Shown here: piece by piece, positions 1-64,000 of the stretch | Layout of the letters: each line of letters starts with the position of its first letter | Numbering within the stretch: the first letter of the stretch is position 1 | Assembly: GCF_033153115.1 (NCBI RefSeq) | Contig: NW_026889776.1 | Location: 2,604,001-2,668,000, forward strand | From: Saccostrea echinata | Taxonomy: Eukaryota | Reading direction: 5' to 3' | DNA length: 64,000 bases | The notes under the pieces: generated by a model | Databases searched by the model: none | Seen by the model: only the letters and a program-made list of their open reading frames with translations | What the model was told of the DNA's origin: nothing | Position numbers and translations under genes: made by a program

Positions 1-2477
1 GTGTATCTTCTTCATAGTTGTATACAAGGGAAACGCCTCTTCCACCTCGGGGGCAAACATCTTTCTAATTCTGTCTGGGCGTGTGTCCGATTTCCGGCTT
101 TGGAAATCGCTCACGATTTTACATTTTCCCTTTATTCCAAAAAAGAAAGGATTTTTAAGAAAATTAATTTTCATTGTTTTCTTGTCCACATAAAAGACAG
201 AGTGCATTTATTTTGTCTCTTACCGCTTTAACGACGATGATGTATTTACTTTCCAGACTGTCTCTGACAATCACGTCATCAGGTCTGAAAATGTTCATTT
301 TAGTTATCTTACATTTTCTCTTGCTTTCTTTCCTTTTTTACCATTATAATTTCTTCATTTTGCTTTATTATTTTCATAAAGCAAATTTTTGGTGTAAGTA
401 CACAACAGTTACTAACTTGAAATACTGGTAGAAAAACTGGCTTGTGTTGTGCTGGAAAGCTTTGTCGCAAGGGAAATCTTTGAACAACATCAGTGATCTA
501 AAATGGGTTTTTAATTTTGATGTACTTAGAGGCAACAAATGTTCTCAAACTTTTGATTGAAAATTGATTTTTTTTTCTTACTTGCAGAATTCTACGTTTT
601 GTTCTCTCTGTTTTCGAAGTGGCTCTTTGATTATGACATCGAAATCCTTTAAAATCGAGCAAATCAAGTAAACCCCAGTTTAGTTTAAATATAAAATTAA
701 TACACAGTAATAATCAGTTGAAGAATGAATGATTTTCATACCTCTTTCAAAACGACTAGAAACTCGCACGTTGTTTTACAGATGATGGAGGCTGTTCGGA
801 GTCCCCCGTGTATCAAAGAGATCTCCTTTAAATAGACCAATGAACTGCAGATCAATATTGGTTTCAAAATAAAATCACATCCTATACTTCCTTCAGATCT
901 CACAAATAAAATGCCAAAATTTTGAATGAAAGTTTTTTTCATTATGAAAGACTACCCCAAACGTGTCCCCGCCGCTGAGTTCGTGAACGGTTCGCACGAA
1001 TTTGTTTCCTGTTCTTGGGTCTTCGTCCAGGATGTTCACCATGGCTGTGCCTGTCAACATGATGTAGAACATGGAGGGAGGGTGGCCCTGTTTCAGAATC
1101 ACTCGACGTGCCTCGTAACTGAAGATATATTATTCATGTAAATGATACGAACTACACGTTCATTTCTGATTCCATGTAAAAGAAAACAAAGATTGATTAA
1201 AAGAAATACAGGTATGTTGTTGTCAATTGAAGGATAACAGTTGTAAGTTTTGCATTGTGAGTAGCTTTTTGAACCTCTGTTTTGAAAAGACAGTTCTTGC
1301 TTTTGCAAACAATTAAACCTGTCTCAATTTAACTGCCTTAAGGTGGATTTATTTATTGTTAAAACAGAGGTAATCAATGATAACATAGTTCACATCAACG
1401 AATGTTATTAAGTAAGGCAAGTTCCAGACTAAACAAATTAATCTGTGCATCCCTAGATGCAACATTTACATAAGTTTGATCCAGGTAGGGTTTGCAGTTA
1501 CTTGCCTGTTACTAACCTGGTCACTCAGTCAGAAAATGTGGGTCAAATCCAGCTTGCAAAATCCTAGATATACATGGATCATACATTTGCTCTAGGGAGG
1601 TGGAATATTTTAATTCCCAAATCTTTAACATGGTCACTCGTCCATAAAATGTAAGTCACATCCAACATCCAAAGCTTGTCTAAAAGTATGCAACCCTAGA
1701 TGCAAAACCTTTAAGTTTTGTCCAGGTAGGGCTTGAAGCTACAGTGGAATGAGCCTGGAACAGCTGGTTTGAACCCCCCTCCCGACAATGGAAACGTAAT
1801 GAAATAGAATCTCTGCTGATATGAAGTTAAAACTATCATTTTATGTGCAATACATTTTGTTAAAATTCGATGTACATTTAAACTATAATTTTTCCCATGT
1901 TACTGTTAATTATCTCCATCCCAATGATTCAAATGTAATTAGGGCCACAGCTTTATTTATTGTCACGCGCTAGTTGCATGTCTACATCTTTCAAAATACT
2001 TATACTATTCAAATTTTATTGTGCTAGCTTCCTTCTCAACATACACAATATGAAGTATGCGTGGAGGGTATTTAGAAGTCCTTCTAGATACAGAGAAATG
2101 TTTCTGCAACACACAATTTTCCTTATTATTCTTTTTGTCCCCCGCTTTCACGAAAGCGAGGGGACATTAAATCTCATTCGTCTGTCAGTCTGTCCGTCTG
2201 TCACAAAAACTTTAACCTTGGTCATAACTTTTAAATGAGAAGAGATAGTGCTTTCATATTTCACATGCACATTACCTGTGGCAAGACCTTTCTAAATATA
2301 CTTTGATTTTTGACCCCGTGACCTTTGACCTTGAAGTTTGACCTACTTTTCAAAAGTTTTAACATTACTTTAAATTGGTCATAACATTTGAATGAGAAAG
2401 GATTGAGCTTTCATATATCAAACGTGTATATTACCCGTGACAAGACATTCCTAAATGTACTATGACTTTTGACCCCA

Positions 2478-2508
<31 letters not shown>

Positions 2509-5500
2509 CAAAAATTTAATCTTTGCTTACAACTTTTGATTAAGAAGAGATAGGTCTTACATATTTGACATGTACATTACCTGTGACAAGACCTTTCCAA
2601 ATATGCTATGAATTTGACCCCGTGACCTTGACCTTGAAGTTAGACCTACTTTTCAAAAAAATTAACAATACTTTAAATTGGTTATAAAATTTGAACGAGA
2701 AAAGGTAGAGCTTTCATATTACACAAGTACATTACCTGTGATAACACCTTTCCAAATGTACTATAGTTTTGATCTGGACCTTGAAAATTGACATACTATT
2801 CAAAAATTTAATCTTTCCTTATAACTTTTGATTAAGAAGAGATCTTTCATATTTGACATGTATATCCGGTATTACCTGTGGCAAGACCTTTCCAAATGTA
2901 CTATAATTTTGACCCCTTGACTTTGACCTTGAAGTTTGACCAAGACAGCTACTATATGTCATAAATAATGCCATCGCATCCACTAAGACATCGGAAGCGG
3001 GGGACCACAATTCTTTGAGTTTGCTTGTTTTTCTTTAGTTTCTTAATTTCTTTTACCTGCTCCACACGGGAAAAAATAACATTGTTAGATTAACTGTAGT
3101 TTTTATGCCCCCGCCATAAAATGGCCGGGGCATATAGCGTTACCCTGTTCCGTCCTCCGTCATTCTGTCATAATTCACTTTCCGTTATCTCTGCAACAGT
3201 TGCACACATTCAACTCAAATTTTACATATGGATACGCCTTAGGAATACGCAGGTCAACGACGAATTAGGTCATGGTCCGATGATTTTTGACAGAGTTATC
3301 CCTCTTGAACTCAGGAAAAAATAAATTTTCAGTTTCCGCTCTCTAACTTTTGTAGGGATGTATGTATAAGGTTGAAATTGCATATGTAGGTATTTTACCC
3401 GAAAATACAGGTCACGTTCGAATTTGGTCATGGTTCGATGATTTTTGACAGAGTTATCCCTCTTGAACTTAGAAAAGATGAGCAATTTTTAGTTTCTGCT
3501 CTCTAACTTTTTGTAGTGTTGTATGTATAAGGCTGAAATTGTATGTGCCTTAATTTTACCAGAAAATAGAGGTCAGATCTATTTGAATTTGGTCGTGGTC
3601 CGATGATTTTTGACAGAGTTATCCCTCTTGAACATAGAAAAAATAAGAAATTTTCAGGTCTGCTCTCTAACTTTTTTAGGGGTGTATGTAAAATGTTGTA
3701 ACTGCATATGCAGGTATTTTACCAGAAAATATGGGTCAAGTTCGAATACAAATTTAAATCTAAATATTGAATTTGAAATTTTGGCTGCTTGCAGGGTCAT
3801 TCATGTCGATAACGACACATCTAGTTTCCCTTGCATTATTTATTCTCTTATTCCTTCTTGTTTATGCTTCCAAAAAGCCCGGAATTTAAGGGGAAATAAC
3901 AATTTTCCCACCTTTGGTACTGCATACAGCGGGCTAGTTGTATCTGTGTGTGTACGGGGTAGTCCTGAAAGGAGGCGTTGTCCCTCATTAGAGCCATTAT
4001 CTGTCAAATAAAAACCCATTATAGGTACCGTCTTACGTAATTTTAGGCAACTTTATTAAATGAGCCATTTATAAAAATCTGCACTCACCACTTGAATGTT
4101 CTGGAGAGTCCTTCGTTCTTTAGGTATGGAGAGCAGCTCTTTTAACTTGTCTCTTAGCTACATTTGATAGAAAGAAAAAATGTAAGGCTTTTATTTTCGA
4201 GTCAGTTTTTGAAATAAATTTGACACTTTATCCGGTGTTGCGCTTATACCTTTGTACAGTTGTATACTTGCAGACTTGAAGTAACAATGTAATTATGGGC
4301 TACTTTGAGACTTACAGGTGATGTTCACAATTTGTTCTTAACGAAATGTCTTCATTTACGATAGCTCTTAAATTCTCATTTAATACATATTTCACATTTT
4401 GACAGTAGCATTACCAGAGAAGGTTGTGGCAGTTTTGCAGCTCTTTGTACTGGTGTTAAACTAGAAGTATTTAATATCTAATCTATTAACTTGTAAATGA
4501 TTTAATGTGTTTGATTCAATTGGTTGTTAAGCTTTTATGTAACACTTACTGGTTCAAATTTCCCGTATGTATTGGGATTGAATGCCAAGACTTGGTTCAT
4601 GTCATCCCGTAAATGGATGTACATCTCCATAAACGACCAGTCACTGGTGTTGGGTTTTAGAGTGTATCTGCAAAAGTCCCATTCAAAGATTTTCTATTTA
4701 CTGGGTTGTTAAAAAAATAAGACAATATTCTCATTATGACATTTAATTATATTTTGCCTTTATTAATCATCCAAATTAATGTGAAGCGGAGTGGATCAGA
4801 TACCCTTGACTCGGGAAGATGGTCTTTATGTAATTACTTTTTTTATATGTCGCCCACCTTTAATGGGGCAAGGTCTGGAAGCATTGTTCTACATGCACAA
4901 TGTACACCAACGTATTCGTGTGCGATTTCACGACCTTCTTTTACTCGTGAATATTTCTTGTAGCGAACCATCAATTTAGTTGTGTATTATTGTAAAAGTC
5001 GTGGATACCGACATATCGCGAATAACAGTTCATGTACAGTTTAAATTATGAATATAAAGGGGTGGGGTGGGACTGTGATATTTACCTCTTTAACCATATC
5101 CATATCCCGGATACAATCAGGACACTTCTGGCGATTCTTCTGAATTTGACAATGGACTAGAATGTGTATTATAAAACTATGAATACCAGTTACCAATATG
5201 TCAGAAAATATTGAAATGATATAACAAAGAACAGATTAAACATTAGAAAGGACATAAAATATACTTAAGAAATAATAAAAAAAATGTGCAAATTAAAATA
5301 TGTGCAATCTAGGCAGTCGCACTCAAGGTGAATGAAATTATAACCTTCTCCGGTACGTAGTTCTGCAAATAAAGAAATCTGGCATGAAATCTTGTGGAAT
5401 TTTTTTCACAGGGAAATGAAATTTTATTTTGTTCTTATCTCTTTATCCATCAACCAAGATTAAACAAAAGGACAGATGGAGAACTAACCGGTTCCCGTGG

Positions 5501-5986
5501 AGAGAGATCCTCTTTTGGTGAAGGCAAGGGAGGGAACAGTAGACCTTTAGTTGACATCCGCCTCCTCCTCTGCAGACGACCAAGACCTCGACTCAACATC
5601 CGAAGATGCTGCTCCCCAGTCACTGACGTCACAGAACTTCGGCGATGTTCGTTACCGATTGAAATGACGGAGCTCCGACGTCGAACCGGTGAAACACGAC
5701 CGGAGCTCCTGATACTGGTTGTGCCAGAGTTTATAGATGACTGCTGTTTGGGATTCTTTTGTGATTCCAAGGGTCTTAGTGAGAATTCTTTTAGCAGAAG
5801 TTTGTACTGTGACTCTGCCTCTGATCTGGCCAAGGAAGTGCCAAGTCTGACGACAAAGTCCGGCGTGTCCCGATCATCGCTTTTGCTATCTGAAAGATTC
5901 TCACCCGGATCCAGAAGATGTGGCACATCCAGACTCTGAATCGGAGTAGATGTCAACAGACGATCCTCTTCAATCGAGTTATCCAT
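1..5986 (-). CDS. Cyclic nucleotide-binding domain protein (CNBD2-like), 12 exons visible, 3' end beyond the window
   Basis: Phase-consistent GT-AG exons: 5489-5986, 5345-5362, 5086-5156, 4550-4667, 4089-4157, 3912-4000, 956-1118, 742-825, 582-646, 417-497, 224-284, <1-129. The joined protein has a cNMP-binding domain (YEARRVILKQGHPPSMFYIMLTG...LSGGDTFGEISLIHGGLRTASI) and the start of a second (FKPDDVIVRDSLESKYIIVVKAGKCKI). The start ATG at 5986 is inferred. Confidence 0.85.
2131..3032 (+). mobile_element. Helentron/HINE-type non-autonomous element with internal tandem repeats
   Basis: 5' hairpin (cccccgctttc acgaaagcgagggg), GTCT-type microsatellite, repeated gaccttgaccttgaagtttgacctac units, 3' hairpin ending in cttgtttt. 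Confidence 0.65.
3100..3827 (+). mobile_element. Second HINE-type element with ~167-bp internal repeats
   Basis: Start ttttatgcccccgcc...ggggcat; three copies of gatgatttttgacagagttatccctcttgaac; end gtcgataacgacacatctagttt. Confidence 0.6.
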
Positions 5987-6549
5987 AACTGAACAAATTT
6001 GTGGATTCTTCCAACAAAAACAGACTAACACTCAGCAGAATCACAGACTTTCTGTTACATATGTTTCTTTTATTTAAGACGTAATTACGGATACTAGATA
6101 AAGACTTTCTCGTTTTGATAAGTAAACATGGTGGTATTTTGTGGAGAGGTTAGGCATTATACAAACCATGGAACAGATTTATTGGTCATTTATAAGAAGA
6201 ATGGTCGAGTTACTCGGGAGAGTGACGGTATTGTTCAATCTTTATCTCTAAGAAATAACAGATTCCCTTCTGAATAGTTCGATACATCAAATAGAAACGT
6301 TTATCAATGAATATCGTGTTTAATCTCTCTTTTTATCGGACTTAAATTGAACTTGGCAGAGTGGTGGCATAGTAAACGAAAAATGTATTGACACTTTCGT
6401 AATCTATCTAACTCTTGCTTTCATTCCGTTTAAATTTTTCAAAGAGCGTTCTCGATTGTTTTTGGTTTATTTTTCCTGTCTTATTTGTTTCCTTTCGTTT
6501 ACCAGGATAGCCACTTCTCGTGAGAAAAATCAATACAGAAGACGTACAG

Positions 6550-6980
6550 TTTATTCTTTATCACGGTATGCATAACTATAAAGAAAAGACACTCTATGGT
6601 CATAGTCCTGGTGTAGATGAAGATTTAAAGCTATAGGCCCTATATGGCGTATCTGAGCTAAAAAAATAAAAATACGACATTGAGTGTAGATAAACATGAT
6701 ATATGTTATTTACGTTCAAATTAAAATTTTCGCCGATTTTGAACTTGAATAACCTCATGTTTCCATAGTTAAATTGATTTTAAACTGTGTCTGTTAATTA
6801 AATGCGGAGTCGGTAAATAAATCGGTTATTGTTTTAAATTTCTATATCTTTGAAACGAGATTGATTTAAATTGCGTAATTTACAGGAAAGACCTATATCT
6901 TTATATAGAGTAATAAAACAAATAGAAAGATCTTTTTTAATTTTAGTTAGTCTGAACTAAAAAATACGCAATATATGACT
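6550..6980 (+). mobile_element. Kolobok-like MITE (copy 1)
   Basis: Closely similar to 19774-20225; ends ATATATGACT followed by TTAA. Confidence 0.65.
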
Positions 6981-7065
6981 TTAAAAAGAATTAAAATTGT
7001 CCATTTTTTGACTCTCTATTACAGCAGAGCGTTTACAAGTTTTAACGTTGTTTGTTCGCAGAGGG

Positions 7066-7289
7066 CATGCGCAGATCGGGGGGGGGGGGGGGGTTCCGGC
7101 TCCACCCTGGAATTTGCAGAGTTATTAAAAGTATATACTGAAGCAAATAAAAAATGGCTTTGGACACCCCCCCCCCCAAGAAAACGTGGATCCCACCATC
7201 ACCACCACGAAATAGGTGTTTTTCATGTTTGTGAAATGCATTTTAGGTTGTTTTTATTTTTGGTTTTGCTTGTCCTGGATCCGCGCCTG
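7066..7289. mobile_element. Short MITE with CA(G/T)GCGC(G/A)GATC inverted ends and poly-G/poly-C tracts
   Basis: CATGCGCAGATC ... GATCCGCGCCTG; no clear TSD. Confidence 0.5.
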
Positions 7290-8228
7290 TAGGAGCATTT
7301 CCCTCTTTAAATCAAGTGGTTTAATATAACTTTTCAAGATTACTTTTATCTAACTTCATAAAATGGTACAAATTGTTGAGAGAAATTCACGTTAAAATTG
7401 TCTGGCTTTAAAATTCCTTACGACATAAAAATGCATTTCTTCAACCATCCATACTATAACATATCAAACATCCATACTATTACATATCATGCATGAATTT
7501 GCAACATAGAGATTGAACGTGAAACAATGAGACTTAATTGATCCAGTAGATAGAAAGATAGGTTGAACCAACACTATAAACGTTGCTAGTTGCTACAAAG
7601 GCAACAACTGTACTAAAGGTATCAGTTTTGTACATGTATATGAAAAAAAAAACAAAATTTAAAACCGTTCAAGTCACTTCCTCTTTCTTCACGGTAGATT
7701 TTAACCAAAATTTACTATAATGACAAGTTATGCTCCTTTTCTAAAATAATTTTCATATAAAATTTATGGAGCCCAATAATAATGCTTTCCACTTATCCGA
7801 TTTTGTTAGATTTTTTATCACATTTATTTTTGCATTCTGAGTTTATGTATAACAAAAATATTCTAATGCAATCACATGTAGTTTGATGTTGGAGGATATT
7901 AAAATTGACTGGACTATAGCAGGTGAGACTACAAGCATAATGTATTCAATGACACGATTTTTTTTTAATTTTACGAAACTCTTCAATTCTTAATTGTGCT
8001 AATTAAAGAGGTGGTTCCAAAATCTTTGCCCTGGTTACTATTACTCGTCTGTTAAAAGCAGATTAGATGTATGATGTAATCCTAACTTCATCATTCATGG
8101 AAAATAGATGAAAAGAGAATTCTTGCTGCATCCTTTAACATTTAGACAGAGAAATAAACACCACAGAGTATGCTACATCTATTTCATATCTGGATATTTT
8201 ACTGACTATAGGTGATAATGCCAACTAA

Positions 8229-8608
8229 GGCCATTCCAAGTTTTTTCTCTGTTTAGCATCCACCCATCTTTCAAAAACCTACCTACCCATTCGCAAAAAA
8301 CACACAAACCAAAAAAATAAAACACAGACTTTATAGTCGTAAAAATGATGTCATTCAAAAGATTTGATTTGATAAATCTATTTCCCTTGTTGAAAGATCT
8401 ATTCTTAGCAAAACCGAGGTAATAAATGCTTTAAATATTCCTAATATGACATACTGTAGACAAATATTTATAGAAATTAACAGAATTCAAAGATTTTGAC
8501 CAGAATAACCGATTTCAGGACTCCTGATTCTGTTTGTTTTTTCTGATATGGGATGTCAAAAACCAAAGCGCACACGGACGCTAAACATAGAAAAAACTTG
8601 GAATGGCC
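8229..8608. mobile_element. PIF/Harbinger (Tourist-like) MITE
   Basis: TIR GGCCATTCCAAGTTTTTTCT with 3-bp TAA TSD on both sides. An inverted second copy lies at ~37452-37835. Confidence 0.8.
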
Positions 8609-8611
8609 TAA

Positions 8612-9070
8612 TAACTAAACTGTATGACAAACGGGATGACTTCAGCTTTTCCATCGTTCAACTTCCCTTATATGTAGTAATATTTCAACATCACCTGAAT
8701 ATGGTGTTTAAGTCTCCAAATTGATTTATTACACAAGGACAAGCTCCAAGTACGATCAGTTTTTAAACAGAGGCAGGCTACTGACAAAGAAGTTGATTTA
8801 AACCTCATTTACAGTAAGCGTTTTTTTTTTTTTTGCAAATTCTAAGGTCGTTATAATGCATTGTTTGCAAATACAACCTATCGTTGGGTTGTATTTTGTC
8901 CAATATATTTCATACCAATTGGTTTGACCAGTCGACAGAGGATGCTTACTCCTGGGCACCTGATCCTGCTTCTCATTTCAAGGGGTTGGTGTTTTTACCC
9001 TGTTCATGATTCATATTCTTCACTGGATTTATGAGACTGATCACTGTTTGTTAACTACATCTTTTTCATG
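8612..9070 (+). mobile_element. Degenerate retroelement 3' fragment (Penelope-like RT C-terminus)
   Basis: Broken translation TKLYDKRDDFSFSIV.FP...SPEYGV..S.LI. Same family as 13380-15065 and 54580-55000. Confidence 0.6.
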
Positions 9071-9469
9071 AAGTGTGTCAATAACAATATTTTTTAGGTC
9101 ATCTACTTTATAATACATGTACTAACTTGAAAAACATAGTTCACATAGCACTGAAACATGTTTGGTAGTATTATCAGAATTTCATCCCTTCATACGTAAT
9201 GCATGCTAAGATCAGGAAGGATTTATTGTTCCTTACAAACTGAACACATATATTCAACCTGTTACAATGATACTACAAATAGAGCATTCTGCAAAGCTTT
9301 TTCCAGTTACTGAGGTAAGCTAAAAATTGCACAAAAAACTCTTATATTTAAATGAATCAGTTTAATAATGCTACACACAAAATGAATGACATGATAAACT
9401 GTTTGGTTTTAAGATTTTAAAAGTTCATCAAAAAAATACAACAAAAGATGAAGACGCAACAGTCATTGC

Positions 9470-12400
9470 TCAGTATCTGCCATGTCTTCCATCCCTTTCT
9501 CTGGACCTTCTCCTCTCTCTACTACGTGACCTTGACCTACGTTCCCGTGACCTTGATCGCCGACGCTCTCTACTGCGGCTCCTGCTTCGTCTTGTAGGTG
9601 GTGATCGTGAACGTGATCTATAAATAAATTTTAATATGTTAGTGTAAATTTATTTGAGTACTTTTTAAATAATCAATAAATTTCAGTTTAACAAACAGAA
9701 GGAACAATCTACTGAGGTTTTCTTACCTTCTAACCTTTCGACGACTTCTGCCATAGAGTTCACGTCTCAATTCTCTGGAAATCGGCTTCAAGTGCATAAA
9801 GTTACAAAAACCACCACGAGTACACTCACTTTAAACAGACAGAAATGTACAATGTTAGTATAATCATAACATTATATGGGCCATGGAAGATATTTACATA
9901 ATAAATTCCTAATTAACCAAAAATAGGCATGACAATAAATCCCTTTGAAATGATTGTCTTACCCCATTTCATACTGCCGACAACATGCTTCTCGGAAGTC
10001 TGTGACTGGTGACAATTCTGCATGAACTGGTCGGCCATTGAACCAGCGATTGTTCAATTCATTCACAGCTTTTTCTGCATCTTCCTCATATCGAAACTGA
10101 AACCAAATTGTTTACATTCAAGGACCATTTTATATGTACTATAATACATGTATTATGTAGTAAGTTTTTTTTTTTGATTTGCTGTAAAAATATTGATGCA
10201 GTACTGTAAACCTGAACAAATCAATGCCATTTGACAGATTTGTTTAGATCATATGCAAGATTTCATGCAGGGGTACAGGCATTTTGTATGTAAGAAAGAA
10301 ACAATGAAAAAATTGGCCTCTGATTCTATAAGTTGCCTTTCTAAACTATCACTAAAAATTTGCTAGACAGTGTTTTCCTCACCTTAACATAGACATTTCC
10401 CACCAAATGGTCACCCAGGTTGTCACAGACATTCATTTCTTCTATCTCTCCATACTGAAAAACAAAAACCACCAATCTATCCCAGCTTACAGCTTCTGTC
10501 TCAGAATAACAATTTATAATTTACAATTTTATAATTCCCAATTTACAAAGATTTAACTATTCCATTTACTTAATACTGCTTCACAGCAGAATAAATATTT
10601 CAAATAAAACTGTTGTCAAAATTTTTATTTCTTTGTACCATACGACACATCAGAATACATAGTAATTACTAACTGTACTGCTTGTATGTGTCCCCTTCAC
10701 AGGTGGATAAATATCAATGAGAACCATCTAGTGACAAAATTTACCTGTGCCAAACACCATATATATGACTACATGTACTCAATTAGGAATCTAGCTCTGT
10801 ATATTTGTGTAATTTCAATGGACTTTAAATATGTATTCTTATGTACGTAACACATTATTAGGGGGCTTCAGGTCCTACCTTCTCCAATTCTACATAAACT
10901 TCTTCAAAGAATTCATCATAAAATTGTTGTAATTCTGTATCGTCCATCTGGACTACAATGAATAGAAAACAGAAAAAAGCTAGAGCTGCCAGAGGAATGG
11001 ACAGATTAGGTCTTATCTCTACATTATAAATCTACAAGAAAAAACATCAGTATTCTCTGCAGTTAAACCAGGCTTTGGTTTGTGAAACATGACATTTTTA
11101 TTTGTTTCAACTTACCTTTCTTATTCTTTGACACAAGCAGAAGCACAGAGGTCATGTTAAAAGAAATGCAATTATTCTACAGGGAAAAAAATATCCCCCC
11201 AGAGAAAGAAGCTCTAAGTAATGCAGTGTGTTTGCCACAAATAAAAATGTCATGAATGGTCTTCTCTGGCAGCACCACTGATTTCTACAAAACAAAAGGG
11301 ACAACACACGTGGCCGACCTTTCACCTTATAAAGGACAGGGCCATTGGTCAAAATCCCATCAAACTTTGTACAATGTTTATATTACCAAAATATAATCTG
11401 CCAAAAATTATTCAGACAATATTCTATCTTTCATGGAGTTGTCTTTTTCTATTTAAATAAACAGATACTGTCATAATCTTGAGGAAAATTGTATGAATTG
11501 GACAAAAAAAAAAATCATTGCACAAAGTTTGCTGTCAAGAACCACCTCCACTTGGAGAGGAGTTAACCCTCAATTGACAAAAAAAAGTAGAGGAGAAATA
11601 GGCCGACATCGAGGCGAGACCCATCTGTTTGTGCTGAATGAAGAGGATGCAACACTGTTACGTTACCTTATCCTCTAACTCAGTAAAAACTTCCTCGAAA
11701 AAATCATCATAATTTTGCTGGCCTTGTACATCATCCACAGGAACTGAAAATCAATGCACAAACACTGACTCCAACTTATTATCATCATCCATGAATACAT
11801 TAAATTCATACATTTATGAGTTGCATGTGCACATAGAATTCATGTGCTTTAGGTATGCTTTTGGCATGAATACATGTGCATGAAGGAAAGTACATGTTCA
11901 ATTTAAGAAAAAAAATTATATGCTGATAGTAAGGATTCTGAGATATATTGAAAGGGCAGATCTGTTAGAGAGCTTTAAATGGTTCATATTTGTTTCTAAT
12001 TGAGGTCCAACAAAGTATATGTTGCAGAGTAACAGATTTAAAGTTTTTTCCCATAATTTTTCTGTCTCCGGGATCACTTCTAAGAATTTAAAATATTTGT
12101 ATTTTCTCCTGAATCTTTTTTTTTTCAATAGATAATGAAATGACTGAAAAATAATCCAGACTTTAAAAATACAGTGCAGGGTTTTATTGCTACCTTTTAG
12201 TCTCTCTTCATATACTGTACCTACTACCATGGGAGTGTCTTTGTCAGTATCAATCTTGGTTTGATTCTGATGTAGACATTTTTTGTATATAATACACCCT
12301 GTTTAATATGGAACAGTGGATGATTCCTTTGACATTTAGAACTTCAATGATTCATTTCTTGCTTCCTGTGTATGATACCTGCCTAAGGCATACCTAGAGC

Positions 12401-15400
12401 ATTGATTCAAAGGCTTTTAAGCTGTACCTATAGATTTTATTTTTTGTGTTTGCTCTAATAAAAACATATGAATATAAATTAAACATGTACTTGTGTCACA
12501 ACAAAAAATACTACATGTATCAGGTATCCATTGTGTGAAGCAATGATAAAATGGATATAAAAAATATTGTAAATTTTCTGACATTAAAAATTTACTTGTT
12601 TTCATATCTATTTAAAATTCAAGTTTTCATTCAAACACAAATTTTAAAGAAAGTTACAGAATCTTAAAGTTGGGCACTGGATGGTAATTGTACGTATCAA
12701 TAGAGGGAATTGTACACTATTTCTAAAACTTACTATGAGATCCATCTGCAGTCAGTGCTGTGTTCTGAGGGTTCATGTACAAATTCTCAATTAGTACTGT
12801 CTATAAAGAGAATAAAACATTGATCTGTCTTCTCAATTTATTCAAACAAAAAGAAAGGAAGTCAAAATTGCAAAATTCAGAGAGTAATTGTACCTACCTG
12901 ACTGAAAGTGGGTTTGTTGTGAAGACGTGAACAGCGTTCTCCATGTCGACAAGCTCCAATTTTGAAGTAAAATGAACAGTTTACCCTGAAATATATTATG
13001 TATCAAATAATGTATATATAAGTGAAAGGAAAATTTCTCAGGGAATGTAATCATATACAATCAAACACTTTGGCCTCAATCAAACTAGATGCTTGGAATG
13101 AATCAACATGACAGAAAACTTCCAACAAATTAATTCAATCACTTTGGCTTCAATCAAACTAGATGCTTGAATGAATCAACATGACAGAAAATTTCCAACA
13201 AATTAATTCAATATAGAACAACATACTCTGCATATTTTTCATAGTTTTATTTGTATCTGGGTGGTGGGTACTCAGAAATTTTTGTAACTTGTGATTGGTC
13301 ATCAACAAAATTATTTTGTTAAAAACTCTGATTCTACACAAAAGTACTGTAAATTTTATATCAAAAGGATGCTAGAGTCCCTCATTGACAACACCTATGT
13401 AGTTCTCACAGACCAGATCTTCTAACAAACTTGGAATTTCTATGGGCACTAATTGTGCTCCTTTATTAACATACTTTTTTAATATTCCTATAGAGCAGAA
13501 TTTATTCAAAAACTTCTGCAGGAGAAGAAAACATTTGCTGTGGCTTCCAACTTGACATTCAGACATATTCAAATATATCCACAAGGTCTTATCAATTAAC
13601 AATATTTACTTCCATTCATATGTTGACTTGATATATTTCAGTGAACTTGAAATACATGTAAAAGACACCACAGAGTCTGCCACATCTGTTTAATATTTGG
13701 ATGTTTACTCACTATAGACTATAAGACCAACTAACGACTAAATTGTATAACAAACAAGATGACTTCAACTTTTACATCCTCAACTTTCCTTATTTATGTA
13801 TCATAAATCTGCTAACAACTGGACATGGTGTTTATGTCTCCCAACTTATTTGATACTTAATTGCATGCTCCAATTACAATCATTTTTTTAAACCAAGGCA
13901 GGCTACTGACAAATAAGTTGATGTTACAGGAATTTTAACAACCTTGTTAAAGTCAAGGATTTATCAGCCTATTTTGGGAAAGGCCATTTTTGGGGAATTG
14001 GGAAAATATTATTGGCTATTTGATGAAATTGGGAAAAATTTAAAATGTTGCTTAAATCATGTATTCAGGTGTTATTCATTTAACATTTCAGCATGAACTC
14101 TAATTTGGGCACCCAAACAGACAATTATAAATATGATCCAACTTCATCACATAAGATCAATTATGAAAAATAGACCAATAAACGTAAAATTGACTTCAAC
14201 GAGTATAAAACATTTACCTATGCAACTTAGGGTAGTACATGTGTGTATGAGATTCCAATTTCGGTCATTACAGAATCTTTTTCTGGAGATTATAAACCTA
14301 CTACAAAAAATTATACAAAGTACACATTTTCTCCGTCCTCTTTTAATATGTATTAAAACATTGAAAATATATTTTTCTATCTGAAATAATGCCTACAGTC
14401 TTTACCATTCACTTGTAGATCAATTGAGTAGGTGGATATAATTTAATAAATCTATACAGTTACACAATATCACCATTTTCAGAAAAAACAGAGGAAATTC
14501 GGATTAAAAGTTGGCGATGTTTTTACAGCATTTTTAAACATGTGTTATGACTGTAGCTTTGCTAAATGAGTTATAGATGAAAATTAAAGACAATCTGACA
14601 ATTTTACTCTGTGTTTTTCCAAGATAATTAAATATAAAAGCATTGTTCACCAATTTGGGAAAAAATACTGCCAAATTGGGAAAAACTGAACTCATTTTCA
14701 ATTGGGATTGGTGCTGAATTTCGGCCCCTGAGAAGGTACTAATAAATCCCTGAAAGTCAGCATTTCGTAAATTCTATGGTCATTATAATGACCTTGTTAA
14801 CAAATATAACCTATCATTGGGTCATATTTTGGCTGACATGTTTCATATCAATTGTTAGGCCTTAGTTTTTACACTAAATTTGATGATGGAATGTTCATCA
14901 ATACATAGGAATCAAAGCAGGTGTGGCTGGTCAACAGTGGATGATTACTCCTCCTTGGCACCTGATTCCACCTCTAGAGGTCCTTGTTTTATGCCCTGTT
15001 CACAGATTTTTATTGTTTGTAGATTTTTTGAGATTGATCACTGTTCGTTATCTTCACCTTTTTCATTTAAAAGAACTAGTCAAAAAAAGTTATTAAGTAA
15101 ACAATATAATAATCTTAATTTTTTTTCCTTAAGATGCCACATTTTTTCCATGAACTACATATTTAGAGACAAACTATAATAATGGTCTTGGGATAGATGT
15201 ATAGGGTAGACTGTCAAATTTCGAAAAATGAATAACAGTTTTTAGCATTAAAAAAAAAAAAAACACTGTATAATTGAACTGTACCATCTTATCAGAAATT
15301 TGTTAGGATGTCTACTGAATTTCAGGGTAACTGATTTACTTTCCAATGTTTTTGACTAATATTTTTGCAGCCTTTTTCATTCATTTTGGGAAGAATTTTA

Positions 15401-16991
15401 CATTGAAATCTTAAAACATTTGTGAAAATGGTTAAGGACATATGCAATGTATTTTAAGCTTTAATTTCTTATTTCCTGTACAATAGCTTCATAAGTCCCA
15501 CACTTATAATGTCAGTATATGATCTTGTGCACCTCTTCTCAACAATTTTTAGGAAATACCAGCTATGATACATTTTTGGTAATATTAGCACATTTTTTTT
15601 TCTTTTTCAAAGAAAGTGGCTACCTTCGGCCACATACCTCAGATCACTTGACTAAACACTATAATCTAGTGTTATGGTGGTTTAATTTAAAAGAATGTAT
15701 CTTGATCTACTAAATATTAACTCATCTCAGGTGGTAAGTGAAGACTGACCCTAACCTCTTGGGTAGGCGCATTTCAAAATGCCTGCTTTTCAGTAGGGAA
15801 ATTGGGACGAATTTAGGTCACCAGCAGATTTTAATTCACCATGTGGGAAAACAAGATATAAAATCTACACCTCCACACCAGTTGTCAAATTGGCTAAATT
15901 GCCAATGAAAAAAACCTTTGAAAAACTCCTAAATTTTAACAAATTTTATATCTTCCCACTATATTCTAAAACTGGCAAGTTCCTTGCCTTAGGTTTAAAC
16001 TGACGAGATTGGCATACACTGGTAAACCTAGATAGAACGTTCTATCGTTAAAATGACATTGTCCTACGGACCCGGTTTAACGATAGAATTCGTTCCGTGT
16101 ATTGGCAATGTAGCAAAATAAACACGGGCGATAACTCGAACTCTGTGCATTTTCTATGAACAATCCAGAGAGTTCCGAATGTCAACATGGCGTTAAATTT
16201 GAAGCGAGGAAAAAATGTTGAGAAAATGAGTTGAATTTTCGTATTTATATGGATTATTTTTTAGGTTAAAAGGCATATACAATCTCAAAAAGGTTTGTTA
16301 TGATTAACTTGGTTGTTATTTTCAGTGCAACTCCTTTTGTATTCTTCAAAATCATTTCGGAGTGGATCCACTCCGATTTGCTACATTGCAAGTATATGGG
16401 ACGTATTCTAACTGTGGTGAGGGCTTGTCCCGAGACACAGTTAGATTATTCTAACTATGGTAAACCTTCCCCCATCAAATAAAGCAACAAGCTGGGTTAC
16501 GAAAGGTCAAATGGTACATTCAGCATAAGCCAGTTTGAAAATTAAGTAAAATCTCTGTGGTTTTATCTAGATTTGGGCTTGGATTTTTATGTCTCTGATA
16601 AAACAAGTAAGACATGATTTCCAAATGATCTGACATCAAAATGGAGTTTCTTAATTCAAGTCATTCTCTAAAACAAACGTAATATACAAACAAAATATAA
16701 GTACACTATATCTATTATGAATCTCAAATTTGTTTTCCTGTTTTTTTTTTCTTTTTTTTACCGTACAGATACAAAATCTGCAGCTAGCTGCAAAAATCAA
16801 TCTGGATCTGGTTTTGTTATATTTAACTAATTTCAGAATTTCATGAAACATCTGTAAAAATGATATTGTAAAATTAACTATAGTTATCATCAAATGCTTA
16901 AAAACAGGCCTTATACTACTGAATATGAAGCTGGAAATTAGCATTACTTGTCCTTTTCTGTGCCAAAAATCGACGCAAGGTACTCAGCCAT
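9470..16991 (-). CDS. U2AF1: Splicing factor U2AF 35 kDa subunit
   Basis: Exons 16948-16991, 12898-12985, 12734-12800, [11667-11743 or 10879-10952], 10383-10454, 9963-10096, 9727-9828, 9470-9617. Protein [44 protein letters not shown]...[25 protein letters not shown]...[44 protein letters not shown] followed by an RS domain (two CCCH fingers, UHM, RS). Confidence 0.98.
10879..10952 (-). CDS. U2AF1: U2AF1 alternative exon 4b (74 nt; (I)[24 protein letters not shown])
   Basis: Polypyrimidine tract plus ttgtag acceptor, AAG|GTAGGA donor, phase 1 to phase 0, open frame, paralogous to exon 4a. Confidence 0.92.
11116..11284 (-). other. Candidate cryptic/poison cassette exon inside U2AF1 (169 nt, or 61 nt from the internal acceptor at 11176)
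   Basis: Acceptors cccttttgttttgtag|11284 and tttttttccctgtag|11176 share a consensus donor AAG|GTAAGT at 11116. The long form has stops in all three frames. Confidence 0.5.
11667..11743 (-). CDS. U2AF1: U2AF1 alternative exon 4a (77 nt; (I)[25 protein letters not shown])
   Basis: ttttcag acceptor, AAG|GTAACG donor, phase 1 to phase 0, open frame, homologous to the UHM acidic helix. Confidence 0.93.
13066..13211. repeat. Tandem duplication of ~74 bp
   Basis: cactttggc(c/t)tcaatcaaactagatgcttg...caacaaattaattcaat occurs twice. Confidence 0.9.
13380..15065 (+). mobile_element. Degenerate Penelope-like RT fragment interrupted by a MITE
   Basis: Remnants [44 protein letters not shown] with frameshifts and stops. 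Confidence 0.65.
13954..14752. mobile_element. MITE with CA(A/G)GGATTTAT termini and 5-bp TSD (hAT5-like)
   Basis: AAAGT|CAAGGATTTAT ... ATAAATCCCTG|AAAGT. Confidence 0.75.
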
Positions 16992-17128
16992 GTTTTCGAC
17001 TAACGCGGAAACTATGACGTAGCACACAAGTGCACAGTTTCCGTGACGTAGTTTGCATTCAGTGTCAGAGAAGGAAGAAGTGGACGATATGAGAGATTGA
17101 TTTTTAGAACAATTACAGTATTTAAACG
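16992..17128. promoter_or_regulatory. Putative bidirectional promoter of U2AF1/PSENEN plus PSENEN non-coding exon 1
   Basis: CpG-enriched stretch directly upstream of the U2AF1 ATG with two TGACGTAG (CRE/ATF-like) sites at 17015 and 17044. Candidate donor ACG|GTGTGT at 17128. The first PSENEN coding exon begins with an acceptor (ttacag|20505), so an upstream UTR exon is needed. Confidence 0.6.
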
Positions 17129-17438
17129 GTGTGTATATTAATTAAAACATTAAATTAATATTTTGTTTATAAAGTACATCAAACCAAGGACTTACAAGGG
17201 ACAATCTTCAGCAATTTTACCAGCAAGATAGTTTTAACATCCCAAATTTGTATCCATTATTCATTTTGGTTTTTAGCCAGTTAAATAAAATGTCTTTTAC
17301 ATTTGACAGCTTGAAAAATCATTTTACATCTAACAGAAGGTATTACCTTTTTATTGCCATGAAGGTAGAGGACTAAATGTTTTTGTCAAGTCTGAGTTAT
17401 ATCTATCTGCGAAAACATTAATCATATTAATATATATC

Positions 17439-17877
17439 TGCAGAACTGTATTGTTATGGTTTTATATTTTAGTCTTTGACCATAACACCACAGATCCCGT
17501 AATGTAAATGAAGTGCAATTTATGGCACAAGATTTTCTGCACACTTTGGGGATGTATTTTGCCAATTTCCAGCAGTAGTTAATCAACGACCCTTCATCCC
17601 CTAATTTTAGACATATTCTATAACCAACCTGTATATTTTATCCACCTCCTAACCCTTTATAGTCATCTCTACAGACCAATAAATTCGCTTGTTGTGAATT
17701 TGTTGTCAGATGGCTAACGAGTTTATTGGTCTGTAGACCAATGCTGGAAAGTGGGGAAATACATCTCCAAAGTGTGCAGAAAATCTTGCTCCATAAATTG
17801 TACTTTATTTACATTACAGGATCTGTAGCAGTATGGTCAAAGACTAAAATATAAAACCATAATGCTACAGTTCTGCA
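17439..17877. mobile_element. Foldback/palindromic MITE in PSENEN intron 1
   Basis: Outer arms of ~140 bp (TGCAGAACTGTA...CCAGCA / TGCTGG...TACAGTTCTGCA) plus inner arms ctacagaccaataaa / tttattggtctgtag. Confidence 0.8.
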
Positions 17878-19773
17878 ACTAGTTAATATATTCAAGATAT
17901 CGGGGTTTTAATTTTAAGCCTGGCATACTAGCCTACCTAGGCAAATTCTTCAATTTTGGCATTTTAATTATATATACCCTTTCCTATGTATTCAGATGAA
18001 AAAAATTGTTGTTAATCTATTTAGTGATGTATTACAACTGAATTTTAACAACATTAAAGTATTTTAAAACAGTTTTGTAAATTTTCTTCATATAAATGAA
18101 TTTTCTTAAAAATGTCACTCAGATATTTTTTAAGTGTACAATGTATGTAGCTGCAAAACTGCATCTCTCTTGGACAGAAAAATTGGACAGACATACCATA
18201 TCTAGTATTTATCTACACTTCTGAAGCTAAAATATATCCTGCTTTAACATTTTAATACCAATTTTACTCATTTAAAAATCTCACAAATAGTAATGGTTTG
18301 AAATGAGAATATGATACAGTCTGAGATCAAGTTTGGAGAAATCTCAGCCCAGATGCTTGCTGCTGTCTTTATTCACTCAATCATATATTTTAATAATGTT
18401 TATTAAGTGCAAAATATTTCTGTAGATTCAAAACTTATCTTTCTGGTGCAGAAAAGAACGAGTGCACTCATGGGCCCCGGTAAAATGTGAAAAAATGAAG
18501 AATCAAATGAAACTTAATTTGCCATCTCAAATCATTAATCGATATCTAAACCATAAGAATCAACAAATTTTATCACTGGTATTCATGAATATACAAAGAG
18601 AAAAGCCATACAATGTGGTAGGGGTCAGTCGACATTCATGATTTTCTATAGTAAATCGACTACGGTCATTCATTTCAAAGCTTTTGTTTTCTGTCAGCCT
18701 AATGTTGTACAAACTTGTGCGAATGACAAAAAACGCATTATACATTTATAAAACTTGTGTGAAAGTAGGAAATTTGTACAAGATTAGGCTGGTACTTAAA
18801 ATATTAAAAATGTATGTAAAGTTCAACATTTTTCCTATAGCAAGCAAGAGCTATTTACCTGTATGACCTGTGTTGAACCCACCTGTGGAATAAATTATTT
18901 AAAATAACGGTAGTCACATGAGTTCTACCCAGGTAAACATTCCACAAATGTGCTCACTGTAAAACATAGCCACGTTTTATATCATTATATCAAAGTCGTA
19001 CCGCTTAGAGATGTTGTATGTATTTGGTTTTAGGAACACGGGAGGGTTAGGAGTGTTTAGTCGTTAAAATGTCATCATACATAAAAGTGTCAAACATTTT
19101 TAACATTCATGCAAGACAATGGTACCGGTATTGAAAGCCACCTAAATACAATTTTTTCTTTTCAAAATTTAAAGGAACTAATGTTAATACTTATTGCATT
19201 TTTTCAAATGCAAGCATGCAAATTTCTTAGTTTGATCACTATGGCTACAGGCATCTATAAACTTCATTCGATTTTTTACAGGTAAAATAGCGCAAGAAGT
19301 ATTCGGCAAACGCGCCCGTCAATGATCCACCATCAGATTGTTCAAGTGTCAATTTAAATGTCTCCTCCCCTTGATTTAAATAAACGAAACTCAAAATAGG
19401 TTCGATACGACTTTTCCGGATTTGGGGTATCTATAGGCATTAAAACTCTTCATTTGTTTTAAATCCATGCTGATTTAGGTGACATTTTAGCGTAATTTTT
19501 AATTAGAAATATCCACTTGTGTTTAACTATTACCAAAAGAGAACGATTTGGTCATATATTCTAAAGTAAAACAGCTCTGAAAAAGGGCCCATTAAGCATT
19601 GCTTAAGTGCACTTGTCCTTTGGACAGACATACCAGACCTGGGACAGAAAATTCAAACAGACATACCATCTCTGGTATATCTCTCTGAATTTTCTGTCTC
19701 AGAGAGCCACAGTTAGCAGCTAAAATATATGTTGCTTTAACATTTTAATTTAATTCCAATTTTACTCTTTTAA

Positions 19774-20225
19774 AGCTATATATAATTTATTCCTATTCAT
19801 GGTATGCATAACTATAAAGAAAAGATACTCTATGGTCATAGTCCTGGTGTAGATGAAGATTTAAAGCTATATATGGTGTATCTGAGCTAAAAAATAAAAA
19901 TACGAGATTGAGTGAAGATCGAGATTGAGTGAAGATAAAATGATATATGTTATTTACATTCAAATTTAAATTTTCACGGATTTTAAACATGAATAACCTC
20001 ATGTTTCTATTGTCAAACTGACCTTAAATTATGTCTGTTATTTAAATCCGGAGGCAGTAAATAAATCAGTTTTTGTTTTAAATTTCTAATATCTTTGAAA
20101 CGTGATTGATTTAAATTGTGTAATTTACAGGAAAGTCCTATCTTTACTTAAAGTAATAAAACAACTAGAAAGATCTTTTTAATTTTAGTTAGTCTGAACT
20201 TATAAAAGATATGCCATATATGACT
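19774..20225 (+). mobile_element. Kolobok-like MITE (copy 2), TTAA TSD
   Basis: TTAA|AGCTATATAT ... ATATATGACT|TTAA. A paralogous empty site lies at ~18272. Confidence 0.8.
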
Positions 20226-20513
20226 TTAAAAATCACACACACACACACACACACACACAAATGGTTTGAAATGAGAATGTAATACAGCCATTGTTACAAG
20301 GCAAGTTGGAGAAATCTCAGCCCCAGATGCTTGCCGCTATCTTAACAAGTCCAAAATGTATCAGGGCTGTTACACTACTAGATATATGATATGTCTAAGT
20401 TAATGTCTTCTGGAACATATAATCTTACTGAGGTTGGAGAAGAAAACCAGTCCATTTATTGCATAGCAATATTTGCATTTTAATTAAACTCTTTTATGTT
20501 ACAGTGATTAACA

Positions 20514-21210
20514 ATGGATTTGGCAAAAGTGAAAAATGAAGACAAATTAGACTTGTGCAGAAAGTATTACATTGGTAAGTCTTTAAAAAAAATGAGAGAT
20601 ATCTTTTGCATCAATCTATTTTTGATTTCAAAAACCGTATTTGCTCTCAAGTAAGCTCCCTCCTTTTTTTTCTAATGTAAATTAATGTGCTAGTAAATCA
20701 TTTATTTTTTAACCAGGTGGCTTTGCTTTCCTGCCTTTTTTATGGTTTATCAACTCTGTCTGGTTCTTCAGGGAGGCCTTCCTAAAACCAGAATACCAAG
20801 AACAAAAACAAATCAAGACATGTAAGTTAGGAACCTGTTAGACCACAGGGGTTCTTCAACATTTATTTTATGATGCAAATTTCAAGAAAAGCTGTTTAAT
20901 CAAGAAAACCAAAATAAATTTTGAATTTGTTAAACCAAATCATGTTCTTATATATAACTCATGAACATGTAGAATAATAATCCTTGTAACATCTTTATAA
21001 AAATTATTTTTAAATATACCTATAAAATATTACTGATCCTGAAAGAATGTATATGATACTATGTTTTCAGATGTAATACGGTCAATGATTGGAACAGTGA
21101 TATGGATAGCCATTATAACAACTTGGGTGGTTCTTTTCCAGACCAATAGGGTGGCATGGGGGATCACTGCAGACAAAATATCATTCCTTATTCCTACAGG
21201 AATACCATGA
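20514..21210 (+). CDS. PSENEN: Gamma-secretase subunit PEN-2 (101 aa)
   Basis: Exons 20514-20574, 20717-20821, 21071-21210 give [60 protein letters not shown]...[23 protein letters not shown] at 21733. Confidence 0.97.
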
Positions 21211-21833
21211 AAATGGTAACATTGTAAGCTAGCTTATCTTTGCTTCCCTGAATTTTTTAATGGATTTAACAAGTGCCATTGATACCAGTTTTCTATGTTA
21301 CTTGATACATGGATTTTTTTTTATTTTAGGATAATTCAGAACCATGCAAACTCATAAAGAAGTATCATTGAATGATTCTCTAATAAGAATAGCCAAATTC
21401 AAAACAGTCAGTTACATTCTTATCATTGAAGATCTCTTTGTCTAAAGGACGACATGTAGTCTGCTTCAAAATGTAAATACAATTATAAATGTGTTTAAGA
21501 GGTGTATTTATTTTTAAACTTGGTGCTCGTGAACAAGTTTACAAGTGATCTGTGTTGTACACTTGGCCTAGAAGACATAGATCATTTGAGAAGTCTTTTG
21601 CCAAAGCTGTATACATTGTATCTTAATAGTGAAATGTAATATGTGTGTGAAAAGCTCATATAAATGTAAACGTAGTTGCCAAGAGAGAGAGAGAGAGAGA
21701 GAGAGAGAATAGCTTTATGTAATTTCTACTAGAATAAAAGACAGATTGAACTGTTATAAAATATTACAGATGTTGTGTACGACCTTTTTCATTTCTTATT
21801 CAATCATATATGGTCTTACTTAATTATGCACAT

Positions 21834-22052
21834 ACTGTGAAATCATTTAAATTCTTGGGGATCAATATTTGTGGGCAACCAACATTCTACTGGTTCATAA
21901 GGACAAAATTTTATGGGTAAGCTGTATGTACAGAAGATTCAGTGAACAAAATACTACTACTTTGATAAAGTTATAGTATGTAGGGATGAACATTCATGGG
22001 CAAGGGTTACCTATGAACATTGGTCTCCCATGAACATTGATGATTCCACAGC
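21834..22052. mobile_element. Small MITE (TACTGTG.AATCAT ... ATGATTCCACAG ends)
   Basis: Inverted termini. A related partial copy lies at ~30133-30334. Confidence 0.55.
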
Positions 22053-22175
22053 AATTGAGTATAAATACCAAATGAAATTTCTCTGAAAATCTACGATAAA
22101 TAATAGTGTGCAGTGAAAATGTGTATTTTCGACTGATCCAAATACATGTCTACTAAGTTACCCGAGTAATTAATC

Positions 22176-22954
22176 AAACAAGAGGCCCAGGGGCCCTATT
22201 GCTCATCTGAGCACTTTGGCTAGGAAAAAGCAGAAATCAGTTCAGTCTTGAAAGTTTAAATATAAAAGTGGTTTCGAAGAGGGTGGGGGGTATGATTTGA
22301 ACTAACTTGAATCTACACTTCCTACAGATGCTTTAGCATTAATATGACACATAATGGCTTTGCTGTTCTTAAGAAGAAAATTTTTATTGATATATCCCTT
22401 ATATTCATTTGTATAACTAGGATCCCCTGTTATGGCCCCTCTCTTCTCCTGGGGGGGGGGGGGGGGGGGGGGGGGTCATGATTTGAACAAATTTGAATCT
22501 ACATTACCGGAGGATGCTTCCATTTAAATACAAGTAATTGTTGCTTTGCTGTTCTTGAGAGGAAGATTTTTAAAGATTTTTCCCATGTATTGCTTTGTAA
22601 AACTTTGATCGACCATTGTGGCCCTCAAACTCTACCCCCAGGGGTCATGATTTGAACATATTTGATTTTACACTACCCAGGGATGCTTCCATATAAATAT
22701 GACCAATCATGACTTTGCTGTTCTTAAGAAGATTTTTAAAGATTTTCCCCATGTATTCCTATGTAAAACTTTGATCGCCCATTGTGGCCCTACCCTACCC
22801 CTGGGGGTCATAATATGAATAAACTTGAATCTACACTACCTCACAGTGATTCCACATAAGTTTCATATTTTCAAGCACAGTAGTTGTTGGGAAGATTTAA
22901 ATGATGCCATTAATTTTTCATGAATTCATATTATCTCCCCTTTGAAGAAGGCAT

Positions 22955-22994
<40 letters not shown>

Positions 22995-23141
22995 AATACT
23001 TTGTGGCAAGTTTGGTTGAAATTGGCTTAGTGGTTCTTGAGAAGATGATGAAAATGTGAAAAGTTTATGACGACTACAACTATACAGACAAATTTCAATC
23101 AGAAAAACTCACTTGAGCCAAGTTCAGCTCAGGTGAGCTAA
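22176..23141 (-). mobile_element. HINE/Helentron-type element with ~166-bp satellite units
   Basis: One end aaacaagaggccc...gctcatctgag, the other ctcacttgagc...gctcaggtgagcta. Repeated catgatttgaacaaatttgaatctacact units in between. Confidence 0.75.
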
Positions 23142-23897
23142 TAATAAACAAAAACAACACCTTTTTAAATGATATACTTTAATTTTAATAACACTGTCAT
23201 TCTGGCATGCAGTCATGAACAGAAATGAATGGAAAACAATGCACCATATTCATTTATAATTTTATGTACATAATTATTATTTAGGTTTCACATTTTTTTT
23301 TTTTTAAATTGAAAGTTCTGTTTAAATAGCAAAAATTCCAATTCAAATAAAATCAAAACAGTATTGATTGTTCAATAATAAGCAGAGAAGATTTTTATTA
23401 CAATGTACATTAATTTTATGATTGCTTCCAAGTAAGTATGATTATTAATCAGTAAGTAAAATAAATCTATATACAAATCAAGTATCACACAGAGCGAGTC
23501 AGTACGACAAGTGTTCATTTCAATTAATGCTAAAAAAAATCTGTCTTGTGTGTAGTGGTGAAAATTTAAATGTGCATAACAGATGACGGATTTAAGGAAA
23601 TTTATTGGTTATTATCTGGAGATAAGTTATAACCATGTTTTACTTAAAGTCTAGTACCTCGTTTGTTGAGCACTATATTCCACCATTATAACAAAGTAAC
23701 TACTTTCTGCTCAAAGCAGCTGTGCTAATCATTGTAAGTTATATTATTTAAAGTGCTATACACACAATTTTTGAAACATTGTCAATGCATTATAATATAA
23801 TTAGAAATGAATTGATTTGTCAAAGCTAAGCTTTATTAGGGATTTTATGATTTGCTGCACTTAAAATATACTGGTAGACCAAAATGAATGCTATATA

Positions 23898-24832
23898 CAG
23901 GGTGTTCCAAAATATATGTTACATTTTGAAAGTTCAATTTCACAAACACAAGAAAAAAAATAAGACAAGTGTTTTTATCAACTTGATGCATGTATCTATA
24001 AGATTCATTATGTACAATTACCAACTAAAATATTACACATTGGACGAAATCCCAAACATTAATGAAAATTAGTGAAATTTCTAAATTACGTCATTTTTGT
24101 TACGTTGAATTTCACAATGTCAAAAGCCCATATTATATGTTCTTGATGATCTCCACTATTTCAACTACAAATGAAAGTTGCTTCTCGAAATTTGTATAAC
24201 CTTGTCACACATTTTTGCTTAGACACTCCTCATTTGAAGGTTTATATGTTTCTTTTGAGCTCATGCAGTATCTGTGGTCTAGGATTGTAGACCCTGTTCC
24301 TAAAGAACCCCACAGAAAAAGGCCCAAAGATTGATATTGGCCAATGCAGAGATCAAACTCTTTTCTTGGGATATTGCATTATTGAAAACTTGTACACTGA
24401 TAACTTCATATCATATTTCAAAGTTCAATATATGCTGGAAATGCTGATATTGCCAGCATCAATTTCTGAAAACATCTATATGACACTTTTCTCAGGAGTT
24501 TGCTAAACTATCTAAGAGTCTACACTTCACCAATTAAATCTTCGATTATTGAAGTCTTTAGGCTTTCTGGAGCACCGTGTCATTTATCGCATATTGCTCG
24601 TCCCTGTCCTTTAACCTTGTTAATAGCCTTCTGATAAGCATTTTAAAAAGCTTCCATTCTTTTGAATATTTCCTTTATCAACTTCTGAATGAATATTACT
24701 TTTTATACTTTTTCATATGGAATGAAAATGCAGGATTTGATGTTTAAAATGATATATAGTTTGTAATAAAATTATGATAGGTAAGAAAAATAATTAGATT
24801 TAAAAATGTAACATATATTATGAAACACCCTG
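23898..24832 (-). mobile_element. Degenerate Tc1/mariner element
   Basis: ~30-bp TIR CAGGGTGTT(C/T)CA(A/T)AATATATGTTACATTTT, TA TSD. Minus-strand transposase remnant (..FLWG...RVYNPRPQILHELK). Confidence 0.8.
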
Positions 24833-25379
24833 TATTAAACACAATACAGACTTATATACCACAGTCTTATGAGTTTGAATTTGTTCATAAATTTTGCACT
24901 TCTTACTCTTTGTAAATCAACTTTCTCCCCTGTTTGAATAGTTCTATTGCTTTCAAAAGGTTGAAAAAAAAAATAGTGAAAGGTTGTTGCAGTAAAGGGC
25001 TGAATTAAAGACAAGTTTTCAAATTAATGAGCTTCATATAATGAAGGTTTGAAGAAAAAATATCTTCTTGTATGCTTGAATGATGAAATTGAAAAAGAAT
25101 ACTGCAGGAGAAAGCTGATTTACAATACTGGACAAAACTTTAAAACTGTAATGTTCTTCTGTATTTCACATACTATTAGACCTTTCAGGCTGATACAGTA
25201 AGAGAAAAAAAAGTGCAATAAAATTTTGACAAAATTTTGTTCATGGTGAAATCATAAACAAGCATTTTCTTGAATTGTCTTTAAAATATATGGCACTCAA
25301 AATGAATCTATCTTGATGTTGCCCTCCCGGATGTACAGACAAACAATGTAACAGACTCTCCAATAAACCAGCTCACCAT

Positions 25380-25838
25380 CTAAACCTTAGAAAACTCCTC
25401 AGGAAGATTATACAGACCACAGACAAGATTTGCAGGTAAAGCTTTGTCTGAAAACAAGATTAAGTGTAGTTATTGCTACAGTAACTGAAAAATAAGTGCA
25501 TTAGTGCCAGTAAATGAAATAGGAGTACTAAAAAGAAAGAGGCCCATGGGTCACAATGCTCTCCTGAGTCCCCTTAGCCCTGCTTTCTTCAGATGATATT
25601 TATAAGATTTTCCTCCCTCTTTTTCTTCATTTCTATGAATTTCAAACCCCATACTGTGGCCAAAACTATAGCCTCAAGGGATTACATTGTATGACTTGAC
25701 ACAACTTAAATCTACTCAATACTAAGAAGTTTCAATATCTATATGACAAAGATTTTTAAAACTATTTTTCCTTTATACATGCATTGTGTAAAATTTGATT
25801 ACCAATATTAGCCACGAATTAAAAAAAATTAAAATGTT

Positions 25839-25913
<75 letters not shown>

Positions 25914-26994
25914 CTGCCGTCATGAGAAAAGGGCCCTTATCTTTTGACGTCACAATGCCCAGAAAACGACGTCAAAGTCGCGGTATTGTGCGTTTCATGA
26001 ACAAGAAATGAAATTGGATTTCCATGTGTTACAAGAAAAACATTAAAATCATACGAAATTTGATGCGGAAATTTTTAATGAATAATATAATTACACACTA
26101 GAACGTGTATTTATTAATTACTTTGTTTGAGTATTTAACTTGATATCACATAATTAAGCTAAACGCGACATTGAACTCATTTTTAATTACTACTCCGTCG
26201 ACAATTTATAGCGATGTGTTTCTCTGACAGGCCCGTAGGAAGCAATTTCACTTTGGGTAGGGTGGGGGGGGGGGCACAGCGATACATTTTCAGTGGAGGG
26301 GGCACTATCAACTACCAAACAAGCAAAAAAAAGGTCATCAGACGTTTTTATTGAGGGGGCACAAGCATACAGTATCTATGTTTTCTATAGTAATCTATAT
26401 ATCGGCAAAATTTATGGGGCACGGCCCCCGTACCCCCCCCCCCCCCCTCCGGTTCCTACGGCCATGTCTGATGCATCACTAAAGATACTGAATATTTGTT
26501 GTCGGAGCAATTAGCAAATGTTTAAATTTGACTAATATTCAGTACACTAAGTCTTTTTAAATGGTATTCTACAAACACGTATATATTTTTGTTCAGAGAG
26601 AGAGAGAGATCAATGCATATATACACTTCTTTATTCTAAAAAAAAATACCTTCATGTAAAATGAATTTAACCATTTTAACACATAGTTAATCATATCCAT
26701 ATGCGCAGTTAGACCAGCTCAGGGTGAAGCGTCAATATCCAAATGTGTGTTGGGGGGGGGGGGGCAGAGATCATTGAAAAGGGAAAAAAAAATCTGCGAA
26801 TAAAAAAGCAATCGGTAAAAATTCATTCTAAAAAGAGAACCTTTCTTTTTTATGCGATGGGGGGTATAGATACTGGTATCATGGGAGATTTTCGGACTTC
26901 CTACTACAACGAATGAGGGGGGGGGGGCAAACGGCCCCTATATAGATAATTCTTTGTTAAATTCACTGCAAGAGAATATGCAACGGAAGAGGGG

Positions 26995-27031
<37 letters not shown>

Positions 27032-30000
27032 CCTTTTACGGGCCTGTTAAGTCTTGCAAGATATTCGGTTTCAATTTCAAATAGATTTCATAAAAAATGT
27101 AATTCAACTGTATTTCATTTCGCTCAGAAAAGTCCGTTTAGTATTTATATATATAACAAAAGAGCCAAGAGCAGTACAACCATCTCTTTGATCAAACTAT
27201 ACAATATATACATAAACCATAATGATTTTTTTTTTTAGATTAACGGCCCTTTTAAGAAATGATGAACGATAATTAATGTGTTCAAGTGATACAACAGTAG
27301 TGTCTAGGACACAGGTGCCTCATAATAATTTTTAAAAAAAAAGGATCAAAGTACAGAAGCATTTATAACCTCTTTTGATTATGTGTGATTTGCTAAAAAG
27401 TAAGAAATTGGCAAAAAATTAAATTTTCATGTAAGGAATAAACTTTCATAAAACAATCCTTTGACATCATTATTTGCCTCTTTTTTATGTTTCTACATCA
27501 TATCTAAGACAGGTGAAAAATTGAATTGTATAAACAAAGGAAACTTAATTATTTAAACATTTTATTAAAGTGTTCAAAAAGGCAAAGAAAAATCCCCTTG
27601 AAGGTAGTGATCAGATTTTTTTTTATCAATTATGATTTTTTTTTAATGAAACTTTAAAAAAAAGTTTACACATCATGGCGTATCTGAATTTATTTCCCAT
27701 TTGAATTTTTCGGTGATACAGAAAATACATGAGGTGTTATTATCCCCTCGTAACAAAGTCATAGAGGATAAAGTAACGTGCGTGTTTGTGGATGAGTGAA
27801 TGCGTGCTTATATCCCAAAATATTTTTTTAGGTCGGGATCGATGTGCTACTTTTGCGAGGTGATTCTCCGCTTTAATTGCACGAGGAACCCTTCTGGGAC
27901 ATCTATATAGATCTTTTTATATTTTAATATTACAACTGCTTTATATCTTTTATAAATTGAAATAGAGTATTAATAATAAAAAGAATACCTTGTGTGGAAT
28001 TCACAAGTATTAATTTTTCGACTGAATAAAGAAAGGTTCCTAGATCCTGTCTAGACCCCCACCCCTCCCTTTACGAAATTACTAGATCGGCTCTAATATA
28101 GTATGAAAAAAAGTATGCGGCTCCCCTTATGAATAATTACATAATCTAGTTGCTTGGAAGAAAAAAAAATCAACTTTATATGTGTTAAAACGATTAAGGT
28201 TATTTTAAAAATGTAGTATTTTAAAGAATGCTTGTAAACTGAATTTGACACACGCGACGTCATTACATTTTCAGTGAGTAACGTCAACGTTGTTTTGAAA
28301 CGGCCTTACTAAAATGCTCATAAAATACTGAAAAGTGAGATATTCTTAAAAATTGTGTATATTTGCATTCAGAAAGAGTCAGGCTATCAAAATTTATCAG
28401 AAAGTCAATTTGTGAAATTTTGACCTTAAGGGCCCTTTTCTCAAGACGGCAGTCATATATTTTACCATGTAAAACTTTAATCTTCTACTGTGGCCCCACT
28501 CTATCCCCGGAGGCCATGTTTGAACGAACTTGAATGTACACTTACTGGGGATGCTTGCATATCATTTTGAATAATCATGGCCCTGCTGTTCTTCATCAGA
28601 AGATTTTTTAGATTTTTTTTTTCTGAATTTATTTTTTTCCATAAAGAGCTTTGATCTATTCTGGTTCCATTCTACCCCTGAAGGCCATGATTTGAACAAA
28701 TTTGAAACTACATTACCTGAAGATGCTTGCATATTAATATAACTAATCATTGTCCTGTTCTTCATCTTCAGAAGATTTTTAAAGATTTTTTTTCTCTGTT
28801 TTCCTATGTAAAGCTTTGATCTCCAATTGTAGCCCCACCCTACCCTGGAGGCCATGATTTAAAGAAACTTGAATCCTCACTACCTGAGGATACTTGTATA
28901 TAAATATGTCTAATCATGGACTTATTGTTCTTAAGAAAATTTTAAAAGATTTTTTTAATATCTTTTCCCTTGTTAAATCTTGCTCTCCTACTGTGTCCAA
29001 ACACTACCCCTGGGGTCCACAATTTTAACAAATTTAAATCTACACTATGTCAGGAAGCTTTCAGATAAATTTCTTCTTTTCTAGCCAAGTGGTTCTTGTG
29101 AAGATTTTATTAAAACACTGACCCTAGTTTTGCCTTTTCTTGATTTTGGACACAACTCTTTCATAAGGACACTCTTTGAATCCCATTTACCCAAGGATGC
29201 TTTGTGGCAATTTTGGTTAAAATTGGTTCAGTGATTCGATCTAGAGAAGAAGTCAAAAATGTAGAAAGTCAACAAACAAACAGACAGATGGATAATTGAC
29301 AAACTTTGATCAGAAAGGCTCACTTGAGTCTTTTGGTAAGGTGAGCTCAAAATGTTTTGAAGGACAATGAAAACATAAAAAATTTGTCTTGTGCATTATG
29401 CACTGTAGATACTTCCTTTTCTTCAATGACGATACATGTTTAACTGCAAGCATTCTCAAGGTTTAGTTGTTACATCACTTACCTATTTGTTTGGGGTATG
29501 GAAGGTTCAATTCCTTCATTATCCTCACAAACTCTTCTTTAGACTTGGTCAAACGAGGATTCATGGTTTTTTCCTCAGCCACTGTTGTGCTAGTTTGACC
29601 TATGTAGAAATATATCATTTTAGAAATCGAGAGAATTGTGGAAAATCTTTATAGAAATCGAGAGAATTGTGGAAAATCATTATAGAAATAGAGAGAATTG
29701 TGAGAAAATTGCACTCAAATGCTAGTTTTCCTTCTTCCATTACATTTGTTTGGATTTATTCATTTTCAAATTACTGGTCTGTAGCTGTATTCAGCAAACA
29801 CCACTTACGGGTATATAAGAATCACCCTATCTGACCACCAAAATGTGTCTGGCCATTACAAAGAAATATTGGAGATGTAATGGTTTGGGCCATGGATATC
29901 AGCCTGGGTAGCTCAGTTGGTAGAGCACCTGACTAGTGATGCAGTTGTCCCGGGTTCGATTCCCGATCCAGCCATACATTTTCTCCTTTCCTGTTACAGA

Positions 30001-33000
30001 TTTGGTGCCTTTGACCACCCCTGGACTTGCAGGTGAAAGTCCTGCCAGGGGCTAATAAGAACTTGGGTTGTGTCTTCGAGGGCGAAGACAATTTAAGGCT
30101 CGAGGGAGGGATGTAATGGTTTGGGGGTTACAATTTTAATTTGTGGGGGTCTTTTTTCATGGATAACCAGAATTTATTGGTTTGTGGGGAACTCCAATAT
30201 GCAGAACTCAGCAGATCATTCAAAGAATTGATACTTTTGCAAAGTTTGTTCGTGTGGATGTAAAATTTGTGGGTAAGGGTGACTCATGAAATCCACAAAT
30301 ATTGGTCCCTCATGAACAATGATGATTCCACAGTATCATTTTTTTCTGGATTATATCTTTGTTATTGAGACATTGGAAGTTCAAACTGACAAAGAGGTTG
30401 CTTGTGACATGAAAATGTTCTTGCTGGTCTAGCTGGAATGTTTTTGAAGACCTTTTCATTTATAGTATTATAATTAAAACAAAATTGTTTTCTTTAACCC
30501 ATAATGCCTTGTGAACATGACCAAGGGCTTCTTAAGGTAGTACACAACACCCATGAAATGTTTTAATGCATAACTTATAAAGTACACCAGAAAAAAAGAA
30601 TAATTTCACTATAATGTCAATAATGAAGGATCTTTGTAAGAAAAATAATAAGCTGTGACATGTTTCCACCATATTTTTTGAAGAAAATTAGAGACATCCT
30701 ATATATTGGTCATTCAGGAGCCTACATTTTGGATTGTGTTTGTGCCATCTACATGCCATATGACTGTCTGCTTTTAAATGCAAAATAACTTTTGATCCAT
30801 TTATACCAGAGACCTGATATTTTGACATATTTATAAGGAGTCTCCATTCTTTTTTTTTTACAATAAAGGTCAAGGTCATATTAAGAGGTCAAAGGTCAAA
30901 TATAGTGACATCATCTACTGAATCTTGACAGTTTGCAATAGATCAATTGGTTATTTTTAAATAATAAATAAATAATCTCAGGTCCACTGTCTGATTTCAT
31001 AATCTTTTTTCTGATAGACTATATTTCAGACTATTTTGGCAAAAAATTTCTGGTTGAATTCCTTTCATATTAAATATAAAAAGAGATTTTGTATCCTAGA
31101 ACAAAATATCAAAGTTTAAACAAAATTGAATTTGAGGAAAAATTTTTTCCTATCTATTGTGTACTACCTTAAGAAGATTGAAATGTAGCAACCTGGTTAT
31201 CATTTTGTGAGCTGTGTCTCTAGTTTTTATTTAGAATAGATTATAAAAAAATCCTCTGTAAACAACACACATAGATATCTCCAATTACGCGGCTATGTTA
31301 AGGCTGTCCGAAGGTTTATATGCATTAGAAATACACTATTATATTTTGAGCTAGATTTTTATTTCAGTTTGTAATCTATGTATACATGTGCAGTAAATTT
31401 GTGAAGAGAGTTTAATAACACATTGAGAAAAAGCATGTTTGTGATGTCACATGACTGTGTTGATCATGTGACGGACACTTTTAAATTTTCCTAATTGTTG
31501 CACAAAAATCCCATCAGCACAAGTGAAAAACAAATTATTGAGAACAGTTTGTTACATAAATCAATTAAACATATTCTTGGGAATATATATTATAGTGCTG
31601 GGGGGCAAGTATGAGTTTTACTTCTTAAGAAAATATTTCACGAGAAATTCAACTTACCCACATACAAGGGAGCATTTTCCACTCTTCATTGCAATTTATA
31701 CAAAATAGGATAAATTACATACAATCCCCCAGCAAAATTCAGTTAGAGGACATACTTCTCTAGTAGATTCACATAGAATATCTTCAGGTTATCTTTATTA
31801 ATCACTTGTGCCAGTCTAATATATGCATGATTTATAAATTCTAACTCTGTCTATGGACGTGTAAGGGGAGCGTTTCATATTTATTTATTGCTATTGTTTG
31901 AATACGTAGATTTATCAGAAAGAGAAAGGAATAACGATATTGTATTGCAAATAATCACCATCATAACAGCACATAGAAACTTTAACCAACAATTCAGAAA
32001 CTTGATTTAAACATCAACGTCGAAATAAAATCTACATGCCTTGGGAAGGAATGTAAAAGTTATGACACTTTCCCTGTCATGACTGCTCAAGTTTGCAGTG
32101 ACTTGACGTCATATTCTATTATGACGTCATATCTTGGTAGTTCAGAGAAGTAACAATGGCTGGTACACTGTGATATTTATCGGACAGCCTTATCCTAGCT
32201 GTGTAATTCAAAACAACAGTTAAAAATATCTGTCAGTTTTCATTGCTTTCATATACCTGTGTAGTCATGGGCAGGAAACAGAGTATAGTTTGGAGGAAGG
32301 GAGAAAATCTTCTCATGAACAGAGTTGTACAAAGTCTCCGAGCTTCCTGTATGAATAGCAAAAAGAAATAATCTGTACATGTATATCAAAACTCTATCGG
32401 TATATGAATAACCGTTTTTGTAGAGATTTTTTGGATGTACTGTTACCATATTAATTTGCTGTATATTTTACCTTCCTGGAAATCTGTTCTGCCACAACCT
32501 CTGACCAGTACAGCATCTCCAGTAAAAGCCATTGCTTTCTCATGCCATACATAGGTGACACACCCTGCAGGAAATCCATAACAAATACCCGGTATATATT
32601 ACAGTGTATATTCTTTATCATGTAGTTTCATTGGTGATGAAACCCCAAATCTCTCTGTTTGAAAATTGAATAGTAGGTATGGAAACATTAGACACCCACA
32701 CACATACACATAATTACTCTTAGAAAGGCTTTACAATACTAATGCATGTAGTTGCATACATTTGTAATTGCATACATTTGATTAATTACAGTCTATACAT
32801 CCTTAATATAAAATTAAAAAAAAAAAGAAAAACAAAAAAATTTAGTAAAATTTAAGCACTTTCATTTCAAGCGCTTTTACAATAAGAAACGTAGCAACAT
32901 AATGTCATGTCATAATAAGCAGAATATTAAACACAAGAGTCTATAGTGACCACATAGTTAAACAATGCAGGAAAACTGTAGAATGAAAATATTGATGTAC

Positions 33001-36000
33001 AAATGTGATAACGATTATGCTAAATTGTTAAGTTTAGGTTTGAAATTATGTATAAAATTTATATGTTTATACATATTTTCAAACCTTTCAGTGCTAAAGC
33101 TTTACTAAATATTTTCGTGTTTCTTTTTTAAAATTGTCTCTGTAATTTTACCAATCACTGTTGATTATATTTGTATTTCAGTATAAATGTATATTAGATT
33201 TCAGTTGGGGAATCCTACTCTAGAGTTAATTTTCAGGGGGGGGGGGGGGAAATCCTATTTAGTGTCAGGGGTGGGGTGGGGGTTTAGGAATGATATCATA
33301 TTCTACATGACTGGCACATTCATGTTCATACATCTCATATATCTGACAAACTTTGTTCAGAGAAGTTTACTCAACCTACTACTTCAGATAAAGTACCAGG
33401 TAAGTAGGGGATCTATTGAGAATACAGTAAAATAAGAGAAGTCACATGGACCCTTAATTCTGCTTCTTTTATAACCAAGATTCTTTATATCTATATAAGG
33501 AACATAGTGAAAAATCTTCTATGGGATTCGTATAAAGTTCCTTATAACCCAGATTACCTCATAAGAGAGTTCTCTATAACCAAGTTTTACTGTATGCATG
33601 TATTGATCAAATGCATTCACAAGGGTTTTCATGTGTAGTACCAGTTGCTAAACACTTAAAACAGTATGTTTTATACAAAATGTTGTTTTGTAATGAAATA
33701 TTAGCTTACCATTTGTATGACCTGGTGTACTTTTCACCTCTATCTCGTATTTACCGAAGGTCAACTTATCCCCTTCTTTAACCTTGACATCTGCTTCTGC
33801 CTTACTGGCTGCTGAGATGACACTCTTACATGTGGGGATCTGTTTCTTAATGAGTCCAGTACCAGTGATGTGATCAGCATGCACATGGGTGTTGACTGTA
33901 AATATATATACATATAGGCCAGTTAGGTGCACAGATTGTCAGTAACATACAGACTAACAAGGTGTACGTGTCCTTGTTTTATGTGATCTAGCCCACATAT
34001 TATAGATAAAAAATTTGTCTCAAAATCTATAACCCTGACCTTAATTTGATAATTTAAAACAGTTGACATGGCCATTTCGAATGATAAAGCAAATTGTAAA
34101 TAAAAGCTTACAGTTTCAAGTAGATCAATTTGATTTAAGTCGAACAGACCGGAGCATTGCCCTATATATAGATAAAAAGTCTAATCTATAAATAGATTCA
34201 GGTTAAAAACTAGTTCAGTTCTTGATCAAAATTCAGTAAATACTGTAGACCTTTGTTTAAATTTTGCTATCATTTATATTTTTAAAATTAGATTATCTAA
34301 GTTTATTATAAAGTCTCACACCTAGTCAATTTTCAACAAGATATGCTGCATATTATGAATTTAGTTAAGTTTGTCATAATAGACTTTCGCTGAATCTAAA
34401 AAAAAAAATTAGTATTAATCCATATACTTACATAACTTTTTTGATTTTAAATAATACTTTGGTTCAGGGAATAATTAAGGTTTATATAAGCACAACTTTA
34501 AGGAATAGATCTTTTCCAAGGAGTTTATAACCTAGTCATCCATCCCAAAAATTTTGGTCAAATACATGCAGCATCTAAAGAAAGTCAATGTTTTTGTGCA
34601 TCTTTTGATGCATCATTCGTGTCAGTTTGGTTAGGGCATATAGTTACTGGGAATGAAACCTGCAACAAAATTTTTAACCTGATCCACTGGCAGTTAAAGT
34701 TATTGTAAATTTAGAGTATATGCATCATTACAATTTTATGCATGCACATACTCTATATATAGTGATTTTACATTATATAAATATTGCATGTAGTTGAGTG
34801 TAACATTGAAAATTTTCACCCCAAGAAAACCATTGTCAACCGAGGTGCAGCCAAGGTTGACAATGGTTTTTGAGGGGTGAAAATTTTCAATGTTACACTC
34901 AACTACATGCAATATTTATTATATTATACTGAATGTTTTATACAAATACATATAATAGTGAACCATGCGCACATAAATTCTGCGCAGTCACTATTTTTTG
35001 GAATATCTCCCGTCGTCAAGCAATGTTGACTGTTGCTATGCTGGAGGGCATGGCTTCATCATTCAGCGGGTAATAGTGTTTTTTAACAAATGTTTCTCGA
35101 TGAATTAGATTCAACTAATATACATGAAAGTATAATATTAACTTTTAATGCCTGTCACCTGATCAGGAAATGGGTTCAGGTTGTGCATCAGAGGCATTCT
35201 GTTAGTAAAGCATCCCAGTGGCACCATCTCTGCAACTCTGGTAAAGGAAGGGCTTATGGTTTCCTGGCAATAGGGCCTTCTCCAAAACCTTTTTACTGGT
35301 TGATTTCAATAATTATGATCAGATGAAGCATTTGAATTAATTAGGGCCCCACATGAAAATGTGGTACATGTAGCTCTATAGGAATCAAAACCATCTGTCT
35401 ATCCATCCTTCCATCTAGCTGTCCATCTGTCTGTCAACAATTTTGTTCTGATGTCTTCACTCAAACAGTTTACAATGAACATTTTTAAAATTTTGGACAC
35501 ATGCAAGTACTTTACTAAAAGAGCAAGACACCTATAAATTTTGGAGTCATATCACTGTCTGTCTGTCTGTATGTGCTGTTTGAATTTATATCCATGACAC
35601 TTTTGTTGTAACAGAATAACTCAATCAGTTTTCAATAAAATGTTTTCAAATTTTGTACAGAAGTACTTTACAATAAGAGCAAGACAACTAGATTATCTGT
35701 CTGTCTCTCCATCCAGATGTCCATCTGTCCTTTAATACTTTCATTAAGGTGCAGTAAGTTGAACAGTTTTTAACAAACTTGTTTCAAATTTGTACATTAA
35801 TTAGCTTACTCTAAAAGCAAGACTTTGTAGATTTTAGGTCATATTACTTCATCTGTCTGTATGTATGTTTAAATGTATATATCCTTAATACTTTTGTTTT
35901 GACGTCATAACTTAGTTTTCAACGTAATGTTTTTAAAATTTTACACAGAAGAATTTACTGTAAGAGAAAGGCTGTTGTTATGAATTTGAGGTTCATATAA

Positions 36001-38392
36001 CTTTTTCCGGTATGTATATATGCCTGTATGTATATCTGCTGTGTACAGTTGTCACTTTAACAGCCCTCAGCGGGGTCCTCTCTACCTATGTCAATTTTTT
36101 AGTTCTGATAGTATATGCATCCAATGTTCACTATTCATGCAAATTAAGGACATACACAACGTAGTTTAAACTTTATTGTCTTTTTCCCTGGAGTTGAAGA
36201 GTTCCAATACTTAAAGGAACTGTGTGCTACATTTAATGTCTATATATGCTGTTGTAAACTTCTTCTAAAACAAGTTTTGATAAACAAAACATCTAGAATA
36301 TATGTTTAGTAATTTTTGTATATTTTTCTTTGAATTATACAAAAATTTTCATCAATTGATATCTTTTGAAAACCCCTGGTAATACATGCTGATTTTTTGT
36401 CTATGAACATCTGATGGCACTATAATCTTAAATTCAGATTATCTTGAAAAATTATCAGAAGGTAAGGTACGTTGCATATGTCCTTAAGTCTAGGTAGAGT
36501 TCACTGATTCGTGGGAAAGTATCTACTCAATAACTTCAACCAGGCCATTCATTTAGATATAGATTATATGCAGCATTACAGTCATGCTAGTAGTAAGCAT
36601 CCAAAATGGGCAAATTATCCATGCAAGTTTGGTCTAAGTATGCTTCTGGTTATTTATGAATGAATCTGCCCCAATAAAATTTTAACCTGGTCATTCCTTA
36701 TAAAGATATAAAAGTGAGATACCGCGAAAGCAGGCCCTGGCATACAAGTTTATTCATGTATTACACTACAAAAAAATACTTGGGAACTGGACATGGTTCC
36801 ACAACTTTAGTCCATGATGCTAACAATTATCCTGATGTCATACTAACATAACAAAAATGTACAGCTTTTCCCACCTTTGTGCAGTTAAATTGGGGTACAG
36901 TCAAACCTTGTTATCTCAAACTTGATGTGACCAAGAAAAAAAACTTTGCTATATCAGAAGGTTCGAGATATTGAGGGTAAAATACTTTGAAAAAAGTGCT
37001 TTGGACTTCAAAATCACTTGGACATATCCATGGTATGCGACCTATCAGCCTTAAAGATACAGAAGTTCAGCTGTAATTATTGGGAGTACAACAGTAACTA
37101 AGAAAATATTTATGAGGATTGAGGAACTGCCACACTTAAATCAGTGTGTCAATTTCATAAAAACAAAATAATCACCTGCATATTTGAGATTAAGTCCAAG
37201 ATCCTTGACTAACTTGGTATCTCTGGCTACAGTATCAATGACAGGATCAATCAGAATTGCTTCCTTTGTGTCAGGGTCAGCAAGGAGGTAGGTGTACGTG
37301 AAGGATTTATACTCCAGTAACTGCAATGAAATACATGTACAACCAAATATAGGGTTGAAATTAGGTTTTAGCCCTTATATAATGATTCAAAGTCTCATTT
37401 AACTTGTCATGTTATTGGTATTTAGTTCGTTGTTTAATATAGAATAAATCTTTCCAACAGTTTTTTCTATGTTTAGCGTCCGCGTGCGCCTTGGTTTTTG
37501 ACACCCCATATCAGAAAAAACAAGCAAAATCAGGAGTCCTGAAATTGTTTATTCTGGTCAAAATCACTGAATTCTGTGAATTAGTCTAAGTATTTGTCTA
37601 CAATAAGTCATATTTGGAATATTGTAAGCATTTAAAACCTTGATTTTGCTGAAGAATAGATATTTCTATAGAATAGATATAGAAAAATAGATTAATGGAA
37701 TCAAATCCTTTGGAAGACATCATTTTTATTACTATAAAGACTTGTGTTTTACTTTTTGGTTTGTTTTTTGCGAATAGGTAGGTAGGTATTTGAAAGATGG
37801 GTGGACACTAAACATAGAAAAAAATTGGAATGGCCTTACTGTAAACTGATCAACTTTCCGTTTATTTTTTCTCTTGCAATCTTGTTGACCTGAGTAATGA
37901 ACTCGTTTTTTGCCACAATTTTTCCATTTGGGTGATTCCCAGGTAAATTGCAAAGATTGCACACATAGGTTAACAGTATTCAGTGTTGGTAAACAGTTTT
38001 CAGGACATGTATATTTCCATATAAAATTGATAAAACTTTAAGTATACCTGAAATTTGTTTTACTATCATTTGATAAAAGATATTGCTTTGGGACATGAAA
38101 TAATAACAACCACCAGCTTAAATTTAAAAGGAAATTATGCATCATAATAACGTACTTGTCTGAAGACATAGTCTTTGTCTTTTCCAGAAAATCCCGACAT
38201 TTTCCTTGGAAACTGACGATGCAAGACTTTACTAAAGACGTAATTATTTGAAAGGAAAGGCAGTTCGGCACGCGAATTTTTGCAACTTGTATGCAGCTTC
38301 CTTGCCGCTGACAACGCCAAACATTTGTCGACGGAACAATATAGTCCACGAACGTTCAAACTACAAATTAATTTACTCCGACATGTTGCCAT
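25380..38392 (-). CDS. ETHE1: Mitochondrial persulfide dioxygenase ETHE1 (311 aa)
   Basis: Exons 38156-38392, 37176-37320, 33710-33895, 32472-32564, 32257-32346, 29483-29599, 25380-25447. Motifs [74 protein letters not shown]. Confidence 0.97.
25911..28455. mobile_element. 2.5-kb non-autonomous DNA transposon inserted at (TA)n
   Basis: 29-bp TIR TGACTGCCGTC(A/T)TGAGAAAAGGGCCCTTA with TA on both flanks. Confidence 0.85.
26228..26466. mobile_element. Small MITE with 5-bp TSD (hAT5-like)
   Basis: TCTGA|CAGGCCCGTAGGAA ... TTCCTACGGCCATG|TCTGA. Confidence 0.7.
29621..29710. repeat. Three copies of a 31-bp tandem repeat
   Basis: tagaaatcgagagaattgtggaaaatc units at 29621, 29652 and 29683. Confidence 0.9.
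29876..30132 (+). mobile_element. TRIM-like non-autonomous LTR element with a tRNA-derived LTR
   Basis: LTR TGTAA...TTACA at 29876-29998 contains a tRNA-like sequence (A box TAGCTCAGTTGG, B box GGTTCGATTCC). PBS TGGTGCC at 30003, PPT GAGGGAGGGA at 30102-30111, and a collapsed second LTR TGTAATGGTTTGGG..GTTACA at 30112-30132. Confidence 0.75.
30536..31168. mobile_element. Kolobok-like MITE
   Basis: TTAA|GGTAGTACACAA ... TTGTGTACTACC|TTAA. Confidence 0.8.
31283..32208. mobile_element. MITE with ~29-bp imperfect TIRs
   Basis: AATTACGCGGCTATGTTAAGGCTGTCCGA ... TCGGACAGCCTTATCCTAGCTGTGTAATT. Confidence 0.6.
34777..34919. repeat. Near-perfect 143-bp palindrome
   Basis: ataaatattgcatgtagttgagtgtaacattgaaaattttcacccc...accattgtcaacc followed by its reverse complement around a short loop. 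Confidence 0.9.
36148..36483. mobile_element. Kolobok-like MITE
   Basis: TTAA|GGACATACACAACGTA ... TACGTTGCATATGTCC|TTAA. A similar end appears at ~15432. Confidence 0.75.
36898..37073. mobile_element. pogo/Tigger-like MITE
   Basis: TA|CAGTCAAACC ... GTTCAGCTG|TA. Related fragments at ~47490-47597 and ~63800-63906. Confidence 0.5.
37452..37835. mobile_element. PIF/Harbinger MITE (inverted copy of 8229-8608)
   Basis: Reverse-complement match along its length; right TIR ...TTGGAATGGCC|TTA. Confidence 0.75.
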
Positions 38393-38575
38393 TCTATGTG
38401 AATAACCTTACACAAATCTTCCCAAATCCTTGATCTGGAAGGGGTCTTTTTGTTTACAAGTTTCTCAGTTTGCACATGCGCAAATGCTATAATATATCAG
38501 GTACAGAGGACACAAGTACTTAGGAAGGAGGCCTCCAAGTCACGTTCCGAAAGTAACTGTTCTTTTGTACGTAGG
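38393..38575. promoter_or_regulatory. Putative bidirectional promoter of ETHE1/ANAPC13
   Basis: NRF1-like TGCACATGCGCA at 38471-38482 and candidate plus-strand donors at 38500 and 38574. The ANAPC13 ATG follows an acceptor (ttctag|TGATG), implying an upstream UTR exon. Confidence 0.45.
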
Positions 38576-38899
38576 TAATATCTTAAAGATGACGAAATCA
38601 AAATAGGATAAGCATAAGAAAAGATAAAATCAATCTTTCAGGTTCATATTTAAAAAAAAAAGTGAAGACGTACTTTCACTTTCAATATTTAATTCACTTT
38701 AGTTTTGTTGACAATATAAGGGCCTAACGTTACATTTCGGCATACAGTCATAAACATTAATACCATAAAACTAATGAACACGATTAATACATGTATATAC
38801 AGAGAGACAAATGTGGGGTTAACAAAATAATGTAGAGTATATTCACATATTTCTAAGTGCATTCAAATTTGTGTATATTCATTGCTGACTTTCTTTTCT

Positions 38900-39260
38900 G
38901 GTGTCAAAGCACTTTTTCAAGAAACAACATATCCTTCTAGCAGTTGTAATATTTGTAGGATTGACAATTTTTCTAATGTGATTATCACTAGTATATGTGT
39001 TTGCATTAAATTTATCGATGTACTTCTATATTGGTTATACTTTGAACAGTATAGCACATGTAGAACAAAAGTTGTTTTTTTTTCATTTTCAATAAACAAT
39101 TTACATGAATAGCATAGACGTTTTTCTCTAGGAATAGAGGGTTTACAGTATCTACCCATTTCAATTTACAGTGGACATGGTGGATGGGCACTGATCCTTA
39201 ATTTTGTTAATACAGATCTATAACTTTTTTTCCAAAGGTAGTTTAAATAACTTTGCAATT
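38900..39260 (-). mobile_element. LINE (CR1/L2-type) ORF2 C-terminal remnant
   Basis: KLRISAH...IEMGRYCKPSIPREKRLCYSC...ENE...C..Y...R zinc-knuckle-like tail, degenerate. Confidence 0.65.
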
Positions 39261-39393
39261 TGTATTATGAATATATTGCCAAACCCCTTAACTCCATCAC
39301 TACCCTAACTCTGTCACTTTTAGGAAATGCCTCGCTGTTTATAAATGAATATGATTGTGGTGTCATTTTTTACATGCTGAAAATCTATAATTG

Positions 39394-40779
39394 GGCCATC
39401 ATTAACATGATTAAAAATATCTTTGTTTCCCCTAACCCGACCCTAAAATCTCAAGTTGGATAGGTAGGTAGGCAAATAATTTTTTTTTTCCTGATAGCAG
39501 CTTTGAAAATACATTCTGCAATTTAATGGAATAATACCTTTATAAATGAAAGAAAGTAATTTGTAAACAGAATATCAAACAATTGCCGTTTAAAAGCAAA
39601 ATTTAAGGTAAATTTACAATTCACAACAATTATTCCTTGTAAAATATCTCAAGAAAGTGTAAATTTATTGAAATCAAATGCTAAAAAAAGACTTTAAAAA
39701 TACTTAGATACGTAAAGACTAGACATCTGAGTATATTTTTCAAACCTACTATCAGCTTCAAATGCTTACATATGCAGAGTACTTTTTCAAGGGCCTCGAA
39801 TTGTGAATTTCAATTTGGGGTCCCGAAGTAAGAGCTACAATGTAATTCTAAGTTGCAGGTTCAAATCACATTGTGAGACGTTGAGACCGGTCAGACTGTA
39901 AAATTTAGGCCCAGTGTCACAGTAGATGCTGGTACAAAAATGATCCATCACTGCTCAATGGTAAAAAGTGCTGAGTTCAAGTCTAAATTTGGAGCCCTTC
40001 ACAGTTCTCAAAGGAAAGTTCTTAAAGTAAAGAAACAACCTATCTCCAAGGGCCTAATTAAAGAAAAGTACACTGGACGTCTCAGGAAGCTGTATCACGA
40101 TTTCAAAATTATATTTGGAAAGAGTTTGTAAACAATATTCAATTGAACCAAACCATGATCTAAAATGATAAAATGTCATACACGATGTCATAGTCATGAA
40201 GCTTAACCCATGAATAAAAGGCATGAATAAAGAACGTCTGAATTTTATTCGTCGGAATGAAATATCATATGCACACATATTTACAACTCCTGTAGTCACA
40301 TATAGTAAACATAAGAACATAAATGAACGGTCTCAGATTAAATAAATTTAAAATTGATTGATATGTTCACAAGGTTGGCCCCTCATCTGCTTTTAAGGTG
40401 ACTACTCTGTACCTTAATTTTAAAAGATAGGTTTGAAAATATCACCAAATCACAATTAGTCATAGTGAATTTTATTAACGAAATGTTACAAGTGAGTAGG
40501 ATTCTAATAAGCTAAAGGCAAAAGGTGAATACGTCACAAGAACCCTCTGAGACCACAATGTTATGGGCACCATTTTGTTTCCAACGAACGCTTGAAAATC
40601 ACAGTAGATCAAAATCGGTCATTCTCATAAAAACCGGATTTTGGTGAAATTGTATTTTATGAAAGTTGATGAACAATAAAAAAAAAATTTGAATAAACTT
40701 ATTTAAAAAAAACTTTTCAGTCGGCGATTTAATTGGGTCGGTCGCGTTAGGGGAAACAAACATATTTTTAATTTTGGCC
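39394..40779. mobile_element. Harbinger-like MITE with an internal SINE-like fragment (~39850-40030)
   Basis: GGCCA...TTAAAAATAT.TTTGTTTCCCCTAAC pairs with GTTAGGGGAAACAAACATATTTTTAA...TGGCC. Internal B-box-like GGTTCAAATC. Confidence 0.55.
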
Positions 40780-41448
40780 TTGCCGAGAAATTATAACAGT
40801 CAAGTTCAAGAATGCTTAAAAAAAATAAATAGCAATTACATGTGATATATTGTATCTATCATATATTATTGGAAATCACTAAGCACCTTTTCCTTTATGC
40901 GCTATTTCATCAATATCTAAGACATGTGGGTCAACATGCTCAATTTTACATGTCAGCCACTTTTATGAAGGTCTATGTCTCTTCTATGCTCTTCTTTTTT
41001 CCCTAAGTGGGGGACACAAATTCTCTGAATTAGCTTGTTAAATATAAGGTAAATGACGTCATTTTTTTAAATAGTAATGAAAACAACATATAAGTTCATT
41101 ACTACATTTAGCAAAGAAGAAATAAATTTTAAAATATAATTCAGAGAGTAATGCGGCATGTTTACCGATTATGGTGATGGAGTTAGGGTAGTAGGGGATA
41201 CCATAAATGTGTGACACCACAAGGTTTTGTCAATATATTACCCACAAAAAATTACTGCACGTTCTTCTGATTTTATTATTGTTAACCATTATTTACTCTA
41301 TAAATTTAAATCCCGATATTAGAAATTTATTATATAATTTTTCTGCATGTTCTGTCTAGAAAATTAATTACAGGCCTAATTAGTACGGAGGATATTGCAT
41401 CAGATTCAGAGGCATATATTCTTATGTTTCTGCTCTATCTTTCTAGTG

Positions 41449-41676
41449 ATGGACAGTCAGGTGGCACGAGATGGCCGTCTGATGGAGTTAGTGGATGAGA
41501 AATGGAGAGAAGACAAACTCCCAATGGAGGAAGTCGCTGTGCCGCAGATGGAACTCCCAGAAATAGAACCAGACAATGGACCAACCAATGAGACCTTAAA
41601 AGAGCAGGAACAAAAGTGGACTGACTTGGCTTTGTCATCACTGCATGATCAGCCTCCTGCGACCACTAGTAACTGA
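41449..41676 (+). CDS. ANAPC13: Anaphase-promoting complex subunit 13 (75 aa)
   Basis: MDSQVARDGRLMELVDEKWREDKLPMEEVAVPQMELPEIEPDNGPTNETLKEQEQKWTDLAL matches APC13. Single coding exon; AATAAA at 41995. Confidence 0.95.
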   Translation: MDSQVARDGRLMELVDEKWREDKLPMEEVAVPQMELPEIEPDNGPTNETLKEQEQKWTDLALSSLHDQPPATTSN

Positions 41677-42516
41677 CTAACTGATAATCATACAGAGTAC
41701 CCTCTGGTGTTTATACGAGGTCAAAAAAGTATTAAGTGTAAGGTTATCATTAAAAGTGATGATTATTCCCCATCTTCAGACATAATTTTTAATATATATG
41801 CTACCAGCATGACCAATCTACAATTTCAAATAATAATGTCAAACACTTTTGAGAAAATTGGAAGCTAGGACTAGTGGATTCCTGAGTGTGCAGCTGTACT
41901 TGTGAAGTCCATGCAGTGAAATGAACTTGGTGAGACCGAAATGAATTATGGACCAAGTGAATTTCAATCAGCAGATGTATCTGAATTATTTTAAAATAAA
42001 TTTTATCAAAACATAGTATTGTTTATTACATTGCATTTCATTTTGAACATAGCTCGTGATCAGTACACTTCCAATGCATATAGTTGTCATGAAATACACT
42101 CCATATACCATATTCATTATTATTTTCTAAACTTTAAATATAGGTAAAATGAAGATGAGATGTATGCATTATTGCAATCGAACTTTACCTTGACCTTTAT
42201 TTGATCAAATTCAATCTTAATCATGCAAGGATGCTCAGAGGCAAGTTAGGCTAAATGGTTCAGAAGATGAAAATATAGTTTAGAGATAGATATATGTGCA
42301 GGAAAGCTCATTTGAGCCTAGAGTGAGGTAAGAGGTACTTCTTGCTTTCCCTTGACCACTTTAAATCTGCTATGACACTGCTTAGGATGAATATCATTGC
42401 TATTTGTCACCGTACTCCAGCATACTTCTGACTTGGCGCTGCATTATATAAGGAGCATAGGAACTTTAACCAAGGCTCTTACTTGTAGGAGTACCTATCA
42501 CTGGTGATGAGTGAAT

Positions 42517-43030
42517 TTTTATGCCCCCCTCCTTGAAAAAGTGGGCATATTGCTTTGATCTTATTGGTCAGTCAGTAGACCAAGTGTTGTCCTCTCATAG
42601 TCTAGAGAACCCTTTGACAGACATCAAACTTGGTACATGTGCACTGGCAACTCCTGATGAGTAGATGACCCCTATTGATTTTGAAGTCACAAGTTCAAAG
42701 GTCAAGGATCAAATTACAGGTACTCTAGACATAGGAAGATCTTGTCCATTACAAGTACAGTAGCACCTGTACCTCCTGAAGAGTAGACACAGGAAAATTT
42801 TAGTCCATTCAATATCTTGAGAATTACCATTTGCTTGACGGACATCAAACTTTGGTACACAGTTTTTTCTAAGGAGTAGTTGACCACTGTAGATGTTGAG
42901 GTCACAGGGTCAGAGGTCAAGGGTCAAATTACTCTAGACATTGGAAGATACTGACTGCTCAATATCTTGAGAACCCTTTACTTGATCGACATTAAACTTG
43001 GTACACTGGTTACCCCTAGGGAGTATATGA
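42517..43030 (+). mobile_element. HINE-type fragment with tandem units
   Basis: ttttatgcccccc...gggcatattgc start; repeated gacatcaaacttggtaca units. Confidence 0.5.
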
Positions 43031-44083
43031 GCCCTGTTGAAAGCAGTTTTACTGTATATTCTTTTTGTTGGCCAGAGAATTTAAAGAATGTTGTTTTGTG
43101 TATTATTTTAAAGTCATTACATGTAAGACAATACCTAGACTGTAACAATAAAATTTGCCTTTAGTTATTTTTTAATTGCGATATTAAATTATTACTAGAT
43201 AGAACTTGAACAAAAATATGACTTTCAAAAAGAAAAAAATATATTGAAATAAGATTAAGATTATAAAGCTTGTCTTGATGGATAATTTTGTGACACGGTC
43301 TTGTACCAGATGAATGCATCAGTAAGCATATCCTTATAGGCCTGAAAATCTACTCAGAAAATAGTACTGTCCACAGCAAATAGCATTTCTAGATCATTAT
43401 TCAGTTAATATTTGTGCAGGACATACATAGTACAGGTCTTAGCTTAACTTTGGAATCTTGAACACCAATACCCAGAATACCATGGATATGTCACATGGAT
43501 TTGAAAGTTCCAAGCACTTTTTCTTTGAGTATTTTACCCTCGATATCTCAAATCCTCAGATATCTCATAAATAAAGACTTAAGAAAACTAGATGTTGTTT
43601 CATCTAAATACAATAAATGTGACTGCATGCTATCTCTGCACATTTAGAAATACTGTATGTGTACTTAAAAAAGCAAGCTTCATATTTTAGCGGCTTTGGT
43701 GCAGACAACCATGCACTAATTCATGAATACCGCTATAAAATCATTTATAAATACAATATAAGGCATGTATAGCGCTAATTCATGATTTCGCCAACAACTC
43801 CATACCCAGTGATTGCGCTAAATTTTGAATACGCCAATTTTTGTATACATACAGTATGTCATTGATGACAGAAATGAGACCAATTCAAAAACCTGAATCT
43901 GGTAATTCACCCAAATATAAAAAGTGAGATTTAGCATCATCAACAAGACAAGAAATCTGCATTTAAGATATCTTAAACTCAAAACTTGTACAAAGTTTAG
44001 TTTCTCCGTGCAAACAAAGATGACAACATTTTGTGCATTAATATTTATTGTAAATTTTTTTAAGATCTAATGACTGGTCATCT

Positions 44084-47000
44084 TCAGAGTGGACAATGTC
44101 CAGTCCAGCGAGGGAATGCTGTAACATCTTTTATGTTTGGCATACCCAGTAGAAATTGTAGATAACGGTCAAATCCCATTCCAAAGCCACCATGCGGACA
44201 GGAGCCAAATTCTCTTAGCTCCAGGTACCTAGATCAAAAGACACAGACCAAGATTAAGACTTTCTTATTCCATTTGAAAATTTCAGAAGTTTTCTAAATT
44301 GTAGTAGCTATAAAGGCCTATGGCATGTTCAGGTGTGCATTATAACCTTCTATAGCTTTTTGTTATAAAGGATACAACTATTATTTCATTATAAATACGT
44401 AATGATCACTAGTATTTATGTCTGGTTCCCTTTCCAACTTAGCCTTTGTACTGATGACTTTGATTAAGCTGCTGAATGATGTGGGTAACAGAATGTAATA
44501 TGAAGATCCTATCTTCATTGTAAGATGTTGGAAGCAAAAAGACTTACCAAGAAAGAGCATCCAGGAGATTTTTAGACTTTAACTTCTGATGGAGTAAGTC
44601 ATATCTCTCCTCCCTGAGTGTCCCTCCACAAAGCTCCCCAACACCAGGGATCAAAAGGTCAAGGCCAGCCACCTAACAATTCAAGGTTATCTCATTAAGT
44701 CTGAGTTTTTAAAATTTAAAAAGACTGGCTCTTTATTTAAAAAGGCATTTAAAGGGTGTTATACATTAAGATTGTTCATGCTTACTGTCCTGTTGTCTGG
44801 ATTTCGTCTAGCATAAAAAGGTTTGAGTTCCTCTGGGTAATCCGTTACAAATACAGGAACATTCCCACAATGCTTTACTAAAGCTTTCTCATGAGCTCTC
44901 TGCAGATCATCTCCCCACTGAAAAAAAGAAGCCATCATCAGCATGTTATTCTGCACCAGTGAAATGAGTTTAAAACATAGGTAATCAAAAATTACGAAAC
45001 TCACCTCAATGAATGTTATCTATAAGTAAGGCAAATTTCACATCATATTTTTTTTCTAGTTAGTGTACATCCCAAGATCAATATCCATGCAAGTTTGGTT
45101 TAAGTGGGACTTATGGTTATTTGGAAATAGACCTGCTCAAAAAACTTTTAGCTGTTTACTAAAGAAAATTTTGGTTCCAACATCCAAAGCAAGTCTGAAA
45201 GTTTTCATCCTTAGATGCACCATCTTTGCAAGTTTAATCATAATAATCAGGCCATAATATTATACAGCTACTCCAAAAAAATTACCCTGGTCACTCATCT
45301 AGAAAATGTAGGTCAGATTCAGAATCCAAAGCAAGTCTGGAAGTATCCATCCCTAGATACATCATCCATGCTAGTTTGGGTAAAATATGGCTAAAATTCA
45401 CTCATGTGGAAAATCTAGGTCGAATCCAGCATCCGAAGCAGGTTGGTTAGTGTACATTCCTAGATGCATCATTCATGAAAGTTTGGTCCAGGTAGGGCTT
45501 ATAGTTACTTGGGAATGGACTTGCTCCAAAATCATAATTCATTTAATTTTTAAAATTCAAATCAATACACAATAATTTAAGATCACCATCAATATTAACA
45601 CTTCGTATATGCAGGCAGAGCAGCCCAGTCGGACGCTGCGCTAGATTTATAACAACGTCATGAATAGGGATATCCTATTTTCATCAAATAATAGTGGTTT
45701 TCCACTCCTTGTAGTGTCTCCAAAATTGTACACATCTTTAAAAATCATATATACCAATTCCAAATCAATGAACTAAATACATTCCAATAATTTCAAGTTG
45801 TTTGAATAAATAGATTGTCTCCGAAGTTGTTTCAACCATACTAAAACATAACTTTATCACTGGATGCTGTTCCGTTCGGATGGTGGATGTTGCCTTTTCT
45901 GCCAATTTATAAAACATATTTCTTGCAGTTTATTCTTAATATTTTTACTATCTGTATAGTACGCAATACTAAAGATATCATAAAATGACAATCGCCGCTA
46001 TATTTGCTACATATTTCATTTTCATTAAGTTCTGACTTGTTTTAAAAATAAAATAATCAGTTTCAGAACACTTTATTTCAAAGTTTATAGCATTTTAACC
46101 CTGGGTCATGCGCACTATTTGTGACCCTTAAAGACTACAATTTTTACACAAATATTAGGTTCAAACAATCAAAACTAAACTATTCTGACTTGGATTTTCA
46201 TAACAAATATTTTGGTATACAATAAGTATATCTAAGACCATTCATTTTGACATAAAGGTCATTGTCAATGAACTTTATGGACAACACTCGTATTCCCTAT
46301 TGAGGCCCCTTCATGTTCCCCAGGGCAGTGAATCTAACTAAACTTGAATCTGCACTACCTAAGCAGGGTTAGAAACTCCCTAAAATTACAACTCGCAAAT
46401 AATTGCGAGTACCAACAAAGTGAACTCGCAATTTTATAAGACTATGCACAATTTTCATATAAAGTTAAACTTGTATAAATTAAATACATGTAACTTAAGG
46501 AAAAAGTAACTACTGTACAATACACAAAATACAACTACAGTGTAACTTTTATTTAAATTACTGATTTAAATCAAAAGTATTGTGTTCTGTCATATTATAT
46601 AATTTTGCTACAGTTTCAATGCAAAAAAACTCAACTCGCAAGTTTTTGCAAGTTACCTAATTTTTAACTCGCAATTTGGGAATTCTAACTCGCGTTTTGC
46701 GAGTTGTATACAGTGAATTTCAGACCCTGCTAAGGCTGCTTGCGTTTTTCCTCTTTTTTTTTTACCCCCCCCCCTTTCCAAAATTTAAACAAAAGGCTCA
46801 TGGGCCACAATGCTCACCTAAGTCACTTTGGCCCTGCTGTTCTTCATCAGATTTCTCCCCTTTATACAAGTATATTCCTATGTAAAATTTTGATTCACCT
46901 TTTGTGGCCTCATCCTATATACAGGGGCCATGACTTGAATAAAATTGAATCTACACTACCATAGGATGATTGTATATGACTAATCATGGCTTTACTGTTC

Positions 47001-50000
47001 TTCAGAGAAGATGATTTTTAAAATCTTTTCCTATAAATTCCTATGTAAAAATATGATAATATACTGTGGCCTCAACCTACCCCTGGTGTTCAAGATTTCA
47101 ACAAACTTGAATCTACACTACCTGAGGTATTGTAGATTCAATTGTTCAGATCATGGCCCCTTGGGATAGGGTGGGGCCACAATAGGGAATCTCAGTTTTT
47201 CATTGAAATAAATAGGAAAAAATCTTTTTATTTTTTTTGAATTTTTAAAATGAAGGGTGCCGTTACAATAGGGGAATTTTACATGAGACGATATAGGAAA
47301 TTAACTTTGAAAATCTTTTTAGGAACTTTAATTGCACCATTCATATGCAGACATTCCAAAGTTGAGTGGATTTTTTTTTCAAATTATGCACCCTTGGTTA
47401 GAGTTAGCTAAATCAGAGAGCAAATTTCATATAATGCATGTTACACAGGAAAATAATTTGCCATGAATATGTTGAAGTGATTTGGAAGTCCCAACCACTA
47501 ATCCTTAAAGTATTTTATCCTCGATATTTCAAATCCTCAATATCTCCAAGTTTTTCCTTGGTACCATTGAGTTCAAGATAACTAGGTTTGACAGTATCTC
47601 CTATTTTTGATAAAATAATTGTATCATTTTGGCTTGTATGGAATGTGGCTTTGTAGTCAAACAAGCTAGATTAAATAACCAAGCAATTAAGTGATGTGGA
47701 TGGACCATGCACTTTATCTGCATTTTCTTATTCATAACAACTAAGAGTCAGTGGTGTCTTTTTTATGGCTTCCAGAGGTCACATGAACCTGTATTGCTCA
47801 CCTTAAGTTTTGAAGTGTCAGAAATTCTATTACTAATCTCTAGGGCTTCTTCATATGGCATCCTGTAATGATTAAGGTTTATTTCGCTTTGTCCAACATT
47901 TTAAGAAAAATACATGTATTGCATAATAAAAACATATACTGTATTGATACCTACCTAATAAAGTCTTTCTCAGTCATTGCTTCAATAGCTTTCTATAAAC
48001 AAACATCAAAATATCAGTCTATAGAATCTTAAATACATGTCATAAGTGAACCTATACACACAGTTCCCCTCTTAAGACACACCATCATGTACAATGTAAC
48101 AGAATTTTAACAAATCAATACTTTGATAAGTTATAATACTTACAACACGATCTTTTGAAACTGAGTTCCTCTTGTGGACAAATTCAATATCCTTTGAAGA
48201 AGTTTTTAAGGTGTCATTAGTGATGAACTTTATAAGACCTTCCATCAGCTAAATGAATAAAATTTTTTTTTAGACCAAACCCATTGTAAAAATTTGAAAT
48301 ATTGTTAAAGTACACATGCTTTGATTCCCCACTCAGTTAATTCCCTTCCCCACTTAATTTTTTATGGAGACATCTACATGCCAGATATTGTAAATCTGAA
48401 AGATTATAAAAATTCAGGTCCAAGTAAAGTTTATGCAAAAGAAATAAATAATTTGTCTTCCAAAATCAAAGGCTAAGGCCACATATAGGTCAATACATCA
48501 TCTTATGATGTACATGCTAAAAATCAGGAACATGGGTTAAACAATAATAACAGATGTATTCTGGACCAAGAATTATGTTGCCTTTAAGTCAATGTTGTTT
48601 GTAGGTCATGGCACATTGTTTATGATGGTACTTGTATATTAAATACAAAATAACAAAGATCAATACCAAAGAATAGAAAATTCTGGCTGAGAAAAGCTTT
48701 CTTGCCCAAAAACTAGCAATTTCATTCAGAGATCAAAGGTCAAGATTATTTATAACCACGGACTGCCTTAAACACATGTACTTGCACAAAATATCAATTG
48801 TCCAGTGTAAAACATAAAAAAAAGTGATGACAAAGGCATTATTGTATCAATGTATGTGAAGATCAAGAAGAACTTGCTTAAAAAATGATATGTCTCCCAG
48901 AGATATTATACATAGGAAGCATCTGTAGCTTGGCTAATACAATTAATGATTATGCAATTACCTGCATGATGTCTTCTAGACTATCAGTAAAGGAGAGTTC
49001 AGCTTCAATCATGTAGAACTCTGCTAGATGGTGAGTGGTCGCACTCCTCTCTGCACGGAAGGCGGGGCTAAATGTGTATACTTTACTGATCCCACTGTCA
49101 TTAAAATTATAGGAAACAATATTATACCTCTCTGTTCAGGGTTTACCAACAAAACTAACAACTAATATTTATCTGTATTCTTATATCAATACCGAGAGCT
49201 CAGTAGTGAACATGTTGACACATATTTGTTAGCACATCTCAATCCTAAGAACCATGATTTGAAGAACTTTCAACTAAATTACAGGGAATGCTTTCCATTT
49301 AATTTAACAATTTAAGGAAAGTTGTGCTTAAAAGTTCTTTGAAATTCAGAAAATGGAGTTAAGTTTGGATTACATTTGCAGATATTTATGATGAAAGATT
49401 GTCTGCATTGGGGGAACTAAATATGGAATTAACTTTAACCATGCACTTACAAATATTGACTTCAGGGTAATCAGTATGTGTTTATAAAGATTAAGGGAGG
49501 GTCATATTATACACTAGGCTCCAAGGAAATATCACTATAAGGAATTGCTCAATGTTTTCCACATAACACCTACTTTAACCGAAGCACAAAAGTAGATACA
49601 TGTAGGTGAACAAGAGAAGTAGCTTTGATGCTGGAAGAATTACCTTGCCATGGCCTCCAGATGGAGCTGTCCTGACACAGTGAGGAATGCCTGACTGTAA
49701 AAGAACTCAGAGGCAGTTTTCTTTTCATTGCTTTCAGTTTGTTTGTCTGAAATCTGCAAATTTTATACCAATTTTATAAATGCTGAGAAAATATTCAAAT
49801 TTCTATGCACAATTATTTTTGGCAGTCTGTTCTGAAAAAAGCATGGACAACAATGAACATATTACATAAGTAGAAAAGTTATTAGACAGTAAATACATAT
49901 AATTTTACCTTAACAGTGAAAAGTTGTCCAGCACCTTCACAGTCATTGGATGATAAAATAGGTGTGTGAATAAATATGTATCCATTCTCCTAAAAATAAA

Positions 50001-53000
50001 TATGTATCCATTCTCTAAAAACAAATATGTATCCATTCTCCTTAAAATAAATATGTATATATTCTCCTAAAAATAAATATGTAGCCATTCTCCTTAAAAT
50101 TAAACTTTCTACTTTATCTACACATGTTATCTACTGTCTACAACTTTAATTAGTAACTATTGGATAACATTTGTATTGAATATGTAACATTTCAAATGAC
50201 AGTTTCTTGATGACATGTATTTAGAAAATTGTTATATTTTCAAGTATTATCATATAAATCTGTTTTATATAATAAATTACTGTGTAAAACATTGCATCCT
50301 CTGAGTCTCTCTCTCTCTCTCTCCTGTTTACTAGTATTTCTGAAGAAATCTATCATGTAAAATTATGGCAAAGTAAGAACAAAAGGACATCTACATACCT
50401 GGAAGTACCTGTGCACAGCCATTGTAGCAGTGTTTCTGATCCTCATTACAGAGGAGAAGAGACTTGTTTTTGGTCTAAGGTGAGGATATTGTCTTGAGTA
50501 ATCATTAGAGTGAATTGTTCTTGGTTGAAAAGGATATTTCTGAAAATGTTATGTACAATTTCATTAAAATTTACATATTTCATCTGAACATGAAATATGG
50601 AGATAACAAACAGTAATCAAGCTCAAAAGTCCACTGAAACAATACAAATCAGGAGGAGAGTAAACATGAACCTCCAAAAACATTAGAGGTAGGATCAGAT
50701 GCCATAGAGGGGTAAGCATTGGCTGTTGTCCAGTCACCATACATGTGATATGTACCGGTGGTATGCAAAATGTTCCATTTTTCGAGCCCATTCATCGTGT
50801 ACTGGCGGGAAACCAAAATTCACGGAATACGAAAATTTGTACAGTATTTTGAATATCTCGCTAAATGCCACCATTTTCCTCTCATTCTTGCTCACGAGAC
50901 ACTGGAAAACGTCACCTGTGTTTGATACTTGACCCTCTGATAATTGCGTAGTGTACACAAACCATCGTGTGTGAAGGTGTGAACTGCCAATTGGGATAAT
51001 TATCTTGCTATAAATCCGTATCAAGATACCGCTTTAGGTAGCTTTATTTTTAAAGGGGTACTTAATTATAACTATTAATGTTTCGTAACTTGATTGAAAA
51101 AAATTAAGCCAACTTCTAAAGTTGATATACATGACTTAATATACAGGAATCTGACCCAGATCTTTGTAGGTATAAAATATACGATGTTTATTACCATGAT
51201 TACACTGAAATAAAGGATATAGTTTTAAGTTTTTATGTGCTGAAATTTATGTATGATTGTATTTGCTGCTGTTATTTAGCATTGCTGATGTATATATTAG
51301 TAATATGAACAAGATGTAAATTGGAGACATTGACTCTCACGTTAATACTATATAAAGCTGGCAAACAAACTATCATCTAAACTAGCTTGATTTATAGTCA
51401 ATTTATAAGAACATTGTGATTATAAAACACAATATATGAAATTTTAAAGCATTCAAATCTCCATTACAACTTTTAAAACAAGATGTGTTTGTGAAACACT
51501 GATGCCCCCGTATGGCAGGTTATGGCGAAGGTTAAAGTTTCTCAAATGCAAGTCAAAATCCAGGCCAAAAGATAAAAAATGTTAAATTTGAAAGCCCTTG
51601 CTGCAACTGTTCAAGAGTTATGGCGAAGGTTAAAGTTTTTTAAAAGTAAGTAAAACATCAAGGTCAAGGTCAAAGTTGTTGGTATCCAAAGGAAGGTCTT
51701 GTCACAAGGATTACGTATGTGAAGTATGAAAGCCCTAGCACCAACCATTCAAAAGTGATGGCCAAGATTAAAGTTTTTTCGAAAGTAGGTCAAACTCCTA
51801 TGTCAATGTCAAAGGGTCAAAGTGGTTGGTATCCAAAGGAAGGTAATGTCACAAGGATTACATATGTGAAGTATGAAAGCCCCAGCATCAACCATTCAAA
51901 AGTTATGGCCAAGGTTAAAGTTTTTCAAAAGTAGGTCAAACACCTAGGTCAAGGTCAAAAGGTCAAAGTGGTTGGTATCCAAAGGAAGGTCTTGTCACAA
52001 GAATTACATATGTGAAGTATGAAAGCCCTAGCATCAACCATTCAAAAGTTATGGCCAAGGTTAAAGTTTTTCAAAAGTAGGTCACACTCCTAGGTCAAGG
52101 TCAAAGGGTCAAAGAGGTTGATATCCAGAGGAAGGTCTTGTCACAAGGAATACACATGTGAAGTTTGAAACCCCAAGCTCCAACTGTTCAAAAGTTATGG
52201 CCAAGGTTAAAGTTTTTCAAAAGTAGGTCACACTCCAAGGTCAAGGTCAAAGGGTCAAAGAGGTTGATATCCAGAGGAAGGTCTTGTCACAAACAATACA
52301 CATGTGAAGTTTGAAACCCCAAGCACCAACCGTTCAGAAGTTATGGCCAAGGTTAAAGTCTCATAAAATTTTGCAAAAGTGGGTCAAACTCCAAGGTCAA
52401 GGTCAAAAGGTCAAATATGATGGTACCCAAAGAAAGGTCTTGTCACAAGGAATCAGGGATGGGGTAATCGTAATCGAGTAATCGTAATCGATTGTAATGA
52501 TTACTTTTTTCAAGTAATCGACAGTAATCTGTAATCGAAGAGATTTTCAATTACTTGTAATCATAATTTAATCGATTACAGCTAAAATTTTCAATGTAAT
52601 TATAATTACTTGTTCGATTACTTTCGATTATTTTATACATAAATGGATGTTATTTTGGAGAATTATTTCCAGTCAGTCACACATAAAAATTTGATATAAA
52701 ATATAAACCACCTGGTGTAATGTTTAGATTTCCTAACTTTTATTATTATAAGTTTTATGATGTTCTCAATAAATTTTGCATTATAGACCTACTGGTCTAG
52801 TATTTAATAATTCAGAAGTGTATTTCAACCATTTATTAATAAAATATACAGATTTTTCGTGTGGATTTTACATTTGACCCACTGTCCTCTTGCTGCATGT
52901 CCCTTTTCATATTTCAGATGTTGAAAAACTTTGTCTTGTAATAGAAAATTATAAATAGCAAAAACAGATTGAAGTGCTGTATTAAATATAAATAATTTGG

Positions 53001-64000: not shown

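What the first reader, a model, noticed from the sequence alone, without database searches (positions are those of the whole stretch)
11116..11284. Cryptic cassette between U2AF1 exons 4a and 4b: poison exon or frame-restoring linker
Seen: a consensus donor AAG|GTAAGT at 11116 is served by two strong polypyrimidine+TAG acceptors (11284 and 11176). The 169-nt form has stops in all three frames. The 61-nt form stops at once after exon 3 (A-AA TAA). After exon 4a it is open ([20 protein letters not shown]) and ends in phase 1, so 4a+61nt+4b would be in frame and give a doubled acidic helix. Known: splicing-factor genes often autoregulate through NMD-coupled poison exons. Inference: a feedback exon whose AG recognition depends on U2AF35 itself.
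Basis: partly seen in the sequence, partly recalled or inferred. Interest (0 to 1): 0.7.

Follow-up and report, generated by a model that had tools for sequence, protein, structure and literature searches.

The report
Stem-hidden poison exon in oyster U2AF1
Between two alternative exons of an oyster's core splicing-factor gene U2AF1 lies a conserved stretch with strong splice signals, predicted to be hidden inside an RNA stem; it likely acts as a normally skipped message-destroying or decoy exon, but no spliced copy of it was seen, whereas a second stop-bearing exon just downstream is spliced in a related oyster.

Summary
Contigs of 8 RNA runs show exons 4a and 4b used one at a time. None has a joint at cassette X, and all read through it unspliced. 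This is weak evidence, because one run's contigs also lost an abundant joint. X is still not random sequence. Its donor is the only AAG|GTAAGT in 128 kb. Its intron differs by about 7% in another oyster, against about 19% at synonymous sites. A perfect 18-bp stem (0 of 200 shuffles) encloses X61 and both its splice sites. Two clams share a stop-bearing exon-like block in the same intron. Best reading (0.55): a structure-masked poison or decoy cassette. The in-frame linker is unlikely (0.04), and U2AF35 dependence is untested. Two things lie outside the given coordinates. A 71-nt stop-bearing exon Y (10674-10744), shaped like a recursive-splicing exon, is spliced in 2 runs of the relative. The 4a/4b duplication spans bivalves, gastropods and cephalopods and involves a different exon from the vertebrate U2AF1 duplication. 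The scan's earlier notes showed no U2AF1 case.

The parts
11667..11743 (-). Exon 4a (77 nt), ancestral-length copy of the acidic-helix exon
   Evidence: 4a-to-exon-5 joint in 8 of 8 runs laid; exon-3-to-4a joint in 5 of 8, loose end carrying exon 3 in the other 3
10953..11666 (-). Conserved 714-nt intron between 4a and 4b; folds more stably than shuffles
   Evidence: About 51 substitutions and 29 gap letters in a related oyster (estimate); z -4.4, 0 of 20 shuffles; unspliced contigs over it in 8 of 8 runs
11358..11534 (-). Second inverted repeat (arms 11508-11534 and 11358-11384), upstream of X
   Evidence: duplex -23.5 kcal/mol; conservation not testable (table cut)
11116..11284 (-). Cassette X, long form (169 nt), stops in all frames; holds the 5' arm of the stem
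   Evidence: no joint in 8 of 8 runs
11237..11254 (-). 5' arm of the 18-bp perfect stem
   Evidence: pair probabilities 0.97-1.0; state in the relative not visible (table cut after 11187)
11116..11176 (-). Cassette X, short form (61 nt), in the 131-nt loop of the stem with its acceptor and donor
   Evidence: 2 listed substitutions in the relative (11124, 11132); donor and acceptor AG unchanged in the listed rows
11088..11105 (-). 3' arm of the stem, at +11 to +28 of the X donor
   Evidence: no listed substitution in 11075-11123 in 3 of 3 runs of the relative
10879..10952 (-). Exon 4b (74 nt), derived copy, one residue shorter
   Evidence: 4b-to-exon-5 joint in 6 of 8 runs
10674..10744 (-). Cassette Y (71 nt): weak acceptor followed directly by GTAAAT, own donor ACA|GTTAGT, stop in frame after 4b; recursive-splicing-exon-like poison exon
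   Evidence: 4b-to-Y junction in X18 (55-nt contig, depth 60.6) and X6; Y-to-exon-5 joint in X6 (depth 22.8) (re-read); 0 of 5 runs of the window's own or a near-identical organism

Best explanation
X is a conserved pair of acceptors and one consensus donor inside the intron between the mutually exclusive exons 4a and 4b of oyster U2AF1; it is predicted to sit in the loop of an 18-bp RNA stem and likely works as a normally skipped poison or decoy cassette. Shown: 4a and 4b are each spliced between exons 3 and 5; the sites, stops and complementary arms exist; the intron is conserved in a second oyster. Inferred: the stem forms while the RNA is made and keeps X skipped. When the stem is late or blocked, X's sites would engage U1 and U2AF and either stall removal of the intron (decoy) or be spliced in. 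Of the 7 X-containing routes tested from exon 3 or 4a, 6 end in a premature stop 345 nt or more (X61 or X169 after exon 3, X169 after 4a) or 276 nt (4a+X61+exon 5) above the last junction, so the message would be degraded. The likely effect is to trim U2AF35 output and to clear transcripts that start to take both 4a and 4b. A second cassette, Y, does the frame-breaking job visibly in the relative. With its weak tract and CAG|G acceptor it is the better candidate for sensing U2AF35 itself (inference).
For: Unique consensus donor. Intron divergence of about 51 of 714 against about 19% at synonymous sites, and X core 4 of 100. An unalignable 87-nt stretch in the next intron of the same contig shows local background. 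The 18-bp stem: 0 of 200 shuffles reach it, 2 of 89 window tiles exceed it, duplex -24.0 kcal/mol. A mussel-like locus has its own 15-bp perfect stem (29-nt arms) in the same intron, 0 of 200 shuffles. Two clam-like loci share a 42 of 44 nt block there (0 of 100 shuffles), a U-rich CAG acceptor followed by an AG|GTA donor; the one translated by script (L005) stops in both frames. Precedents: BRD2 3b and BRD3 5b (PMC10789245); SF3B1, OGT and ARGLU1 decoys, whose junctions are rare or unseen without NMD inhibition (PMC6097662).
Against: No joint at any X site in 8 of 8 runs (6 samples, 4 studies), although Y joints at about 2.5% and 6% of the 4b-to-exon-5 depth did survive in X18 and X6. X is not significantly more conserved than the rest of its intron (4 of 100 against 47 of 614, p 0.29). 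No covariation could be tested, and the 5' arm and the 11284 acceptor are not visible in the relative (table cut). The oyster intron does not align to the clam or mussel introns (13, 48 and 67 of 100 shuffles score as well), so the clam block is a positional analogue, not a shown homologue. The clam introns have no significant stem (135 and 125 of 200 shuffles), and the mussel intron gave no acceptor at the script's threshold. Retention is not shown: this intron is part of both longer introns, so unspliced cover is expected.
Confidence: 0.55

Rival explanations
1. X is never an exon. The stems and the pseudo-donor are a structural or silencer module that sets the 4a versus 4b choice or blocks 4a-to-4b joining, for example by U1 binding or by compacting the intron.
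For: The whole intron, not X alone, is conserved and folds strongly. No direct 4a-to-4b joint and no X joint in 8 of 8 runs. Intronic RNA structure steers duplicated exons in SCN9A (PMC12772994, abstract).
Against: It does not explain two strong acceptors placed as an exon ahead of the donor, nor the clam acceptor-donor block. 4a+4b is already frameshifting (151 nt), so NMD alone could give exclusivity.
Confidence: 0.25
2. The X sites are incidental cryptic sites in an intron conserved for another reason.
For: No junctions. X is not more conserved than its intron (p 0.29). Only one diverged oyster lineage could be compared.
Against: A unique consensus donor, two top-rank acceptors and an 18-bp stem bracketing them are each rare.
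Confidence: 0.12
3. X61 is a frame-restoring linker that gives a 4a+X61+4b protein with a doubled acidic helix.
For: The frame is open in the window, and the 2 listed substitutions in the relative create no stop. Some database models join 4a and 4b (P0017, P0021, P0022, P0180, P0181).
Against: About 9% expected by chance. 0 of 246 fetched proteins hold an X peptide. The double-exon models use other, mutually different joins and look like gene-prediction fixes (inference). The clam block stops after 4a. An insert of about 45 residues would fall inside the UHM domain (alignment to 1jmt).
Confidence: 0.04
4. The conserved, structured intron hosts a small non-coding RNA (snoRNA or microRNA), and the splice-like sites are by-products.
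For: Strong fold and stable-looking intron cover.
Against: An Rfam scan of 10300-12800 gave 1 hit, SNORD112 at 20.9 bits against a cut-off of 58, E 0.71. The stem's loop is 131 nt, not a pre-microRNA hairpin.
Confidence: 0.04

Closest known systems
Structure-enclosed poison exons BRD2 3b and BRD3 5b (PMC10789245; abstract and first part of Results read)
   Same: A conserved cryptic exon with canonical sites, a stop on inclusion, and complementary regions on both sides (-29 and -34 kcal/mol there, -24 here).
   Different: There inclusion and structure were proven by RNA-seq, antisense and compensatory mutants. Here neither is shown. X lies between mutually exclusive exons, and one arm lies inside the long form of the exon.
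Decoy exons in SF3B1 intron 4, OGT and ARGLU1 (PMC6097662; abstract and Results read)
   Same: Splicing-related gene, conserved intron, cryptic non-coding cassette with alternative splice sites, junctions rare or unseen in normal cells.
   Different: Decoys are enriched in retained introns above 1 kb; this one is 714 nt. Retention and U2AF binding are not shown here.
Vertebrate U2AF1 exons Ab and 3 with NMD of the double-inclusion form (PMC5224494 and PMC6547761, passages; PMC4494069, passages, dates it to jawed vertebrates)
   Same: Same gene, tandem duplicated mutually exclusive exons in the UHM, frameshift if both or neither are used.
   Different: Vertebrates duplicated the 67-nt exon, which is single here (12734-12800). 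Molluscs duplicated the next exon (77 and 74 nt). The passages read mention no separate poison cassette between the vertebrate copies.
Recursive-splicing (RS) exons (PMC6224609; summary and Introduction read)
   Same: Y begins with a partial donor. Joining it to 4b rebuilds a good donor that competes with Y's own, and both the first junction and full inclusion are seen in the relative.
   Different: The second, recursive step is not shown. The host intron is only 424 nt.

Membership tests
Poison (NMD-coupled) exon: X | Canonical splice sites and a premature stop more than 50 nt above the last junction on inclusion | tested here: met
   all X routes tested except 4a+X61+4b stop 276-516 nt above the last junction
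Poison (NMD-coupled) exon: X | The exon is spliced into transcripts | tested here: inconclusive
   0 of 8 runs, but contigs drop branches: X18 lost even the exon-3-to-4b branch
Poison (NMD-coupled) exon: X | Inclusion rises under NMD inhibition | not testable with these tools
   No such data offered
Poison (NMD-coupled) exon: X | Conservation above neutral background | tested here: met
   4 of 100 against about 17-19% synonymous divergence, p 7e-5; not above its own intron, p 0.29; one relative only
Structure-enclosed poison exon (BRD2/BRD3 type) | Complementary regions flank the exon | tested here: met
Structure-enclosed poison exon (BRD2/BRD3 type) | Both arms conserved or covarying; disruption raises inclusion | tested here: inconclusive
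   3' arm unchanged in the listed rows; 5' arm beyond the cut of the table; no experiment
Decoy exon (Parra et al. 2018) | Host intron is retained and the cassette's sites promote retention | tested here: inconclusive
   Unspliced contigs in 8 of 8 runs, but contigs cannot give levels or link both flanking splices
Autoregulatory exon of U2AF1 | Inclusion responds to U2AF35 level | not testable with these tools
   Only indirect hints
Mutually exclusive duplicated exons: 4a/4b | Homologous tandem exons each joined to the same flanks, not to each other | tested here: met
   (no 4a-to-4b joint in 8 of 8 runs)
RS-exon: Y | Starts with a partial donor, is spliced to the preceding exon and rebuilds a donor | tested here: met
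   in the relative only
RS-exon: Y | The rebuilt donor is used in a second step | not testable with these tools
   Needs lariat reads or a part-spliced reporter

The most novel reading that the evidence does not exclude
Molluscs independently rebuilt the vertebrate U2AF1 design on a different exon before bivalves, snails and cephalopods split: twin mutually exclusive UHM exons plus NMD feedback. Oysters run it with a two-part rheostat, a stem-masked poison or decoy exon between the twins and a recursive-splicing exon in a 424-nt intron whose weak acceptor senses U2AF35 itself.
Probability: 0.22. Interest if true: 0.72.

Novelty: new variant of a known kind. Interest (0 to 1): 0.5.

Why it matters
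U2AF35 reads the AG of nearly every intron. How its own level is set is described mainly for vertebrates, through exons Ab and 3. A second, independent exon duplication in the same domain, kept across molluscs and surrounded by stop-bearing cassettes, would show that the gene is repeatedly driven to the same control design. X and Y fit in a minigene of about 2.4 kb, which makes structure masking, decoy action and short-intron recursive splicing testable together. Each mechanism is already known from other genes, and X itself is not yet shown to splice, so the interest is moderate.

Tried and rejected
Junction search in contigs: no X joint. Only 8 of the 24 listed runs were laid, all as contigs and none as raw reads. 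Lack of cover over introns 2-3, 3-4a and 5-6 in the relative was not used as proof that they diverged, since they may simply be spliced out. Protein route to X transcripts: X61 alone is too short to search, and two region searches with a stored oyster isoform (33 shorter and 91 near-length hits) gave genomic read-throughs and no X or Y peptide. Homology of X to the clam or mussel introns was rejected by shuffles. A Y-like CAG|GTAA site 422 nt after 4b in the mussel-like locus is the best local match, but 58 of 100 shuffles score as well. snoRNA: rejected. Repeat origin: X matches only the window and its second copy in G000 (that search skips common words). The second copy on C30 is 99.6% identical over 16 kb and identical in X, read as the other haplotype, and gives no comparative power. 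The argument from AG-free zone length is weak. Folding of the mussel-like and clam-like introns as wholes is unremarkable (z -1.07 and -0.05). The local fold of 11070-11310 alone is only z -1.85, with 10 of 200 shuffles as good. Four literature searches bearing on a molluscan U2AF1 duplication listed none; subscription papers and supplements were not seen.

Full report
Gene and coordinates. The window holds an oyster-type U2AF1 gene on the minus strand. The exon 6 peptide is 100% identical to oyster U2AF small-subunit proteins, and an oyster homologue aligns to human U2AF35 (1jmt) and fission-yeast U2AF23. RNA contigs fix the exons: 2 (12898-12985), 3 (12734-12800), 4a (11667-11743), 4b (10879-10952), 5 (10383-10454), 6, 7 and 8. 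The start codon is at 16991. A second copy on G000:C30 is 99.6% identical over 16 kb and is read as the other haplotype.

Observation. The donor AAG|GTAAGT is the only one in 128,000 positions of the window. Both acceptors have 11 of 12 pyrimidines, a level met by 30 sites in the window. The open frame after 4a is expected about 9% of the time. 4a+4b can also be put in frame without X through a CAG 5 nt inside 4b.

RNA evidence. I laid 8 of 24 listed runs (6 samples, 4 studies), all as assembled contigs. The 4a-to-5 joint is in 8 of 8 and the 4b-to-5 joint in 6 of 8. A direct 4a-to-4b joint is in 0 of 8, and a joint at 11116, 11176 or 11284 is in 0 of 8. All 8 have an unspliced contig across the X donor. 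This negative is weak: the X18 contig runs unbroken over 10879-11696 and so lost even the abundant exon-3-to-4b branch. It is not empty either, because rare joints of another cassette did survive. Retention of this intron is not shown, since it belongs to both longer introns.

Conservation. Three runs (X6 and X18, organism C; X10, unlabelled but with the same differences) come from a diverged relative. Their exons differ at 19 of 499 bases, about 19% of synonymous sites if all changes are silent. The 4a-4b intron aligns end to end with about 51 substitutions in 714 bases plus 29 gap letters (estimates). In the same X18 data an 87-nt stretch of the next intron is replaced by 103 unalignable letters. 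The substitution table was cut (62 rows hidden). It appears to be complete up to 11187, and I assumed so. In the listed rows 11075-11123 and 11133-11183 are unchanged, which covers the donor, the downstream arm and the 11176 AG. X61 has two changes. Five inserted letters somewhere in 10923-11537 are not located (my arithmetic on the totals). X's core (4 of 100) is far below synonymous divergence (p 7e-5) but not below the rest of the intron (p 0.29). The 3' third of the intron is somewhat better kept than the remainder (10 of 235 against 41 of 479, p 0.04, window set by the cut of the table).

Structure. An inverted repeat brackets X61. 11237-11254 pairs perfectly with 11088-11105, which is +11 to +28 of the donor, leaving acceptor, exon and donor in a 131-nt loop. 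No shuffle of 200 exceeds 13 bp, and 2 of 89 tiles of the window have a longer stem. Pair probabilities are 0.97-1.0 and the duplex is -24.0 kcal/mol. The whole intron folds at z -4.4 on 20 shuffles; the local region alone reaches only z -1.85. Covariation could not be tested.

Other bivalves. A metagenome scan gave 3 genomic loci with the same 4a-4b tandem. The mussel-like L004 has its own 15-bp perfect stem in this intron (0 of 200 shuffles), but no acceptor passed the script's threshold. The clam-like L003 and L005 share a 42 of 44 nt block (0 of 100 shuffles) made of a U-rich CAG acceptor and a second CAG, followed by an AG|GTA donor. The L005 cassette stops in both frames; L003 does too by my reading. 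They have no significant stem. None of these introns aligns to the oyster one. The common theme is therefore a stop-bearing exon-like element, a stem, or both, between the twins, not a shared sequence. An Octopus vulgaris gene model (P0187) also puts a short stop-bearing segment after 4a, which is a lead only.

A second cassette, Y. One search lists a 55-nt X18 contig and an X6 loose end at 10753, and an X6 joint 10454-10687 with 15 letters between. Re-reading them against the window gives a splice from the end of 4b to 10744 and one from 10674 to exon 5. The rebuilt junction is exactly 55 nt, and its three mismatches vanish. Y is 71 nt and stops in frame after 4b, 331 nt above the last junction. 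Its acceptor is weak (6 of 12 pyrimidines) and is followed directly by GTAAAT, so joining it to 4b rebuilds a donor. That is the definition of an RS-exon (PMC6224609, Introduction). X6 shows full inclusion (22.8 against 355.9 for 4b-to-5). X18 shows the first junction (60.6 against 2457) with the rest of the intron unspliced, as a recursive intermediate would. Y is seen in 2 of 3 runs of the relative and in 0 of 5 runs of the window's own or a near-identical organism, where the sites are present in the DNA.

The twin exons. Peptides of both types occur in oysters, Sinanodonta, Mercenaria, Pecten, Pinctada, the gastropod Gigantopelta and Octopus, and in single gene models or loci of mussels; a chiton has the b type. 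A tree of 43 rows on only 24 columns groups the a type (91/85) and the b type (90/85), neither starred, with the annelid, nemertean and deuterostome rows outside both. This suggests one duplication before the molluscan classes split. That these classes are of Cambrian age is recalled, not from a call. Vertebrates duplicated the preceding 67-nt exon instead (PMC5224494, passages; PMC4494069, passages), and the double-inclusion form is proposed as an NMD feedback loop (PMC6547761, passages). Four searches listed no paper on the molluscan case. Subscription journals and supplements were not seen.

Mechanism. Shown: the twin exons, the sites, the stops, the complementary arms, conservation in one relative, and Y splicing in that relative. 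Inferred: the stem forms and keeps X skipped, as flanking complementary regions do for BRD2 3b and BRD3 5b (PMC10789245). X's sites act as a decoy or a rare poison exon, like the cryptic cassettes of SF3B1, OGT and ARGLU1 (PMC6097662). Together with Y and the 4a+4b frameshift they would trim U2AF35 output (0.55). Human data associate long tracts and AG-free zones with repression by U2AF35 (PMC4402522, passages), but X's zones are long only relative to exons 3-5. That weak-tract acceptors depend most on U2AF35 is recalled knowledge; on that basis Y is the better sensor. Rivals: a pure structural module (0.25), incidental sites (0.12), a linker (0.04), a non-coding RNA (0.04).

Verdict. X is a real, conserved, structured element whose splicing is still unshown. 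It sits in a locus that carries a seen poison exon and an apparently independent exon duplication. New variant of a known kind; interest 0.5.

Noticed in passing
window 10674-10744 (-): Cassette Y, a stop-bearing exon shaped like a recursive-splicing exon, spliced in 2 of 3 runs of the related oyster.
   Followed up: yes
window 11667-11743 and 10879-10952 (-): The 4a/4b duplication is found across bivalves, a gastropod and Octopus, on a different exon from the vertebrate U2AF1 duplication. 4b is one residue shorter at the end of the acidic helix.
   Followed up: yes
L003 about 1585-1650 and L005 about 2113-2180: A 44-nt block shared by two clam-like loci in the 4a-4b intron, with tandem CAG acceptors, a downstream donor and stops.
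   Followed up: partly
L004 3092-3120 and 3357-3385: A 29-nt, 90% inverted repeat in the mussel-like 4a-4b intron, unrelated in sequence to the oyster stem.
   Followed up: partly
window 11031 and 10985 (-): Two more pyrimidine-rich acceptors upstream of 4b. The one at 10985 would add 11 codons in frame; the one at 11031 would stop. Neither is seen in contigs.
   Followed up: partly
window 10947-10952 (-): A CAG 5 nt inside 4b would put 4a+4b in frame. Database models P0017 and P0123 have this double-helix form, which is probably a prediction artefact. Other oysters annotate a one-residue-longer 4b (P0006, P0009).
   Followed up: partly
G000:C30 about 2908300-2934300: A second copy of at least 26 kb of the window at 99.5-99.6% identity, probably an uncollapsed haplotype.
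   Followed up: partly
window about 13070-13215: A roughly 70-nt tandem duplication in intron 1, seen by eye.
   Followed up: no
protein P0187 (Octopus vulgaris model): Exon 4a is followed by a short stop-bearing segment that matches neither 4b nor exon 5; possibly a cephalopod poison exon.
   Followed up: no

Follow-up and report, generated by a model that had tools for sequence, protein, structure and literature searches.

A tandem pair of exons for helix A of the U2AF1 UHM in molluscs, ancient by its distribution and probably spliced in a mutually exclusive manner

U2AF1 recognizes the AG of nearly all 3' splice sites, mutations in it drive human myeloid disease, and the function of its vertebrate a and b isoforms is still debated. 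The U2AF1 locus examined here lies in a window of 64,000 nucleotides from the oyster Saccostrea echinata (contig NW_026889776.1, positions 2,604,001 to 2,668,000), and it raises the question of whether two similar exons between exons 3 and 5, termed 4a and 4b, provide this gene with two forms of its protein. An earlier note, made by reading the window, had proposed that they are mutually exclusive alternatives distinct from those of vertebrates. The explanation considered likely as a whole is that exon 4 was duplicated in tandem in an ancestor of the mollusc classes and that the two copies are used in a mutually exclusive manner. The pair is real, old and mollusc-wide, already implicit in RefSeq isoforms and apparently undescribed in print.

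Exons were located by reading the minus strand together with a three-frame scan (Table 1). The gene is that of the U2AF small subunit (U2AF1/U2AF35) of an ostreid oyster. The layout of that subunit was present, with two C3H zinc fingers around a central UHM and a C-terminal RS region, and exon translations placed the UHM across exons 3 to 6, its signature consisting of the RWF loop in exon 6 and an FFEEV..E.E motif retained by both 4a and 4b. Each of the eight exons making up the 4b form was an exact substring of a single database protein, P0217 (accessions XP_052675217.1, which is Crassostrea angulata isoform X3, XP_061185359.1 and XP_061188944.1), on which Pfam domains PF00642 (zf-CCCH) and PF00076 (RRM) were found. 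In both Crassostrea and Ostrea edulis, annotated isoforms carry a peptide identical to that of 4b.

Table 1. Coordinates of the U2AF1 gene and its exon pair in the window
Feature	Position	Strand	Length	Content
U2AF1 whole coding region	9470..16991	minus		encodes ZnF1, UHM with RWF motif, ZnF2 and RS tail
Exon 1	16947-16991	minus		
Exon 2	12897-12984	minus		first C3H finger (ZnF1)
Exon 3	12734-12800	minus	67 nt	single copy, ends in phase 1
Intron 3	11744..12733	minus	990 nt	
Exon 4a	11667-11743	minus	77 nt	type a, 26 residues including the split codon
4a-4b intron	10953..11666	minus	714 nt	
Exon 4b	10879-10952	minus	74 nt	type b, 25 residues
Exon 5	10383-10454	minus	72 nt	phase 0 to 0, common downstream exon
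Exon 6	9963-10096	minus		holds NNRWF
Exon 7	9727-9828	minus		ZnF2 spans exons 6 and 7
Exon 8	9470-9617	minus		RS tail

The two exons matched the earlier description in coordinates, lengths, peptides, phases and splice sites. They were identical at 16/26 residues and at 51/75 aligned bases, a similarity beyond chance, and both were open, ran from phase 1 to phase 0 and were bounded by an AG acceptor and a GT donor. The donors (AAG|gtaacg for 4a and AAG|gtagga for 4b) each matched the consensus at 7/9 positions, and the acceptor tract of 4a was the weaker, with 12/20 pyrimidines versus 16/20 for 4b. The features of a duplicated exon were thus present, namely adjacent homologous exons of the same phase and similar length, each with its own splice sites. 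Each exon peptide on its own also matched the human U2AF35 UHM chain 1JMT_A over chain residues 27-50, with E values of 8.6e-06 and 0.0025 for the two peptides. No second NPQN-type (67-nt) exon was found between exons 2 and 5, which bears out the claim that the duplicated exon is the one following the single 67-nt exon and hence differs from the one duplicated in vertebrates.

The locus was present twice in the assembly, on contigs C27 and C30, with approximately 99.6-100% identity over at least 33 kb, and no other U2AF1-type locus was found in the genome. Two diverged paralogous genes were considered as the source of 4a and 4b and rejected, because the only second locus is the approximately 99.6% identical copy on C30. 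Searching the whole 923-Mb genome with the 4b peptide returned matches only to 4b and 4a, at both copies of the locus.

Exons 3-4a-5 and 3-4b-5 each translated as open U2AF1 sequence. Translations of 3-4a-4b-5 and of 3-5 met early stops within exon 4b and exon 5, respectively; because the lengths of 4a and 4b are both 2 modulo 3, taking both or neither shifts the frame, as had been proposed. Steric exclusion of one exon by the other cannot apply, since the introns concerned measure 990, 714 and 424 nt, the last of these separating 4b from exon 5. A repeat scan of 10383-12800 for docking and selector RNA structures turned up nothing beyond short AT-rich pairs, roughly at the level expected by chance. 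Within intron 3, positions 12363-12376 are complementary at 13/14 bases to the 14 nt with which 4a begins, which is within chance expectation. The 4a-4b intron also contains a 169-nt AG..GT candidate cassette with an in-frame stop (11116-11284); it was considered as a frame-restoring coding linker and rejected because read-through hits the stop.

If the copies are mutually exclusive, two U2AF35 isoforms would be produced that differ only in the UHM loop and acidic helix A; transcripts with both or neither exon would presumably be removed by NMD, and the choice between 4a and 4b would be regulated. The early stops that follow double inclusion and double skipping could also be read as the purpose of the arrangement, such that the pair serves mainly for dosage control, with NMD products autoregulating U2AF1 and the a/b difference in the protein being neutral. 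The stop-bearing cassette between the exons would fit such a role, and vertebrate U2AF1 transcripts with both or neither alternative exon are NMD targets (PMC5224494). Neutral differences, however, would not stay fixed and type-specific across deeply split mollusc classes in the manner described below, and a role in dosage does not preclude a role for two proteins. Dosage control as the main function, with a neutral protein difference, is accordingly held to be very improbable.

To survey relatives, U2AF1 proteins were gathered from databases via exon 6, and the exon 3-5 region alone of those proteins was then used for further queries. Two exon-4 types, each with its own residue pattern, were found throughout molluscs, type a of 26 residues and type b of 25. 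RefSeq isoform pairs comprising one of each type were held for C. angulata (XP_052675216.1, type a, and XP_052675217.1, type b), Pecten maximus (XP_033757801.1/XP_033757802.1) and Gigantopelta aegis (XP_041372990.1/XP_041372991.1), in each case for one gene, under consecutive accessions and on a single contig. Both types were also found in the Mercenaria X1/X2 isoform pair, among the five isoforms of C. virginica, and in Octopus (XP_029636792.1, type a; XP_052824283.1, type b). Type b alone was listed for the chiton Liolophura, Solemya, unionids, Haliotis, Patella, Littorina, Babylonia, Dreissena, Mya, scallops and Ostrea edulis (entry P0218), and type a alone for Lottia, Pinctada imbricata and six heterobranch gastropods. 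Neither a chiton type a nor a heterobranch gastropod type b was found among the database proteins retrieved. The earlier note had named a degenerate or absent second exon in related species as an outcome that would count against it, and this outcome was not observed.

Several ab initio models (P0157, P0161, P0165, P0166, P0169 and P0266) wrongly join both exons, and such read-through models, which include M. gigas K1QZ58 and those of Mytilus, Tegillarca, Mya and the gastropod Nucella, give the tandem order a then b. Errors of this kind could suggest that the RefSeq a and b isoforms are themselves artefacts of gene prediction and that the types are never alternatively spliced. Against this, contigs of approximately 1 kb carry spliced ORFs with a single type, the ORF being full and of type b in P0211 and P0259 and partial (exons 4-8) and of a cephalopod-like type a in P0283. 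In addition, the pairing of a with b arose independently in the annotation of many species, and the long-term conservation of both exons demands that they be used. An artefactual origin of the isoforms is therefore regarded as scarcely credible. In relatives, the RefSeq isoform pairs and the spliced contigs alike have one exon-4 type per transcript, and on this annotation and these contigs 4a and 4b are used as alternative isoforms in mollusc relatives.

The age of the duplication was addressed with a set of exon-4 peptides from molluscs (51 rows, 29 of type b and 22 of type a) and outgroups (10 rows), aligned in 26 columns, from which a maximum-likelihood tree was built. On average, type b exons were 85% identical to one another and non-heterobranch type a exons 80%, and mean identity across the two types was 57%. 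All 29 type b rows, including that of the chiton, formed one clade (95/88), and all 22 type a rows formed another (93/81), with bivalves, gastropods and cephalopods inside each; the columns are few, so inner forks are not separated. Orthologous exons group across species, which indicates that the copies have not undergone concerted evolution. A single 26-residue form was found in annelids, nemerteans, Lingula, an echinoderm, hemichordates and vertebrates. When metagenome contigs were scanned with P0217, no mollusc locus was recovered, only non-mollusc cDNA-like and genomic contigs, and three genomic contigs from non-mollusc animals (L065, L066 and L080) had exons 3 and 5 separated by a single exon 4. 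The X1/X2 isoforms of a hemichordate were considered as a further exon pair and rejected, since they differ by a 3-residue alternative acceptor. In the nemertean Lineus longissimus, the X1/X2 isoforms differ only at two exon-3 residues, and these isoforms are a possible third case of U2AF35 dimorphism.

Taken together, the clades that cut across classes and the single form in outgroups point to one old duplication. On the tree, the duplication predates the conchiferan (bivalve/gastropod/cephalopod) split, and it probably also predates crown Mollusca, that is, the divergence of chitons. Because outgroups carry a single form, the mollusc pair arose independently of the vertebrate pair, as the earlier note had supposed.

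By position in the exon peptide, type b was fixed for Q2, I/L8, Y12, E14, Y20, V21 and M23 (L in oysters and Pinctada) and had lost D25, type a was fixed for A/G8, F12, D14, F20, T21, L23 and D25, and both types were invariant at Q9, Q10, D13, F15, F16, E17, E18, E22, E24 and K26. Relative to outgroups, each type retains some ancestral states and alters others. In human numbering, Y86, V87 and the absence of D91 were found in 28-29 of the 29 type b exons, F86 and D91 in 16/16 non-heterobranch type a exons, and T87 in 13/16 of the latter.

Selection on the two copies was assessed by comparing 4a and 4b of this oyster. The Nei-Gojobori method gave a dN of 0.26 with dS saturated, and the same codon was used at 8 of the 16 identical residues. 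When 24 base differences were placed at random, 0.08% of 20,000 trials remained stop-free with at least 15 identical residues. Saturated dS, the dN value, the codon usage and the randomization together imply that the copies are old and that both have been held by selection at the protein level. With each type also conserved across mollusc classes, the sequence comparisons agree with the earlier proposal and indicate that purifying selection acts on both exon copies.

For this oyster itself, the evidence on 4a is less even. It is possible that 4a is an unused relic or minor exon here, so that only the 4b isoform is made while the pair is still exclusive in Crassostrea. The databases hold only the 4b protein (P0217) for the gene with these exons, and the 4a peptide of this species was absent from all database proteins retrieved. 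4a also has the weaker pyrimidine tract, and it differs from Crassostrea 4a at 4/26 residues, against no difference in the rest of the protein, 216 residues long (hypergeometric p of approximately 1e-4 for 4/26 versus 0/216, by our own calculation). In this lineage, 4a may thus be under relaxed constraint or of minor use. Yet its frame is intact, its AG and GT sites are present, and every residue that is invariant in type a is kept; the four changes affect positions that are also variable in other type a exons, and an open frame would not persist in a dead exon through saturated synonymous divergence. Because 4a is intact and has changed only where type a exons commonly vary, a relic is considered unlikely. 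We infer instead that 4a is used in this species, with 4b as the presumed major form, as its stronger tract and its place as the sole annotated form suggest.

The location of exon 4 in the protein was taken from two AlphaFold2 models, one for each C. angulata isoform (a and b); their mean pLDDT was low overall (57 and 59), with values of 73-88 around exon 4. In these models, exon 4 corresponds to residues 67-92 and comprises the entire helix A together with a short loop, modelled for helix A as H71-93 in a and as H71-89 in b. The shorter end of the b helix coincides with the one-residue deletion and may be model noise. Foldseek searches with the model of P0217, the b form, matched yeast U2AF1 (7C06/4YH8, E 1e-15) and 1JMT_A (E 1e-09, TM 0.83 on target). 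Together with the 1JMT_A alignments, these models and matches uphold the assignment of the duplicated exon to UHM helix A.

In human numbering, Q75, D79, F81, F82, E83, E84, E88, E90 and K92 are retained in both types. Fixed differences of a versus b are A/G74 versus I/L, D80 versus E, F86 versus Y, T87 versus V, L89 versus M and D91, which is lost in b. Glutamates 83, 84, 88 and 90 and the hydrophobic FF.V core are fixed, and the changes lie at the neighbouring positions 86, 87 and 89, with acidic residue 91 lost and positions 74 and 80 also differing. When a UHM binds a ULM, the ULM tryptophan is placed between the two helices of the UHM; the RXF arginine is linked by a salt bridge to a glutamate from the first of these helices, and the basic residues of the ULM rest on the acidic helix (PMC5113200). 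In vertebrates, the differences between exons 3 and Ab affect RNP2, the short loop and the start of the same helix (alpha2), and isoform-specific expression requires U2AF65 and the parallel alpha6 helix (PMC5224494). Comparing the location of exon 4 with that of the vertebrate exons, the mollusc pair varies an adjoining and larger part of the same element.

The proposed course of events would thus run from a tandem duplication of U2AF1 exon 4 before the bivalve, gastropod and cephalopod lineages separated to two flavours of the U2AF heterodimer, in which helix A would make altered contacts with the U2AF2 ULM and/or the parallel C-terminal helix. Such contacts could in turn confer isoform-specific stability or 3' splice-site preference. 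A two-flavour heterodimer is the most likely function of the pair.

A broader reading is that dimorphism in the region of helix A was gained independently at least twice, by vertebrates with 3/Ab and by molluscs with 4a/4b, and that two U2AF flavours have been needed repeatedly; this is put forward tentatively, with rather more doubt than confidence. Were it true, the need for a second U2AF flavour would recur among animals whose splicing is complex, and the two mollusc forms would show measurable differences in U2AF2 binding or in stability, as well as in the 3' splice sites chosen, with each form deployed according to tissue or stage. The mollusc switch, which is independent and equally old and alters an adjoining part of the same helix, is a natural replicate of the vertebrate one and as such argues for an adaptive value of variation in this region. 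It also singles out residues 86, 87, 89, 91, 74 and 80 as candidates in U2AF2 binding and splice-site choice and offers a tractable comparative system in oysters, scallops and octopus. For annotation, the results flag gene models that wrongly fuse both exons (Magallana gigas K1QZ58 and those of Mytilus, Tegillarca, Mya and Nucella), and species in which one isoform is apparently unannotated, for example 4a in this oyster.

Exons 3 and Ab of vertebrate U2AF1, which give the isoforms U2AF35a and U2AF35b, were reportedly described by Pacheco et al. in 2004 (J Biol Chem 279:27039). Duplicated-exon substitution at large is said to have been treated by Kondrashov and Koonin in 2001 and by Letunic et al. 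in 2002, works cited beside the 2022 study taken up below. The earlier note knew of no published description of the mollusc pair, and a full-text literature search, with most subscription journals outside its coverage, likewise found none, although RefSeq already contains both isoforms for several molluscs. The same search yielded only the vertebrate exon 3/Ab pair (texts including PMC5224494, PMC9741552, PMC12000136, PMC13280272 and PMC1808492). That orthologous genes can acquire duplicated-exon substitutions independently is an established general pattern, described in 2022 for human, fly and worm, with enrichment in ion channels and muscle proteins (PMC9741552); U2AF1 is not mentioned in the main text of that study. 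As in those cases, an old and conserved pair of homologous exons in mollusc U2AF1 yields isoforms with a conservatively substituted region; unlike them, it concerns a core factor of spliceosome assembly, and it occurs in molluscs. The alternative oxidase CvAOXA/B of C. virginica is reported to have a mutually exclusive duplicated exon (PMC5589949), which is likewise an oyster case but in an unrelated gene and serves as context.

With the vertebrate exons 3 and Ab treated by Kralovicova and Vorechovsky in 2016 (PMC5224494), the mollusc pair has in common the gene itself, the tandem duplication of a short exon with a length not divisible by three, the mutually exclusive use of the copies (probable in molluscs), the stops carried by transcripts with both or neither, and the placement of the variable residues in the UHM, in or adjoining the helix A (alpha2) that faces the U2AF65 ULM. 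The mollusc pair, known from sequence and annotation, differs in belonging to Mollusca and in having an origin separate from that of vertebrates. In molluscs, it is the exon for residues 67-92, the body of helix A, that is duplicated, and exon 3, the homologue of the exon duplicated in vertebrates, is single; in vertebrates, the duplicated exon is that of 67 nt, for residues 45-66. Finally, the mollusc a and b forms differ at approximately 10 residues and by a one-residue deletion, whereas vertebrate 3 and Ab differ by 7 substitutions.

Contigs C27 and C30 of the assembly each contain a copy of the U2AF1 locus together with at least 33 kb of flanking sequence, and the two copies are colinear and about 99.6-100% identical (compared stretches in the table below). 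This doubling represents a haplotype left uncollapsed or a false duplication, or else a very recent segmental duplication. The database protein containing all eight exons of the 4b form exactly (P0217; XP_052675217.1, XP_061185359.1, XP_061188944.1) carries two RefSeq accessions beyond the Crassostrea one, and these additional accessions would fit two annotated copies of the locus. Window positions 40000-40780 are occupied by a roughly 780-nt interspersed repeat, with dozens of genome copies on many contigs at 72-96% identity.

Positions of the compared stretches and other sequence features
Feature	Window position	C30 counterpart
Compared stretch (L007)	7700-17700	2916000-2926000
Compared stretch (L009)	40000-43000	2947873-2950873
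Interspersed repeat	40000-40780	
AG- and GT-bounded 169-nt stretch, minus strand	11116-11284	
Intron 3 segment, 14 nt	12363-12376	
First 14 nt of exon 4a	11730-11743	

Between exons 4a and 4b, on the minus strand, AG and GT flank a 169-nt stretch. A transcript containing 4a, this cassette and 4b would be back in frame by length, yet translation through the cassette runs into a stop; provided that splicing uses the stretch at all, a poison exon is the only role open to it. Upstream, a 14-nt segment of intron 3 is complementary at 13 of 14 bases to the start of exon 4a, and pairing of the two segments could hide the 4a acceptor. A match count of this size is expected by chance in 2.4 kb of AT-rich sequence.

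Both exon-4 copies were joined in one protein in public models P0157, P0161, P0165, P0166, P0169 and P0266, from Magallana gigas (K1QZ58), Nucella, Mytilus galloprovincialis, M. californianus (X2), Tegillarca and Mya ("U2AF4-like"); these fused models are probably mis-predictions arising from the exon pair. Besides the a/b choice, small variants of the exon 3/4 junction are annotated among Crassostrea isoforms (P0255-P0258, P0268, P0178 and P0206), with 1-3 residues added ahead of 4a or 4b; this points to a layer of alternative splice-site use superimposed on exon choice.

Type b exon 4 was not found in the heterobranch gastropod proteins (P0115, P0151, P0152, P0153, P0158 and P0208). In four of these six heterobranchs (Physella, Lymnaea, Elysia and Candidula), the exon is type a-like but carries V at exon-4 position 21, the state of type b and also of outgroups, and three of the four additionally have E at position 14. 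Comparison of these sequences suggests that heterobranchs either lost 4b, with a shift in the remaining exon, or lack annotation of 4b.

In the nemertean Lineus longissimus, isoforms X2 (P0174) and X1 (P0179) differ solely by N50Q and I53M, both within exon 3. Confinement to this exon is the pattern expected of a duplicated, mutually exclusive exon 3, and a further U2AF1 exon pair is therefore possible. Judged from the protein sequences, this putative exon-3 pair would be independent in origin and would resemble that of vertebrate U2AF1 (exons 3/Ab).

What the first reader, a model, noticed from the sequence alone, without database searches (positions are those of the whole stretch)
16948..21210. 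U2AF1-PSENEN head-to-head pair mirrors human U2AF1L4-PSENEN
Seen: divergent genes with a compact CpG-rich spacer holding two TGACGTAG motifs 29 bp apart. Known: human PSENEN and the U2AF35 paralogue U2AF1L4 share a bidirectional promoter at 19q13. Inference: this arrangement predates the protostome-deuterostome split, and U2AF1L4 rather than U2AF1 may hold the ancestral locus. It would couple a splicing factor to a gamma-secretase subunit.
Basis: partly seen in the sequence, partly recalled or inferred. Interest (0 to 1): 0.7.

Follow-up and report, generated by a model that had tools for sequence, protein, structure and literature searches.

The report
Ancient U2AF35–PEN-2 head-to-head gene pair
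In an oyster genome the gene for a core splicing factor (U2AF35) and the gene for a gamma-secretase subunit (PEN-2) start back to back within about 66 bases, a neighbourhood that is likely as old as bilaterian animals and that human U2AF1L4 likely inherited, and the oyster splicing-factor gene also uses one or the other of two old copies of one exon.

Summary
RNA contigs of 4 of 4 runs splice a non-coding PEN-2 exon ending at 17128 to the coding exons at 20505, so the two covered 5' ends lie at most about 66 nt apart. Neighbouring record numbers place the two genes side by side in 9 of 17 invertebrate species examined, amphioxus included; orientation there is not shown. Mussels, a crinoid and an annelid seem to have lost the link. 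The human PSENEN-U2AF1L4 bidirectional promoter is in print, so U2AF1L4 likely keeps the old neighbour; a tree could not date the paralogue split. The twin TGACGT motif is real but recurs at four other places in the window. A functional coupling of splicing and gamma-secretase is unsupported. This is one more ancient head-to-head pair, a known class. Beyond the finding: U2AF35 has a duplicated exon 4, used one at a time in RNA and shared by bivalves, a snail and octopus; jawed vertebrates duplicated the neighbouring exon instead.

The parts
16948..16998 (-). U2AF35 exon 1 (ATG at 16991; RNA cover reaches at least about 16998)
16999..17064 (.). Spacer of at most about 66 nt between the RNA-covered 5' ends; likely bidirectional core promoter
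   Evidence: side lengths 52 and at least 63; function inferred
17015..17022 (+). CRE-like TGACGTAG, copy 1
17044..17051 (+). CRE-like TGACGTAG, copy 2
17006..17044 (.). 8-bp inverted repeat with a CGGAA core (arms 17006-17013 and 17037-17044); ETS-like by recall
17065..17128 (+). PEN-2 non-coding exon 1 (5' end at or before 17065 in run X5; 17085-17102 in the other three); holds a 3-codon upstream ORF
17129..20504 (+). PEN-2 intron 1, 3,376 nt, GT..AG
   Evidence: 4 of 4 runs
20505..20574 (+). PEN-2 exon 2 (ATG 20514)
20717..20821 (+). PEN-2 exon 3
21071..21223 (+). PEN-2 exon 4 (stop ends 21210; protein 101 aa)
21330..21675 (+). PEN-2 exon 5, 3' UTR only
12898..12985 (-). U2AF35 exon 2 (zinc finger 1)
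12734..12800 (-). U2AF35 exon 3, 67 nt, single copy; the exon that is duplicated in jawed vertebrates
   Evidence: PMC5224494 Introduction
11667..11743 (-). U2AF35 exon 4a, 77 nt, one of two alternative copies
10953..11666 (-). Intron between 4a and 4b, 714 nt, about 90% alike in organism C; predicted stems in 10985-11333
10879..10952 (-). U2AF35 exon 4b, 74 nt, the other copy
10673..10744 (-). Candidate stop-bearing (poison) cassette exon, 72 nt, spliced at low depth in organism C
10383..10454 (-). U2AF35 exon 5
9963..10096 (-). U2AF35 exon 6
9727..9828 (-). U2AF35 exon 7
9198..9617 (-). U2AF35 exon 8 (RS domain, stop, 3' UTR)

Best explanation
U2AF35 and PEN-2 are transcribed away from each other from a spacer of at most about 66 nt that likely works as one bidirectional housekeeping promoter, and the pair is likely inherited from the last common bilaterian ancestor. 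Shown: the gene models, the spliced 5' exon of PEN-2, the short gap, single copy per haplotype. Inferred: one nucleosome-free core with CRE-like and ETS-like sites fires both ways; because a break inside so short a shared core would silence an essential gene, the pair separates only rarely, whatever the two proteins do. After the vertebrate genome duplications one copy likely kept both genes (U2AF1L4-PSENEN) and another kept only the splicing factor (U2AF1). Separately, U2AF35 mRNA takes exon 4a or 4b (shown), which would swap the long helix A of the UHM domain; taking both at the usual sites or neither breaks the frame, so decay of such mRNA likely helps keep the choice exclusive.
For: 5' exon joint in 4 of 4 runs. 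U2AF35 and PEN-2 each match only at this locus and its 99.3-99.9% identical second haplotype. Record numbers 1-3 apart in 9 of 17 invertebrate species: Sinanodonta, Solemya, Dreissena, Mercenaria, Pecten, Mizuhopecten, Ylistrum, Argopecten, Branchiostoma belcheri (KAI8505392/393, one scaffold); 13 apart in B. floridae. Human pair with a validated bidirectional promoter (PMC6121907 passages). 5'-5' pairs are the commonest and best kept class of ancient linked pairs (PMC3514665 passages). U2AF26-type proteins keep amphioxus/hagfish states at 2 columns where all 9 jawed-vertebrate U2AF1 rows differ. Exon 4: joints 3-4a, 4a-5, 3-4b, 4b-5 in X2 and X5, 4a-5 and 4b-5 in X6 and X18, no 4a-4b or 3-5 joint in any of 4 runs; helix 71-89 of the model lies inside exon 4.
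Against: Record order is a proxy and gives no orientation or distance. 7 of 17 species do not show adjacency: Mytilus x3 (124-155 apart; a caspase model is fused directly upstream of PEN-2 in M. edulis), Antedon (166), Owenia (1,164), Pinctada (2,142; tags may not be positional), Tubulanus (different scaffolds). Eight of the nine positives are bivalves, so the deep claim rests on three lineages. No PEN-2 beside U2AF35 in 10 metagenome loci with 2.1-10 kb upstream. The tree leaves U2AF26 unresolved and does not reject a late duplication. Contigs cannot show a start site. No promoter assay. Three database models include both exon copies in frame through a second acceptor (P0017, P0021, P0022).
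Confidence: 0.78

Rival explanations
1. The two genes are only old chromosome-mates that came together separately in bivalves, amphioxus and mammals.
For: Same chromosome-length record without adjacency in Antedon, Owenia, Pinctada and two Mytilus species; orientation unknown in amphioxus.
Against: Even among about 1,000 genes of one linkage group a given pair is adjacent about 2 times in 1,000 (my estimate); three separate meetings, two of them shown head to head, are very unlikely.
Confidence: 0.06
2. The pair is kept because splicing and gamma-secretase output must be co-regulated.
For: Human genes are co-expressed and promoter mutations affect both (PMC6121907 passage citing Didych 2013).
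Against: The same passage calls the functions divergent. The link looks lost in mussels, a crinoid, an annelid and the metagenome loci, and the main vertebrate U2AF35 gene lies elsewhere.
Confidence: 0.1
3. Two separate one-way promoters merely abut, or the twin motif is repeat-derived background.
For: Four other TGACGT pairs in the window; true starts not mapped.
Against: About 66 nt leaves little room for two independent promoters; direct plus inverted 8-mer repeat in 0.1% of shuffles of the core (region chosen after seeing it); spacer identical in both haplotypes.
Confidence: 0.12
4. On the paralogues: U2AF1 arose by a small-scale duplication out of the PSENEN-linked locus in the jawed-vertebrate stem, so U2AF1L4 is the parent locus in the strict sense, not a genome-duplication twin.
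For: In this oyster CBS and LIN37 lie on other contigs, so no wider shared block was seen; U2AF26-type and U2AF1 share states against hagfish.
Against: Recalled, not tested: 19q13 and 21q22 share other paralogue pairs (HSPB6/CRYAA, APLP1/APP). Ohnologue lists could not be read.
Confidence: 0.25

Closest known systems
Human PSENEN-U2AF1L4 bidirectional promoter (Didych et al. 2013, not held; seen only through passages of PMC6121907 and PMC6642334)
   Same: Same two gene families, head to head, small shared spacer.
   Different: Invertebrate, single U2AF35 gene with a full RS tail; spacer sequence not compared; no functional test here.
Conserved ancient microsyntenic pairs, 5'-5' co-regulated class (Irimia et al. 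2012, PMC3514665; abstract and passages), e.g. HSPE1-HSPD1, HNRNPA2B1-CBX3
   Same: Unrelated neighbours, divergent, under 1 kb apart, shared by protostome and deuterostome lineages.
   Different: Not named in the main-text passages searched; the list of nearly 600 pairs could not be read, so it may already be there.
Vertebrate U2AF1 exons 3 and Ab (PMC5224494, Introduction and passages; origin in jawed vertebrates per PMC4494069 passages)
   Same: Tandem duplicated UHM exon used one at a time; both or neither breaks the frame.
   Different: Molluscs duplicated the next exon (77/74 nt, helix A itself, copies about 58% alike) and keep exon 3 single; vertebrates duplicated the 67-nt exon with seven differences.

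Membership tests
U2AF35 (U2AF small subunit) | Two CCCH zinc fingers flanking a UHM/RRM, RS tail | tested here: met
   Exon 6 is 100% identical to oyster U2AF small subunits; those match zf-CCCH x2 and RRM_1 and PDB 1jmt, 4yh8; RS tail
PEN-2 | PF10251 over cut-off, about 101 aa, intact frame | tested here: met
Bidirectional promoter pair | Divergent genes with 5' ends under 1 kb apart | tested here: met
   At most about 66 nt between RNA-covered ends
Bidirectional promoter pair | Mapped start sites | not testable with these tools
   Only assembled contigs were served
Bidirectional promoter pair | One element drives both directions; co-expression | not testable with these tools
   Both genes are covered in the same 4 runs, but contig depth cannot give levels; no reporter
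Conserved ancient microsyntenic pair | Adjacent in several distant lineages | tested here: met
   Bivalves and amphioxus by record order (9 of 17 species), human by literature; the paper's own lineage-count rule was not applied
Conserved ancient microsyntenic pair | Orientation conserved | tested here: inconclusive
   Shown in this oyster; in print for human; record numbers carry no strand
2R ohnologue pair U2AF1/U2AF1L4 | Split before the jawed-vertebrate radiation, on paralogous segments | tested here: inconclusive
   Polytomy; late split not rejected, p-AU 0.50; lists unreadable
Mutually exclusive homologous exons | Tandem homologous exons, same phase, each joined to both flanks | tested here: met
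Mutually exclusive homologous exons | No double inclusion or double skipping | tested here: met
   None among the 6 joints listed for 4 runs; contigs drop rare forms, and three database models include both
Mutually exclusive homologous exons | One ancestral duplication: like copies closer across species than unlike copies within a species | tested here: met
   a-a 82%, b-b 86%, a-b within species 58.5% (9 species pairs); each type one group, 91/84 and 93/91, 25 columns only
Vertebrate U2AF35a/b switch | Duplicated exon is the 67-nt exon 3 | tested here: not met
   Exon 3 is single here; exon 4 is doubled

The most novel reading that the evidence does not exclude
The small U2AF subunit has evolved a two-way exon switch in its UHM domain at least twice: jawed vertebrates swap exon 3, molluscs have swapped helix A through exon 4a/4b since their stem (chiton carries the derived b type), and a nemertean may swap exon 3 a third time. 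Molluscs would then build two U2AF heterodimers with different splice-site preferences from one gene, which sits on a promoter shared with PEN-2 since the bilaterian ancestor, while the supposedly minor paralogue U2AF1L4 is the positional heir of that locus.
Probability: 0.4. Interest if true: 0.65.

Novelty: new member of a known kind. Interest (0 to 1): 0.47.

Why it matters
It would extend one of the few experimentally validated human bidirectional promoters back to the bilaterian ancestor and argue that U2AF1L4 is an old positional heir of the U2AF35 locus, not a late insertion. That is a modest gain: nearly 600 such pairs are known. The exon 4a/4b switch is the more surprising part, because a core spliceosome protein would have acquired a mutually exclusive UHM exon independently in molluscs and in vertebrates, giving a natural second test of what U2AF35 isoforms are for.

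Tried and rejected
Relatives of this genome are not held, so synteny was read from record numbers. The one metagenome scan used a pattern that could not match genes with the intron after the first exon, my error; its 74 loci are transcripts or genes without that intron, and the 10 with 2.1-10 kb upstream hold no PEN-2: weak, unnamed negatives. The corrected pattern found nothing in prokaryote or viral collections, as expected. LIN37 and CBS are not near the pair in this genome. Steric block of exon 4a-4b joining by a distant branch point: not supported, intron 714 nt and AG-free zones of 19 and 25 nt. Docking/selector pairing: best duplex -28.4 against -21.2 to -23.7 kcal/mol in 5 shuffles; 10940-11340 folds at z -3.8 (region picked after the scan), but 300-nt windows reach only z -1.9, as does a window of intron 3; 11 of 17 listed organism-C differences fall in unpaired places and none in the 18- and 10-bp stems, but only part of the differences was printed; left as a lead. 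Tree of U2AF26-type proteins: unresolved; the rows are unnamed and were labelled from recall. Literature: ten searches found no report of the pair outside mammals or of a mollusc U2AF35 exon switch; supplements of PMC2871058 and PMC7530604 hold no PSENEN/PEN-2 row; those of PMC3514665 and PMC3514672 could not be read, and PMC13450315 and PMC4504502 gave only small files without gene lists. Earlier scan findings: none on this pair.
Full report
Source and genes. The window is from an oyster: U2AF35 exon 6 is 100% identical to Ostrea, Crassostrea/Magallana and Saccostrea proteins and the PEN-2 exons are 90-96% identical to a Crassostrea PEN-2. U2AF35 lies on the minus strand (first coding exon 16948-16991, last exon to about 9.2 kb), PEN-2 on the plus strand (101 aa, 20514-21210). 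Each matches only here and at a second contig that is 99.3-99.9% identical over about 16 kb, read as the other haplotype.

The spacer. The start codons are 3,522 bp apart. RNA contigs of 4 of 4 runs laid (2 studies; their RNA status is the tool's guess, but they join GT..AG exons) splice 17128 to 20505, and 3 of 4 join U2AF35 exon 1 to exon 2. Cover reaches about 16998 on the U2AF35 side and at least 17065 on the PEN-2 side, leaving at most about 66 nt. Contigs cannot show a start, so true starts can only be further in. Both TGACGTAG copies and an 8-bp inverted repeat with a CGGAA core lie in the gap; in 5,000 shuffles of 17000-17064, two TGACGT sites arise in 0.6%, any direct 8-mer repeat in 1.9%, direct plus inverted in 0.1% (the region was chosen after seeing it). 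Against a special role: TGACGT sites pair within 40 bp five times among 21 sites in the window, 0.27 expected. The CRE and ETS labels are recalled.

Age of the pairing. No animal relatives are held. I compared record numbers of the two proteins in annotated genomes, a proxy for gene order that gives no strand. Of 17 invertebrate species with both proteins, 9 have numbers 1-3 apart: Sinanodonta (ACJMK2_025353/4), Solemya (ScPMuIL_003252/3), Dreissena (KAH3702539/40), Mercenaria (XP_045209965/68), Pecten (XP_033757801/03), Mizuhopecten (OWF41648/9), Ylistrum (XP_060076280/1), Argopecten (XP_069115239/41; species inferred from the number series and record length) and Branchiostoma belcheri (KAI8505392/3, one 4.9-Mb scaffold). 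B. floridae is 13 apart; other amphioxus record sets are 5, 15 and 61 apart. Seven do not show it: three Mytilus (124-155 apart), Antedon (166), Owenia (1,164), Pinctada (2,142) and Tubulanus (different scaffolds). In M. edulis a gene model fuses a caspase directly upstream of PEN-2. Hagfish had no numbers to compare. Ten metagenome loci with 2.1-10 kb upstream have no PEN-2, from a scan whose pattern missed intron-bearing genes. The human pair and its validated promoter are in print (passages of PMC6121907, and PMC6642334; the original paper is not held). Bivalves, amphioxus and human make a bilaterian origin likely, with repeated loss.

Which human gene is the heir. U2AF1 of a skate and a catshark is on another chromosome than PSENEN, and a fish model fuses U2AF1 to CBS, the neighbour of human U2AF1 (recalled). 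If U2AF1L4 were a late copy of U2AF1 it would have had to land by chance at the old site. Six unnamed proteins that I take from recall for U2AF26 form one group (98/90) inside a jawed-vertebrate polytomy; they keep outgroup states at two columns where all nine U2AF1 rows differ and share one state with tetrapod-like U2AF1; a late split is not rejected (p-AU 0.50; exon 3 removed, 29 rows). A salamander paper names U2AF1L4 as a candidate gene (PMC8867708 passages), a name only. So position favours U2AF1L4 as keeper of the old neighbour; genome duplication is the likely route but was not shown.

How it likely works. A core this short, shared by two essential housekeeping genes, is hard to break without silencing one; that suffices to keep the pair. 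This is the commonest class of ancient linked pairs: 54.8% of them are 5'-5' in human against 26.7% of controls (PMC3514665 passages). Nothing here links the two proteins' functions.

A second feature, outside the given coordinates. U2AF35 has two tandem copies of exon 4: 4a (11667-11743, 77 nt) and 4b (10879-10952, 74 nt), 714 nt apart. Either keeps the frame; both at the usual sites, or neither, give early stops. Runs X2 and X5 show all four single-inclusion joints at similar contig depth; X6 and X18 (organism C) show 4a-5 and 4b-5; none of the four shows 4a-4b or 3-5 among all six joints listed. X1 and X3 showed only 4a in the truncated table. Database proteins carry both types in oysters, a pearl oyster, mussel, scallop, clam, unionid, the snail Gigantopelta and Octopus; the chiton record has type b. 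Identity is 82% among a, 86% among b and 58.5% between a and b of one species; each type is one group in a 25-column tree (32 rows chosen from named records), so one duplication in or near the mollusc stem is likely. Ten non-mollusc rows show one form each, which does not prove absence. In a predicted model of the O. edulis b isoform (mean pLDDT 61, 85-90 over this part) a helix at 71-89 lies inside exon 4, matching the long helix A of the UHM. Jawed vertebrates duplicated the 67-nt exon 3 instead (PMC5224494 Introduction; PMC4494069 passages), so the two switches are independent. Three database models include both copies in frame through a second acceptor, so exclusivity may leak. The intron between the copies is about 90% alike in organism C; a folding lead is weak. 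A 72-nt stop-bearing exon between 4b and 5 is spliced at low depth in organism C. PMC8373072 (passages) does not mention U2AF1; PMC12533970 (passages) is unrelated. Twin exons in RNA-binding-protein genes recur in this scan's unchecked notes, so the design is not rare.

Novelty and score. Ten searches found neither the invertebrate pair nor the mollusc exon switch; PMC2871058 (abstract, supplements) and the supplement of PMC7530604 have no such row. The pair list of PMC3514665 and ohnologue lists could not be seen and may already hold it; the isoforms are in database annotations. Verdict: real, well supported, a new member of a known kind; interest 0.47, most of the surprise coming from the exon switch.

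Noticed in passing
window 11667-11743 and 10879-10952 (-): Duplicated, mutually exclusive exon 4 of U2AF35, shared across molluscs; a different exon from the vertebrate switch.
   Followed up: yes
window 10673-10744 (-): 72-nt exon with an in-frame stop between exons 4b and 5, spliced at low depth in organism C runs X6 and X18; candidate poison exon.
   Followed up: partly
window 11116-11284 (-): Strong acceptor and donor around a stop-bearing stretch inside the conserved 4a-4b intron, enclosed by a predicted 18-bp stem; no RNA joint seen.
   Followed up: partly
proteins P0107, P0108 (Lineus longissimus): Two isoforms differ only within the exon-3 stretch: possibly a third, separate exon duplication in U2AF35, or two alleles.
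   Followed up: no
window 16027-16457: About 430 bp present here and absent from the second haplotype; likely a mobile-element insertion in U2AF35 intron 1.
   Followed up: no
window 21224-21329 (+): Intron in the PEN-2 3' UTR, 13 nt after the stop codon.
   Followed up: no
window 17089-17100 (+): Three-codon upstream ORF in the PEN-2 leader exon.
   Followed up: no
window 32446-33938 (-), 41380-41673 (+), 44087-49135 (-): Neighbours: metallo-beta-lactamase-fold exons (ETHE1-like by recall), Apc13, and a class II tRNA synthetase; the first two are divergent with a CpG cluster near 38.2 kb between them.
   Followed up: partly
window 25945-25972, 28255-28284, 32104-32127, 60757-60772: Four further close pairs of TGACGT sites; unexplained, perhaps a repeat or a common regulatory unit.
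   Followed up: no
proteins P0278, P0280 (Mytilus edulis): Caspase-PEN-2 fusion models, probably merged neighbours; suggests the U2AF35 link is broken in mussels.
   Followed up: partly
window 5453-6031 (-): 193-codon CpG-rich open frame without a Pfam match, downstream of U2AF35.
   Followed up: no
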